Below are positions 1 to 64,000 of a DNA stretch of 64,000 nucleotides, one piece after another. Origin of the DNA: Microthyrium microscopicum. Its lineage: Eukaryota. The number at the start of each line of letters is the position of its first letter. Positions within the stretch are counted from its first letter, which is position 1. The DNA is taken from contig MU004233.1 of NCBI GenBank assembly GCA_010405405.1, forward strand, positions 943,122 through 1,007,121, written 5' to 3'. The position numbers and the translations under genes are program-made. The notes beneath the pieces were generated by a model. The model searched no databases and was not told the origin of the DNA. It saw nothing but the letters and a program-made list of their open reading frames with translations.

Positions 1-900
1 GAGGAAGGTGCCCTATAGTAGAGGTTGATCAATTTAGATCAGAGAGAGGAGCAAGGCTGAAACAGCGCCAGCGGAAAGTTAACAATAGAGAAGACGGGCC
101 ATGCCCAAGTGGACCGAGAGACGAGGCCCTGAATTAGTTGAGAGGAGGTGAGTTTGGAGATAATGGGGGTTGGCGATATCACTTTCTCAGGGCGCAGGAA
201 CGGACATGGACAGAAAGTGAGAGGAGATGGCGATATGCGAACAAGGCAAAGTGTGTGCAGTAGCCAGGAACGGAGGATGAATAAAATGGGAAGGGAGCGG
301 GAAAGGAAGTAATTAGAGAGAAGCCGTGGAAGGGGTTGGAGAATAGATGAGATGTTGGTGGTAAGAAGCCAAGTGGTGGATATGTGGAGAGAGTAGGTTG
401 GCTGGTGGTGAGAGGCGACTCGGGGCACTGGAGAGGTGGGAGGAGTAAAGTGAGATTGTGAGATGATGCGGCGACTCTGATGTTGAGAGAGTAGAGAGCT
501 GGTGGGGGATATGCTACCGTAACCAGGCCTGATGGATGCTGCTGGGGCGTACAGGTAGCGGGACCTGTAAGTTGTAAGGTTAGTTAGTAGTAGAGTAGTA
601 ACTGAGACTAGAGGCGAGAGGCTAGAGTATATCTGCAAGGACTTTGAAGAGGAACAGGTACAAACACAGGTACGGAACTAGCACCAGGATCATAAAAAGG
701 TACTCTAATCTAGGTCGGATATGGGAGATGGTTGGGAGCCAGACCGTATTACTCTGTCACTCGCCTGTCTTGGTATCTTGGAAGAAACAATAGTGGTATT
801 AATGAGCATTAGAATATGGTACAGAAGACCGATGGACACATTGGCTACAGGCACACTATCCTAATACTATTCTATTTGTGCTGCACCGTTGTAATAGTTT
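1..900. repeat. Possible degenerate, RIP-affected repeat or TE relic truncated by the window edge
   Basis: Strong purine bias on + and a TpA/TAG-rich stretch near 570-900. No recognisable protein motif in the 39..638 ORF. Confidence 0.25.
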
Positions 901-3473
901 TGAAATTGGTGGCCAGAAACCTCACTTTCTAAAAACACAAACACCAAGTACAAACACGGCTTGAGTCGGAACAGGACTTAGACGCGAGATGCAAAAGAGG
1001 AGGCGAGTATAAAACGGTGATAGATTTCAACAGGCAAAAATACAAAAGAGGCTGATAGAAAGCCTCGAGAAGCGAGCCAGAAAAGGAATCTCGGAGGCTG
1101 GCAAGCAGCACGCACGCTGGGCGGGATCGCACTCGATGGGCATTGGCAGCATCAACCAACCCACCCACCACTCTGGCACACCACCATCAACTTTTCAAGA
1201 ATCCATCAAATCCACTTTAATCCTCCAACTACCAACTGCACAAGATGCTTTGCGTCTCCTCTCCTCGCAGCCTCGCAGCATCGCATGGCACTTCCGCCTT
1301 GCGCCCATCCAATCTAATCGCTTACTCGCGCATCTGGTACCTCGACTTCTTACCAACAAAGTCTGATACCAACGCGGCCACTTTCCTTTTGCATGCAAAG
1401 CTAACAATCCTGTGCCTGTACCCCAGCGTAGCGCTTGTTCCTCGACACACACTAAAAATCATTTCACGAGCCTGTCGCCCATCATCAACTGTAGTCTGTT
1501 CCCCAGCCTGGTCAGTTGACGGCCTTGTTTCCGTTTCCTAGCATTTTCTTTGGATGATTATTCTGAGTTGTTTCGTTTTTTTGGCCACGCAAGGCAGAGG
1601 ACGAGGCAACTGCAACATTGCAACACTTGCACTGCTTTTACTGTTGTCGTAATTGAGACCTTTTTAAGAACATCATGGCGCTTTGAGCTTTATTCTGTGA
1701 ATCCTTCCAACTTGTTTCGATCAGAATCAGCGAATAACTTGTCGTTGTTTTGTCGAGTCACTGCACAAACTACGATTTCAACCAGGATGTATGGCGCTTG
1801 CAAGACAGAGATGCATTAAACATCCACACCACTTGTCTCCTAGACGCTGTGGTGATTGATTGTAATGCCGTGAGATGATATTCGAGAATATACATTAGAC
1901 TTCAAATACTCATGGAAAATAAATCTCAAATGCGTAGAACCACTGCGTATAAAAAATGTTGCAGGAGTCGTCGGAAGAACGGCTAGCGGAGGCAGGGACA
2001 TACGGAGTAGTGGGGCATAAAATCAAAAATGGCGGGCGGGCAAGGCTGGAAAAAGCACCCCTCGCGATTTTGCCATGGATGTTGACTCCATCCTCAACCA
2101 CCTTTTTGTCTCCATACTACCAAAGCGGTATAAATCTCTCCAAATTGAGCATATCTACCAGCGGTCCAACAGACGATTCATATAATCGCCAGTACCTCAC
2201 CCAGATCGGACGACAAGCCTATGCGTCCCATCGCCAAGCCCCCGCAACCAGACTGAATATGATGACGAACAAGATAGTGGCGAGCATGCTCTAGAGTATC
2301 TACCACACCCCAGGCAGCAAGCCAGGTGTGGAGGGGATCTCTTCTGTCCAGTCCAACACGGCCTCCGTATTGGTTGGCCTGCTTTTCTGCAGTATGCAGC
2401 AAGCTTGTGGTGTCCGGTCAGCATTCGCATGCAGGCACGACAGGCACAGCAAATCGCCGGCACGGGCGCAAGCGGGAAGGAAAGGGAGCAGCGATTTTTT
2501 CCATGACCTTGGATAATCCATGATTGGACATGGGTTGGGCAAGGCTGTGGAGTAGGTATTTGATGTGCCACTGGTCCCACTGCAGCAAACATCGCTTGCG
2601 TGAGGCCAGAACTTTTTTTTGCGTGTACCTCGAGCTTGAATGATGGGGTCCAGAAAATTGTTCGAAACATGTCTTTCTTCGAGGAAATCCTGGTTCGAGC
2701 CTGCGTGGCAGTGTTGCCCTCTGGATGAGCGGTAGATATTTCTTTTGGTGTCCCTGCATAGGGAGGTGTGGATGAATTCTTGGGAAACACGACAGATCCG
2801 TCGTATCCTAGCAAGACCTTTGCAATATCATCGGAGGCCGGCGCAATTCTCGGTATTGAATTACGCGCCAGCCTTCCAGCAGCAGTAGCAATGCAAAATC
2901 GTGGTTCGTGGTTCGTGGTTCCGTTACCTTGATCAAGAGTCGCAAACTGCCGCCCATCTCCGCCTCTCCACCGCATTGCGTTCAAGAAAACAGTTGCATG
3001 CATTCCGCATAAATTTCAACTGCCCAGACTATGCACTATCTAAATGGCCAGATCCCATCGAGCCAAACCAACACGAGCAAGTCTAAGATTCGCCATATCA
3101 GCCGCCCGCAAATATCTTAGCAAAAGGCAGGAAAAGTAAGACAGGTACCTTTTCTCACGACCCCTGCATGCAACCTTGCTGCGGACTTTTTGCGACTACG
3201 GAGTGCTTTACACGCCGACAATTCGCCTTTGCTCTTCTCGTACCTTGCCTTGATTTGGCATGGTTCCGGGCTGCCCTTGAAATTTTGTGTAGAAAATAGA
3301 CTGGGTCCGGAGAGACTGGGTAGAGAGGCATGTGTGCTCCATGTGCTGAGCCATCGGGGCGGGTTTTTTGCTGGTGAGATTGGTGAGTTGTGTTGATGGC
3401 ACCTGATTTTCCTCCTTTCAGAAATGATGTATACCATCTGCTAAGCTAAATTGTTGAGCGCTTTCATCTTATT

Positions 3474-3583
3474 CGGTGTTACGAGTGCGTAAAGCCTCTC
3501 AATCATTTTATCATGATGAAGTGCGATGAAAGACATCCCAACTGCTCGCCTGCGCTGAGGCTAAGAGCAAAGCGGCACGAGTA
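3474..3583 (+). pseudogene. Relic Zn2Cys6 binuclear cluster fragment
   Basis: In-frame RCYECVKPLNHFIMMKCDERHPNCS resembles C-x2-C...KCDE-x-P-x-C. A further Cys appears only after a frameshift, and there is no downstream ORF. Confidence 0.3.
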
Positions 3584-5067
3584 AAGTGCGGTCAAAACTT
3601 CTACGGAGGCTCAGTCGCCGAATAGCAAAGCGATACCCGCCATTATACCCATGCGCCATAAACTCGAGCCTCAACACCCACCCACACACGCCAACCCGCA
3701 ACTCCATAACATCACCTAACTCTTTCACATGACAGATCTCCACCCAGGTCCAGGCACTTACATGCAACTGCATAAGACCGCTTCTACCTGACTCGCCTAC
3801 CCAGCACCACTGCATCCCACGAACCCATTTCACCATGCTGTCCATCATTATTGAGCGCCTAACCCGGCAATAACCAGCCTTCCAACGAAATCCAGCTACT
3901 TTACAAAAAGTTCCGGAGGTCCGACATGCCGAATCCAACGCTGTATCGGTACCCGTGAGATCTGACTGACTGCCTTTGCGGATACGAATGGTTAAGTGCC
4001 CGTGCATGTGTAAACCCCAGTGTCCCCAGCCGAGCGCCGTTGATCGTGCAGGGAGGGAGGGCCAGGACAGGCACGGTCTTTGAGTGTGGTCAGGGTTCTA
4101 CTTATAGGTATACGGACCAGCAGGTGCTACATAGATATAAGAAGTAGGTACTAGTTGGTAAATGGAGAATGATATAGCATCTCAAACAAGTATCAATCGT
4201 AGCGTCCCTATAACATCTTCATAAAAGTCGCACTCTCCCCAGACCAAATCCAGCCCCATCTCCGCCTGCCAAACTGTAGCGCCAAAGCAAGATATATGAA
4301 CCGTCATTCAGCCAATGCAAATGCTAAATATACCGAACCCTTTTCGGATCAACCAACCGGGCAACAGCATCAGCAATATATATTGCTATCATTGACCATC
4401 TACTGAACTACACCATGAATACTATAGCCAAACCCCGCGTCTATCCTGCCCTGTCCATCATATACGCCCGGCAAACGAGCCCTTGGGGCTTTTCGACCCT
4501 GGACGCTGGGTACCTGGGGAACAGGAAGCGCGGGCCGCATTGGATATGAATAGGAGATAGGTAGTAACGGGTGTGGGTTTAGGTGAAGGGTGAAGATTGA
4601 TGAGCGGTACTGTATCGCGGACAGGGGCAAGTTGTGGTTGCAGTCTGGATGCAATATTGGACATGATATTGGACGTAAGGAGTCTGAAACGACGTAGTCG
4701 GAGTAGCAGTTGCAAACTGGAAGGCGCATGAGCGTAAAGAACGATGCTATGTGGTGTTAATAGTTCAGTAGTTATGTCGTGATGATAGGACCAGACATGT
4801 TGTGAAGGCGAGTAAACATTGCACAACGGCCTAGACAAAACGGCGCAAGGAGTCTAGAGATTTGAGTTCCATTGGCTATAGAATAAAACAAAAAAAAAAC
4901 GACGACTTTGTTGGTAATCTGCAGTGCTACACTTAAACCAGCCCATCCCTTGCCACGCTCTTCACCGTGTTCCGCCATCAATGCCATGCCCAACCAGGAA
5001 AGAGAGCGAGACCCTCCAACATGGTTTCCAGGCTCATGGTGCCTTCATCATCGTCAACTTGTCCAAC

Positions 5068-7852
5068 CTACTGGACGACCTGTGTACACATATTCAGTCA
5101 GGCCATGTACTAAGCACAAGGGGCACAATGGGCGCATCACATACCTTTTCACGCAACATGCCCAACCACTGCGGCGCACTCGCTCCGCCATCGCTACGAT
5201 CCTCCACCAGCAGCGTCTGCGCCCATAGCTTCAGACTAGGTTCGCCATCCTCGCGCACCACATATAGGGGCGGCACGGTAATGCTGCCTACGCCCTTGGC
5301 GCGATGATCGCGGCTCTTTTCGATAACTGCGCGCACGCGCTCGCTAAAGTCGTTATCGAGTTCGGGCATCAGTGTCTTGCCCTGGTTGACAGCCATCTTG
5401 TCTTCGACGCCGAACACGTCTGCAATGAGTGCGGGTACGGCATCACGACCGAGCCACAGGAATTGCGTCTGACCATCGTCGATGAGGTACAGACCAAATG
5501 GCACGATGCGCTCAGAGGACAGGTTTTGTGCAGGTGGGAGGACAACTTCGTTGGTCTCGGGATCGGGCACACCAGCGCTGTCGGGCATGTCGTGTAGCGA
5601 GTAGACGCGGGGATAGATATACTGCATCAAGAGGGGTAGAGGGATCGTGGAAAGTAGACAGAGCGCGGCGGAACGTAAGTCAGTGGGAATTTGTGCGGAT
5701 TTGCGTAGACCAAGCTAGATGGATATTAGTAATGGTCCTTTGGTGATACTAAGTAGACGTACGTGTTTCATCAATCCAAGGAATAATATGGGTAAAGCTC
5801 GAAGGTTAGCTGGTAGTTGTAATCCACCTCCACCCATGTTGCCTCCGGCAAGTTCTTTTCTATATGTTTGCATAATCTCGATGACCTTGCTTTGAAGCGC
5901 ATCTCTTGCTGCTTCAAGCCCACTACCAAGGGCCCGTTCAACTGCTTTGTGGGCAAAGTAAGCGGTGATGGATTGCTGATCTGCTGATGAATAGACATTG
6001 GCCAAGGATTCCGTTGTTGGTAAGGCCAGTGTCATAACCCTTACACGTCGCTCGCCGTTACAAGTTGTGTGAAGAATAGCAGCTTGTAAAGAGACGTAAG
6101 GTTTCGACAGGTTCTCATCAATGGCAACTTCGACAACATATCCTTGATCGCGGGGGAAAGCCGGGAAAGCGCAGAGATCCGAACTACGATTGAAAAAGTT
6201 GCCATAAAATGCGTTCATCCTCAGACCAGTAGATGCGCGAACTCGAAGAACGGCCTCGAGGCCAATTTCAGCTGAAAGATAAGAGCCAAATTCGGTGGCG
6301 AACTTGATGGCATCTTCACTTTTTGCAGCGCTCCAACCAGGATAGAAGAACGTTTGTCCTCCGGTGTATCGAGGAAGATTGCTGAGAGACGCTACGTCTT
6401 GATATTGTGCCGAGAAAAGGAACATGTCAATCGAAACTTGTTGTTTGGAGCATTCAACCGCGAAGCTCTTATAAAAAGCGTTTCCGGTTTGAAGGAGTGC
6501 AGCTTCTTTGCTTGTGCCCAAGGCCTTCTTATCCTCTCTCATTTCAAGCTTACCGTGTCCCATATTTGGCAAAGTCGCGCTCAAAACCGAAAGCTTGCCG
6601 CCAGTGGAGGAGACAAGACGAAGACCAGCGCGCAAAGCGGATCCCATTGCGCATCCAGTGTTTTGGGTATCTTTGAACATTGATTGCAGTTTGCCCAAGA
6701 ATGACTCAATGTTTTGTCTGCATGCTATCAAATTGACCACCAAGTCCTCGGGAGTGGGAAGAAAAGGCTCGTCAAGATCGCTGACCACCAACATCTTAGG
6801 ATCAGTGGGCTCCGAGCCCTCCCCGCCATCTTGAGGAATACTAAAGTAATGCAGACTGGAATCAACCGCAAGGAATGCTAATTTCGTCCGACCGTCAGCG
6901 TTTGGAATCCGATCAAGGCTTTCCAATATAGAGCGCGCTACCGTGGCAAGAAGTCCGCTAGTAACAGCGTTAAAGCTGACGTCTAGGAGAAAGACGTACG
7001 TGAGCGCTTGCGGTGGCCGAACCATATATTCCTGGGGAGCGATGAATTCGATTACCGAGTAGTTGAGTTCTGGTCGCTGCCATCGGTCCACACTCTGTTG
7101 CGCGGCGGCATCCCAATCGAAAGCTTGCGGGACATCATTTGCCAGATTGCACATGTTACATCTCCACCGATGTCCATGGTCTAGAAATGTAACAAAGGTG
7201 TTTATGTAAGATCGACAGCGGCGACAACGAGAGATGACTTGATCGGTGCAAACAGGGACAGGATCTTCAGCATCGTGTAGCGACGTATATGGTGTAAGTA
7301 TTAGCGCGAATGGGAGTTTTGACTTTTTGAGGAGTGAATGGGTAGTTGGCACGCAGTTGAGAGTTGAACGGATGTATTTTGGATCGCCATTCGCGTATGG
7401 AGAGGGGGTAACACTCGTCTGTGAAGGTTAGCCAGATGAGACACGAATGGCCAGCGCCGACATACATTAGGAGGTAAATGAATGGGTGGAGGAGGATTAT
7501 CGAGCTCCTGAACCGTGAAAGGTTGGCCAATGAGATCTGATGGGTAGAGTTGATTTGATGCCTGCGGAGGCATCTGAGCTGTAGGCTGTTGTGGAGCGCC
7601 TTGTATATTCATCTGGCCAAACTGTGATGCAAGCTGCTCTTGAGGCGCTGGGGCTATACCTGGAGCTCCCGGCATGACTGGAGCTCCAACCTGCGATACT
7701 GGCGTTGCCAGGCCCTGTGGGTTGCCCATCATAGGTGGTGGAGGTTGAGCTTGTTGCTGCTGTTGTAGGCCAGAGTTTTGACCGAAATCATATGCCTGCT
7801 GAGCATAGGCTCTCTTCTTTTTGGGGCCACCGGCCGCATTTTGTGCATCCAT
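5068..7852 (-). CDS. SEC24: COPII coat subunit Sec24. Introns ~7465-7419, 5762-5715, 5144-5080; ends ...MLREK|VVQ*
   Basis: Zn finger [10 protein letters not shown]...WRCNMC, trunk/v[31 protein letters not shown], gelsolin-like [13 protein letters not shown] introns join the ORFs in frame. Confidence 0.97.
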
Positions 7853-8703
7853 AGCGTATTGTTTGCGAGTGTTTGTTGTTTAGATGTGATGTCGGGGGAA
7901 GCTAAGGAGGGGTGTAAATGGTCAATTGGTAGAGAGGGAAACAGATCAGGTAGCGAGGTTTATAAGAGAGACTGGTGAAGGGACAGATGGCAAGACGGCA
8001 ATAGGCAGCTTAGTGATAGAGCAACATGGGGAAGATGAAGGCGACGGGAAGGACATTTAATGGTAAGAGCAGGTCGAGCTGTCTGTTAGCTGTGTACTCT
8101 GATGCCAAAGGCCACATGAACCATCAAATCCACTGCACAGACCTCAGCCGGAGCTCGGTACAACTAAAATCCGCCCATTGCTTCATCAGCCAATCGTGTC
8201 GTTCTGGTCCTTGCAAGGCTGAGATTCAGCCTGATTCCAGATTACACCCCTGGACATTCTGATGTTTGACAGAGCAGCAACGGAGCCATCTACTAGATTG
8301 ACAGAACTTGTCACACCCCCATCGACTTTACTGGCTTCCATCTAACACGTATTGTTATCAAGTGCTCTATTCACTAAAGCATGTCTTCATTCCTTGAGGT
8401 TTTAATGAGTGGAATGGGAAATATAGCATATTTTATTTAGAAATGTTGGAGGGAGCCATGCAAGTTGATGGATGGTACTTGATGCTCTCACGACAGCTTC
8501 AGGCTGCACTTTCGCCTCTACAACATTTGAGGCAATCGCTAACTGTCAAGGAAAGAGCTGCCAGTACTTCTCCTATCTTGACAATCTTCTCTTTGTTGAC
8601 CCGACTTCCAACCTTCCTCTCTCTTCTCTTCTCATCCTCGTCCGCTTAGAATTACCACATTTTTCATCCAAACCACCACATTCGTCCACTATATTTCTTT
8701 ATC

Positions 8704-10071
8704 ATGGCCACCACAGATACCACTGCTAGAAAGCTCCACATCGTTGACAATACCATCGTTGTTAAAGAAAGTATCCCACCTAAGGCGCCTCCAGAAAGGT
8801 TAAATGGGTTCAAAACACTCAGATGGTGGAGAAACAGGCCACCATCAAACGCTGCCGTATCCTTTGTGCGCAAGGAAGTGCTGGTCACCGGTGCAGATTC
8901 CGACCTTGGGCTGGAAGCAGCAGTGAAATATGCCAAAGCACATTGCACGCTGCTGATCCTCGGCGTCCGCACCGTAGAGAATGGCGAGCGAGCGAAAAAG
9001 AAGATCCTCAAGCGGTCGAAACGTCTCTGTGATAAATTCATCACAATCGTGGTTATGGACCTCTCTACCTCGTCAGCGGTTGAAAGGACGTTCACCGAGA
9101 TCCGCGGTGCGCTGAGCCAATATGAGCTGACACTCGACATCGCCTTGCTCTGTGACAGCCCAGTCGAACCCATACTCAAGCCCACCTATGACTGGGAAAC
9201 ACCGCTACAACTCCATACTCTTAGAACAGCATATCTGGCCTGGCTTCTTCTACCACTGATTAATACGGGAAAACCGAGCGAGCCGGGCCATCTGACTTTT
9301 GTCAACAGCACATCTCGAGGTATGAACAATGTCGCACGTCCCATCAGCCGTCATGGCTACAATCAGCCCGAACCAAGAGAGGATCTTGAAATTCCCATAG
9401 CACACTATGGGTGATGATTGGAAGCAATTTGAATCTAATGATGTCCAGGTGCGGTCCCGAGAAAATGGTTTCAAGACAATTTCTTGAGGAAAAAAGCGGC
9501 GAACTCATCGTATCCTTTACCGAAATCGTATCAAAGCGTCAAAATGCTGGGACTGGCTATCATGCAAGGTTTTGCGAGGATAGTCGACGTGACCACCTTC
9601 AACCACAGATCCTACCAAGTGGTTGTCAACGCATGCTGTCCATATCTATGCAAAAGCAACCTAGGACGCAACTTTCCTCTACACGTACCTGGCACAATCA
9701 ATCCGCTTCAATACATACTTGCTCGCTCAGCCAAAGAAGGGGCAAGAACTCTTGTCAGTGCTACCGCATTAGACCACGATGGTCACCGGGGCTTTTAGCA
9801 AAATGACACTTTGACAGCGTAGGTAGGCTTTTTGACTTGCCATAACAAGCATGCTGACCTGCAAAGGGGTACCGAGGGTCCATTGGACGACTACATGCAA
9901 CAGATTTAGGAAGCGGCTGTTGACTGGCTTGTCGAGGACGGATGTACAGATCTCCTCAATGCACTAAATGAGGAAAAGGCAAGGACAGAGTCTGGTCAAA
10001 GTGAAAGCACAAGCACTCTGGTCCATCAAATTACTCGCGGGGAGCCTCATCCTGGAACACTCGTTGGATAG
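8704..10071 (+). pseudogene. Short-chain dehydrogenase/reductase-like gene with two in-frame TAG codons (9796-9798, 9907-9909). Introns ~9320-9448 and ~9819-9866
   Basis: VLVTGADSDLGLEAA (degenerate TGxxxGxG), LILGVR, MDLS, LTFVNS, catalytic YQSVK, NACCPYLCKSNLGR, ARSAKEGARTLVSA, then GF*QND and QI*EA. Confidence 0.75.
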
Positions 10072-11943
10072 TTTAGGCAGTAATTATTCGTATCAAACAT
10101 AACACACTATTCCATCGAGTCTGATGGCTCCCATCAACGCTGCTAAATATAAGATGAGGTATTGCCCGTTGTAATCTATAAAGTGCCGAGAATTAAACGT
10201 CCTCCATAAGAATTGAAACACTCGATGACATTCGCGGTAGATGGCAGCCATCGTATTTCATGGGAGAACTCTACTTGTCCTGTCTAGCCAGCAAAGCTGA
10301 AGTGGTCACGACAATTGCTTTCTCCTCGTTGGTAATTGTCGCAATTTGGATACTTTCACACGTTAACCAGGTTAATTGTGCCGTTATCGCATTCCAAGTG
10401 GTTAAACAAAATAAACGGCATGATCCTATCAAAGGCAAGGTCTAGCACCGCACCTCATAACAAGAGTATATTTAACGTCCCATCTCAAATCGATAATCTT
10501 CTTGACTGTGCACGGACTCGGATTAGAGACTTCGGCAGCAAAACGTAACACATGAGAGCCATCGAAGAAGCTGATGGGAAGCGCCATGTATCTGGTTCAA
10601 AGCTTGGCATATATCACGACGCATATTGTCCAGACAGACAATGAGTTGGCAGCTTGATGGCGCGCTCCCATCAGCTAAGGTGTCTCCAATCGCACATTAT
10701 GACGAATATATGCATTGTTTGCGGGCACATGCAATGGGGAATTAAATATCTTTATACTGTCAGAGGAACTTAAAGCACCCGATGATTGAGAGCAACGGAT
10801 GTGGCAGACACCGTACTTCATGGGAGTTGCCAGTCACTTGATCGATCCTTCGAAAGGTCCATATGTGCAATCGATACATTCACCCAGATGAAAGCGCCGC
10901 GGATACGCAAGAGAACCGGTGGAAAGATTGAATGACATGAACCCATCACTTGCGACGTATGTCATCTGATGAAGAGTGGAGGCACTACTCCGTATTGTCC
11001 ATCTTACGCGATTGCCTTGACCCTTTCCTGCATAGTCGATGGGCAACTCAATAGTCGAGACCAGAAGAAAGTTGGTGGGAGCCAGCAGAGTTGATCGGGT
11101 GAGTCATTCATTTTTACCATCTGTTGGCATGGCTACCTGGATAGGTATGGGGAAGGTAGATGTATCTTGCTGGGAAGATATCAAGATGCGGTCGTAGGGA
11201 CTTGGCGGATCGATTGAAATCTTGTCATCAGCTGAAGAACCTACGGAAGGGATGTGAATACATGGAGTTCTCAAGGAGCAAGGTGCGACACGGTGGCCAG
11301 TGTTGAGTGCAATCAAAGAATTGAACAAAGGGTAGATAAGAGACCACAAATGCCACGGCGGATTACAAACTTGGATGGACAATCGAGTGTATCTCGAAGC
11401 CAGCGGTAGAGACGTTAGACGAGCTGAAGATGGAACAGAGCTCGATGATCGGCTATGACTGCTCAATTAGGACTAATTGTCGGACGCTAGTCGCCGGAAA
11501 CGGGATCGGGCGCTCCCGCACTCGTTGCTTGCTCATCTTCGGCACATGGATTCCATGAAAGCAAAAAAACATAATTTTGTATGAATCTGTCAATCATATT
11601 TTGCCTGTTCCTCAAATGAGAGCACTAGTGAAGCGCTCTCGGTATAGTTAGTAGAACTATCAGAACACGAGTGAAGTGAACTGGTGCTTAGTTACAAGTC
11701 AGTAATTGTCTCCAGGTATGTACTAGCAGAGTACTCACTAGCCAGCCTTTCTAGCTGAAGCATAAGAAAGAAGTGGGTTTCAATCCAAGCTTAATCAATT
11801 CTTGCATGGGAATAAGATATTCGGTCTGATTTTTTCTTTTGCATTTTTAAACTATGGCACTACATCGTATATAAATTCGTTCACCCGGCTCTTTGTCAAT
11901 TTAGTTCCCACGCAATCCAACAGCACTTCTTACTCTTTCAATC

Positions 11944-13278
11944 TTACTCGTCATCATAGTGAGGACATCCCCACATGTCATGGCCAACTCCTGTTTTATC
12001 GCAAACAGTACAGATCAAGTCATTGTTTTCAACATGGGCATATAGGCATTGCTGCGCAACGCATGTCTTCCATTTGCAAAGCACAAACTTCTTTCCGGCC
12101 CTCTTGTTTCCATAGAGCTTTACGTATTCCAAATCTTCGGTGATGTGCTTAAAGGTACACTTGTTGTCTTTGGATTTTGCGCAGAACTTTCCCCACGCGC
12201 ATCGCTTTTGATATTTTGACTGCATAGCTGCCTGCCGATTCTTGAATCGGTTCGCCTCGCCTTGCACCTTAGTGAATCCATCGTCGGTCAGGTCTTGCCC
12301 TTCAGTGCTGGGGAGAAGGTTCTTGGCTTCCGAACGTTTGAGCTCATCGAATTGGTTAAAGATCTTCAACTCGAACTTGATTGCGCCCTTCTTGCCGTGT
12401 AGGGCAGAGTACTCAAAATAGGTGTAGACATCGATATTGAAAAGCCCGAGGGTCTTCTTCATTTCTTGATATGCCTTCGTCAACTGCTCATGACCGAGTT
12501 TATCTGCACTTGCAGGAATAATAATAAGGTCGTTGCTGGTCGCTCCTTCACGCTTTGGCGAAATAATATGGCGAAGACTGGACAATTTAAGACTTTGAAT
12601 GCATGCATCAATAACGTCAGATTGAGGAAGCGGATCCAGTATCACAATACTGTATGGGCTTATAAGACTCTTTTCAGTATCGAAACACGTCTCATTGTAT
12701 CCAATCTCTTTTAGAAGATTGTCAAGGAGGTGAACTGTAATCATATCTGTCGACTTGTAGACATTTGATAGACTGTCCTTCCACGAAAATACAGACATTC
12801 TCTTGTTTCTGTTGACAACCTTTTCAACTGCTGCGTATAAGTCCTTGTCTCCAGAGACAAGAACAAACTCGCTCAAAACGCCATTATAATAGTCGTCGAG
12901 AGCATCCTCAACAATGTCCGTGGCAATCGCTACATCAACAAGCTTCTCCATGCCAGTCCATGTGCTTCGTGGATAAGTTGTGACATTCAAGCCCTGAAAC
13001 TTCATTACTTCTAAAATGGCATTGCCAGCTTTAGAAGACATTGATCCATAAAGATTAAACTCAAAGTTCGCTGATGTAGGAAAGCCTCTTGTAAGAACTG
13101 ATCCAAGCTTAGAGAAGTCTAGTCTCCAAGTAGGATCTGATTCTGTTTTTAAGCGCTTTTCCCGGGCAGATAATTTCTGTCCTTGCAGCCATAAATTGGA
13201 ATTATCAATATAGATTCTAATGTTGAGCTCATCATCACAAACAGGTGATTTGAGAGCGCCTTTAATTTTATTTGGCAT
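11944..13278 (-). CDS. NYN (LabA/DUF88 PIN-like) ribonuclease-domain protein with two C-terminal CCCH zinc fingers and a CCHC knuckle; intronless, 444 aa
   Basis: IYIDNSN, WRLDFSKL, LYGS, EKLVDVAIATD, LVSGDKD, VFSW. Zinc motifs: C-x5-C-x7-C-x3-H, C-x4-C-x4-C-x3-H, C-x2-C-x6-H-x4-C. Confidence 0.85.
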   Translation of the reverse strand: MPNKIKGALKSPVCDDELNIRIYIDNSNLWLQGQKLSAREKRLKTESDPTWRLDFSKLGSVLTRGFPTSANFEFNLYGSMSSKAGNAILEVMKFQGLNVTTYPRSTWTGMEKLVDVAIATDIVEDALDDYYNGVLSEFVLVSGDKDLYAAVEKVVNRNKRMSVFSWKDSLSNVYKSTDMITVHLLDNLLKEIGYNETCFDTEKSLISPYSIVILDPLPQSDVIDACIQSLKLSSLRHIISPKREGATSNDLIIIPASADKLGHEQLTKAYQEMKKTLGLFNIDVYTYFEYSALHGKKGAIKFELKIFNQFDELKRSEAKNLLPSTEGQDLTDDGFTKVQGEANRFKNRQAAMQSKYQKRCAWGKFCAKSKDNKCTFKHITEDLEYVKLYGNKRAGKKFVLCKWKTCVAQQCLYAHVENNDLICTVCDKTGVGHDMWGCPHYDDE

Positions 13279-14482
13279 ACTGATTCGTATGTAATAAAAT
13301 TTAGAGGATGTATTTTGAGTGTTTCAATCGAAGTCGACTTTGAAAAGTTGGGAAATAAAAGATGGTGTTCAACCAAAAGTTTTTGAGAATACAGAATAAA
13401 CGCACGGGAAAATTGATGGACACTGTAGTATTTATAGTCAATCTTATGCCTCCGATAGCGGCTGGCTAATATGTTTCAATTGGGCGAGAATCTGCAGACC
13501 TAAACGTTCTCAAAACGTGCGGTGTTTGAGTAAAGTTTCTGAAACATTTTTTATTTCCAGGGCAGCCAATAGAGAACAAAACAACACTCAATACCTATCA
13601 GCTCTACCGGCTCCCGTCACTCACTTTCTCTTACATTCTTAGTCATTATCATACCCGGAGGATTGCTTAGTACATCGGTTAGACTCATAGCTACGGTGAA
13701 AAGGTGCCCGTTGTACACCTAGCAGTTATCTTACTTGATATGGCATGTTATCCAACAATTAGCCGCTCAGGGGTACTCTGAGACGCCCCAAGGACCACGA
13801 CAGTAGTCCTACAAATACAAGTAAACATCTCTCACTTTGCGATAGCTGCGTGTTCATTGCAGGTTTTCGTTACGTCTACCATTGGGAAAATCGGTATCGA
13901 CGCCATCGGCTCAGCCACCGCGTCTGCGCTCCATCTGCTCTGGGGGAAGGACGGATTGGATAGTTCTACTGACATTATACTATGTGCACGACGTGCTCTA
14001 TCTACGCCGCTCAGGATAGCTTGAGTTGTCAGTGTAGCAGGCACAACCCCATTGCTCCTCTTGCGGATTTGGCACCTATAGACTGGCTGGCCATCAGCAC
14101 CAAAGCATACCATGTTTCAGGTACTGCATATCGTTATCATAATGGTCTACAAAATTGGTCTGATCTCACACATGGATTGCAGTCTTGCAGAATGTGATGG
14201 GCACAAGGAACGCTTCGCTCTCTATCTCTCTGCACAGCAACAGGCGGACATTCTTGAAGTCATGATTGATTGCCAGAGGAGATGCATCACTATGACGATG
14301 ATGCCCAATAATTACTATACCAGGTAGGTTGGTAGACGCCCATGTCTGACAGGTAGTAGAACAGCCTATTGGAACTCCTCAAGTCCCGCTCCTTCATACT
14401 CCAGTCACTTCTCCATCCTGCAAAAGAACTTTGTCTGTTATGACTTTTCCGGAGTGGCCTCGAGAGTACTTCAACGCGGCCC

Positions 14483-15100
14483 TTACATATCCAACACTGT
14501 CTCGTAATACTTCCCAACCAACCGTTCGCGAACGTAGCGCTCAACTTCATCACTCAGGCTCTCCTCGTACTCTGCCACGTCCTTCTGCAGTCGCTTGTTG
14601 ACCTCTGTCTCAATCCGAGCCGTCAATTCCTCCTCCGTAGGTATCGATGTTGACTTCGACTTGAGGTTCTGGTAATGTGCGCGAGCGAGCTTCTCGACAA
14701 CAGAGGTTCGTTCCTTCTTCCATGTCTCCTCCTGGGCTGCGATCCGCTCGTTGTAGAGCTGTTCCACGCGAGCTTTGACTTTTAGCTCCACCTTGTCGAT
14801 CACGTAGACTTTTTTTAGGAAGGCAGGATAGTCAGGATCGTAGGTTGTGGATTCTTGGCTACCAGATTTGGGCGCCAGAGATTCTGTGTCGTCGGCCATT
14901 GCGCGTCGACGTTTGGTAAGCCGCGCAGTGTCTGTATTATGTGCGTGAAAGGAAGTATTGATATCGCTCGCAGGTGTGGTGACTGGAAAAGATTGCGAGT
15001 GTCGGCGCTTGGAGCGCTGGGGCAAGGTGTTATGTTGTTGATCTTGCGGAGAACTCAAAGGCGCCGTTTCCACTTCCATATTGTCCGAGTCTGAATCCAT
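14483..15100 (-). CDS. Hypothetical protein with a disordered N-terminus and a coiled-coil-like C-terminus; probably one more short exon after a GTAAGG donor at 14486
   Basis: About 205-codon ORF from ATG 15100 (MDSDSDNMEVE) with an E/K/R-rich helical C-half. No family recognised. Confidence 0.55.
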   Translation of the reverse strand: MDSDSDNMEVETAPLSSPQDQQHNTLPQRSKRRHSQSFPVTTPASDINTSFHAHNTDTARLTKRRRAMADDTESLAPKSGSQESTTYDPDYPAFLKKVYVIDKVELKVKARVEQLYNERIAAQEETWKKERTSVVEKLARAHYQNLKSKSTSIPTEEELTARIETEVNKRLQKDVAEYEESLSDEVERYVRERLVGKYYETVLDM

Positions 15101-16309
15101 TTCAACCAAACAAAGAGATTTCTTGCTGTCGAAGGAAGACAATCGGATAGTGTTTGACTTTTCGTGGGAAATTTGAATGAAAGTAGGAAATCAGAATTGT
15201 TGATGAGCAGTGGAGATAACAAATAGCAGGCAAGTGTGTTGAAGGGTAAGAGGTACAGGTCTTCGAGCTGCATCAGTGAAAAAGTCATGAAGGTTTTTGA
15301 GGTGGTGCAAAAATACTAGTGAAGGTAGCTTGGGGAAAGCATGAGGTGACTTCGATATTCACTGAGACTTCTTGTCCCACGACTCCTTACGTGCGCTACA
15401 AGATATTGTAAGCACTATTCTTCTGTAAAGAATTGATAGATAGGATGAATTTCCTTGCTATTATCCGCCATAAATGTTACCTTTCCAGCCTGCTTCACTA
15501 ATAGTAGACCTCCATGGCAAACACACTGAATCATTCTCACAATGATCGTATACTGACTCCTGAGACTTGGGTGTAGTTATATAGATATCAAGGGGGTGCT
15601 TCTTCATAGTATAGATTTCAAATTTTCATGTTCTTGGTGCTTCTGTCAAACCTTGAAAAGCTAGTGATGAACAAAAGATGAAAGCTACTGGACCTACAGC
15701 ATTAAGATGTAGATATTTATAACTTATCATGAAGTCGGTGTTTGCTTCTTGAGCAAATTAGAGATACAGCTTGTAGCAAGAGCCTCCGTAAGGTAGAAAA
15801 CTGATTGGCCCAAATGTTACGGGTTAAAGCTTTCGCAACGCTTGAGTAACACTGAAGGATGGCAAGATCTTCACAAACTCACTCCCGGCTGTCTACAGAT
15901 TCTTTGTTCGCTGGCAGAAGACAGATTAGGAGACAGGTCTTCATAGACCCGTTACTGAATGTATGCTGTGGATCAGGAAACATGGTGTTCAAAGCAAAAC
16001 GGGCGAACGCATATCCAGAGTAAAGAGGCCAGTCGCCAATGATCAGCATACATCTTCGAATAGAGTCTGATCTATAACTATCAACTTGACCTACAGCCAC
16101 AATACCAATTCCGATGACTTGGACCATTAGCCTAAGCGCTATCGGTATTGGGCAAAGCACTTCGAGGAAACGTGGTGCTCTCCGCTTTATCAACACAGAA
16201 GTCTTATAAGTCGTAACACTCATGACGCCCTTGAGATATCAAGCTTGAGTGCTAATTGTTACCTTCCAGTCAAGCAATTACTCAACTTTGCTTGCAGACA
16301 AATCACAAA

Positions 16310-17338
16310 ATGACCAGTAACATTCACATCAAGGACCCAACATTTCGAAACTACAACTCGGAAGATGCGGCCAAATTCGCTAAGAGCAGACTATCCTACT
16401 CATCCGCTCTCTACGATGCGATCATCAAGTACCATACCACTAGCGGGCAGTTCGATACCCTCCTCGATGTAGGCTGCGGATCAGGAGCCGCAACGCGTGA
16501 TCTCGGACACTACTTTTCCCATGCCAAAGGCATCGATCCTGGACAAGAACTCATTCTACAAGCCAGGAAGCTGGGCGGCCAAACCAAGTCCGGAGAAGCA
16601 ATCAGCTATGACGTTCACGGTGCCGAAGACCTGGCTTCTGGATTTGAGCCTGGATCTATCGATATGCTGTCAGCAGGCATGGCGGTAAGTGAGCAAGTCT
16701 TTATTCCAACTACATGCTTACTCAAAAGGCTCACTGGTTCGACATGCGAGCTTTCTGGGTAAATGCTGCCAAAGTAGTCAAAACTGGTGGCACGGTAGCA
16801 TTATTCACACAGAGCTCTCTTTACTGCCGTAAGTTCCACGCTCCAGAATAGTAGCAGAGGCTCGTTCTCTTACTCTTCAGATCCATCTACCGCTGCGGCT
16901 GAAGAAGTTCAGCGGATTCTTACTCATCTTGAAGATGACATTCTTGGCGAACATGAACTTGAATCTAACAAGCTTTCGCGCAATATGTACGATAAGCTGA
17001 CTTTGCCTTGGCAAGTTGATGTGCCCGAATTTCCACAGGAGACGTTTCAGCGACATGAGTGGAATCGTGACGGAAAGCTTGATGTTGGCGAAACTTATTT
17101 CTTTGGAGGAAGCGAATACGATACGCTCGAGAAGCTGGCACAGAGTTTGGGAACTGCGAGTATGGTGACAAGGTGGCGCACGGCGAACGCTCATTCAGCT
17201 GGCACTGATGCTGACTGTGTCACTTTAACGATGGCAAATATTGCAAAAGCGATGGGGAATGATAGTGAGGACTTTGGGAAAACTAAAATTAGGACTGGAA
17301 GCTCGACGACTTTGCTTTTGTTTACTCGTGTCAAGTAA
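16310..17338 (+). CDS. Class I SAM-dependent methyltransferase (trans-aconitate methyltransferase-like). Introns ~16685-16728 and 16829-16880
   Basis: DPTFRNY, motif I LLDVGCGSG, GIDPG, AHWFD after splicing, LGTASMVTRWR, LLLFTR. Confidence 0.88.
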
Positions 17339-17775
17339 AAAGCCGATTGGGGTTCTGTGTAAGCGGCATCTTCTATGCATGGTGTTGAATTCTTCCATGT
17401 GGTAGCATATATAGAATAACGAGCAGATCACTGGATCTAAGCGAGTAAATAAGCACTAAGTAAGCGGGGTATATGTGCAGTTAAGTTTGTCCTGTCGTTC
17501 GTAGGGCGGGTGCATGGTCAGGACTCAGCCATGTTCAGAACTTCAGTGAGGCTGAAGACAGTCCGAGGCGACGGGATTAGAAAACAAAAGCCGGGACTCA
17601 ACATATTTAGTCCGTTGCTCAACTCAGATATCATGATTGATACTCCGTAGTGCTCGCTCTTCCACACCGCACTGCTTGAAGAATAGGTACCTAAAACATT
17701 CGTATCACCATACAAACACTCTCACAACCATTTTATCCTCCCAACTTCACGTCCAGTTCGATCCAATCATCAAGA

Positions 17776-19098
17776 ATGGAGGCAAAACTCAACTCTGCTT
17801 TTGAAGCCTCAGTGAAGGAGAAGAAGGTACCGGCAGTAGGAGCTATTGCACTTGACAAAACAGGGAAAGTCATATACTCAGGAGCCTATGGCAAAACCTC
17901 CATCGAAGGTGGAGCAGCATTTACGACATCAACTCCATTTCTGGCCTGGAGTCTCACAAAACTTGTGGTATCCATCGCAGCCCTCCAGTTGAAAGAGCAA
18001 GGGAAGCTTCAACTCGACGATCTAGTCGAAAAATATGTTCCTCAAATCAAAGACCCAAAGATCCTCGAAGGCTTCAACGATGATGGAAGTCCCAAACTTC
18101 GCGAGGCCAAGAACAAACCAACCATCTTGAACCTTCTCACTCATACTAGCGGGTTGTCCTATGACTGGTGCAACAAGAACTTATTCCAGTATCGACTTGC
18201 TACGAATATGGCTCCGGGATTATACAATACAGGTGCTCCAGAACCATTCTTTGATTCTCCTCTCGACTCGGAGCCCGGAACAAAGTTCGAGTATGGTATC
18301 AGCATCGACATTCTAGGTCTTGTTGTTGAGGCTGTTTCCAAGCAAAGGCTACCAGCGTATTTAAAAGAGCACATCTTTGATCCTCTGGGGATGACCAAAA
18401 CCGGACCTCAGCCAGCACTCAATGCAGAGGGTGTGGATGAATTTCTCTTGGTCCATATGCGTCTACCCGATGGCTCTTTGGTTGCAGATCCCTTGAAACT
18501 GCCCGCAGACCCGGTAATCTTTGGAGGAGGACATTTCCTCTACTCTTGTATGGAGGATTATGTGTCCAAATTCCTGCTCACTGTCCTCAATCATGGAACA
18601 CATCCAGCAACTGGTGTAACAATCCTTCAGAAGAAGACTTCAGAGGACTATGTTTTCAGGGAACACGTCGTGTCTTCTGTAGGTGCATCTATTGACGGTG
18701 TCGGTGTTGTCAAGTCTATGATTGGTCAAGTATGCAATGACGGAGAATTGCTTCCCGGCCTGAAAAAGTCCTGGAGCTGTGCATTCATGATGAATCTTGA
18801 AGATTCTCCCAGCGGAAGGAAAGCTGGCTCTGGTAAGCTACATTTCCCCCTTGTCAGTCATTAAAGGTGATGACGATAGACGCTAACGGTCAGAATAGGC
18901 GCATGGTGTGGATTTGGAAATATTTATTATTGGGTTGATCCAACCGAGGGCATCACTGGTATGCTGGTCACCGAGACATTGCCGTTCCTTGATCCAGAGC
19001 CTCTGAGACTGTTTGATGACTTTGAAAGAGCTGTGTATGGTCATTCGGAGGCCAAAGAAGGTGACTGGAGGAATTCCACAAGCTCTCCTGCTGCGTAG
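17776..19098 (+). CDS. Serine beta-lactamase-family esterase/acyltransferase (LovD-like). Intron 18833-18898
   Basis: SxxK motif WSLTK, LLTHTSGLSY, EPGTKFEYG, IFDPLGM, GGGHFLYS; last exon GAWCGFGNIYYWVDP. Confidence 0.92.
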
Positions 19099-20246
19099 TG
19101 GAACCATTCTTTCAATAATAGGATAGACTTTTCGGAGATGAAAAAATAGAGCCATTTGGGCCATACTCTCATCGAAGGCGATGTCTGCCATAAACCCTCA
19201 TCAATATGAAATGCTATAATGACCATCAACTGCCTTAAATATTTGCGAGACTATCGACCGCGATGGTAAATGAAGCAGCCGCTGTTGAAAAGACGATATG
19301 GCGGACATGACAATTGATGGAGATACGCACACTTTCCATACAGTCCGCCAAGGTTATAGACCAGACAGAAATCGAATCCTGCCACGTTTGAAAAAGGGAC
19401 GGCATTCTCTCATCAAAAGCAGTGCGATGTAAAATAAAATATATGATATCAGAGCATAGAGTGACCGAACCATCGAACTTGATGGAAACAAAGAGTGAAC
19501 CAAGGTTTGTTTGGCGAGAGTGACAAATTAGTGATGAAACATATGGTGCTAGTCTCTATTTGTCCTAGCGTATTTTCACCAGCAGTTGCCTTTATTAAGG
19601 GCAGCCCCTCCGCTTCTCACTCTTTCTTCCCCAGCTCTTTCTCCTCTCACTAATTTGACCCTCAGCACTTTATTTCATCAACAACTCCCTCAAACCGCCC
19701 TTTCCATCCTCAAAATCCTAATAACGTGAATCTCCAGTCTCTCAATACCTTGATATCCACTTTCTGAGCTGGCACAAGTTCAAACAAACTGCCAATCTTA
19801 AGCTCTTACCCTATCTAGCCAACGATTGCCGCCTTGGGCAGGCCACGATTTCATCACACCCGCCTAAGGTAGGCACCGATTACATCACAGTGAGGTTTCG
19901 CTGCTTGAGCTTGAGCTTTGGGGAAAATAGGTGGAACAATACTGTGGTTGGAAAGGTTATTGTTGTACCTGGCCGCTTGTCTAGTTTTGATCAGAAGTGT
20001 CTTGTCGCGCACTCACAAATCAAAGAAAATATTTCATACCCATTTACCCCTTCTAACTGTAGCGCACTCTTGATACTTTAAGCTGCGCTGCTGTGGAAAG
20101 TGTCCCTGATCGAAAACTCAGTACTACTCATATCTAGAGGAAGGAACGACTGCAGATCTGCCGCCTCAATCACGACTCAACAAACGCATTTCAATCCCTT
20201 CTCGCCAACGACAACCTCTCATTCAACGCCCTTTTAACCTTTCAAG

Positions 20247-21899
20247 ATGTCTTCCTGGGTGTTGTTCAGATTCAAATCCGCACGAGACGCTACACGTATA
20301 ACCTTCGACGGTACCGGTATCACCGTCTTTGAACTCAAACGTGATATCATCCTCAAAAATCAACTCGGCGACGGCAAAGACTTCGATCTGCGAATTTTTG
20401 ATGCGGGCACAAACGAGGAGTACAACGATGACACAGCCATCGTGCCTCGCGCATCATCAGTGATAGGTCAGCGCGTGCCAACCACCCGACCCGGCTACGG
20501 AAAAGCCGCACGATACGTCTCTGGACGCGTACCTGTCCAAAGCCGCCGAAACGAAAGACCAAGTGCTAGTAGCGCATCCAATCCAAATGACTTTGCTGCC
20601 ATGAACAACGCCAAAACCGAGGAGGAGAAGATGGCACTCATCGCTGGCGGTGGTGGTCAATGGCAAAAACAACAAGAAGCCATGTCCCTTGCCAAACGTG
20701 TTGCATTCCAAAAGCCTGGCGGCGCACCACGACCTGGTGGCTCTGAAGGAGGGCCCCCACCACAAGGCTACATTTGCTATCGATGTCAACAGAAAGGTCA
20801 CTACATCAGAGATTGCCCAACGAACGGCGATCCCAACTTTGTACCCAAACCACAACTCAAGAAGACCACCGGCATTCCTCGATCATTCCTGGAGAAGATC
20901 GACAAGAACGAAATACTGGAGGAAGATGAGAACGGCAAGCCCAAGGGCTACATGGTAGATGGCGAAGGAAATCGGGTTCGTGTCAAGACGGACACTGCAA
21001 CATGGGAGAAGGAACAAGCTCGTCAGAAAGCTTCCGCAGCGAAGAAAGAAGCTGCAGAGGAAGCCGACAAGGAGCTAAAAGAGCGTGGCTTAGAGTGTGA
21101 CCTCGATCAACGCATGTTCGAAGTCCCTACAAAAACATCTTGTTGCCAGAAGACCTATTGCTACAATTGCATCGACGAAGCCCTCGTTAACAACGACCTT
21201 GTCTGTCCAAATTGCGGCACCGAAAATGTTTTGATTGATGACCTACTACCCGACAATGAAATGGCCCTCAAAATCAAAGCTTATCGCGAAGAGAAAGCCG
21301 CTCAAGCCAAAGCCAAAGAGTCTGCAGCTGAAAAGGCAGTCGAGTCTGTAGAGACAAAAACTGAGGGAGACAATGCAGGACAAAGTCCCAAGTCAGAGCC
21401 CGGTTCACCCGCAAACTCTTCATCTAAAAAACGCACTGCCTCAGAAGAGCTCATCAATGAAAGAATTCCAACTGCGCCTGCTGCCATGCGCAAGGAACAA
21501 GAGCAAGAACGACTGTCCCAGCAAGGCTGGAACCCGCAATTCCTCGCAGATATGGAAAACCTCAGCAAGGGCAGTCTCCCAACAAATATGCCACCAGCCG
21601 GACCTACCTTCCCCATGAATCCCATGATGCCTAATATGGCAATGATGGGAATGATGCCTAATATGATGGCCATGAATGGCATGCCCAACATGCCTTATAT
21701 GGGCATGAACAACCGCCAAAATTGGCAGCCTCAGGCCCCAGTTCAGTATCCCAACGGCCACAATCAGTATCCCAACGGCCAAAATCAGCAACCTAATGGC
21801 CAAAATCAGCAGGAGGAAAGCCCCTACATGCGCCAACCAGTCAATCCTAACCGCTCAAAGCAGAAGCGGTTACGTCCTAGCGAGTATAAAGCGCTCTAG
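20247..21899 (+). CDS. MPE1: Mpe1/RBBP6-like cleavage and polyadenylation factor subunit
   Basis: DWNN ubiquitin-like N-terminus (FRFKS...FELKRDI), zinc knuckle CYRCQQKGHYIRDCPTN, KKTTGIPRSFL, RING-like CC..YC..CI...CPNC. Confidence 0.95.
   Translation: MSSWVLFRFKSARDATRITFDGTGITVFELKRDIILKNQLGDGKDFDLRIFDAGTNEEYNDDTAIVPRASSVIGQRVPTTRPGYGKAARYVSGRVPVQSRRNERPSASSASNPNDFAAMNNAKTEEEKMALIAGGGGQWQKQQEAMSLAKRVAFQKPGGAPRPGGSEGGPPPQGYICYRCQQKGHYIRDCPTNGDPNFVPKPQLKKTTGIPRSFLEKIDKNEILEEDENGKPKGYMVDGEGNRVRVKTDTATWEKEQARQKASAAKKEAAEEADKELKERGLECDLDQRMFEVPTKTSCCQKTYCYNCIDEALVNNDLVCPNCGTENVLIDDLLPDNEMALKIKAYREEKAAQAKAKESAAEKAVESVETKTEGDNAGQSPKSEPGSPANSSSKKRTASEELINERIPTAPAAMRKEQEQERLSQQGWNPQFLADMENLSKGSLPTNMPPAGPTFPMNPMMPNMAMMGMMPNMMAMNGMPNMPYMGMNNRQNWQPQAPVQYPNGHNQYPNGQNQQPNGQNQQEESPYMRQPVNPNRSKQKRLRPSEYKAL
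21744..21812 (+). repeat. 21-bp coding tandem repeat, about 3 copies (QYPNGHN/QYPNGQN/QQPNGQN)
   Basis: cagtatcccaacggccacaat cagtatcccaacggccaaaat cagcaacctaatggccaaaat. Confidence 0.8.
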
Positions 21900-22377
21900 T
21901 AGTTTCTACTGTATATAGTCAATACATGCCCGAATGGGCTTTGACCAAACTTTCTTTGTGCTTTGATAATGTGATTATCTCTCAACGCGTTTGATGCCTA
22001 CTGAAGAATACGTTTCTGATCGAGTGTTATGGTTCCCACTGTGTACAATGGATTGTTTAGAATTTTACCACGGGGCGACCAAGTAGTCTTTTTAACTACA
22101 TTTCTTGAAAGCCTTGGAGAATGAATATATGATAAAATCAACAGCAGCAATACTCCCATCGCGGTCGACGGCTACCATAAAATGAGGTCTTGTTTGATTT
22201 CTATGATTCCCACCAGATGCAATGGCACTTTCACAATTTTCCCCCCACACAAATCATGCTCACCAGACTGCGCAGACTAGAAATTTTCCACGTTCCATCA
22301 ACTTCCGGTATACAGCTCCTTTGTAGATATAAAAGCCTATTTTTTACCAGCACTTGTAAACTTCAACAACATCCAGC

Positions 22378-23542
22378 ATGGCCGACCCAACACCCGTCAT
22401 CGGCCCCGAGCCACCAAAAAAGCTCTCCGTTGACGAAGTCATCGCCGAGCTCCAGCGCATCCCCCTATTCATGACCAACGCCGATGCCACCGTCGACAAC
22501 CCAGAGCTCGAGGCCTTTCGCGCTCTGGCCTTCGAAGGGTCTCGCGCGGAGGTCGCGTCCAACTTCCGCGAGCAAGGCAACGAGGCTGCGCGGGCACGCC
22601 AGTGGCTGGACGCACGGGAGTTCTACACCAAAGCATTAGCGACGCTGAAGGGGCCAGAGACTGCTGAGAAGAGAGTGGTGGAGGAGGGTGAGGAGGAGGA
22701 AGTGGAGATTGATGAGCGGGCGGTGGAGGAGGCGTGTTGGGTTAATCGTGCGCTTTGTCAGTTGGAGTTGAGTAAGTGATCTTGACAATCTGGCAGGAAA
22801 CGAGAGCTAATGGTGAATAGAGAATTACCGGTCGTGTAATGCTGATTGTGCGGAGACGTTGCGGATGAATCCAGCTAATGTCAAGGCTTGGTATCGCTCG
22901 GCGAGTGCTTGTCTGGCTTTGGACAAGATACCAGAGGCGGCAGATGCATGTTCACGAGGGCTGGAGGTTGATGGTACGAACAAAGCACTACGAGTGCTGC
23001 AGGGAAAAATTCAAGCACGAAAAGATTACATCACCAAGGTCGAAGCCGCACGACAAGAGCGCGAGGAGAAAGAAGCCAAAGAGAAGGCCGCCATAACAGA
23101 AGCCTTGAAAACGCGCAACATTCCCACAAGGAAGACAAACTCGCCTCCCAACATGGAAGATGCCATCATCAAACTCGCCTCACCACTAGACCCAACATCC
23201 ACCCTCTCCATCCCCATGCTCATCCTCTACCCGCTAGCCAGCCAAACAGACCTCATCAAATCCTTCGAAGAAACGCACTCGCTACTCGATCACCTATCGT
23301 ACCTAATTCCAGTCCCCTGGGACACAAACCAAGAATACACCCTCGACAGCATCGACATCTACATGCCCACGCCATCCAGCGGTCTAATCAAAGCCGGCAA
23401 AAAACTCCCTCTCCAAAAACTGCTCGCCAGCGGCAAAATCGAGCTCGTCGACGATATGCTGCACGCCTACATCGTCCCGCGCGCCAAAGCCGCCGGCTGG
23501 ATCTCCGACTACAAACTCACACAAGGAGGCCGTCGCCCATAA
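22378..23542 (+). CDS. CNS1: Hsp70/Hsp90 TPR co-chaperone Cns1/TTC4. Intron 22772-22820
   Basis: PLFMT, ALAFEG, NFREQGNE, NRALCQLEL|NYRSC, NVKAWYRSASA, wheel domain LYPLASQTDLIKSF. Confidence 0.93.
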
Positions 23543-25147
23543 ACTGATTTGCGTAACATCGCACCACGGCCGCAACACGACGCGCACCCACAACCAAGAC
23601 GACTGCAAAGACCAAGGCCCAAACCAGCCAACATATATACTTAACGCCAAAAACGCATTCTCCACATCCCAGCCCTACCCCAAAAGCACGCTATCCAGAC
23701 CATCCGGTACCTGTAAGAGATAAAAACCCAGTGCCCCGTGCAAGTCCCAAAGCAAGCAAAGCAGCCAAAATAGGCGAAACCCTTGGCCCACGACATTCCA
23801 GAAGGTCCAACGAAGCATAGAACGCAGGAACCAACAGACCCAAAGACGCATCGACAATACCCACTCTATACGCACCAGGGGTACAGCAAATGAAAGAAAT
23901 ACCGATATTTAAACCAACCCCACGAGCCCAGATGGGGATGTTGCGCGGAAGCAGCGTCTTCCATAGCATGTCTACTATATAATACAACCGAGTATAGGTC
24001 TTCAATGTAAAATAACTCTGGACCAACTGATCCGCCATAGGTTCTGCTGATAAGGAAAGAATGCCTTGTGATAGTCAAGTTAGATGGATTTTCGTGGATA
24101 CTTATAAGTTATATAAATAAGGAAGTTAGCGAAAAGCCTCGGGTCGGCAAGAGATTGTGTACCCTAAAAAGTAGTATCAGGTAGCTGTATAAGCTTAAAT
24201 AAAGAAATAGTGTAGCATGTATTATTGCAACATAAGGAAAATACACATTGCAGCTAATCTAGGATTGCTCGGGTGTTATTGTCTGAGCCTTCAATTTCGT
24301 TCTCAATTAGCTATCTTATTGCGAGCTCGGTATCATACAGCTGCGTATAGCAGTTAATCAGACCAATACTTTTTTTTTGGCAAAGCGCTATTATAAGTTT
24401 TTCATTCGCCGGACTTATAGACGCTCAATGCGCCGCCATAATTGGCTTCTGATGTGGGCCAGTGAACAATATAATATACGTGCGCGCCATCAATTGGATA
24501 CCGGCATACCGTCTAGAAGAAGAAAGAAGAGACATATAATCACAGCGGTCAGGTCCCAAGTGTGAACAATACTAACATTATTCAATTGAATCATGAACTA
24601 CTTACATATTACATACTAAATCATTACCTGTGCATTTTCTTCCTTCTCCTTTCTCTCAAATTTTGCACAGTCATAGCAGAAGCTCCTTCAATAGAAACCC
24701 AATCCAGCCGAGGCCAACTCCCGAGCCAATATTTGACCCGACCGGACGGAATTATTTGGATTAAATGCTTTTTGTTCAGACGTACAAGTCTATGCATATG
24801 AGCATGTGAACCATGTGGACCTTTGATCGCTGTAGGTGTGACACTGAAATGCAGGGATTCTCAAAAGTATTGATCGCAAAAGCCGAATTCGACGTTGATG
24901 GCAAAGCAAAAGCCTCGAGGCAAAGTGTAATATATTACATGGTGGAACTGAATCGCGGAAGTCGTAATAGTCCATAAAACAAACGACAGCCGTTGAAGCA
25001 TAATGTGATGTTGGATATCCGGGTATTGTAGAGGCCCGTCGAGGGATATCTGAAAGGACCAAATCGATGATGGTCGCACCTGAGTCTTGGGTAAAACTGA
25101 GTATAGGATAGTGTTGATAAGCTGTGGACAGCGAAGCACTTCGCCTT

Positions 25148-26458
25148 TCACCAATAACGCTTTTGATCGTAGGTGGAGTGAGTGATGATCTTCTTCTCTT
25201 TTTTGGCTTCCTTGTCCTTTTCGTAGAGCGGCTCAGGACGAATCATCTCCTTGATCAAAATGTCCTTCACACGTACTTCGTATTTTTCGCCCGTCCAAAC
25301 ACCATCTGGATTGAAAACCACGTCGTCAACCTCAACAGCGCAGAGATTTTCCAAGAAGCGGACATCAAAGGTGGATACATTGCGACGCCCACACATGGTG
25401 AGTGCCAGGGTTTTGAGGAAGCATTCCTTGGCGAGGATTTTGAAGCATGCGAGTAAGCTGCCGTCGTGAGTAAATCGCCCCTCGCTCTCAAGTGACAGTG
25501 CATGAGTCTTGGACGCATCTTCCAGTAAGACGTGGACTCGTCGAAGGTAGCCGCGTCCGATAGGTCCGATCATCGTCAAGAAGTGGCGCATGTCCAGATA
25601 GCCGACTTCTTTTGACTCGCTGATCCAGAATGGGGTGCGGGTATGGCGATTGCGGCGGAACACAAAGCGATTCTCGCTGTAGAGGATACTACATGCTTCT
25701 CCGTGGATTTCACGATTAGTGCGCAATAGAGCGGCTGAGCGCTGAGCATTTGTTGGCGAACCGAAATCGATTGGCTCTTTAGTGACAAGTACCATGCGGT
25801 AAATGACATTTCGGAGCTCTATTTTTGTTATGTTAGCGGACGAATCATGACACTTGACTGTACACTTACCAGCAGGAAGTTGAAGAAACCCTCGTGGTTC
25901 TGTGCCATACTTGTTCACCCATTTCATGACGCGCTTGGACTTGTGATGGTTGGAGGAGAACTGAGTTGGTTCGTGTAGCTTCTGTCGCTTCAGAGCAGGA
26001 ACCGACCCAGATTTGGCCTTTTGGATGGAAGCTGCCGTGGCAAGTCTAATAAAATTGGACGGGTCCAGTTCAATCTTCAAGGGTCCTTGGAAGCCTAGAG
26101 GGATATTGAAGGAGATTTGTATGGGTTCAAGCTCCGAAACGGCTGTGACTTCTGGGGTTGGCGTGTTTTCCAAAGGAGTGAAATCAGTTTCCGTCAAACA
26201 CTCCACTGGCGATAGCGGCGGTGGAGGAGGGGAAGGCGATCGTGCTCGCTTGCGTTTCTTCCCCTTCTGATTACGACCTGAATTAAGAATAAGCTTATTC
26301 TCCTCAATCAGGTCTCCCATGGCATCCGGGATAGATTCGATAGAGTTGACATATTGTGGATTTGCTTCCCTCTTGCCAGCATTTTTGCGAATGGGACGAC
26401 CAGTTGCCAAGTTGTTTCCATTGCCAGGAGCTTCAAGAGCAATGCTTCTACGTGCCAT
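25148..26458 (-). CDS. Fungal F-box-like hypothetical protein. In-frame 51-bp intron 25869-25819
   Basis: After splicing: GFLQLPAELRNVIYRMVL...ALLRTNREIHGEACSILYSENRFVF...FLTMIG. Basic, Pro-rich N-terminus. Confidence 0.82.
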   Translation of the reverse strand: MARRSIALEAPGNGNNLATGRPIRKNAGKREANPQYVNSIESIPDAMGDLIEENKLILNSGRNQKGKKRKRARSPSPPPPPLSPVECLTETDFTPLENTPTPEVTAVSELEPIQISFNIPLGFQGPLKIELDPSNFIRLATAASIQKAKSGSVPALKRQKLHEPTQFSSNHHKSKRVMKWVNKYGTEPRGFLQLPAGKCTVKCHDSSANITKIELRNVIYRMVLVTKEPIDFGSPTNAQRSAALLRTNREIHGEACSILYSENRFVFRRNRHTRTPFWISESKEVGYLDMRHFLTMIGPIGRGYLRRVHVLLEDASKTHALSLESEGRFTHDGSLLACFKILAKECFLKTLALTMCGRRNVSTFDVRFLENLCAVEVDDVVFNPDGVWTGEKYEVRVKDILIKEMIRPEPLYEKDKEAKKEKKIITHSTYDQKRYW

Positions 26459-27059
26459 GATGAAAGATTCTACTCGATGCCTGTAGTTTGTTGGATATTA
26501 TATAGAAGGTCTCCGGATGAAGTAGACGACGAGCTGCAAAGTTTGTGGGAGAAGTTTTGAAAGGGGTAGTGTACCGCCAAGTTGTGGATTATATGGAGTA
26601 AATGGGGTTTGGTGCTAATGGATTTTTTCAGGTGTCGTTGGAGTTCCAGTCGGTTGAAGTTGGTCTAAAACCCAAAAGGTAGTACTCTAGTGAAGCAGCT
26701 CCCGACCACAGACGTGGAAAAAGGTCGAAAAGTGCACTTCAAACGCCTTGCGCCAATGGGCTGCAGAGTGAAGTAAAATATGAAAAAGGTGAATTTGCAG
26801 GTTTTCCGTCTGTTTGATTTGTGCAGCCTGCAGGCTTCAGCAGAAATTAGTTTGTCGTGGATGCGTGCCTGAAGCTGCTGAGGTCGCAGAGTTGGGGCCT
26901 CGGTTGTTGTTTGTTGTTAAAAAAGTGTTGGCTCCAGATTCCAGATGCAGTCGGCAGACATGCAGTAGTGGTGGTGAAAGCTCTCGGAACACCCGCCGGT
27001 TGGTAATTATTTGTCCAGGTAGGCAAACGTGAGTGAAGCAAATTGCGAAGCGTGGTAGA

Positions 27060-27880
27060 TGCAATCAAGCACCAGGCAGAGAGGAGAGAAAAGTAGAGCA
27101 AAGGTTGGGGCCTCTAGAAAGTGGTGAGAGAGGGAGTTGGAGGAGTTGGAGGAGTTGGAGATGAAAGGGCAGAGAAAGGCTCGCAGCTCGGCAGACGAAG
27201 AAGCCTGGATGAAATGGCGGGGCGACGTATATAGAAAGGGAAAGTGCATTCGGGAGTGGGTAGACTAGTGTTGTTAAGGTAGGGAAGGCGCGACATAGGA
27301 AACAAATCTTGCTAGGAGTTGAGGTAGGAGACAATCGTGGAGGGTAAGAGCCAGGAGTAAGAGGAGGTGTTCTGTGGTGGATCAGATGCGACAGAGTCGG
27401 GGGTCAAACGACAACCAGCGTCGGGAGGGAATGGCTAAGACTAGGAACATGAACAACAGGAAACCTGAACCTGAACCTGAACGCTGGCAAAGGGGATAAT
27501 AAGAAAAGGAATACATAGCATCTAAGCATTTAGCCTACTTGCCGGGCCCTCATAATGCTCAGAAGACTAATAGTATGGTTAGTATGGTACATCCTTCGTA
27601 CTCTGGGCAGTACTAAGAATGAACCTGGAATATCGACTAAGGAACCGCCAATTCCTCCACCAGAGTCCCAGACCACCTCAGAGACATGCTGCTAAAACTC
27701 CACACATGGCACTATCCTTCCGGCTACCTACCCAATGAGGAAAGGGGGGAGAGCCAATATAGACCTGTATGACCTCTAAGACCCGTCACCTATTAGTTGT
27801 ATAAGCTCTAGGAAGCCCACAGACCTGAAAACTGATTCATCTGGCCTGCGCCTCGCACTATTGTATTTTATATCCGGACC
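27060..27880. repeat. Possible degenerate repeat or TE relic with short tandem repeats
   Basis: Purine-biased and TpA-enriched, with (GGAGTTGGA)n near 27133 and (GAACCT)n near 27461. No intact ORF. Confidence 0.2.
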
Positions 27881-29211
27881 CCATATATCAAGGTTCGGCT
27901 GCAGTACTTGTCACTGCCGTTGTCAATATTACGCCGTCTTCATCTGATCCGTCACCGCATCGCGACTCGGTCCATTTGCCTCTCGCGTTTCTGCTTGGCT
28001 GCATCCCATGCATGGAAGTCTCGGATCGGGGGTCCCAAAAAACAAAGACGGCTTCCTGCAGCATTGCAATTCCCAGCCCTGTACTCTCACCTGTTTCTAC
28101 AAACACCCAGCTGCATGTCTTCGCCCAATTCTTCAGGGAGCAAGATACCTGCTCCCTTACCAGGCGACTGGAGAGAAGAGTACTCTTTGAGCAAATGGTT
28201 CGGTCGCCGTTAAACCAAACAGATTCAAATATGCAATAAGAACAATTTGATTGCTGAAGGATTACATGGCCGTGACAACCTATAGGGGAGGTATAGGCCG
28301 TGGAATCAGCTGTTGGTTTGGCTTCATATATCAATCGGTGCTGCCAGGTCCAATTTGGGAGTAAAATGACGGTTGTGGACGTGCTTCATATGGGGAGATT
28401 GTCTGATTGCGGCCTATGCTGGGTTACGCAGTCGTTTTTCATTTGAGCCGCAACGCAAGGGTTAAGATCTGGCATAAGATACCATCTCGGAGAGGATGGG
28501 CATATACTTGACCTGGCTTGCAAATTTCCCATCGCGTCCGGTGCCCATAAAGTGCTTAACTTCCCATCACTTTTGATAGCTTAGATGCGAAGTTAACCCC
28601 CAAGGAACATGGATTTGATGAAAGCTGACCTCGAGTGGATAAGGACGCCCAGTAACATTGGGTCCACTCTGGCATTGCTAGTCGTCTAAAAGGTATCCGA
28701 ACAAGGCCCGGCGATTGCTGATAGACAAGATGTCAGGTGGACTCAACGTTGAATAAGACTGGAGCCATGATTGCCGCTAGACGAGACTCGCAGAAGTAGT
28801 TGCGAGAACACAACTTGATTCAATCAGCTGGTCTCAGCCTGTCTCTAATGCTGGTGCAGTAGCCAAGACATGGCCGCCAAACACCATATTTCTGCTCTGA
28901 AACGAGTGGAATGAATTCATAGTATTGAAAGGATTTTCTGAAGTTGAAGTTGGAAAGAAAGGAGAGAAGAAATCCGAAAAGTGCAATAGGAAGGAAGATC
29001 AGAGATGAGTAAGCGCGCTTGCGAGCGTGGCCAGCTAGGGGCTAGATTAGATCAATCTGATTAGATGCCCCTCCGTACTGCCCCGCGATGCCGCCACTCC
29101 CGCTTAGCGGGCCATTGACCCGATCTCTCGCGCTTAGCGACGCAACCTCCATTGTTGCATAAGAAATTATTCTGATCTCGAATATCACTCTCCTGGTGAT
29201 TCTATATCTCA

Positions 29212-30976
29212 ATGGCGTTGAGAAGGTCGAGCTCTCTAGCTTTACGGCACCTTAATCCAGCTATACGCCCTCTATATACTCCAGCTACCCTTTCCATACA
29301 CCGGTCCAGACGGCTCTATTCCTCCACACACGATCATGACCGCATACAACATGTACCAAGCTCCAGCTCGCCCCGGTCGCGACTATTGCTAACGAACTTT
29401 TCAGGTCCTACAAGAGCACCTTAAAGAAGCAGATCCCAAAGTATGGAACATAGTACAAAAGGTTGGTTGCATCATTGAACGGTGCCTACCACGCATCATT
29501 GACCCTGGCCTAGGAAAAAGCTCGCCAGCAACACTTCATAAACCTAATTCCCTCTGAGAATTTCACGTCACAAGCTGTACTCGATGCTTTAGGGAGTCCT
29601 ATGCAAAGTTGGTGACCATATTGGCTTTTGTTTGAGCCAGCTACTAATCTGACTCAGACAAGTACTCGGAAGGCTATCCCGGTGAAAGATATTATGGTGG
29701 CAACGAATGGATAGATGAAGCAGAGAGACTATGCCAACAGCGAGCTCTCGAGGCGTTTCGCCTCTCTCCCGAAGAATGGGGGGTTAACGTACAGCGTAAA
29801 TGCGCAAGGCTTTGGTGTTGAACATATATCTAACTTTCTGTAGCACTATCTGGCTCTCCTGCCAATCTGTACGCGTATTCGGCCGTCCTAGGAAACAAGG
29901 ATCGACTAATGGGCCTGGATCTTCCCCATGGCGGCCATCTTTCCCATGGCTATCAGACACCCACTAAAAAGATATCCATGATATCGAAATACTTCGAGAC
30001 TCTTGCTTATCGCCTTGACGAGAAGACCGGTCTCATAGATTACGATGCACTTCAAAATCTGGCTACCCTTTACCGACCGAAGATCATAATTGCAGGTGCT
30101 TCAGCTTACAGCAGACTAATTGACTACGAACGGATGAAGAAGATTTGTGATTCCGTAAACGCATATCTTCTCAGCGATATGGCCCACATCTCAGGACTCG
30201 TTGCAGCAGACGTCATTCCATCACCCTTCCTATCTTCCGATATCGTCACCACAACCACTCACAAGTCTCTTCGAGGACCTCGCGGAGCCATGATTTTCTA
30301 CCGAAAAGGCGTGCGACGGACAAATAAGAAGGGCGTAGAAGAGAAATATGATCTCGAAGGACCTATCAACGCGTCCGTCTTCCCAGGCCATCAAGGTGGC
30401 CCACATAACCACACCATCACTGCTCTAGCAGTAGCATTGAAGCAAGCACAAACCGCAGACTTCAGAACATATCAAGAAACCGTGCTCAAAAACGCCACAG
30501 CCTTTGCAGACCGCTTTACAGAACTCGGCTACAACATCGTCAGCGGCGGCACATCCAACCATCTTATTCTCGTAGACCTGAAAGACAAGGGCGTTGATGG
30601 CAGCCAAGTAGAGCGTGTGCTTGAGCTAGTCGGCGTCGCATCCAACAAGAACACCGTTCCTGGAGACAAGTCCGCGATGCGACCTGGAGGACTACGTATG
30701 GGCACGCCTGCCATGACCACTCGAGGCTTTGAGCCTGAAGACTTTAAGCGTGTGGCTGAAGTAGTAGACCGTGCAGTCAAGATCACGCAAACCATCAGCA
30801 AGGCAGCAGTGGAAAAGAAAATCACAAAACCAAAAGAGTTCCTCAAGTTTTTGGGCAATGGCGAGGATTATACGGAGATTGTGCGCTTGCGCAAGGAAGT
30901 CGAGGATTGGGCGGGGACTTTTGTGCTCCCTTGGGATCCTTCGACCTTTGAGCTTGTGGCTGAAGAGAAATCGTAG
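29212..30976 (+). CDS. SHM1: Serine hydroxymethyltransferase, mitochondrial. Introns ~29353-29404, 29462-29513, 29608-29657, 29796-29843
   Basis: Arg-rich presequence, [34 protein letters not shown] lysine motif [26 protein letters not shown]. Confidence 0.97.
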
Positions 30977-32386
30977 CGAGATGGTTGAAGAGGTGGGATT
31001 GTTTGCTTGGAGCTGCTTATATGTTAGGAGCTGTACATGGGCTTGTGTAGTTTATGGCGTTGACTACGTAACGATGTCAGGCTGATGTAGCGTGCATTTA
31101 TATAATTCAACAATGATGTCTGTTCATAGAGCAGTTATACGCGTATATCAAGTCTTTACCTCTCCTCATTTTCAACTTGATTCTAACGTTTGACACAATC
31201 TTGATGGGGTTTATGATTCAGATGATAGTGAATACACATTTTTCCAAAGCCCGAATGCACTCGCAAAGCCGTATCGAACTCTGATATCATCAGACAATTC
31301 GAATCTGCCAAACAGAAGGAAAGTAGTATCGCGCTCAAGAGCAATACACTATTCCCAATCGTTGTAGCTACAGTACATGGTTGGTCACATAACCCACAGC
31401 ATAGCCACAGCATTTCCATTTCTTTCTTCCCAATGCGGGACGCAGCTGCCTATATCAACCGCAGCGAAGAGATGATCCTTTTCACTAGAACTGTTTGGTG
31501 GCTCCCCTTCAGCAAGTCACTGTAACATTTGGCGTTGTTGATGTTAGTGCGACCAGTATGTGTAAGCGCTGTTCGCCACACAGGAGGTGACGATTATGGC
31601 TGGAGTAACTTGCGGTGTTGATTGAAACATGATGTATGAAGAGATTCTGTCTGATGAGGTTATTCGAATATGATATGGTGTCTGGTCTGGATCGGTGAGG
31701 ATGTTTACATTCTCGGACTAGGCAGAAGGTATATTTCTTGGTAGAGAGCGGATTAACGGAACCATTGTTTTCAGCATTAGATCAAGCTGGGTATCACGGT
31801 AACGAGACTCTTCCGACGACGTGTTTCAACTGTTGTCCATCTTATTACGGGAAGCCGTTCTAATGTTGGGAAAAGACTCCTCAGTCTCTCAGTTTCCGAA
31901 TCCAGATGCAAATATAACGACCCCCATCGTGACACAATCAAATCATCACAAACAGAAAGACACGATAGAAGTTGTGGATCATCACTACTTTGATTCTCAT
32001 CATCATCTCTTCCTGTAAACTACAAGATTATCATCAACCCTCCTAGAGCCAGCCACCTCATCCCCTTCAGATGGTATATAATCCTCAATCTCCATATCAT
32101 CAGTGACATATCACAACCTCATTTTGACCCCCGGTATCATTTCATATGCAAAAAAAGTAGATGTTATGTGGATTGCAACATAAACACAAAAGACGCTCAT
32201 AAATGATAGATGTGGGGTATGCTGGTTACTTGAAAATCAAAGGAAAACATGAATAGGTTATCAAAAAGCCGCATGGGAGCTGTGTGCTCGGAACGAATGT
32301 GGTATCTCAAAATAAAGCAAAAAGAAAACGTAAAAGCAAAGAGGTGTGGAGAGTGTGGCAGCTCGGGAGAGAGTTCGGAGGAAGTT

Positions 32387-35059
32387 TTATGATTGCCTCC
32401 TGGGTGGTGCGGCGGGCGGTGTACTGCCTTCGGCGTGGGGAATCGTCGTTACGCTGTAATTTGCGTCGCTGTTGGCATATTCGAGCAGCTCGGGAAGATC
32501 CAGATCAAAGGGATCACTGACACGCGAGGCGTTGCGGGGCGAACCACCGCCTGAACGTTCTGTGGGAGAAGGTTGGCCGGCCATTGAGGGTGGGCGGGTT
32601 GGACCGGGACTGCCCCAGGAGGAGGGAAAGGAGAGTGAGAGTGAAGAGGAAGAGCTGGTGCTGCTAAGACGTTCATGTCCGCGCGTGGATCCGCCGCTGG
32701 GTACTCGGGGTGGGCGACCGACGGAGAGGCGGTCGGGGTTTTGTGGGAAGGGTACACGAGGTGAGGAGGTTGGCATGAGAGGGGCTCTTGATTCTGTCCG
32801 ACGGTGATTATTGCGATTGAAGATGTTGATGCCCAGGCCGTTGAAGCGGGGTGAGTGAAGGCTTTCGGGGGAGGCGGAAGCGAAGCCAGAGTCAGCAGAG
32901 CCATTATACTTGTGGCTGCTAATGCTGGAGGCGGCGGTCTTGGTGATTTGAGGGATGCCAGGCATGGTACGTGTTTGAGAGATTGCTGGAGAGTTGGAGT
33001 ATTGAGAGGTCGTGTCGGTAGAGGCCCGCTGTAGGATTTTGGGTGTTGTGCTAGAGGATGCTTCAGGGTCGGCGAAAGGATCAGATATTGGTACAGGATC
33101 TGCAAAGGGGTTCTGGGAGGTAGAAGGCGTTCGTCGGTGGTTGGATCGAGTTGGTGATAAAGGAGAGGAATGTTTGAGATTAGACGATACCATCCCACCG
33201 GCTACTCCAGCTGCAGCAGCCATACCAAAAGCACCCATGGGGAGGAGTGGTGGCTTTGCAGACAATGGTGTTGATAATGGTGTGCCTTGTAGCGAAGCAT
33301 CCCGATTGACGATCCGCAGTGGCGCTGAAGGATCCGGATCGATGAAAGGATTATTGAGATCTGATAGCACAGGATATGCCATTCCACTTATCGATGAGAC
33401 CGATCGCCTATGAGGATCTCCCAAGTTGACCTTTGGAATGGTTGGCAATCCATCCGGAGCATTCCGTGAAACAGCTTTTGGTGGTGGTGCATTGAACGCT
33501 CTGCTGGCTGGCTCACTTGATGATCGTCTTCTTGATGATGTATCCACCTCTTGCATATACGGTGTCCTTTCCAATCCTCTTTCCAAAGCTGGGGTATTCG
33601 AGCGTACTGAGTCGGCCTCATCTCGTCTTGAATTCCGTCCGGAGAAGAACGCGCGCACATTGTCACGGGGACTTGATCTTCTATCGACGACAAAGCTACC
33701 AGAGACAAGATCTCTTGGCTGTTGTCGTCTTCTTCTTAAGCAGAAGAATATAAGCGCACATATCAGCGAGATTGCGACAATTGCAGAGACGGATCCAGCA
33801 ATGATAGCAGTGCTTTTTGCCTTGGATCCTGCAGCGGCTTCCTCAACGGACGCACCAGCTCCTCCACCCATACCACCGCCACCTCCTGTACCAGCTTTTG
33901 GATTTCCTGTAGGCTTATTCCGACCCATATCAGTTCCCACTCCAGTTGCTCCTGGCCTTAACGTTACGCTGGGCGTCATCCATGTGGTGGCTATAATGCC
34001 CGAGGACGTAAATAATACGGGAACGGGTAGTGGTACTCCTTCTGTGTTTACTGGTCCTTGACCAAGCGATACTATCGGCATCGGACCACCAGGTCCAACT
34101 GACTGCAATACGGGAGAGACAACATTTGGACTACCTGATGGGCCTGGTGGCTGATTTGGATCGTGTCCTGACTGAGCTGGATCATGTCCGGGTTGGGCGG
34201 GATCGTGAGGCGTCGATCCAATTCCAGAGCCGCTTCCACCACCAGTTCCTGATCCTGATCCGGAATTTGCACCTGTTGGTCGTGGTTGAGTTGGGTTATT
34301 AGGTTGTGGACTATTAGGTTGCGGGTTATTAGGCTGAGGATTATTCGGACTGTTTGGTGCCACAGGTACAGGTGCTACTACGGCAGGTGTGTTCTAGGGA
34401 TTAACATGTTAGCGACAATTCAAAGACTTTCCTAAAGTTTGGAGAGTTTGTGGTATAAGTCATGTCATGGGAAGCCATGGACTGAGCGGCCAAGTTGGTA
34501 AATCATCCAAAATATCCATATTTTTTCTGTAAAAATTGCACATCTTAGTCTGACATATGGGGAATGAAAATCATTACAATGGTAATGATTTTGCTTCTCG
34601 CCTTTGAATTGTTGATTTTGCATTAGGATTGCAAAGCATTAGAAATTATCTCACCTGTGATGGGGGACTGGTGACCTGAGCAGGTCCAATGCCACCAACT
34701 GCCGCCGAAGATTGTATTGAAGGAGGTAAAGCTACTGGCGGTGCAGGCTGCGGTATAGGATCGGGGGCTGCTGCTGTGGGAGCTGGCGCCGGAGCGGGTT
34801 GAGGATTTGGTGTTGGAGCATTTGGTGTAGGGACTGGAGCAGGAATTATGACGGTGGCTATTTGTTGACCACTTATTCCTGGATAATTCGTTGTAGGTGC
34901 GTATACGGATTTGCTAGATGTTGCTACTGCTGATGTAGCTCCGGCAGGTTTTATCGAAGGGCTTAGAGTTTCTTTCAATGTCGAATTGTTGAGTCCACTT
35001 CCAACGCCACGGCGGACTTTCGTACAGCGCCGGCCACGAAAGGTCGTGAGAGAGGCCAT
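32387..35059 (-). CDS. Pro/Ser/Gly-rich mucin-like single-pass membrane protein. Intron 34654-34394
   Basis: Exon 1 MASLTTFRGRRCTKVRR splices in frame to the 658-aa ORF. TM AIIAGSVSAIVAISLICALIFFCL followed by RRRR; cytoplasmic NPF motifs and VSDPFDLD. Confidence 0.82.
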
Positions 35060-38000
35060 GCAATCGGCCGTAGAAGCGCAGGCATGAGGCACAGGCTTCT
35101 TCTATCGTATCTTGAGGGTGACTGTAGTCCGGTTGGGTATGATCGAGGACGGTTCGTGGGTTGGGTGGCGATGTTGTTGGAGTCGCAAATGTACGGGTCA
35201 GACGAAGAGAGGAACCTGTACAGACGAAAGATCAAGATGGGGTAGATGAGGATCAGAACAGGGCCGTTCGGCAAGGAAGAGAGCAAAGCGCGTCCCAAAC
35301 ACTATGCGAGCAATATGCTTTTTGCCGGCGGGCACAGGTAGTAGGGAGACAGGGCGTAACCCAGACGGGAAACAAAAGCCAGGCGGAAGCATTTAGGGTC
35401 CGAAAGTTAGAAGTACAGTAGAGAGACCAAACAAATGGCAGTATATTGGTTGGACGGGCGGCGACAGAGAGGCCCTTGGGGGGATCTAGCACAGACAGCG
35501 TACGGACATATTTGTCGGTGGGAGGTAGCAAGGCGTCTGGGGGGAGGTACTTTGGTACGTGTAGAGCATATAGTAGTAGAGAGTAGTAGCTAAAGTCTCA
35601 GACGGACAAGCCTGGAGTGAGGGCCCAGGGCACGGTATAGGAGGAGTCTATGACAATCATGGCAGAATTGGGAGCACGGAAGCAGAGGGTCACAGATGCC
35701 TGCGGGGCTCTGTTGGTAAGTCAAGGAAAGTGTAGCAGCGAGACTCGAGGGACCAGTAAACAGTAGGACTGGGGGGAGCGTTTGGTGGGCAAAGCATGCT
35801 GGAATCATATATGAGGCTGTAACCGTTTCAAGCTCTCACTCGTTAAACGCCGAGCGCCTGGGTGGTTGGACCAGGTGTGATGTGGCCTTCCCGCCAATCA
35901 ACAGCGTGAAGAGCACAAACATGGCCGACTGAAGTCTGTCAGAGACCATAAATCGGGGTCTGGGACTGGTTGAGAGCAGTTTGTGATGGAACCAATGTCC
36001 TGAACGTGTCCTGAACGATGAACTGAAGTTGGAGTTGGAGTTGGAGTTGGAGGAAGAGTTTGCCTTGTTGGCGCCCCTTTGCTCTCCTCCACAGCCAACA
36101 CCTGCAGGCTTGGCTTGGCGTGGCTTGCACCAGTCGGTCGAAATATCGAGACATGCTGCTTGGAGTCTGCAACAACATCTCGATATTCTCAGATCTGTAC
36201 TAACCCAATCATCAACGGAGCTGCCCAACCTGGTGCATAGACATTTGCTAGCAGTTAAGCATCGGACTCCTGCTTATATCAGAGCCTCAATAACAGTTCG
36301 CTCCACGGGAGCTCTCGCTGGCCTGCCGTCACTACAAAAATGCGCTGTTTACGTCACGCTCGGTGCCCTTCTCCATTCGGAGAATAATACCGCGCTGCTA
36401 AGGGACTTTGCGGTCTCTGTCGTGCCGAATCTGGGGTACGAGTCGACATGCCGAATGGACTGGCACACATTGCGAAAGGATCACAAATGCACTCGACAAA
36501 TCTAGCCCGCGAGGCCTCCCGGAGGCGTGACATATGCAGCCATCCGCTGTCAATTCAAGCCTCGACTCGGTTTTGTGGACTCGTGGAGTACTGCATAAAT
36601 CCAGCCGCAATGTGTACAGAACGCACCTTGTGCTCCTTCATTCACCCACTCACCCAATCCAACACCAGCGGCGCCACGGCCAGGACTCCCACTTACAGAA
36701 TTATTAGTTGCGTTCACTAAGATCATAACCCGATCTATTCCAGGGTGCGTTTCTCCACAGAAACAACCGTGGTAGTCCAAGCGTATCAGGAGTCGCGGCC
36801 TGTAAACTGTTTCGGTGATCTTGAGGCAACCCTATATCTTGCCAACCAAAAAAGATACAGAACAGCGCAATCCGCCACCAAAGTACATCACGCAACATCC
36901 AATTCTGTAAGGGTGAGGGGGTACCAGAGTCAGTATACATTCTGGCGACGTGCCGTCATGTAAGACCTGCTTCTGCCACTAACCCATGTATGAATAACAT
37001 GCTTCCCCGGCCGGCTAGACCCCTGCTATATTAAGATATAGTGAAATCGACCCAGAGATATAGTTCGCCATTGCCATGCGGTCCGATTCTTGGTAAAAGT
37101 CTCCTAGCGATGACAAGTGACGATCCCGAGGCTGTTGTCTCGTGGCGATACGTCCCACCCGTTCGTTCGACAATGATTGAGGGGTCGACTACTACGGAGA
37201 ATAATATCATTTGTGTGATGTCTAGCACTCCTGAATACGTTTTCCATATCTACTGAGAAGGGTCAGGCCCCAGACGCTTATGTAGTCTCTGGTGAGTTCG
37301 AATATCACTCCAACCAGATGTATGTTTTGAACATTGGATACATGAACGAATCAGGGAAATAAGAAAGATTGACAATGAATATCCTTCAAATCTCAAGGTC
37401 AAGACGCAGCTCTCAAGGTATATTCTGCACCCATCCCGCCACATGTCAGTAAGATTATCTGGGGTGCGGATCACTGATCCGATTGAAAAGCAAACGCCAT
37501 ATGCTGCTAGGTGTTTGACTCAATAGACTACAAGCACCAGCAAAAGATACATACCCTCTCATACAACGAGACAATCTATTGAAACTCCTTCTCCCAACGG
37601 TCAGCCTAACCTACATATCACCCAGCCCGGCTGAAAGCCCAGGTAAGACACCCATATGATCTAGGTAAACAACCGACTTTTTGTCCTGGTTTTGTGTAAC
37701 AACAAACCAGGCTTGGCCTGTTTGAAAATAGAAACTTGCGGCGGCCTTACCGTTTAGGCTTTGCCCGGAGAGTATAACTTTCAAGGTTTCTGGTCAATAT
37801 AAGCTATATCGCCCTAGCGGCGCGACCACCGAGTTGGGAAGGGAACCTGGTACGTTTCTTCTGGAACATATATGGTGAAGACTGACCTCGGCTTGCTGGA
37901 GCTCTGTGTTTGTGTGTCCCGCATTTAAACAACAAGAGGTCGTAGCTGTGGTCATTGGGTGTGGTATAGACGCATCCGTGGACATTGCACCATATCGTGA

Positions 38001-40040
38001 AGTTGCGATTGCAAAGGGTAAAGTATAATCTTTACAACGTGGTCTTGAAAACTGGTAGTTAGATAGTAGAATATCACACATCCTCCTGTCACATACCATA
38101 ATAACTCTGAAGTAATTCAAAGCGCAACCATTGACGGCATCGCGGCAAGCATAGTGCAATGGCGAAGCGAATGTCAAGAACTAAAGCATAGCCTTCCCAT
38201 CCACCAGATCTCTCCAACGATCAACGTAAACCTTCCACAAATTCCAATATAAGGCACTAACTCAACAACCAAAAGCGAAGTATTCTCCACCGCCATTCAG
38301 TTCATTCCTTTCCCCCCACCCATATTGTGCCGACTATATCATAGTCGGTATACGCGGAGACTTATGCAGCTGTGCCGCTCACCAACGCCAGATCCCAACA
38401 CTCTGGATTAGCTCCCATGGCTTGTCACAGCCACGGACACATTTTTCCGCCAGGCATAAGCTTGCGTCTACGTTGGATACCCACTCGTCCAGAAGTAGCT
38501 GGTGAGGCCGGGGGCAACGTACGCTTTTGGTATTTGTATATGAAGTCGCTGGCTGCCGTGGGAACTTTTGTGGTGCTTGAGATAGGTTGTTGAGAGGTCA
38601 CGGTACCTGAATTGGTGGCCCTTAGGACCGGCTGTGAGACTAAGTTATTGTCCTCGGTCGGGATGTGTTGCACTTGGTTTTAGACTGGAGGGTTGGTAGA
38701 TACTAGATTTTGATGTAGGCAGCTTATCGATGTGTAGGCTGTTGGTACCCGTGGATATGTATACTCAGTTTGGGCGGAGAATTCCCGGTTGGGAATAGGT
38801 AGTTCATATTCACAATCTCTCCATGGTAAAGACTCACTGTAGTGATAGAGATAGTCTCGGACGTACATTTTGTCCTATCTTGATGTCGATTGGAAATACA
38901 AATCGACCTTTAGAGTTGTAGCTTTGCGAATCTAGGACGAAAATATACCTGGATAGCGAGCATTTGGAATATTTTTGCATCGCCATCGCCGTACTATCGA
39001 CCTCAGGACATTGGCCTCACTGGCGATTTTGTCCATCGTGGAAACCAGATTCGTAGAGAGGCTAGGCTGCATATTGCAGAGCTGCTTCTAGAACAATGAG
39101 ATAAGATGGGGATCGGTGATTTTGCCCTCAGGCGGTACTCGTGATCTAAGCGTTTTGCAAGGTCTCAATGTCAGAAACTCTGACATATTACCGTTCTGCA
39201 CTTGCAAAAAATCAGATCACATTTCGAATTGATAGAAGAGAAAAGAAAGCGAGGATCGAGTAGATCGAAGCAGTGGGCTTGAAGTTGAAGAACCGCAAGA
39301 TAGAAATGAAGCTAGTGGAGATCACGACAACCCAAAAGAGGAAGGTACACCCGACCATGAGCTACCTTGTAACATCCAGATACTCTCATCTGCCCAACTA
39401 CATTCAATCCACGCAAATCCGATTATCGTCTGGGAGGGCTACTGAATACTCACGATGACCACCTGAAGTCCATCGAGACCAAGTTGCTCGTATTGAAGGA
39501 CTGCAAGTGGTACCTACCTACTTGAAAACATTCGCCTCTCAGAACTATGGTATGCCTTCTCAATGCCTGATAGCAACCCCTTTTCTAATTGCAGAAGCCC
39601 TTCAACCTCCCAAATCTCCGACGGCTCTTCGTAGACTCCAGAACAGAAGTAGAAGAGAACGCATACTCGAGACAAGCGGTAAGTCATCTGGTTAGCAAAT
39701 GTCCACATTGAAGACTGATTCCTCTTCAGTTCTACAACCTGGTCATTTTCATGTCTTCGGTCGGAACTTTCAGTCTTGTGGCGCAGAGAATGATGGATCA
39801 TTCATGACGAACACTATTGCATGAGAATGGTTGCAGTGGTGACATGTTCAATTTTGTACAGAAGCCATTGGCATCGGGAATTGCCGATGACTAGTATTAT
39901 CAACTTGTAAAGTACAACTTGTGTATGCGAAAAGAGGGTGGTATTGACAGCCGTTCTCTGATTAGAAAGGCTATACGTCTTTCCATGATAATATACACAT
40001 CCTGAAACCGAGTTATGCGGTACACTGCTCATATTTCCAT

Positions 40041-41350
40041 CTAATCCTCCTCACTATCAAGCTCAATGCCTTCATACGGATCTCGCACAGGCTTGGCCTT
40101 CTCGCGCTCCTCCTCTGCTCGCTTTCCATGTCTCTCCGCGTACTCCTGCACAGCCTCTAGATCCGCTTCAAGTTCCAACCTCTCTTTGATCTCACTCGCC
40201 TTGTCAGCGGAGAAGCGGCCGGTCATTCCTATGTCCTTGAGCTTCTGGCGCAAATGGCGGATCTTTTCTTTGGGTGTATCAAAGTCTTTGAGTTCGCGCC
40301 ACCACATCTTGCGAACACCGCATTGCGTAAGCTGTTTTTGAAGCTTTTTGATTTCAGCGTCGTCGGGGTCTGATGTGTCCTTTGTGGCGGCTTTTGGTTT
40401 GGTGGGTTTGGTTGTCTTGTCTTTCTTGCCTTTCGGTTCGGATGACTTCTTCTTGCGTTTTGGAACTGGTCCATCGTCTATGAGGACGGACATGTCGCTC
40501 TCTGATAAGTTCTCGTCAACTGCTACATCGGGATTTTCTATAGTGGGACTGTTTGGTACGGAGGTTTTCGCTGGCGTCGCCTTCTTGGGGGTAGGTGATT
40601 TTTGTGGTGTTTTCTTGGCCGGTCTCTCCTCAGCAGGAGATTGGTCTTCATCCACATCCATCGCGTCTTCATCTACAGCCTCTTCTTTTGTAGCACCTTC
40701 TTCGGCATCCGATCCATAATCGCTGTCGTCTGAATCCTCTGAATCTTCCACCACTGTTGCTTTTCTTCTGCTGGCCGCAGTGGACTTTGTAGGCTTCGCG
40801 AGAACGGATTGTTTGAGGAGCTCGACGGTGCTGGGAGAGGCAGAGACTTCTGCAGAAAGTTCCGATGCCGAGTCTGGGGTCTCTGATTTCGCAGCCCTTT
40901 TCATCGGCTTGACTTTCTTCGCCGGAGTCACCTTCTCGGCCTTGAGGGTCCCTTTCTTTGCTTTAGGCGCGGCCTTTTGTTTCTTCTTGGGAGTATTGCT
41001 CTCTATGCCTTCGCTAGCGCGCTTCCGTCCACGCTTTGGTTGCTCCTCGATCAATTCCTTTGCAAATTGTTCGTCTTCTTCCTCGGGTTCTTCCGTTCTG
41101 CGCGCCTGGTACGCGTTAGTAACAACAGACAATTAGGAGTTAGTACACCCACGAAATCTTCTTGGATGAACAGCTTGCTCTTCTTATTCCACTCTGCATG
41201 TTGTTTGAACCAGCCCGCGTCTAGGTCAAGTTTTTCCTCAGCTTTCTTTCGCACAAGTGTAACAGTCATGGCGTCTTGATCATCCTCATCGAAGAACGTG
41301 TCGATTGCGCGGCGCAATGCAGTCTCGATTCGCTTGGCGTTCGGAGCCAT
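40041..41350 (-). CDS. HIRIP3-like acidic/basic chromatin protein with a C-terminal conserved domain. Intron 41152-41106
   Basis: TVTLVRKKAEEKLDLDAGWFK; K/E/D-rich linker; IKKLQKQLTQCGVRKMW...LKDIGMTGRFSADKASEIKERLELEADL. Confidence 0.85.
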
Positions 41351-42125
41351 TATTAATGATGTGGCCACGCGATCGAGGATCAATGGAAAAAGGTAAAACG
41401 GTGATCAAAAGAGGATCAATCGGCAGATGTGACTGTTAGTAAACAGCAGTGACGGAGCTGGAAACTGTGTGGGCGGGGAAGCAAAACAGAAAATTGAACT
41501 GACGTCGCGACGCGCCAGGGAACGTGCGCGACATCGTGAACTTGTCACTTTCCAGTCTTCGCATTTTAGCACCACTGCCTTTTCACATTTTCACATTTTG
41601 ATTCTCGAACTCTCTATTCGCTTTGAAGATCATTTCTTATGTCTGTGTTTTTATGTAAGTATAACTCCACGTCTTTGATGGCGAATTGCTCCCACCAAAA
41701 TGTCCCGCATTGGGGATCCAAGCAAGTGCCGGGTGGCAAGAACAACTCTTCCATCTTTCCAACCAAACTACTCTGAAGTCTTTCAAATCCTTACTCTGAC
41801 AAGTAGAGAAGCTCTTGAGTTTGGCATCAGTCATACAATGACACAAGAGAGGCATTTAATGCTGCTTCTAGACTCCTCCCGCGTGCGACATAAAAGGGAC
41901 AGGCCGCTCACCCGCAAAACTTCTTTTAGCCACATGATCAACTTGCAAATAAGACTGAACGTCTCCTCTTTTGATAAAAATTTTACTTTATTTCAATTTG
42001 TTCGTGTCTTCGAACTTCTCTGAGGGCTCGAATCTCGATAATCCTCAGCTTCAACGCTAAACTGCGTTGGCACGACCAGAGCTCTTCACAACTCCAGACG
42101 CTACACAACAATGCCGTGGGTACTA

Positions 42126-42175
42126 CACCCAAACCTAGAATGTGGTTGCGCGCGACTCTCTCCCCCCCATGCATT
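42126..42175 (+). repeat. Left TIR; imperfect subterminal similarity extends to ~42230
   Basis: cacccaaacctagaatgtggttgcgcgcgactctctcccccccatgcatt is the exact reverse complement of 45857-45906. Confidence 0.97.
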
Positions 42176-42553
42176 AATTGCTAGTTTTTTCAGGATTCTA
42201 CCAATCACACGCAAAATTGCCTATAGAATTGGAATCTATGAAATTCTACTAATCATAGGTTAATTTCTATGCTAAAGATTTTAGTGCTGGTTTATGGCGT
42301 TAGTATGCTAGATCTTAGTGTTTTGGTATCCAAAATAATTAGCTTCTTTTAGTCTACTAAGATAATATCATCTAGTATTCTACCATAGCATCTAATCTTC
42401 TACCATAGTAATTTAACTATTTTAAGGAGACACCGTTACCAAAACATGTAAGATTTTAGGTATTATTGTATGATATCTAGCTAGTCCCTATTACTTTAAC
42501 TTTCTAAGTCCTATCTTTATCAAATTTCATCACAATTTGACCCTACCACTATT

Positions 42554-44143
42554 ATAGCGCCTATAAAGGAGTCTAAGAAGAAGAAGAAGATTATTCCTTA
42601 GTCTTTACGACGTTCTATACGTAATCCAATTCCCTCCGCTATCGCTAGAGCTAATGGTATTCTTCCTACTACTATATCCTCTTTAATTACTTCAACACCT
42701 CCCTTAAGCTACCCTCTATTACTTCCTCATCCCTTAGGGTCTTCTTTAAGTACTCAAATCGAACTAGAAACTCAGTATCCTAAATCTTAACCACTGCCAG
42801 AATCTCAACTTCCTAAGGTTATAGAAATTGACCAATCAGAGGCCAAGAACGCCACAAACAACGACGAAGATCTTCCTCCCCTTGCTATTAACATAATAAT
42901 AAAGTTTTTGGTTAAATATTAAGGAAAGGAGATAATTATAAAGGCAGAATTCTAACACATACATATCCAATGTCTTTCTAGTCTTTAAGAGGCCTATAAT
43001 TAAGTTGTGCGAGATCAGGATAGGCAGTTTACTACTAAGAACCGTCCACGCTTCAACTATTCGATCTCTTTAAAGTTATTAATTATGTCGTTAACATTAG
43101 TTATGTTAAGGAAGATTGTACCAGATTTTGCTTGCCCGTTGCTTAAACACCCTCTAGAGGCTGATCTTAATCAATTCAAGCCTCTTAACACTAAAATCAA
43201 TAACTAGTAGGAAACATATTAGACTTAGCAACCCAAATTTACCCTACTTCTAGTCTTCAAAGCTTCACAAAGCGCTACAGGAAGTAATAACGTTATCAAA
43301 GCTTCAACTTCTACTATGTCGCGAGAACTTTAAAATCAATGTCTTAAAGCAAGCCAAACGGATCCTACTAACGCTGTTATTACCACTAATTCATAGGCAT
43401 CTCAGAATATACCTAATGCTACTATCTTGTAAGAACTTTGCGAGTTGAAGATGTCTAAATTAATTAATAAGTATAAGTGCCATTATACTACCTATCCTTG
43501 GTATAAGAAGGAGTATTGTTAGGTTAATAGATGCTATAACTATTATATCTTAAGCTAGGATTAGCTTAAGATTTAGGTGAGAGAGTAGGCTCTTACTATA
43601 CTAAATGTAGACTTAACTTAGGCTTCTATAGCTATTTATAACCAGCTTTGACACTATCGTTCTTTATAGTTCCTAAGCAATAATTAGCCTTCTGAAGGTG
43701 TTGCTATTACTAGATCTAGAGTCGTTATATATAATTACCTTAGACTATACCTATCTAGATTAGCTATAACGCCACCTAGTAGTAAAGATATTGCTCCTCC
43801 TATCTCTCTAATACTACGAAATACTACTATTTTTAGTAAGCTAAGTAGCTTTAAGAAGTAGGCGCTAGTTAGGCTTACTAGCGTTAGTAATTAAGATTTA
43901 ACTAATCCTATTGCTATTAAGGTTAAAAAGATTATAGAGATAATGCATAAACGCTTTATGCGTCCCCTTAATGTTATCTATAATAGTTCTTATTATAAAT
44001 AGTTACTTAATCACGGTACAAATAAATATATCTTAAGTTCTATTTAAGATTATGTTTAGGAATAGTAGTCCAAAGATTAGAGTACTTAAAATCACCCTAG
44101 TCTTGTTAAGAGACACTTTATACGTATTACTAATATAGAATGA
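42554..44143 (+). pseudogene. RIP-inactivated second ORF of the transposon (~529 codons, unknown function)
   Basis: One continuous frame from ATA-GCG-CCT (inferred ATG; MAPIKESKKKKK) to TGA 44141-44143. Internal stops are almost all TAA/TAG, as RIP makes from CAA/CAG/TGG. Contains YKCHYTTYPWYKKEYC*V...YIL...LKI*. Confidence 0.8.
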
Positions 44144-44466
44144 GTTTAGTTTTGATAGTATTTGCCCAAAAATCAATATTATAGTTATTCAAAAGTTATA
44201 AATATCTAGCCTAAATACAGAATATTGTAAGGTATTAGCTAAATCTTGCTATTATAATTTAAGATTATGCATAAGCTAGCTAGAATAGGCAATAGACTAA
44301 CTAAAAGAAGTATAGGTTAGGGTTCTAGAATCTAGATCTAATAAAACATAACTTAAGATCTCTACAAAGTGTCTAATCTAGAAGATTACTACTAAAACTC
44401 TACTTTATTACTATACAATCTTTATGACAAAACAAGTAAATTTAATTCTAAAAAAAATACCCCTAC

Positions 44467-45574
44467 CTAGCCAGTCTATCTAGCATATTTAAAATGCTTC
44501 TTTACGCGTCGTTTATCCTTTCCTAGCATAAGAATTCCGCGCTTAAAGACTTCTCTAAAAATTTTAAGTCTCTCTTCCTAATTTCTTGCAATATCGTAAT
44601 TAGGATGATGCTGCTTTAACTAAGACTTTAGGTCTCTAAAGAATGCTTTAATTAGATTAAGGTTAGGGGAATAAGGTAATAAATATTCTAATTAAACTCT
44701 ATGCTAGTTACAAATATCTTAAACATTACTATTATAATAAAAGGACGCGTTATCTATTATAATAATACTATTCTAAGCTAGGTAGGAATAACAATAGTTA
44801 CGTAGTAAGTCGTTATTAAGCTAATCTTTAAAGCCTTCTTAATTAGTATTAGCTTCATAAATTGCTTTATCTAGTATGCCATTTATGGTATAAGTAAGTA
44901 ATAAGTTAAGGCGCTTTTGATACTCTAAATAGTCATATAAGATTATATCTTTACCTATAGGACTCTAGCTTATTTAATGGTGAGTATCTAAGGCAGTACA
45001 ACCACTTTCATCTACAAAAATGAGCTAGTTAACATTATAAATCTTTATACGTTTATAGTATGCCTAGCGTTAAAGTCCATAGCGTTATTTTACGATCTCT
45101 TTAACCTAAAGAACATATAGAATTAGTATAAAAACTAACAGATTAGTTACTATAATAACTTACTCACTTTCTAGTCTATTTAGCGCGCTTCAGCTTAAAG
45201 AAGATAATAGATCTGCCATAGTTAACGTTTAGCTCATGCCACATTAGAAGAGATAACTCGTCAACGAAGTAAGTCCCCTTTAGGGCTAGGACTTTAAGCA
45301 TAAAATTGCGTATAGAGTTAGATATTTACAAGATGCAACTAAGGGTGTATTTAGGTCGCTTAACATACTCTAAAGTTACTATATCTAATCGATGGCGATA
45401 GCGGCGAATAGTATAATGACTACAACTAGCGTGTTTAGTAATAGCAGCTACTGAATAGCCTATTTGGAGCATCGTAATAATAGTAACACGTTTATTACTA
45501 GAGATATAACGTCCAGGTCAAGATAGGATTCGATCCTATTCAATTTAAGCTACTTCTAACTAAATAGGGTCCAT
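44467..45574 (-). pseudogene. RIP-inactivated DD34E transposase with a probable 58-bp intron (45163-45106)
   Basis: HTH region with TYFVDEL; LIFVDESG; IIDNASFY; EYLLPYSPNLNLIK (= YLPPYSPDLNPIE after reversing RIP). 34 residues lie between the second D and the E position. Confidence 0.92.
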
Positions 45575-45856
45575 AATAAGATAAGATATAATGGTACAGG
45601 ATAAGGATGATTAATTTATATGTAAATAGGTAAGAAAACATTAAGAGACGTCTAAACAGACATGTCCTAAAGACTAGCTAAATGCGAGCTTTTAAACGGT
45701 TACCAAAACACCAAAATTGGTACACTAAATCTTCTATACTAAGCCAAAATTAGGTACACTTATACTCTAGTACGATATAGTTCTGATTTTCTACCTCCCA
45801 GCTTCATAGGCAATTTTACGTGTGATTGGTGGAATTACTGCAGGAATGCGAAAACA

Positions 45857-45906
45857 AATGCATGGGGGGGAGAGAGTCGCGCGCAACCACATTCTAGGTT
45901 TGGGTG
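45857..45906 (-). repeat. Right TIR
   Basis: aatgcatgggggggagagagtcgcgcgcaaccacattctaggtttgggtg followed by TA. Confidence 0.97.
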
Positions 45907-45987
45907 TAAGCTAGTCCGTTCAATCATTAACCATTAGCCATTTTTGGTCTTCACCTCCTTCTCCTCGTCATTAGTTATTGGAATGCT

Positions 45988-47664
45988 TTATTTCTCGGCC
46001 TTGCGTGGCTCGAGTAGTAGTTGACCGGATGGACCGCTCTTCTCCATGAAGCCGTCCTCGCGGGTGAAGACACGGCGTCCACGGAGCCATGTTTCGCGGA
46101 CGACACCTTTCATCGTCTTGCCCTCGTATGGGCTGCACTTGTTGCGGAAGAGCATGGTACTTGGTTGAACCTAGAAAATCGTTAGCATTCAGCGTATTTA
46201 TGTAATGGTGGAGAACTTACCACAAACTCTGCCTCATCATCAAAGACGGCAATATCAGCATCATACCCAACAGCAATATCGCCCTTCGTTCCCTCCAGGC
46301 CAACTTGCTTCGCAGTATTAAGACAGCACCACCGCACCACATCCTCGATACTGATCTTGCGCTCCTGGCCTTCCGTCCACAGAATGCTAAGTCCTAGACC
46401 GACACTGCTGATTCCACCCCACGCAGCGAAAAAGTCGCCCTCTGTGCCTTCGACTTCGGAACTCGATACGGCGCCTGGCATGTGTGCGGGCAGTAATTTG
46501 AGATCTGGTGTGCATGGCGAGTGGTCGCTGACGACGGTCTTGATCACGCTGTCGTCTTCGCGCGTTAGCTCGTCCCATAGACCGTCTTGGTTGGATTGTT
46601 CGCGGATGGGCGGGCAGCACTTGTGTCGGGTGTCGCCGGCTTTGATGCGCTCGGCGGCTAGGGAGAGGTAGTGGAAGCATGTTTCGGCTGTGACTTTTAT
46701 GCCGTTGGCGCGTGCTTCGCGGAGGATGGGGATGGCCTGGATGGCGGACAGGTGGACGATGTGGAGCGGGAGGTTGGGGGCTAGGTGGGCCAGTGAGAGG
46801 ATCTCTTCAATGGCGTAGGTCTCGAAGGATGGTGGGCGTGAGTCGAGGAAGGTTTGATAGTGCTCCAGTGGACCAGTGGGTGCGAGAGGTGGCAGTGAGT
46901 GTTGCACGTCGTCACCGACGGATGCGGCGATGGGTGGGATCATCTCGGCATGGAACATGCATGTCGTTGGCTCGTCGGCGAGTTGCTCGAAGGCCTTGCG
47001 GATGTCTTCGGATGAGACGGCTGGGAACTCATCGACCTGTGTGACATGTTAGGTATGATTGTATTGAGGAGAGGAGTATACTTACACCACTGTCTATTAG
47101 GAAGCCTTTGAATCCACGGACACCTTCACGGACAAGAGCTTTGAGTTCCCTGGCATTGCCAGGAATGAGACCGCCATAGAAGCCGACATCTACCCAACAT
47201 TTTCCTTGGGCGGCGGCAATCTTCTCTTTCAGGCCGGCGACGGTGGTAGTGGGTGGGATGGCATTCAGCGGCATGTCAATGACAGTAGTGACACCACCAA
47301 AGGCAGCAGCACGAGTGCCAGTCCAGAAGCCCTCCCATTCAGTCCGACCAGGCTCGTTAAGATGCACATGAGCATCAACAAGACCCGGGATCAGAATCTT
47401 TGGCGAATGGTCGACATAGAAGGTGCCAGGTGGGAAGCTTGTCTCCGCAATCACCGAATTGAATATGGACTCAATTTTACCAGTGGAATGCGATATGATA
47501 ATCGTAGCAGGAGTAAGACGACCACCAATGACTGCTCTTGAGGAAGCCAAGACAGTGATTGGCGGGCCGTCAATGCCTGGCGACGATGCACCACTGCCGG
47601 TGGTTGTGGAGATGGAGGCATATGAGGCCGCCCTGGCTATGTCGACTGTTGCATTAGGAGCCAT
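45988..47664 (-). CDS. DAL1: Allantoinase. Introns 47085-47037 and 46220-46171
   Basis: PGLVDAHVHLNEPGRTEWEGF, GGVTTVIDMPLNAIPPTT, HIVHLS, ETCFHYL, KCCPPIR, VSDHSPC, AWGGISSVGLGL, FRNKCSPYEG. Confidence 0.97.
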
Positions 47665-50200
47665 GGCTGATGATGCTGATTGATCAGTTGCAATGATAAA
47701 GTTGTTTTAGCTGACCGTTGGGTTAGATACAGATCGTGCCTTATCGAACAACGGAGCCTGGCGATATGCGGCGCTGTTGATTGGTAAACTTACTGGTGAA
47801 AGTCCTGCTTGACATAGGACTTGATAGCAGGGCTTGTGTGAGGTGGCTGGATGTGGAATGTAAGAGTCAAGTGAGTCTTTCACTTGTGGATTTCACAATA
47901 TGGTCAAAGATTATGGGAAAGAACACAAGAGCAAGGTGAAATCCGGGGTGCAGAATATTTGCTTATCGCTACTATCTTCTTTGTGGACTGCTATCTTTAT
48001 ACCAGGCCGGCTACATTGCTCCGAGACAGGCACGCTCTCTCGCTGTGGTCAGCAAGAGTGTGTGCTGCTGCAATGTATTACTCGATACAAACTCAATATC
48101 CAAGGGAGTCGATTTACTTATCAGTCGGAAATGCCCGGTGTATCGACCAATTGTGGACCCTGAGATTAGTGTGTAACCTACTAGATCTAGCCTGCACGTC
48201 AAGTTTGTCGACACAGGGCTCTAGGCTCTCCGCCTCTCCCCAAGAGATATGCAACAGAATGGCAGTCAGAACCGAAGCTGGTCTGTAGGTATCATTGGCT
48301 CTAGACACGAAAAGAGAGCGGACCGGATGCCTTGGGCCAATGAGTTGGTGAGAGAGAGCAAGGAAGGCAGCCTTTTGAACGGTGGTTCGCTGAATGCCGT
48401 GGGAAACTCAAGCACCGTCCGTTACGTTATCTCGTATTAGCCGTTTTTGATCTAGCGCATCAGGGGTCCTTATCTCTAGCCTGCATGTCCCAACGAGTGT
48501 TCGTTGTCTTTCATAAGACTTCCAAGTCTCCAAACAAAGCCAGTCACTTTACAACCTGTACACCACTTTCCAACAACAAAGCCTTGTTCAACAAGGCCTA
48601 AAACAGTCGCTTGCAGTTCACGCTCTTTGTCTCACACAAAAACCGCATCGACCCCGCAAGTTTGGCGCTGCTGTTGCACCGCGGACCGAAATTCACGGAA
48701 TATACTCCGTCCTCGCATGACCGGCCCGGGATGGGTTCCTATCGAGTAACGGAAACGTTGATCGAGTAATAGAAACACCATGAACAGAGGTACGATGCAT
48801 ACTATCACCAAAATACTTTTCTACCTACCCCGTTTGCAGCCTTAGCTCCTTGAAAAGGTTTTCTCAAATCTTTTCCTTGTTTTTCATCATACATGAGACT
48901 GTGAGCACTTTTTGACCTCGGAAATATCTTTCATTCTGGGTTAGGTTCTTGAATTCGTTTGGTACACGAATCCTCCGGGCAAGAACAACAGCCGCCGGCA
49001 TGATGTAATCGAGTCCTTTTCAATTACCATTGTTTCTAGCGCTACCGGAGATTATCCTTCGACCACCTTTTTGTGATTTTCGTAGAGCATGCCATCCGTG
49101 TCTTATGTATGGCTTGCGACGTTGGTTCCGACCAAATTGGAATTCTAGCCATTTTAAATTCACTTTGATCTGTTTCTAGTCTGAGGAAGTAGGTTTGAGA
49201 CTCCAGTACAGTCTGCCCACGGGTTGCAACGTCATTCATGCTGCTAGTCTTGATTCAAACACAGTGAACGTCCCATCTTTGACCTGGGCTTAGACGATCT
49301 GACGTGGGAGCATGGTAGTTGTAAAATCAACATCGGAGAGGTCTTCTATATATTTGATGTCTTGGGATTTTGCCATGTGATGTGTACATGAGGCGAACAG
49401 ACTGGCTTTCTAGACTAACATACATTCTCTCATTTAACAAGTACGTACCTGTCTAAGTACTTCTTCTCCTAGGCTTGCTAGCATACAAATGATAGCCCTG
49501 CTCTTTTCATTACCTAGGTACTTCGAATAAGATGAGGTCTCTACGATCTGGTCTTGCTGTCATATATGAAAGCTGTTCGCCGCGTTCGTGTTGAGTTCTT
49601 TATCCCTCTTGATATATCCAATGCATTAGGTAGTTATACTTTACTTCGATGGAGAAATCAACATTAGATTAATTATGCACTTAGCTACCATGTGCTACTA
49701 CTTATACCGGTCAATAGGCAGTTTTACAGGTTCTTTGTCAGTCAAAGGGCCACCAGTTGACAAAACAACACTATGCTCCGATGAATCGGCTATCTGAATC
49801 ATACTTCATGAAATCGTTATACTTTCATCCTCAGTGATATTTAAAGCGTCCGCTTATCTTCATATAAATCTGCTTGGAGACAAGTCAATCGAGAGGATAG
49901 ACCATCTACTCATAGATGGATCTTGCTGAGGAAGAGTCTCATGTACCATAAGTAGACCTCACACTGAATAAGCCATATCATTTATCTTGTTTACACGTCA
50001 GGGGTACCCAAACAAATCGCCGATTTTCTTGCATTTTTTTTGTTATTTTCGAGTCGAGGCCACAGTCTCAGCTAGGATTGTGACGTTCGACTGTTTCCTT
50101 AATTTCCAACTCAAAATTCAATCACACCCTTCCAAAAACAAAGTCGTTCCAAAACCTCAATCTTTCACCACAGAGACTACCTCTCATTCGCATGAGATCT

Positions 50201-51117
50201 TCAAGCCGAGTCCCCCTCGGCCCGTACAACTTTACTCTCCCCAAAATAGTCCGTTTCAATCTGATGTGGAGTGGCTCGTCCTCTTCTCATATCAAAGACT
50301 TTGAACAATTGTTCGATCATTGCGTCCACTGTTGCTTGCGAAGTTCTTGGGCTGACAACAGAGATTCGGAGAACAACTTCATTCCGGAGACCTGGTGGAG
50401 CATCTTTGTCCTTGATGGGAAGTCCTCTGTGAGGTATCCTAATCTCAGTCTTTCCATAATTTCCATTGCCATCCACTTGTAGAGCACCCTCTGTAAAGAC
50501 GTTCAAGCTCCTCCCGTCCATGAAATGGGGAACAGCCATGAGCAGACGTCTGTCTGTCCGCTTGGCGAATTCAGTGGTGACTGCAGTGTAAGTGATAAGT
50601 TGAGTACTATCAGCCCCACCGCGGCGCCAGTAGAATTCATCGGGATCCTATGAAGTCAATTATGAGTAAATGATATTAGGTTGGAATAGATGGTAGATGT
50701 ACATACCAATCGAAGGACTAGGCTTACAACTACCTGTCTGCGTACGTTCTTAGTTGGCGTGCTGACGTGAAACGTCTTCTTAATAACTTGTAAATGTGAG
50801 TCCACTAATTGTTGGACTGGATAGCCGTCCACTTCTTGTCTTGAGTCGAGGTTTTTGTCGCGTACAAAAAGATTGCCCGCGTTGAAGATGAAAGAGTGAT
50901 CTGATAGCTTTATTTTGCCCCCTTTTGTGTCTTGATATTCAATCTGGAATTTGGCGCTAAGCTGCTTGTCTTGGAAGATGTCTGCCCATGCTACAGAATA
51001 GTGAATGTCTTTCTTCTCTTCCGCAAGTGATACTTTGTGTGTATCGGTGTTTCGAGGTTGGCCATGGGACATTTCGTAGATCGAAAAATTCCCTGGAGTG
51101 AATTGAGAGCTCGACAT
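50201..51117 (-). CDS. Orphan hypothetical protein of ~285 aa. Intron 50706-50648
   Basis: A GTATGT...TAG intron joins the 50656..51180 and 50201..50539 ORFs in frame (LVLRL|DPDEFYWRRGG). Globular-looking composition. Confidence 0.7.
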
Positions 51118-52439
51118 GATGACTGATTCGGAGAACTGCGAGCGTATACACGTGTGGATCTGTGAAGCCGTTCGACTCAAACCAGTTGAGCAGACGAATA
51201 ATCGAAAGAGTAGTGAAGTTGATATGAATGTTGTTATAAGGAACTGTTGGACTCAAACCAGTTGAGTATAGATTGATGAGATCGAATGTGGATTGGATTG
51301 TTGATGGTATGACTTCTACAATCTTGTCCATTTGACAGATATAAATATCCATCTTTCGTGGCCATTGCACTGAATTCAAACACTTGCACAAACGATGAAC
51401 TTCACGAAATCATTGAAGATAGACCATCTGCCAACGAGGGGGTTTGGCGGAGAGTCGTCAAACAGCGGAGTGATGACTGGAGGGAAGCATAGCGACGAAT
51501 GAGCTGATTGACTGGGCCCATAATGATTCTGGTGGTAGACTTTGGCTCTCGTATGGGCAGGGCAAGCTTGGAAAAGGGGTATCGTACTGGCTGTCAGGGC
51601 GAATAAGACAACCAGTATCTTCTCACAAATTACCCTTTTACCAATGACATTTATCTCAACATACATTCTCAAGATATTTTGGTTGTTAAGTATGATGGAC
51701 AGATTGGCAGTCTCCTATTACAATACGGAATGGCGGCTATCTTCTTGGCCCAGCATTGAGCATCACTGAGCTCCAGCAAAAGAACAAACAGATTTTCATA
51801 TAGTTTGAATTTTTCAACAATGTCAGAGACTCTCCATGTTGCTACTTCAGCAAACTAATTTCGGTTTGACGTGCGGGTGATTGATATTTTGATAGATCGG
51901 TGCCGTGTCAATGTAACTTCTGCATAAACGTCTTGTCAAAGCATACCCAAAATTAACATCAGTGAATCATCAAAGCGTAACCAACGTATCTAAACAGACA
52001 GTAAACGACACATTCCAGAGTGAATAACACATCAAAGCTTCCTGACTTTGACTTCACGCCAAACGATACGTAAACAAAAGACAACAGACCAAACGCCACC
52101 AATGAAGATGAATTGAGACGGAGATTCATAATATACATCAAAGCAATCATGATTTTTGAATTCTACTCTTTACTAATCCATGAGTAGAAATATCTGCATC
52201 TCTCCAGCTGAATTTTGGCCAACCCCCAACGCCATGGCCAACAACAGCATTTGATCTACAATCAATATCACCAAACAACCACCGTAGATCTTTTTAGTCG
52301 TTTGCATAAGTAATCAACAAACCAAAGCATCAGAAAGTACCACGGTATCAGTTACCATGGGCTCAGAGAGGAGAGGCACAACCATGGCTTCTAGCGAAAC
52401 AGGTTCAGGCAACACGAGTTGAGGTGCAGCGGCGACATT

Positions 52440-54058
52440 CTACTCTGCGGCATCCTCAATCTTTGCCTTCTCCAATTCAGCAGTTGCATCGGCAGCACCA
52501 TCTTCTTCCTGCTTGAGGACGGCTTCGCCGTTGGCTCCTTGATTTGCGTCGGCTGGTTTCTTGTGGGTGTCTTTCGCGCCGGAGTTGATGTTGGCGGGGG
52601 CGGATGGTGAGGATTCGGCTTCGAGTTTCTCGATTTCCTTCTTGGCTTTGGCAATGTTCTACGCAGATCTGTCAGTAAGATAGTCAAAGAGAGAAAATGG
52701 ACAACAAGTACCTCCTTGGTTTTGCGATCTGAATCGCCCTTCCAGAAATCGATCTTCTCTTTGAGCTTGGTGATTACAATAGGGACTTGCGATTGGCTGG
52801 TTGGTGGGTCGATGCCAATACGCGCGAGAGATTCAATGACATCGACGGAGAGGTTGAATTTAGTTGATCCAGCGCCAGCAGCTTCCTTGCCGCCCTTGCC
52901 CTTCTTCTTCTTGCCGCCAGTGCCTGCAAAATAGTCCTCCTCTTCCTTCTTCTTGAGCACGCGCGAGCCCTTGAAAGCCGAATCGTCGACAGTGCGTTGC
53001 GCAACCGCAGCGAATCCGCTGGACTTGGCCTCTTCTTCCTTAGGAATAACAGCATTTGGGTCAAAGTGACGGATAAGGCCGTTGGCGGTTATGATCTCTT
53101 CCTGCCAAGCGGGAGCGCTGGCCTCCTCGAGTTTCTGCTGGGCAATTTCGCGACGCTTGCCAGCTTGGAAGGCAGCTTGTTCGGCGGCATATCTTTCGCG
53201 TTTGGCGGCTTGTTGTTGCTTGTCCCAGGTAACGAAAGCGCGGCGAGCTTGGTGATATGTGTCCTGGATCTCTCGCATCTTCTTGAACTTCTCCTGTTGG
53301 TCTGCCTGGGCCTTTTGCTTTTCGTCACGAAGTGTAGAGAAGTTCTTGTAAGCGTGGTCCGACTTCTTCTTATCCTCGTCCAACTCTGCCTTGATCTTGT
53401 CATATCGCTCATTTAGTGCCTTGGCTTCCGGTGTGTCACCGCCCTTTTTCAGCTCGGAGATTTGGGCCTTGATATCGTCGATTTGTTTTTGCTGTTGGGA
53501 GAAGCCATCGAAGCTCTTCTTCAGGCGTTGCATGGAGGAGATTTGTTCGAGTGCCTTCTTTTCGTCTACCAGTCTCATGGTGCCAGTGTCGACCTGCTTG
53601 CGGAGGTTGTTGATCTGTTGATCTATTTCCTCGACAGACTTGAAGTTGACTTTGCTGCGGGCGGTCTTTTGTTCGTTCATGATGGACTTGAGCTTGTCGT
53701 CAAGCTTCTTGATAACATCCATATTTTGTTGACGGGACTTCTTGTTGACGGCGTGTTTCTCACGGATCTCGCCCATTTCTTTGCGCAGTGCAGCATTGTG
53801 TTGACCTTGTGGAGAATCCTTGTTGTTCTGAACAGAGTCGAGTTTGGCTTTGGCAGCAGCCTGTGAAACCAAAATGTTAGTATGAAGTCAGTAGTAGCAA
53901 AGTAATGGGTTGCAAACCAGACGAGCGCGAGAAGCTTCATGTTCTTTCTCCGCCTTGGCTAGCTCGGCCTTGAATACCTCTTCATCAGGCTTGGAGGGTT
54001 TTGTGGATGAGGTGGTGGCGGCGGCTGGAGCAGCGGAGGTGGGAGCTTGCTCAGACAT
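52440..54058 (-). CDS. BFR1: Nuclear segregation/mRNP protein Bfr1. Introns 53917-53861 and 52711-52659
   Basis: KPDEEVFKAELAKAEKEH, FKSVEEIDQQI...VDTGTMRLVDEKKAL, DYFAGTGGKKKKGK, KFNLSVDVIESL. Confidence 0.93.
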
Positions 54059-55421
54059 GACGAAATTGCGGGTAGAGACAGGACGAGACAATTAACCGGG
54101 TGGGGCAGCGTAGACCAAGTCAGTTGTTGGAAATCAGAGACCGCAGATGGGACTCATCGGACGTAATTTGTATGTTGGTATGACAGAGGTATATGGAGAA
54201 AGTAGAGGGATATGGGGTGGAAAGGTGTCGAAAAGTTATAGGTAAGAGTAGCGGTCGAGATGTGGCTTTGGTTCTTTGGTTCTGTGAGGGTCCGAGTACA
54301 AGGCTAACGCAGGTTAAAGCCCCTGCAGCTATGTGACGGCCGATAGTTAATCCGGGCCGATTGTCGTTCAGATGATTTGCATTGCGACATCAAAAGCAGT
54401 GAGGTAGATCAAATGATGGATTCAGCATAAGTTCAGGTTGGTAAATGGAGTTGAAGAGGTCGAGTGACTTGAAGTTGAAGTAAGGTTTGGCCTAACACGG
54501 TCGCTCCTTCCACTGTGGGCTTACCTCTTGCCACGTCCAGGTTCAAAATAAGCTTGAGTATTTGATAATATCATTTATATATAGATTCACCATTCAATTT
54601 ATGACCTGCTAGCCTTCTTAAAGAGTCAATATGTGAATGTGGGTATTGAAGTTGTCAGTTCCATTGTTGAAAGGAAAAAGTCGACAGTTACAACTACATC
54701 ATGAGGATGCAAAAACGATTGGCAGCGGCTCTTTCATAACACTTCGAACAAATGAGCCAGTGATTCATTCGGAACATTACATGTACCATTTTACGGTTCG
54801 GATCAAACAGCATTTTCCTACTGTGAATGGCACTGGTCACTAGGATTGACAAACTCACCACACTTGCATCATACCCGATGTATGTCAAATAATTATCGCA
54901 ATCAAGATTGTTGTGTTGGTTAATCATTCCCACATTATCAAATCTCTACCTGCAAGTTATCTAACTGGGTACTGTGAGCGTGTTGAACCTTGGGTCAGAA
55001 TTGGTAGACAGCCTTGCCAAGACTTAGTGAACCAATCAAAATCGCGACCCTAACTCCACTACTGTCTGAACGTCGCGCGTTACGTTGAATACAGTCTGAC
55101 TATTTACCCCCATTAGCCATTCTCTCGCCCTTTTATCATCTCCATTATTTATTCTCTCATCTTCTTTCTCCCAGGCGATCACGATAATCCAATTTTCCCG
55201 CCCTCGAAACACCGATGTGGTTCGTTGCCAGTTGACCAAACCTCCAGCTCCGAAGCCGTGACGACTCGACCTTCATCGATATAGCGCAAGAAATAACAGT
55301 CGTGGAGGGATCGCAAGAGGTCCTTCGGGCCCTACACGGGCTGTGTGCCTCCGAAAGAGACGGGATCGACCCCTACGATCCATAATCGCCATTTGGCCTA
55401 CCTCCAACCCCCTCCGACACC

Positions 55422-56922
55422 ATGACGGCAACAATTACAAGCGCAGAGCTTCATAGCTCGCCGCCGCCCATACTATCGGCTCGAAACTCTATCGCTATGC
55501 CAAATACCACACCCACACAAAAGATGGTGAGGCCCATGATCACAATGGCTCCGAGGATAGAAGTGGAACCCATATATACCGCCCTCAAGGCGAGCATAGG
55601 GGAGAACTGGCCATTGTATAAAGCCACTGTCGCCGAGTTTGTTCTTGGTAAGTTTACGTTGAATCTGGCACTCTTAACAGTTGGGACCATCGTCACTAAC
55701 GCCTGGCTAGGCAAACGAAACCAAGCAGAGGTTGCTTGGATAATAGATCCATTTCTTCGCGGCGATCAACAACGGGAATCCCTACATAATCAGCTAATAA
55801 TGGCTCTCTTCGCAAATGCGCAACGAGATCCTCCAGAAACACCTGGTGTGGCATCTTGGGTCGCGGCTAATGACAAGCCCACTACGCCTTCCAAGCCAGT
55901 GACAGGCGATGCGGCAGAACAGAAGCTCAAATCAGAAATAATGCATATGCCGGCGAGGGAGCGGTATCGAATCAAGCATCTACCTGAGGTATCTATTATA
56001 TACCATATGCACCTGACAGATTGGAGACTGACACAGAATAGAACCAAACTGACAACTTTGTTACTTCCATGGCATTGGAAGCTCAGTCCCTTAGCATAAA
56101 ACTGCCAGACCCCCAGGCATTATCCGCTGGAGGCTACACAAGAACGAGTAAGCCATATTCCATGTACACGTCGGAAATGCTAGCTAATCATTACAAGATT
56201 GGGAACCTGAAATCCGGAAACGATATCAACCCCAATTATTCGTCGAATCCAATGAATTTCCGGACGAGGAGGCCATTTCAGCACGCATGCTCCCAATATG
56301 CTACGAAGAGGGTCTTTTCAACGGCTTTGCTGGAAATGCTGCTGAATACGTAAATCTAGCAGCCGAGATTCTCATCAAAAACTTACTCACGCGCTGTTTT
56401 ACCATGACGCGCGAAAACGCACCTCGCGGGATTAATTGGGTGCGCACAGCCGCCTATAAACGTCGACTCTCGCACGAAGAAGAAGCGTTTGAGCGTGGTG
56501 CAGTACGTAAGAGCGCGACAGGTCTCTTACCAGCCGAACAGGACGAGATGCGCAAACGAAGACCGATAAGTTTGGTCGATCTAAGATTATGCATTGACAT
56601 GGGCGGCACGATCCTAGGGCACACGACACCGAAGAGTATGATGATTTTTGAAGCGCTAGGCATAGACGATGAACGGCAACCGTCGACAAAGCGTGATGTT
56701 GAGATGATCGATGCGCCGAATGGCATATTGAACCTCGATCCACATGCGCGACCTCTCGCTAACGGCGCATTAAATCTTGATCCACATGCACGACCAGTCG
56801 CTAATGGTGCATTAACGAATGGTGTGCATCATCCTGTCGAGGAAGAGGAGATACCGGGATACTCGGCGACAGATCAGATGGAGCTGGATACGCTCTTTGA
56901 CGACTGTTTGGCGGGTCATTAG
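55422..56922 (+). CDS. HFI1: SAGA complex subunit Ada1/Hfi1. Introns 55648-55710, 55989-56041, 56148-56197; start codon uncertain
   Basis: [70 protein letters not shown]. Confidence 0.9.
56719..56815 (+). repeat. 42-bp coding tandem duplication in ADA1 ([14 protein letters not shown] / [14 protein letters not shown])
   Basis: Visible in both the translation and the DNA. Confidence 0.75.
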
Positions 56923-57519
56923 TGCGATACGCCGCAGCCGAGAAAGACAAACGCGCCATCGCATGAAGATCCCATATTGGGCGAAATGCCAGGTCGACAC
57001 TGGAGTGTCTCGGCGTATGATACTCGTGATCTAAAAGCTGCACAGAATGAGTTCTTGGCAGGTGTAAGATCTGCACTAGAACCACAAGCACCACGAGCAC
57101 CACCAACGAAAATCGCACCGCTACAAAGACGTGTGTTACAGAATCTTCTTGAACCATCAGTTGAAGCGTCTTCATTTACACAGTCACCAGGATTTTCGTT
57201 ACCTACAAAGCCACTAGCCGTCGACGACCCCGACATTTCGCACAGCAAGACTCATAACTCCAATGACGACTCCAGCACCCTGAGCGAGGTTTCTAGTACC
57301 CTAGAAGAGGACTGCGATACCTCAGAAGAGGACTGCGATACCGTAGACGAGGAATCCGATACCTCAAAAGATCAATCTAATTATTCAGACGAGGACCATA
57401 AGCCCTCAGACGAGACTTCCGATACCTTAGCTGATGCCTCCGATTACTCACCCGAGAGCCCGCCAATTCAGACGTGGACTACATTGGCTGACCTGTCTTA
57501 TCATGGCTCAACCAGGTAG
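56923..57519 (+). other. Stop-free, acidic low-complexity frame directly continuing the ADA1 frame; possibly a separate small gene from ATG 56986
   Basis: No stop codon from 56923 to 57516. Contains a duplicated EEDCDT (agaagaggactgcgatacc x2). Confidence 0.4.
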
Positions 57520-59032
57520 CGCCAGAAGACTATCATATTAAGTCTGAAGAAATACCAACACCGAACAATCGAACAACACCCATTAGGTCCCTGGATACTC
57601 AATTTCTTCAGATAAACCTCATCATATCATCAATCCTCACACTCCCCAAATCCTTACTATCTATTCATGTACACAACTTGTGCGAACAGAAGGCATCACG
57701 ATATTTCAATTGCATGGCAGGATTATGGAATAGCATTCAATCACCCTCAGAGGGTCGGCGTTTTTTCATTTGTTTTTTGCGTCTACATTTGTACGCGCAT
57801 ACTGTTACTGGGTGGTTAGGGAGACCTCGATATACCCCCTGGTGAACTTTACAGGCTTTGTTTGACTAGAAGTGGGAGGAAGTTGTTTCTATACTACTGA
57901 AAATTAGGATAAAATGGACTTTTATCGATGCTGTCATCGTTGTTGATGAATGTGATTCCTTCTCTACGTGTCTTGGATCCAGTACGCTGTCTACATCCTA
58001 CCAATTTCCAAGTAAACTGTAACAAAGTCTTCATTGTAATTGTTTTCACTGCAGTCTACTTCTTTGATGACAAGAAAGGCATGGTAAATGTCCTCCTCAA
58101 TTGGTAAAAGCACGTCGGAGGCGCTCTTTTGCTCTTGTCTCCGTAGATTGTGGACACCCGCAACATTTGCTGTCGTAATTTGTTTCTTCAACAGCAAATA
58201 GCGGGGCACGTAAATGTCAGAGACTATCGGTTTGCATAAACATTTTTGTGCCCGCGAAACGGAACTAGGGCGAGGCTGTGGTGGTGAGTCTGATGAGCCA
58301 GCAGCCCTGCCCTTCTCTGCTGCACCATCGAGGCAGCTCCACATGTTCCCTAAGAGTTGCTTGCTTGATCTTCTGAATTCCTTATATGCCATTCGATGTT
58401 ATTATTGGGTTTATTGATCAGTGGATTGGCTCTGTAAAAGTAAAGATCGCCAAACACAGTGTACATTGGATGTTATATCAAAGACCAGTAGTCCGAGCTG
58501 TAACTGGCGACAGCCTTGTATTCCACTCCTGAACTATATTTGCTCTCAAACAGAACGTAATAGCTAAGCTTTTATAGTTCACCAGAAACGTCTTTCTCAC
58601 AACATGGCATCTTTGCACCTGTCGTGAACAGTGCTCAGTCTCCCACCACACTGGCCCTCCCATCTCGAATCATCCCAGAGGAAACAAAAATGCATGTCCT
58701 GTAAACAGTGTAAACATCTTCCGTCAGTGCAAGTTCTACCCTGTGCGATCGTCTCTCTAGCTCTGCAGATGTAACTTGTATTTGCCAGATGGTGCGGGCT
58801 GTGTCGTTGCTACTAAAGTATGATAGTCGTCCCCATGAATGCGCATGGTTGCGTCACATCAGAGGGATACTGCTGGGGCGAGGTTATAAGGGTATATCGT
58901 CCTCCCCCTGGACTTTGGAGCTCGTCATTACGGAAGTCTGATAGTGGTTGATAGCACTATTACCCCATCACATACCAACAGCTTTGATACAACACCAAAT
59001 AACTACCAACATCATCACGTATTAGTCCCACA

Positions 59033-59715
59033 ATGCATATCTCATTATCTCTCGTAACGTCTCTTCTCCCTCTTCTATCTCTCGCCGAAAATGCGCCCGC
59101 TTCAACATCCGCCTACATGGACGCAGCAACAGGCATCCAATTCCAAAAGTTCAGCGCCAGCGGCATGTCCATCGGTCTCGCCCTCCCAGATGGGGGCAAC
59201 TCACCAGACCTCATCGCGCAAATGACCGGCGACCCAAACACCAAATGGGCCGGCGCCAGTCTTGGGCCAGCAATGGTCGGCAGCGTCCTCATAAGTACGC
59301 TCTCCCCTCCCCCAGCATCACCATCTCTCTTTCCAACCATACTAACAAACGTTTCCCAGTGGCCTGGCCAAACGAAGGCACAGTCCAAACCAGTCTCCGC
59401 CAAGCAACCACCTTCGCCAGCCCACCCGTCTACGCAGGCGCAACACTAACGCCCATCGCCAAGGGCACGTTCGTCACCGAGACAGGCTGGCAAGCTACCA
59501 TGCTGTGCAAAGGGTGTCTAGCCAACGCAACGCTCGCCTTCGCGCAGGGAGATATGAGCGCCAACATGGGCTATGTGAGCGCGACAGCGGCGCCGATTAC
59601 ACCGGCGGATGTGGCGAGTCCGGTGGCGAAACATGATGTGTTTGGCAAATATGTGTCTGCGGTGGGCGCGGCGAGGAGTGCAATGTTTGCTACTTGGGCG
59701 GGAATGGCGGCATAG
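59033..59715 (+). CDS. Secreted stand-alone cellobiose-dehydrogenase-type cytochrome b (DOMON/AA8) domain protein. Intron 59295-59359
   Basis: Signal peptide, YMDAATGIQF, GLALP, WAGASLGPAM (Met ligand), LIMAWPN, CKGC, KHDVFG (His ligand), ARSAMFATW. Confidence 0.85.
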
Positions 59716-59893
59716 GGAGTGGTGTAATTTGTAATTGGGGTGGAGAGGTGGTTCATGATGTTATGATTGATTGGAGTTGTGATGCGGATGGGTGGATACT
59801 ATTTGTCATTGTAAATGTTCTGTTGCCAGCGCGGTAATGGGAATCTATCGTTTCTAGCTAGATACAGCAAAAGGAATATATAAATTGGGTATC

Positions 59894-61913
59894 TTATGTG
59901 TGCTTCTCGTCGTCGTCGTAAATGGGAACTCGTTTGGCGTACTCGAGAATATCGGATGAGATGGTCTCCATGATCATGTCGCCTTTGCCGCCGGCAACGC
60001 GAAGGATGAGGTCGTTGAGTGATGAGCGGCCGAGGATATCGACATGATCGCCTAACAAGTGGTTAGAGGTAGGGTATATCTACGAGATGGATACAACTTA
60101 CCTGTGTTCGGTCCGCCACGAGCTGAAAATCGGTCAGGTTCGTGTGGCATCTCAAATACCTTGATTTTGGCACCGGCTGGGTTGTATCGCTTCATCTTCC
60201 AGCCTCGTGAGCACATGTAGCCCATGCTAATCAGATTAACAGTACCATCGCCTTCTCCCATCAATACTCCCCGGTCGATGTCGTGTTCTACACTGCTGTA
60301 ACTGGTATCAATTGACACGTTTAGTTTCGAGAATGGATCTGTGTCTGCTCTATAAACGTAGGCACGTTCCGTAGGCTTGCCAACTCCATAGAAGCAGTAG
60401 ATCTTCAGATTCGGGGCAAAGGGAAGGCGCGTCTCAAGTGGATTGATCCATTTGTTTGGGAGTTTTTGGTTCTTATCAACCTCGGCTTTAGTATGTGCAA
60501 CACCATGGGAGTAGCTGCGAGTTATCATCTTCTTGAACCAGTCTTCAGTCTCGCCAAAGACAAAAGGCAGTGCAGCAGGCACGGTCAAGTTGGCGTAAGA
60601 AGTGGTGGCATTTTCCCCCGGGTGACGGAAGCGAATAAAGGGACCATAAGATGCTTCTTGGCCGGGCTTGTCATCTGGCGCCCACGTAGCATTTCCCCAG
60701 ATCGCTTCTCCACCTATGGGTATCATCGAGCTGATACCTGGCATGGCTCTGAAAATGTCTGCTCGTTCCTGGCGACCTAGAAATTTTTCGAGTCCGTAAA
60801 CAGCAAATGCGTTGAGTTGCGCCGTATCTCTCATTTCTCCGGAAAGAACAGCAGGTAGACCTTTCGCAGTTCCGAGCATACACCCACTGATGTTGATCCA
60901 AGAGTCAATATTGTCCTCCACCCAGGTTGACCCGCCATTTCCATGGCCTTTCTCTTCGACCCAATGTAGGAAATAGTATAGTACTTGTGAGCCCATACTA
61001 TGTGATAGAAGTACGGCTTTTTTGCCTTGTATTCGGACTGCCAATTCGATATGCATCTTGAGTCGAGTAAAGTACTGATCTCGTACCTCGAGGTCTGCAT
61101 ATGCCAATCTCCAGTCATACGCAGCAGTAAATGCATTAGTTGGATCGTATCCAATGGTAGCTAGATTTTCCAATATCTTATTCCAAATCCAGTATCCAGT
61201 AATGAAAAAATCAGTAGCATCGAAACCTTGTGCCGCGCGCAGCTTGATACCCGGAGGATCGAGGCCAGTCACTTCATCCAGCATAATGTGTCGCTTCCAG
61301 CTTGTTTTGTCCATGACCAAGGCTCTCATCATGCTCCAGCTGCCCCATAATCTCTTCCGGAAGTATTGCCGCGAAGTTTCTTCAGTCCCCCAAGACTCTA
61401 AACCCGTCGAAATCACACCAGGTATCATTACAACGGGATGCGACGCGTTGATCCCATCAGCTTGGGCAGCGAGCCCAACGGCAAACGAATCGTAGGCTAC
61501 GGTTTCCTTTTCATGGCGCTGAACGAGTTAGTATAAGCTGAGGAGTCGCGCCATCCATAACCTACTTGGAATTCCCGAGCTTCCTTCAGAAACGCGCTGG
61601 GCAAAACATCGAGTAGAGGCTCAAGGCTCAAATCAGCAAAGCTTGCAATGTCGATGAGGTCACTGTTATTGGCGAAGTAGGCCGCGACAAGCAAACCAAA
61701 GAGCCCACCCAGAATAAAAACCCATGCAAAGCGTCGTTTATTGCCTTTCGAGGAGTTACGTTTGATTTTCAAGGCAGATAAGTGCTTTGCTGGCACAAGT
61801 TTGTAGTCGCGACCTGCGTCGCCTTCTGGAGTGATTGGGCGCGGGCTGTCCTCTTGAGAGCTGTCGTCCTCTTCTTTTTCGCCGTGGCCAAGGCGGCGAC
61901 GGATGACGTTCAT
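59894..61913 (-). CDS. LRO1: Phospholipid:diacylglycerol acyltransferase. Introns 61565-61519 and 60101-60052
   Basis: N-terminal TM, IPGVISTGLESW, FRKRLWGS, AYDWRL, SHSMG, GEGDGTV, GDHVDILG. Confidence 0.97.
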
Positions 61914-62476
61914 GGTAGTTGATTGGGCATTGCGAATAATAGAAGATTTGGCGATTGAAGTGTTGTCAGCACGTCTAGTGAGCGGAAAGAAGTTTCGTAA
62001 GAGGTCGAAGAAGAAGAAGGGTGGAAAGTTGCATGTGAAGTTGGATGACGACCAGCCACCCCGGCACCTTCCAATCAACCACCAACAACATCACGACATT
62101 CAGCACCTCAAGCATCGTCCAATCTCTACTACAATAACTTACTTTTCATGACCATTTATCAAAACATGGAAAGCAAAAAGTCTGTCCGGTAAACACCAAT
62201 ATTCTCTTAAGGCGCAGCGCTACTCTACTCAGGCTTCGCTAAGAAATGCTCCGACAAACAGCAATTCTCTGCAACGTCCAGTGAGTTACGAAACGGAGAC
62301 TTTTCGACAGAAGATGGAAAAGGCCGCTCTTGCTTCCTGTGACGATACACGCTCGTGTAACTTTGCACATCAACATTAGCCTGACGCAAGAGACCACGAA
62401 CCGGAACCGCCTGGAATACATCAACGAATCCCGCAACTAGAAACATTTCCGGATTTTTCAAGACAGTCTCTCCGTC

Positions 62477-63124
62477 ATGGAACCAAACAAGAGCGACGCA
62501 ATGAGTATCACAGCCACACCAGCTGTCGGGGGTCCTCAATCAGATGCTACTGTCCAGTACATGCAGTATACCAATGAGATGGAGCCACAATACCTTGAAG
62601 CCATCCGCAAACTCATCGGCCGCGACCTTTCAGAGCCATATAGCATCTACGTGTATCGCTATTTCCTCTTCAACTGGCCGGATCTCTGCTGGCTAGCCTT
62701 GGACGACAATACCAAGGAGCTGCTCGGCGTCATCATCTGCAAGCTCGAACATCATCGCAGTGGGACATATCGGGGCTACATCGCAATGCTTGCTGTTGAG
62801 ACGGTGTGTCGCGGACGCGGACTAGGCTCGACATTGGCCAAGCACGCGATCGACAGCATGAGTGATAAAGGCGCCGACGAGATCGTGTTGGAAACGGAGA
62901 CGAACAACACGGCTTCGCTGAAGCTGTATGAGAAGCTTGGGTTTTTGTGCACCAAGCAGCTTCATCGATACTATCTGAATGGCAATAATGCGTTCAGGCT
63001 GGCGCTGTACTTATCAGATTTGAGGACACGGGCGGATCAGGATGGGAGGCCCATGGTGCCTGCGCCCAGTATTAGTAGGCCGTGGGACGAGAGCCAGGAA
63101 TACGATGATGAACTTTACGGCTGA
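62477..63124 (+). CDS. MAK3: NatC N-terminal acetyltransferase catalytic subunit (Mak3/NAA30)
   Basis: DLSEPYSIYVYRYF, RGYIAMLAV, RGRGLG, EIVLETE, LYEKLGF, LHRYYLNG. Confidence 0.96.
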   Translation: MEPNKSDAMSITATPAVGGPQSDATVQYMQYTNEMEPQYLEAIRKLIGRDLSEPYSIYVYRYFLFNWPDLCWLALDDNTKELLGVIICKLEHHRSGTYRGYIAMLAVETVCRGRGLGSTLAKHAIDSMSDKGADEIVLETETNNTASLKLYEKLGFLCTKQLHRYYLNGNNAFRLALYLSDLRTRADQDGRPMVPAPSISRPWDESQEYDDELYG

Positions 63125-64000
63125 AGGGCAGACGGTCCACATGACGAGACCAAGAATTGCTGGGATTGAATGCAGGGAACATCCAACTGCAGTAGAGGTA
63201 TGTACAAAGACTCTAATCCTGGAAAAATGGGCTAAGCTAACGGCCATGTGAGAATATATATCCTGACGTCCATGCTATGCCGTGCCTCACGCTCAAGTTT
63301 TTGATGGTAGTTACACTGACACTCCGGGAGCATATACTCTCCTAGTAATGAAAGTATTCCCTAAGCGTAATTCTTTTGGTGCAACTCCAGTCATGAGAAA
63401 CCCATCATTACCATCAAGCTGACTCCGTTCTATCAAACTTTGGCTTTCCCAATTTCAGTTGAATCTATATCGATGCGATCATGAACCGAGATTCGCTCGC
63501 CGCAGTACTGGGTTATATTATCCTACAAAAAATGTTCTTACAGAGTTGATTGAAAGCCTTCAGCTAATAAAAATCATGTACACTGCCTGACAACAAGTTG
63601 CTCCGGTTAATCTATCGCTTTATGTAAACGTTATCATGAGCTCAAGTGGAGTAATGCCGAGCACAATACTATGCCGAGAAGGGCCAAACACTGAGATCTC
63701 TTCCTATGTAGCCATTCTCATCGCGTACAAACGCATTATGGTAATTGGATCTGACCACTCCATGAGGTCAGACCGCGCAGTTAGTATAAATTATGCCAGA
63801 CTTCCAGATAGTTCAGCTATGAGCGTTCAACATCGCCGACTTCTCGTATACTTCCTTTCGACTGGGCCAATTTGACACGGCATGATATAAGCACTCAAAT
63901 TTAAGACTGGTCTATCTATAAACAAGGCCAGGAATGACGCAGAATCACAGAAGAGGTAAAAGTCTCGACGACAAATCTATCTGGGGCGATGCTCCCAAAG

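Follow-up and report, generated by a model that had tools for sequence, protein, structure and literature searches.

In animals, nucleases that come with their own RNA-recognition modules, among them Regnase-1, MARF1 and KHNYN together with ZAP, are key players in the control of mRNA and in defense against viruses, and to our knowledge comparable nucleases in filamentous fungi are little characterized. The nuclease of the protein that we report here belongs to the LabA/MARF1 type. The NYN domain of human MARF1 is an Mn/Mg-stimulated endoribonuclease for single-stranded RNA that requires a patch formed by Asp358, Asp426, Asp427 and Asp452, and MARF1 targets host mRNAs together with the decapping machinery (PMC6294520), as does the plant protein DNE1 (10.1101/2021.10.01.462782). 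Eukaryotic LabA-like PIN domains are described as occurring mostly in fungi, and the function of some LabA-type NYN proteins is listed as unknown (Matelska et al., 2017, PMC5499597); the word CCCH is absent from the main text of that paper. In cnidarians and brachiopods, NYN RNases have been reported as fusions to TRADD-N/Death-like adaptors (Kaur et al., 2021, PMC8195603).

We examined a 64,000-nucleotide stretch of Microthyrium microscopicum DNA (the window) in which a single ATG-to-stop open reading frame on the minus strand (11944..13278) encodes 444 amino acids plus a stop codon. An earlier note on this DNA had read an acidic PIN/NYN active-site pattern from the translation, and all of the motifs it quoted are found: IDNSN at residues 24-28, EKLVD at 111-115 and SGDKD at 142-146. 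The note had also described the gene as intronless. This is supported by the colinearity of the ORF with homologs of about 445 amino acids (94-98% of length) and with a 1479-nucleotide contig from sequencing run X5 (11887..13362, minus strand), which shows 0 differing letters and 0 gaps at a depth of 126. The flanks of this contig are almost bare in the same run, with zero cover at 11400-11834 and 13401-13574. That X5 is an RNA run is a guess, since none of the runs listed for this sequence is recorded as RNA, and a DNA run (X1) covers the contig and both flanks; the gene is probably transcribed, and the colinear contig would imply an unspliced transcript with a 5′ UTR of about 84 nucleotides and a 3′ UTR of about 57 nucleotides. 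Two further runs, X6 and X7, cover merely 408 and 255 nucleotides of the ORF at a depth of 3-4. A candidate TATA box (TATAAA, 13431..13436, minus strand) lies 69-74 nucleotides upstream of the 5′ end of the X5 contig, its function being predicted from the sequence. There is no hydrophobic stretch at the N terminus of the 444-residue protein, and thus nothing hints at secretion.

The N-terminal portion of the protein (residues ~19-192; 12703..13224, minus strand) is a NYN (PIN-like) nuclease domain according to PF01936, VIA and Foldseek. The Pfam hmmscan match covers residues 22-170 (E = 5.7e-13, 50 bits against a gathering cut-off of 24.2), and this score, together with full-length homologs down to E = 2e-93, indicates that the ORF did not arise by chance. 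Its fold is nearest to solved NYN domains, which places the nuclease in the LabA/MARF1 type. VIA aligns 157 residues with the bacterial LabA-like structure 2qip (Z 17.1, rmsd 2.9) and 146 residues with the mouse MARF1 NYN domain 5yaa (Z 15.9, rmsd 2.5), and the next match falls to Z 8.9. Foldseek likewise pairs the protein with 2qip (E = 5.7e-6, TMt 0.70) and with human MARF1 6fdl (TM 0.67). The AF2 model of this part has block-mean pLDDT values that lie mostly at 72-96 and drop to 56-58 in places. In sequence, the domain is closer to 2qip (21% identity, E = 1.7e-3) than to the MARF1 NYN domain, with which it is just 10-13% identical, and MARF1 was not found in sequence or profile searches of the PDB. 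A single-sequence PDB search with the window protein returned zero matches at E≤1.

The window protein shares with MARF1 (Limkain b1) and DNE1 not only the Pfam nuclease family but also a conserved acidic set. Residues D25, E111, D115, D144 and D146 make up an apparently intact, predicted metal-site pattern, D48 is a further acidic residue of the domain, and a family profile places VD115 on WD and GD144xD146 on GDGD of 2qip. To assess conservation we counted residues across 63 aligned full-length relatives that are 19-41% identical and include named fungal and animal members. The pattern is kept in nearly all rows, as judged by D25 (59), S27 (61), N28 (60), D48 (59), E111 (60), D115 (57), D144 (62) and D146 (58).

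The nuclease is not of the type of Regnase-1, N4BP1 and KHNYN, which the earlier note had cited. PF11977 (RNase_Zc3h12a) is unmatched even at E≤1, where hmmscan lists only PF01936, PF22683 and PF06590. Regnase chains are missing from the best 50 VIA matches as well, a list whose gaps exclude no family. Because the nuclease family differs, we regard Regnase-1 (ZC3H12A), N4BP1 and KHNYN as functional analogs rather than kin, which resemble the window protein in the logic of a PIN-like metal-dependent RNase combined with RNA-selecting CCCH fingers. The layouts differ as well. Regnase has one CCCH finger adjoining its nuclease, whereas the window protein carries two CCCH fingers and a CCHC finger that begin ~170 residues past the nuclease (first CCCH at residue 360), behind a folded domain and a linker. 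The region of finger 1 gives weak profile matches to the fingers of ZC3H12A and ZC3H12C (E = 0.051-0.32).

That folded domain, between the nuclease and the fingers, had been overlooked by the earlier note. It spans residues ~206-295 (12394..12663, minus strand), is conserved, and has a ferredoxin-like beta-alpha-beta-beta-alpha-beta arrangement in an AF2 domain model with pLDDT >90. All of its structural matches are generic. The best VIA Z is 7.2 among ferredoxin-, ACT- and RRM-like folds, including the PARN RRM at Z 6.8, and Atlas structure matches are ferredoxin/ACT/PII-like with TM values of 0.25-0.34. Foldseek finds nothing in the PDB at E≤0.001 with this domain, Pfam RRM is unmatched in the window protein, and an Atlas feature search with residues 196-444, PF01936 excluded, gave no usable match. 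The topology is RRM-like, and the aromatic RNP-type residues of classical RRMs are missing as judged from the sequence. Given the lack of both a specific match and these aromatics, any role for the domain is a guess. A poorly conserved, low-confidence linker follows at residues ~309-339 (12262..12354, minus strand), with pLDDT <50 and with variable, gapped columns in an alignment (A1) of 23 proteins that consists of the window protein and 22 word-search relatives, nine of them from named fungi.

This arrangement recalls MARF1 and DNE1, in which a nuclease likewise precedes RNA-binding modules within a single polypeptide; the RRM-like topology of the domain straight after the NYN domain may be a further parallel. 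However, the window protein is much shorter (444 amino acids versus 1742 for MARF1) and has three zinc fingers in place of LOTUS/OST-HTH domains; OST-HTH is unmatched at E≤1 when the window protein is scanned and does not occur among the 11 families that A1 proteins match at E≤0.1. The NYN.COG1432 subgroup of fungal and bacterial LabA-like proteins (Matelska et al., 2017) is apparently shared, given that 2qip is the best match by both sequence and fold and that a JGI label on one relative reads ‘LabA/DUF88 family’. The usual partner in that subgroup is again OST-HTH, whereas in the window protein a ferredoxin-like domain and CCCH/CCHC fingers accompany the nuclease. In the literature searched we found no paper that describes an architecture of NYN, middle domain and CCCH/CCHC fingers; a HEPN paper pursued as a lead mentions NYN and CCCH in unrelated contexts only.

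The three fingers are recognized from their ligands and their conservation. Finger 1 (C360-x5-C366-x7-C374-x3-H378; 12145..12201, minus strand) keeps its ligands in 62-63 of the 63 relatives. In finger 2 (C401-x4-C406-x4-C411-x3-H415; 12034..12078, minus strand), 62 rows share C401, C411 and H415; C406 is shared by 49, a lower count that possibly reflects an alignment slip. The knuckle-like CCHC finger (C423-x2-C426-x6-H433-x4-C438; 11965..12012, minus strand) retains its ligands in 59-62 rows. Counting all three fingers, 59-63 of the 63 rows share the zinc ligand at 11 of the 12 positions. The spacings are non-canonical and no finger of the window protein reaches a Pfam zinc-finger cut-off. 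The best such match is to Nab2-like zf-CCCH (E = 0.042, 14.1 bits, the cut-off being 27), in keeping with a short, Nab2-like finger spacing, and PF00642 is touched at E≤0.1 by only 7 of the 23 A1 proteins. The family profile, by comparison, spans both CCCH fingers in its matches to PDB entries of tandem CCCH RNA-binding domains: 6nzl (E = 1e-5), 9y10 (3.9e-4), tristetraprolin 1m9o (4.6e-4) and 1rgo (4.7e-3). As in tristetraprolin/TIS11, two tandem CCCH fingers lie ~22 residues apart and can be recognized by profile, but their spacings are x5/x7/x3 and x4/x4/x3 rather than the tristetraprolin-type C-x8-C-x5-C-x3-H.

For the third finger, PF00098 (CCHC zinc knuckle) is unmatched in the window protein. 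The canonical knuckle spacing is C-x2-C-x4-H-x4-C and that observed here is C-x2-C-x6-H-x4-C; family-profile matches to retroviral nucleocapsid knuckles are weak (E = 0.01-0.05). Separately, Atlas proposed Ascomycota proteins with DUF7923 and tandem CCCH fingers (0.76, a score below trust). We set this candidate aside, as DUF7923 is missing from the hmmscan results at E≤1, and no paper in the literature searched mentions the domain.

An apparently intact NYN site, two CCCH fingers and one CCHC finger on a single chain are most naturally read as a protein that binds and cleaves RNA, and in this respect the recognize-and-cleave design proposed earlier stands. We therefore consider it probable that this gene encodes a finger-guided, metal-dependent intracellular endoribonuclease with a LabA/MARF1-type NYN domain, an accessory protein that may act in regulated mRNA decay or in the restriction of viral or retroelement RNA. 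Weighing against it are the functions listed as unknown for some LabA-type NYN proteins, the sub-threshold Pfam scores and unusual spacings of the fingers, and the generic matches of the middle domain. From the domains and their conserved residues we infer catalysis, RNA binding and targets as follows. The finger array would bind single-stranded RNA and bring the NYN site (D25, E111/D115, D144 and D146, with Mg2+ or Mn2+) onto the transcript, which the nuclease would then cut internally. The ferredoxin-like domain and the flexible linker would tether the catalytic domain to the fingers, and the former may contribute a further contact, to RNA or to a protein, or else a means of regulation.

How such an activity would be used can be considered in light of the family’s conservation. 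Relatives of 19-41% identity, named fungal and animal members among them, still share the catalytic residues and zinc ligands, which argues for long-term purifying selection on one molecular function. This would suit an ordinary post-transcriptional regulator that, like MARF1, DNE1 or Regnase, degrades selected mRNAs of its own cell, for example in development or stress, and has no role in conflict. The nuclease class is that of MARF1 and DNE1, the tandem CCCH layout resembles that of tristetraprolin-type mRNA-decay adaptors, and the gene sits among core genes with a GC3 inside the range of its neighbors. However, the LOTUS/OST-HTH domains are lacking, one relative carries a Death-domain fusion, and a regulator of this kind is expected in most Pezizomycotina, whereas the named matches are few and scattered. 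Such a role is possible, although we judge it to be on the unlikely side.

The distribution appears patchy. A profile search yields 252 clusters at E≤1e-30. The named members comprise ~14 Pezizomycotina species, with no model ascomycete among them, together with amphioxus (Branchiostoma), a coral (a Pocillopora protein within a cluster) and a sponge (Halichondria). The family is thus not confined to fungi, since full-length relatives occur in several marine animals. A repeat of the word-index search, now from the 63-row alignment, gave practically the first set again (24 proteins) and zero added names. For comparison, the corresponding search with the neighboring gene product Mpe1 returned at least 537 proteins. 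Most clusters have size 1, and the tree has long terminal branches (median 0.71). On the basis of the word-index search and a sample of 30 cluster look-ups, the distribution appears sparse, the gene accessory and the family old.

These are features that a dedicated defense effector might also display, be it one that restricts mycovirus or retrotransposon RNA or one that triggers suicidal RNA decay, as a free-standing form of an effector module that marine invertebrates join to Death-domain adaptors. The sparse fungal distribution, the singleton clusters and the long branches would all agree with this role, and one relative, P0160, provides a more specific hint. This protein begins with a Death domain (Pfam E = 3.7e-11) and continues with a RING-like finger, the NYN domain, the middle domain, two CCCH fingers and the CCHC finger, so that the Death domain is joined to the same module as in the window protein (NYN 26% identity, E = 5e-17; finger region E = 3e-5). 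Across ~660 residues P0160 and the Branchiostoma member share 38% identity, and P0160 is of animal type. Kaur et al. interpret the NYN-adaptor fusions that they report as effectors against RNA viruses or retroelements (PMC8195603), and MARF1 is described as limiting retrotransposon RNA in oocytes (PMC6294520). P0160 is similar in layout to the Death/TRADD-N adaptors of Kaur et al., whose NYN modules may belong to this same family. A relaxed Pfam scan detects no TRADD-N between Death and NYN in P0160 or P0103.

The fusion in one member lends circumstantial support to a role of the family in conflict or immunity, and a defense role for the window protein is plausible. Several observations nevertheless weigh against a dedicated effector. 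First, among 46 longer relatives that were scanned, just one has a Death domain and none has another adaptor domain. Second, Pfam scans of the fungal proteins reveal no adaptor, NLR or HET partner domain, and adaptor domains are absent from all 23 A1 proteins, 22 of which match PF01936. Third, the neighbors are core housekeeping genes and not a defense island. We consequently regard a function devoted solely to defense as unlikely, while restriction of viral or retroelement RNA is one of the two roles considered for the favored finger-guided endoribonuclease.

The genomic setting also bears on where the gene came from. The earlier note had called the gene AT-richer than its neighbors, which is correct in direction but modest in size: the ORF has a GC content of 0.428, whereas sections of the same size across the window have a median of 0.481, which puts the ORF at the 11th percentile. 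Its GC3 of 0.459 lies at the low end of the 0.452-0.623 found in ten neighboring ORFs. The surroundings had been described as orphan or decayed, and this holds close to the gene, where the longest ORF in ~2 kb downstream (roughly 9800-11900) is ≤138 amino acids and the next upstream ORF (14483-15190) has zero Pfam matches. It does not hold more widely, as the further neighbors are ordinary core genes for Sec24, an SDR, a methyltransferase, a beta-lactamase-fold protein, Mpe1, Cns1 and SHMT.

The lower GC content, the absence of an intron and the ORF-poor downstream stretch could all be taken as traces of recent transfer or of a mobile-element origin, including a gag-like knuckle acquired from a retroelement, for which the faint resemblance of the third finger to retroviral nucleocapsid fingers might speak. 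LabA-like NYN genes are also listed as transfer candidates in Aspergillaceae (PMC11898892) and in Rhizophagus (PMC5982333). However, the GC3 of the ORF equals that of the Sec24 exon and the beta-lactamase ORF, and the window contains far AT-richer stretches, down to 0.28. No direct or inverted repeats were found flanking the gene, and on this ground we rejected a transposon origin; nor was a transposase, RT or integrase ORF found nearby. The protein sits within a clade (SH-aLRT 97) containing 13 of the 14 rows from named fungi, near the base of that clade. Its best identity to any relative, 41%, is comparable to the 43-54% of Mpe1 to named fungi, which suggests a poorly sampled host lineage rather than a foreign source. 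Horizontal acquisition, as put forward in the earlier note, is therefore unsupported. A transferred or mobile origin is disfavored and in our view highly improbable, and the gene looks vertically inherited in Microthyrium microscopicum.

A broader and decidedly speculative proposal, in which we place little confidence, is that the cassette is an ancient opisthokont RNA-restriction module. In marine invertebrates it would be wired to a Death domain, while in some filamentous fungi it would be free-standing and constitutive and would cut mycovirus or retrotransposon RNA, with the ACT/PII-like domain perhaps gating the nuclease in response to a ligand or partner. If so, fungal and invertebrate innate immunity would be linked, and the module would offer a small single-chain enzyme whose targeting rules can be deciphered. 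The architecture is compact, conserved and easily testable, and it is common to scattered fungi and to basal or marine animals. Even if the window protein is an ordinary decay factor, it would represent a still unstudied branch of the LabA/MARF1 nucleases.

A single minus-strand ORF at window 11944-13278 runs uninterrupted from ATG to stop through 444 codons and contains all the motifs that the earlier note had quoted. These are the NYN active-site motifs IDNSN (residues 24-28), EKLVD (111-115) and SGDKD (142-146), two CCCH fingers (C360-x5-C366-x7-C374-x3-H378 and C401-x4-C406-x4-C411-x3-H415), and a CCHC finger (C423-x2-C426-x6-H433-x4-C438). Pfam assigns residues 22-170 to NYN (PF01936; E 5.7e-13, 50 bits with a cut-off of 24.2), and full-length homologues of about 445 aa are matched with E values reaching 2e-93; both results lie far beyond chance. 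The ORF aligns with these homologues from end to end (query cover 94-98%), and so no intron is required.

Seven public sequencing runs contain part of this stretch, four of them probably from the source of this DNA, and four runs were compared against window 11400-14000. Run X5, which is assumed rather than recorded to be RNA, yields a single 1479-nt contig (depth 126) that equals window 11887-13362 without any difference or gap, reaching from 84 nt before the ATG to 57 nt past the stop. Cover in X5 is absent at 11400-11834 and 13401-13574, and the DNA run X1 spans all of 11400-14000 in one piece. A TATAAA element (13436-13431, minus strand) resides approximately 70 nt upstream of the 5' end of the X5 contig, and together with the contig limits it is compatible with an unspliced mRNA from the NYN gene. 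The ungapped contig and the end-to-end alignment both bear out the description of this gene as intronless. Transcription is probable, and we place it short of proof because the contigs come from a run of uncertain kind. A second X5 contig (236 nt, depth 8.3) maps upstream of the gene at 13579-13814, where there is no obvious ORF, and may stem from a short or weakly expressed transcript or from a neighbouring gene's UTR.

We used the VIA structure search to compare an AlphaFold2 model (23 input sequences, mean pLDDT 75.5) with 48,161 PDB representatives. Residues 12-194 best match LabA-like VPA0982 (2qip; Z 17.1, 157 residues aligned, rmsd 2.9) and the mouse MARF1 NYN domain (5yaa; Z 15.9, 146 aligned, rmsd 2.5), followed by the PIN-like nucleases T4 RNase H, ExoIX and Rae1/YacP at Z 8-9. 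Foldseek likewise returns 2qip (E 5.7e-6, TM 0.70) and the human MARF1 NYN domain (6fdl, TM 0.67), in agreement with the VIA matches. The PF11977 profile, which represents Regnase, N4BP1 and KHNYN, has no match in the protein even at E<=1. Given this absence and the fold matches to 2qip and MARF1, the nuclease domain is of the LabA/MARF1 kind, and the likeness to Regnase-1 and KHNYN drawn previously is valid as an analogy but not as family membership. When the family profile is searched against the PDB, 2qip is matched at E 1.7e-3 and MARF1 is not matched, which places the domain, by sequence, closer to the LabA-like group than to MARF1. The human MARF1 NYN domain is described as a Mn/Mg-stimulated endoribonuclease with single-stranded RNA as substrate, whose activity requires an acidic patch of Asp358, 426, 427 and 452 (PMC6294520).

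A separate model of residues 186-325, derived from 74 sequences, exhibits a beta-alpha-beta-beta-alpha-beta unit at residues ~206-295 with pLDDT >90. Its VIA matches are those of a generic ferredoxin-like fold (best Z 7.2; PARN RRM 6.8; ACT domains and ribosomal S6-like proteins nearby), Foldseek gives no match at E<=0.001, and Atlas rows reach TM values of 0.25-0.34. The model therefore predicts a ferredoxin-like domain that matches no particular family. In MARF1 the same place is occupied by an RRM, and Pfam finds no RRM match in the middle domain examined here. Residues 309-339, which follow, are modeled with low confidence and vary in the alignment. Beyond them, a family profile of the finger region finds tandem CCCH structures (6nzl, E 1e-5; 9y10, 3.9e-4; tristetraprolin 1m9o, 4.6e-4; TIS11d 1rgo, 4.7e-3) and, weakly, retroviral nucleocapsid knuckles (E 0.01-0.05). 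The window protein by itself has no Pfam finger model above cut-off (best Nab2-like, E 0.042), and 7 of the 23 proteins in the alignment of this protein with its word-index relatives match PF00642 at E<=0.1. The spacing within its fingers is short and departs from the canonical pattern.

When 1.84 billion cluster representatives were searched with a profile, 1605 proteins matched at E<=1e-3, of which 704 also passed E<=1e-10 and 252 passed E<=1e-30, and 59 of the 150 matches listed, counted by hand, span profile positions <=30 to >=427 in one stretch. We assessed conservation with 63 hand-picked full-length proteins that are 19-41% identical to the window protein. The NYN residues are retained in nearly every row (D25 in 59, S27 61, N28 60, D48 59, R52 61, E111 60, K112 59, D115 57, G143 62, D144 62 and D146 58), as are the zinc ligands (59-63 rows) except C406, whose count of 49 is probably in part an alignment slip. 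All of these residues are present in the window protein itself. Their retention at approximately 25% overall identity argues that the enzyme is active and its fingers functional.

Members of this family are distributed sparsely. Apart from the protein of the window itself, a word-index search of 5.8 billion proteins yielded 22 relatives (28-41% identity), and the named ones come from Verruconis gallopava, three Fusarium species, Staphylotrichum, Cercophora, Dactylonectria and a 'Candidatus Bathyarchaeota archaeon' NCBI record. The latter (P0019; 393 aa, on a 4468-nt contig) is a full fungal-type member (32% identity, 83% cover), and is probably contamination in which a eukaryotic contig was binned into an archaeal MAG. 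Look-up of 30 representatives added Remersonia, Podospora aff. communis, Plectosphaerella, Fusarium sarcochroum, F. decemcellulare and Podospora didyma among fungi, and Branchiostoma belcheri (713 aa) and Halichondria panicea among animals; a Pocillopora meandrina protein lies inside a 293-member family cluster. No model ascomycete appears among the word-index matches, whether the search began from the window protein or from a larger alignment, although the long invariant motifs of the family should yield shared words. The family is therefore clearly patchy among named fungi in what is a sample rather than a census, consistent with the patchiness that the earlier note proposed to examine. Another relative, P0141 (769 aa), is strongly AT-biased and asparagine/isoleucine-rich, and carries two tandem copies of the NYN and following domain without zinc fingers, which suggests that this pair is a unit existing also outside fungi and animals.

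A quick maximum-likelihood tree (LG+G4, SH-aLRT support only, midpoint root) was computed from 74 selected rows, comprising full-length single-stretch matches and most word-index relatives, and leaving out fragments, two-stretch matches, the 897-aa relative P0024 and P0019. On a long branch (1.01), the window protein falls near the base of a 31-row clade (support 97) to which all but one of the 14 named fungal rows belong. Branchiostoma and Pocillopora fall in a separate clade (support 99), and the sponge row groups with Podospora didyma in a third (support 98). The backbone inside the fungal clade lacks resolution, with Fusarium rows at several places.

The gene had also been considered a possible horizontal acquisition, and four observations run against this proposal. 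First, the protein sits inside the fungal clade. Second, no direct or inverted repeats were found around the gene. Third, its GC3 (0.459) is ordinary, being close to that of the Sec24 exon (0.452) and a beta-lactamase-fold ORF (0.454), with higher values, up to 0.623, in the remaining eight ORFs of the neighbourhood. Fourth, its divergence resembles that of the neighbouring housekeeping gene for Mpe1, which is 65% identical to one protein and only 43-54% identical to named fungi spread over several Pezizomycotina classes. Because of this Mpe1 pattern, the host is taken to belong to a poorly sampled ascomycete lineage, and so a best identity of 41% for the NYN protein is expected under vertical descent. 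Taken together, there is no indication of recent acquisition.

The NYN gene is slightly AT-richer than its surroundings without being anomalous: its GC of 0.428 compares with a median of 0.481 for same-size windows (11th percentile), a modest difference given the GC3 values of its neighbours and stretches elsewhere in the window down to 0.28. The supposed orphan or decayed surroundings are similarly limited. Downstream, between a dehydrogenase gene and the NYN gene (~9800-11900), ORFs in any frame reach at most 138 aa, and upstream Pfam recognises no domain in the ORF at 14483-15190, but ordinary core genes lie beyond both, including Sec24 (5094-7879), Mpe1 with its DWNN domain and knuckle (20238-21899), a short-chain dehydrogenase, a methyltransferase, the beta-lactamase-fold protein, Cns1 and SHMT. 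The locus lies in a core region rather than a degraded island. The ORF-poor ~2 kb is an unusually long intergenic interval for this otherwise gene-dense window. Elsewhere, an AT-rich block at 42000-46000 (GC 0.28-0.37 in 1-kb windows), within an interval from 41132 to 46182 with zero ORFs >=180 aa, resembles a decayed repeat, possibly mutated by RIP, or some other kind of gene-free island.

Parts of this picture are already in print, including the NYN fold, MARF1, DNE1 and NYN fusions to Death-like adaptors (PMC8195603), and LabA-like NYN proteins of fungi with OST-HTH as fusion partner have been described (PMC5499597). We found no published description of the NYN/ferredoxin-like/CCCH/CCHC cassette in the literature outside subscription journals. 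Among 46 longer relatives scanned with Pfam for extra domains, a single protein of 850 aa, P0160, has a Death domain at its N terminus (E 3.7e-11), and no other adaptor domains were found. In P0160 the Death domain is followed by a weak RING-like finger (E 0.017-0.1), NYN, the middle domain, two CCCH fingers and CCHC. This protein shares 38% identity with the Branchiostoma member over ~660 residues, and matches the window protein in NYN (26% identity, E 5e-17) and in the fingers (E 3e-5). Kaur et al. (2021) describe NYN RNases as effector domains on TRADD-N/Death-like adaptors in cnidarians and brachiopods, and interpret these fusions as a response to RNA viruses or retroelements (PMC8195603). 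The P0160 fusion, found once and in the animal branch, makes a conflict role for the cassette more likely, and does not establish such a role for the stand-alone fungal protein.

With its ORF, domains, fold, conservation and distribution established and its transcription probable, the window protein is best understood as a putative finger-guided endoribonuclease. The C-terminal fingers would hold single-stranded RNA, the LabA/MARF1-type NYN site would cut it, and the ferredoxin-like domain may serve as an additional contact or regulatory element. We consider it rather unlikely, on the whole, that this protein is a defence effector, and the evidence is about even between that role and regulation of host mRNAs.

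Follow-up and report, generated by a model that had tools for sequence, protein, structure and literature searches.

Tc1 elements are textbook one-gene transposons. In canonical form they are about 1.3-2.4 kb long and hold a single transposase gene, and it is established for the family that the transposase binds the terminal inverted repeats (TIRs), excises the element, and re-inserts it at a TA. A transposase accompanied by a second element-encoded protein is found in PIF/Harbinger, CACTA, and MuDR, but these belong to other superfamilies, with other transposases, ends, and target duplications, and serve by analogy only.

Closer parallels have been described. In the filamentous ascomycete Pyrenophora tritici-repentis, a Tc1/Mariner family of 46 copies, 31 of them with both coding regions, has a second ORF that lies between the TIRs and has multiplied with the transposase, an arrangement that its authors read as transduplication (Manning et al. 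2013, PMC3538342); the same account gives a tandem pair of similar coding sequences for Alternaria alternata. In ciliates, the TBE and Tec elements, which belong to the same superfamily, combine a DD34E transposase with further ORFs, three in all, one of which is on the complementary strand in Tec (PMC7325037). Mariner elements may also carry Fanzor1 or other cargo, so that a Mariner/Tc1 transposase and the gene of another protein share one set of TA-flanked TIRs (Bao and Jurka 2013, PMC3627910).

The element considered here occupies positions 42126-45906 (3,781 bp) of a 64-kb window, the whole stretch of Microthyrium microscopicum contig MU004233.1 that was analysed. Its TA duplication, TIRs, DDE_3 domain, D-D-34-E spacing, and transposase of ~346 codons reading inward are those of the Tc1 family, DDE_3 (PF13358) being listed for fungal Tc1/Mariner in PMC5751038, and on these sequence features we place it in the Tc1 (DD34E) family of the IS630-Tc1-mariner group. 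It differs from the family in its length of 3.78 kb, in an opposite-strand frame of ~530 codons (ORF2), in a short transposase intron, and in being inactivated by RIP. Length alone does not make it new, because the Tc1-Mariner copies of Cochliobolus heterostrophus span 1.3-3.9 kb (PMC4112212). The original prediction that it may define an undescribed family is not supported, a second ORF being already published for Pyrenophora, with the ciliate elements and the Mariner cargo beside it.

The described systems nevertheless differ from this one. The Pyrenophora second ORF has Pfam PF08946, whereas no match to that family was found in the six frames of the element at E up to 10, although a short coiled-coil domain could escape such a search after damage by RIP; the two are set apart by the published description, in which the Pyrenophora copies are also near-identical and transcribed, whereas the M. 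microscopicum copy is RIP-dead. The further ORFs of TBE and Tec, as described, encode a zinc-finger protein or a site-specific recombinase, the Tec TIRs are very long, and the hosts are ciliates (PMC7325037); no recombinase or zinc-finger family was found by Pfam in any of the six frames here.

Architecture and termini

The repeat search returned two arms of 52 nt (42124-42175 and 45857-45908) that are 100% complementary, each consisting of a TA and a perfect 50-nt TIR. The left TIR (42126..42175, plus strand) and the right TIR (45857..45906, minus strand) are directly bordered on the outside by TA dinucleotides (42124..42125 and 45907..45908), the putative target-site duplication, and the predicted 50-bp TIRs with TA flanks are thereby borne out. 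A 31-nt terminal pattern occurs twice in the window against 0.00 expected (100 shuffles). The left TIR is without RIP changes, its four CpA and four TpG sites all being the same as in the other arm. Weaker similarity between the ends reaches ~210 nt inward, with a second conserved block at ~42312-42331 and 45698-45717.

The left subterminal region (42176..42553) retains a degraded likeness to the right end until ~42331 and contains the inverted pairs I2 (78%) and I5 (85%), and on the right (45575..45856) the repeat search, the end alignment, and the RY periodicity described below delimit a transposase 5' leader together with degraded inner TIR. Roughly double the length usual for Tc1, the element has ~2.1 kb of extra DNA, which separates its left end from the transposase 3' end. 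At 3,781 bp and with a coding-like frame of 530 codons, it departs from the single-gene form of 1.3-2.4 kb, a feature that is usual for the family and not defining.

The transposase

The minus strand encodes a DDE_3 domain (Pfam PF13358, E 2.8e-16, 60.1 bits where the cut-off is 28.6, covering positions 2-137 of the 146-position profile). It lies in exon 2 (44476..45105), which has 14 internal stops and a terminal TAG. The catalytic residues, in the numbering of reading P0002, are D199, D285, and K320, at spacings of 85 and 34. The codon of K320 is AAA, a single G-to-A change away from GAA, so that E has become K, and in an intact relative, P0003, the alignment columns of D285 and K320 show D-34-E. 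The match of P0003 to exon 2 (E 1.5e-19, 36% identity) runs to the P0003 C-terminus. A minus-strand DD34E transposase, as originally proposed, is thus secure in domain, spacing, and alignment.

Upstream, a putative 58-nt intron (45106..45163, read from 45163 to 45106 on the minus strand; GTAAGT ... TTTAG) is indicated by splice sites that join the frame of exon 1 exactly to the DDE frame. It had been overlooked in the original prediction, and it sets the N-terminal exon in another frame; the P0002 reading scanned against Pfam carries exon 1 out of frame. Exon 1 (45164..45574, minus strand), the putative N-terminal DNA-binding part, where Tc1 transposases have a paired-like helix-turn-helix, begins with ATG at 45574 and comprises 137 codons with 7 stops. 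It is collinear with P0003 residues 2-115 (BLASTP E 0.005, 18% identity), the alignment ending at '...RAKXTRK' against '...DAGWSRK'. The whole transposase, of ~346 codons, reads inward from one end and has 21 internal stops in 345 codons.

RIP and the death of the element

RIP was scored where TpA/ApT exceeded 0.89 and (CpA+TpG)/(ApC+GpT) fell below 1.03. The value of 0.89 is quoted in PMC4112212. All eight interior segments of the element were positive (TpA/ApT 1.18-1.74, (CpA+TpG)/(ApC+GpT) 0.41-0.94), whereas both 1.1-kb flanks were negative (0.58-0.63 and 1.21-1.22, respectively). In the entire 64 kb, 14 windows of 500 nt pass both thresholds, 13 of them inside the element and one at 501-1000. 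Relative to other copies, the differences consist mostly of C>T and G>A changes, 34 + 20 among 106 places in run X4. RIP is as strong in ORF2 as in the transposase, in keeping with the heavy mutation of both frames that had been claimed. Both genes are dead, with 21 and 31 in-frame stops and a lysine where the catalytic glutamate was.

ORF2, a probable second gene

ORF2 (42554..44143, plus strand, 530 codons) is convergent with the transposase, from which it is separated by a spacer between the two stop codons (44144..44475), and appears to be the RIP-degraded remnant of a second gene. Its start lies ~430 nt inside the left end, a position mirror-symmetric to that of the transposase. There are 32 stops, 31 internal and a terminal TGA (20 TAG, 10 TAA, and 2 TGA), and the internal density of 31 in 529 codons matches the 21 in 345 of the transposase. 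Stop density alone cannot single out the frame, because its 6.0% (32 stops) is approached by the next plus frame at 7.4% (39 stops) and by the antisense frame at 7.2%; nor is interruption 'only by point stops' a test, because RIP can 'explain' any stop codon.

A second test uses the purine/pyrimidine (RY) alphabet, which RIP leaves unaffected, as transitions cannot alter it. The RY periodicity of ORF2 is significant (chi2 17.3, p 1.7e-4; R1/R2/R3 = 0.55/0.47/0.42), as it is in transposase exon 2 (p 2.5e-4) and exon 1 (p 0.048); in three non-coding control segments of the element it is not (p 0.27-0.66, with 0.66 in the left subterminal region and 0.41 in the spacer). All three thirds of ORF2 have the same sign, the last alone being significant by itself (p 3.3e-4); the first gives p 0.14. 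An RY-dicodon model, for which 19 host ORFs served as training set, leaves the phase of the first third ambiguous. Over the whole of ORF2 that model is positive for one phase pair only, that of ORF2 (+0/-0, +22.3 and +37.6 bits), and the remaining four frames score -44 to -141, the same pattern as in both transposase exons. All six frames of the left subterminal region are negative, and the best frame of the spacer reaches only +4.8 bits; neither region has a coding signal.

The RY models are blind to strand, and the wrong strand of the transposase control scored higher. The strand call for ORF2 rests on one composition test, because the RY models cannot make it. This test, a composition model trained on in-silico-RIPed host ORFs, was correct in all 19 leave-one-out trials and for both transposase exons, although there by small margins (-3.3 versus -16.4 and 0.1 versus -4.8 bits). 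For ORF2 the log-likelihood ratio was +59.1 bits on the plus strand and -54.5 on the minus strand, 113.6 bits apart, with the same sign in each third. RIP-invariant periodicity and composition together support the plus-strand frame of the original prediction, and ORF2 is probably a former coding region, a gene recognized through statistics alone.

Less can be said of its product. The translation is lysine-rich at the start, with an S/T/P-rich, low-complexity first quarter and a cysteine/tyrosine-rich patch at residues 303-329. Both the K-run 'IAPIKESKKKKK', by eye similar to a nuclear import signal, and 'KCHYTTYPWYKKEYC*VNRCYNYYILS' are present as read; the initial methionine and the 'de-RIPped' motif are conjecture, the proposed start at 42554 being ATA with ATG absent there. 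The candidate metal-binding domain matched no metal-binding family in Pfam searches. No family for ORF2 emerged from Pfam, at E up to 10, or from NCBIfam over six frames of the element, no Myb-like or other accessory domain from Pfam, and no restriction, methylase, or nuclease family in the element from either collection. A HMMER scan of 1.84 billion representative proteins gave no relative, a PDB search no match, and two metagenome scans none. Little weight can be put on these negatives, since most single-sequence searches failed with the transposase too, which is mutated to the same degree. The AlphaFold model of ORF2 is of very low confidence (pLDDT 32.5), and it is uninformative because the DDE exon, a proven one, fared no better as a control (pLDDT 36.0).

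Other copies in the source genome

The second gene recurs, in its 5' part at least, on other contigs of the source genome, judging by a 1,029-nt contig that can be aligned to 42558-42789, where it shows 37 differences and a 9-nt insertion that keeps the frame. That match, the RIP indices equal to those of the transposase, and the unaffected flanks fit the proposal that ORF2 was multicopy with the element. That every copy carries it is not supported. ORF2 is covered by fewer other contigs than are the element ends and the transposase, and over bins 43412-43612 and 43814-44215 there is no cover except from the contig of the element itself; this thin cover could mean that most relatives are without ORF2, or merely that their likeness falls below 80%. 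Another contig agrees with the left end as far as 42247 and diverges from there, the diverging part having no match elsewhere in the element. Deleted derivatives without most of ORF2 exist in the same genome, represented by contigs that join 42944 to 44366 and 43744 to 44382.

Origin of the second gene

The reading that we regard as reasonably probable is that of a RIP-killed, once autonomous Tc1 (DD34E) transposon that carried a second gene, most likely a passenger ORF. The element would have inserted at a TA between two host genes, and its two-exon transposase, by the cut-and-paste mechanism that the family suggests, would have bound the TIRs, excised the element, and re-inserted it at a TA. 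The ~2.1 kb of extra DNA would have encoded a convergent protein of ~530 residues with a lysine-rich, nuclear-import-like start. ORF2 would already have been part of the repeated unit when RIP struck and would therefore have travelled and multiplied with the element, as a passenger sequestered between the TIRs in the manner of the P. tritici-repentis 'transduplication' family. In our judgement this is more likely than that ORF2 was required for transposition.

An unlikely alternative is that ORF2 was never a gene; the 2.1 kb would be non-coding filler, in which a long frame arose incidentally from AT-rich sequence shaped by RIP. The closeness of two other frames in stop density, the freedom with which RIP accounts for any stop, and the missing homologue, ATG, and confident fold would all suit such an origin, but the fold says little when the DDE exon is modelled as poorly, and filler would hardly show a RIP-invariant periodicity that is constant in phase along ORF2 and absent from all three non-coding controls, a dicodon pattern equal to that of proven transposase exons, and strands so far apart in composition. 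A degraded Fanzor1, a TnpB-like RNA-guided nuclease, is exceedingly improbable. Such genes are documented in Mariner-type elements with TA duplications (PMC3627910), the length of ORF2 is about right, and the cysteine/tyrosine-rich patch invites the comparison; however, the 3' end of ORF2 faces the middle of the element rather than a transposon end, no OrfB_Zn_ribbon or TnpB model was matched in Pfam or NCBIfam, and the fungi given for Fanzor1 in Table 1 of PMC3627910 are early-diverging lineages. The published motif is D-x(125,275)-[TS][TS]-x-x-[C4 zinc finger]-x(5,50)-RD (PMC3627910). A scan of the six frames of the element for [TS][TS]-x2-CxxC-x(5,40)-CxxC-x(5,50)-RD, with all RIP reversals allowed, gave three matches against 1.46 +/- 1.27 in 200 shuffles, a chance level, with none in the ORF2 frame within ORF2; the Fanzor1/TnpB identity is disfavoured, and ORF2 differs in this from the Fanzor1-bearing Mariner elements.

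The remaining readings concern the bond between ORF2 and its family. That it is foreign, either a nested unrelated transposable element or a fragment of a host gene captured only in this sub-lineage, is very unlikely: the doubled size of the element, the other members that share ends and transposase and cover ORF2 less, and the contig that departs right after 42247 speak for it, yet its borders carry neither internal TIRs nor LTRs nor direct repeats (among internal inverted pairs the best has 25 nt at 72%), Pfam in six frames gave it no family of the transposase, reverse-transcriptase, or gag type, comparison with P0003 gave no similarity (E 3.9), and the remainder of the 64-kb window holds nothing similar (best blastn E 0.2, no tblastx hit at E 0.01 or better). 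Nor did any host-gene family match, though Pfam still detected the transposase domain, which is RIPed to the same extent. We also hold it unlikely that ORF2 was a dedicated and conserved accessory gene in a two-gene Tc1/IS630 lineage not yet described, comparable with the second ORFs of Harbinger, CACTA, and MuDR. Its coding-type periodicity and composition, its RIP along with the transposase, the recurrence of its 5' part on another contig, the import-like K-run, and a length and mirror-symmetric position that look built-in are what such a gene might show. Against this, Pfam, NCBIfam, and the 1.84 billion proteins yielded no relative, negatives made weak by RIP, contigs of the same genome skip most of ORF2 or share the left end only to 42247, and the sole published fungal parallel is read by its authors as gene capture (PMC3538342). 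The original prediction of a fixed accessory gene, with a role in target choice, regulation, or anti-silencing, gains no homologue, domain, or fold. The more specific proposal, in which a conserved accessory protein, targeted to the nucleus and always paired with the DD34E transposase in a two-gene Tc1 lineage of filamentous ascomycetes, left ORF2 as its relic, is distinctly unlikely.

Significance

The direct importance of a dead transposon copy from a well-known family is small, and the element is one more fungal Tc1/Mariner example in which a second gene lay between the TIRs. Two of the approaches worked on a proven control and may serve for other RIP-degraded repeats: RY periodicity provides a RIP-proof test for former coding regions, and composition learned from in-silico-RIPed host genes can call the strand. 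Should the two-gene lineage prove true, the 'transduplicated' ORF of Pyrenophora and Alternaria might belong to it rather than being a captured host gene, and its undamaged members, in fungi that lack RIP, could reveal how a Tc1 element employs a helper protein. Regular linkage of ORF2 to the transposase in other fungi, if it came to light, would mean that Tc1 elements can have helper genes.

Ends and genomic setting

The window is gene-dense, with about 45-55% G+C, and contains a single sharp A+T-rich island at 42.1-45.9 kb, where G+C falls to 28-37%. The edges of the island are a perfect inverted repeat, with 52-nt arms (42124-42175 and 45857-45908) that are 100% complementary. Each end consists of a TA followed by a 50-nt perfect terminal inverted repeat (TIR), and the element so delimited (42126-45906) is 3,781 bp long. 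A 31-nt pattern from the termini is present at exactly two places in the 64 kb, where 100 shuffles gave an expectation of 0.00. In an end-to-end alignment of the element, degraded similarity reaches about 210 nt inward, and a second well-kept block (42312-42331 and 45698-45717, 85% complementary), some 190-210 nt inside each end, is divided from the outer perfect TIR by poorly conserved sequence. We take this inner block to be reminiscent of the inner binding sites of IR/DR-type Tc1 elements. No further copy of the element was found in the window, where the best blastn match had an E value of 0.2 and tblastx returned nothing at E 0.01 or better. Metagenome scans gave 0 matches with a 24-nt TIR pattern and, with the transposase, 196 pattern matches, none of them confirmed.

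The neighbour on the right is a minus-strand gene (45975-47706) whose stop codon is some 70 nt away from the element and whose product, read by eye, is a putative amidohydrolase of the allantoinase/dihydropyrimidinase-like kind. Its intron at 46169-46218 is spliced out in contigs from X5, a sequencing run of the source genome guessed to be RNA. Because X5 contigs extend over 45807-45908 as well, roughly 100 nt of the element's right end, and overlap the contig of this gene at 45879-45908, its transcript seems to run into the transposon end. On the left, the minus-strand gene at 40041-41404 encodes a lysine/glutamate-rich protein, and its 47-nt intron (41105-41151) is likewise spliced out in X5. 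Another X5 contig, at 41696-42153, crosses the left junction and reaches 28 nt into the TIR. Between 42407 and 45622 of the element X5 has no contig, which is no evidence of silence.

RIP is confined to the element

All eight segments of the interior carry the signature of RIP, with TpA/ApT of 1.18-1.74 and (CpA+TpG)/(ApC+GpT) of 0.41-0.94, as against 0.58-0.63 and 1.21-1.22, respectively, in the two 1.1-kb flanks. The density of CpA+TpG is 0.066 per nt in the element versus 0.1425 in the flanks, so that about half of these sites have been lost. In the 64 kb, 14 windows of 500 nt pass both of the stricter RIP thresholds, 13 of them inside the element. The remaining one, at 501-1000, has a TpA/ApT of 1.55 and a second index of 0.88, but its G+C is 45% and its RIP-like signal is probably not RIP.

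The boundary of RIP is sharp, at about 42176 and 45856, and the terminal 50 nt at either end are free of it. Each arm contains eight CpA/TpG sites that are identical between the arms, none of the 16 differing. Weak RIP at the edges of a repeat may be the cause.

A Tc1-type transposase

Translated with stops as X, the minus strand matches the Pfam family DDE_3 (PF13358) with an E value of 2.8e-16 and 60.1 bits. The catalytic residues D199 and D285 (numbered in P0002, this same reading with stops as X) are spaced by 85, and 34 residues past D285 stands a lysine whose codon, AAA, is a single G-to-A step from GAA. The only clear relative retrieved, P0003, is an intact protein of 326 residues (E 1.5e-19, 36% identity over 73% of the DDE exon) that has the D-34-E in the same alignment columns; it is encoded on a 7,083-nt contig (JGI/ENA sources). 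Since the alignment with P0003 continues through to the C terminus, the stop of the transposase can be placed at 44476-44478.

The N-terminal part lies in a different frame, beginning with an ATG at 45574 and running for 137 codons, which align collinearly with P0003 (residues 2-115, pairwise E 0.005). A predicted 58-nt intron at 45163-45106, with GTAAGT and TAG ends, would join the two frames exactly, and the gene, with 21 internal stops, thus appears to be complete in its layout, at about 346 codons.

ORF2 as the probable remains of a gene

The second reading frame, ORF2, occupies 530 codons of the plus strand at 42554-44143. It contains 32 stops (20 TAG, 10 TAA, and 2 TGA), one TGA being terminal. 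In this region its frame has 6.0% stops versus 7.2-7.4% in two other frames, and every stop codon can be derived by RIP from a sense codon; the stop pattern alone therefore proves little. RIP consists of transitions only, so the sequence of purines and pyrimidines (RY) is invariant to it, and RY measures were therefore chosen.

In RY terms, ORF2 is periodic, with purine fractions of 0.55/0.47/0.42 at codon positions 1/2/3 (chi-square 17.3, p 1.7e-4). The periodicity has the same sign in each third of the frame, the last being the sole significant one (p 3.3e-4; p 0.14 and 0.19 for the first and middle thirds). Among the controls, three non-coding parts of the element gave p values of 0.27-0.66 and the two transposase exons 2.5e-4 and 0.048. 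An RY-dicodon model was trained on 19 long host ORFs from the window and placed the true frame first in 16 of 19 leave-one-out trials. Over the ORF2 region, only the phase of ORF2 had positive scores, +22.3 bits for the sense and +37.6 for the antisense frame; the remaining four frames ranged from -44 to -141, and the same pattern is seen in both transposase exons. This model is blind to strand, and for the transposase the wrong strand scored higher.

Strand was assessed instead with amino acid composition tables derived from the same host ORFs after simulated RIP, which were correct in all 19 leave-one-out trials. The true strand of the transposase scored above its antisense in both exons, with small margins, and ORF2 scored +59.1 bits on the plus strand versus -54.5 on the minus, with the same sign in every third. 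Internal stops are comparably dense in ORF2 (31 in 529 codons) and in the proven transposase (21 in 345). The RIP-positive indices throughout the interior bear out the original prediction that both frames are heavily mutated by RIP. Taken together, the RY periodicity, the dicodon model, the composition test of strand, and a stop density matching that of the transposase argue that ORF2 is quite probably a ruined protein-coding gene of the plus strand, facing the transposase gene in convergent orientation. Its start at 42554 is conjectural: the codon there is ATA, and no ATG is nearby. As read, ORF2 contains a lysine run (KKKKK) and its first quarter is rich in S, T, and P.

What ORF2 might have encoded

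Searches for the identity of ORF2 were negative. Pfam recognized no family in ORF2 with X at stops, nor in any of the six frames of 42176-44500, and NCBIfam found none in six frames. With ORF2 as query, a word-based search of 5.8 billion proteins returned 5,396 candidates that all missed the E 0.01 cutoff, HMMER returned none at E 0.001 or better from 1.84 billion representative proteins, and the sequences of the PDB gave none at E up to 10. These negatives are weak, since the equally RIPed transposase, although recognized by the Pfam profile, was mostly missed otherwise: the word-based search was blank for it at E 1e-5, its DDE exon alone retrieved two proteins at E up to 1, and its best match in the PDB was insignificant (E 1.4). 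Structure prediction, which the original prediction had proposed for ORF2, was run with AlphaFold2 on the single sequence and proved uninformative, as the pLDDT of 32.5 for ORF2 was matched by an equally poor 36.0 for the proven DDE exon.

Two specific candidates were considered. The start of ORF2, some 430 nt in from the left end, mirrors the position of the transposase, as that of a second, inverted transposase would; this reading was rejected, as ORF2 has no similarity to P0003 (E 3.9). A Fanzor1/TnpB nuclease was sought with the defining motif of the family (PMC3627910), allowing every possible reversal of RIP. The three matches in six frames are at chance level (1.46 +/- 1.27 in 200 shuffles) and none is in the frame of ORF2 within ORF2, so this candidate was likewise rejected.

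ORF2 as a likely part of the repeated unit

Evidence across copies came from contigs out of the sequencing runs of the source genome itself, placed on 41000-47000 at a likeness of at least 80%. Diverged contigs map to the ends of the element, to the transposase, and to parts of ORF2; one of 1,029 nt differs from 42558-42789 at 37 places and by an in-frame insertion of 9 nt. Where the element differs from other copies, the change is mainly C>T (34 of 106 places in run X4) or G>A (20 of 106); transversions also occur, so the copies had diverged before RIP or apart from it. ORF2 and the transposase show equally strong RIP, which is missing just beyond the TIRs, and this, with the contigs, indicates that ORF2 was included in the unit that was repeated, at least in some of the family.

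The same contigs indicate that deleted or different relatives exist, and the presence of ORF2 in every full-length member is not implied. One junction joins 42944 to 44366, skipping 1,421 nt, and another joins 43744 to 44382, skipping 637 nt, other letters possibly intervening in each; over the bins 43412-43612 and 43814-44215 there is no contig other than that of the element itself. A contig found in X1 (a DNA run) and X5, at 42146-42247, shares the left end as far as 42247, carrying 42212 C>T and 42214 A>G, and continues into unrelated sequence that matches nowhere in the element. It may belong to a related family or else be a short, non-autonomous element with the same ends. Seven loose-end consensus strings, slid along the element in ordinary and in RY letters, found no clear home (best placement 26/30 RY matches and 18/30 identities), and none of these strings showed a copy joining the left end directly to the 3' end of the transposase.

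Precedents and the possible role of ORF2

In its domain, catalytic spacing, TA flanks, and TIRs the element agrees with the Tc1 (DD34E) family, whereas it breaks the Tc1 habit of one gene in under about 2.4 kb. The literature offers several precedents. Tc1-Mariner copies of Cochliobolus heterostrophus measure 1.3-3.9 kb (PMC4112212), the ciliates have the multi-ORF DD34E elements TBE and Tec (PMC7325037), and Mariner elements have been described with Fanzor1, nuclease, and methylase cargo (Bao and Jurka 2013, PMC3627910). In Pyrenophora tritici-repentis, a Tc1/Mariner family carries a second ORF between its TIRs, with both coding regions in 31 of 46 members; Alternaria alternata (AM-BAC-13) has similar tandem coding sequences, and the second ORF was read as a gene capture (Manning et al. 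2013, PMC3538342). The Pyrenophora ORF carries PF08946, whereas ORF2 has no PF08946 match, though RIP could mask so short a domain. Searches of published papers turned up no account of this element in particular.

The original prediction of a two-gene element has thus been confirmed as an observation and sharpened. Its interpretation stands in part: a two-gene Tc1 element, and a multicopy one, is likely, whereas the evidence falls short of a dedicated accessory gene or an undescribed family, and the kind has precedent. We would class the element as a dead representative of an established kind, the Tc1/Mariner element that carries a second ORF.

What is observed is a Tc1-type DD34E transposase, TA flanks, long inverted ends, two dead genes that apparently converge, and RIP that stays within the element. 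From knowledge of the family, the transposase would have bound to the TIRs and inserted the element at TA sites by a cut-and-paste route, and the second gene, lying between the ends, would have been copied along. Once the family was multicopy, RIP during sexual cycles would have mutated every copy and killed both genes. We judge it more likely that ORF2 was a passenger than a helper, because its family is invisible among 1.84 billion proteins, relatives exist without most of it, and the only published fungal parallel was read as gene capture. As its ends have been left free of RIP, the element, though dead, would still be recognizable at its ends to a transposase supplied in trans.
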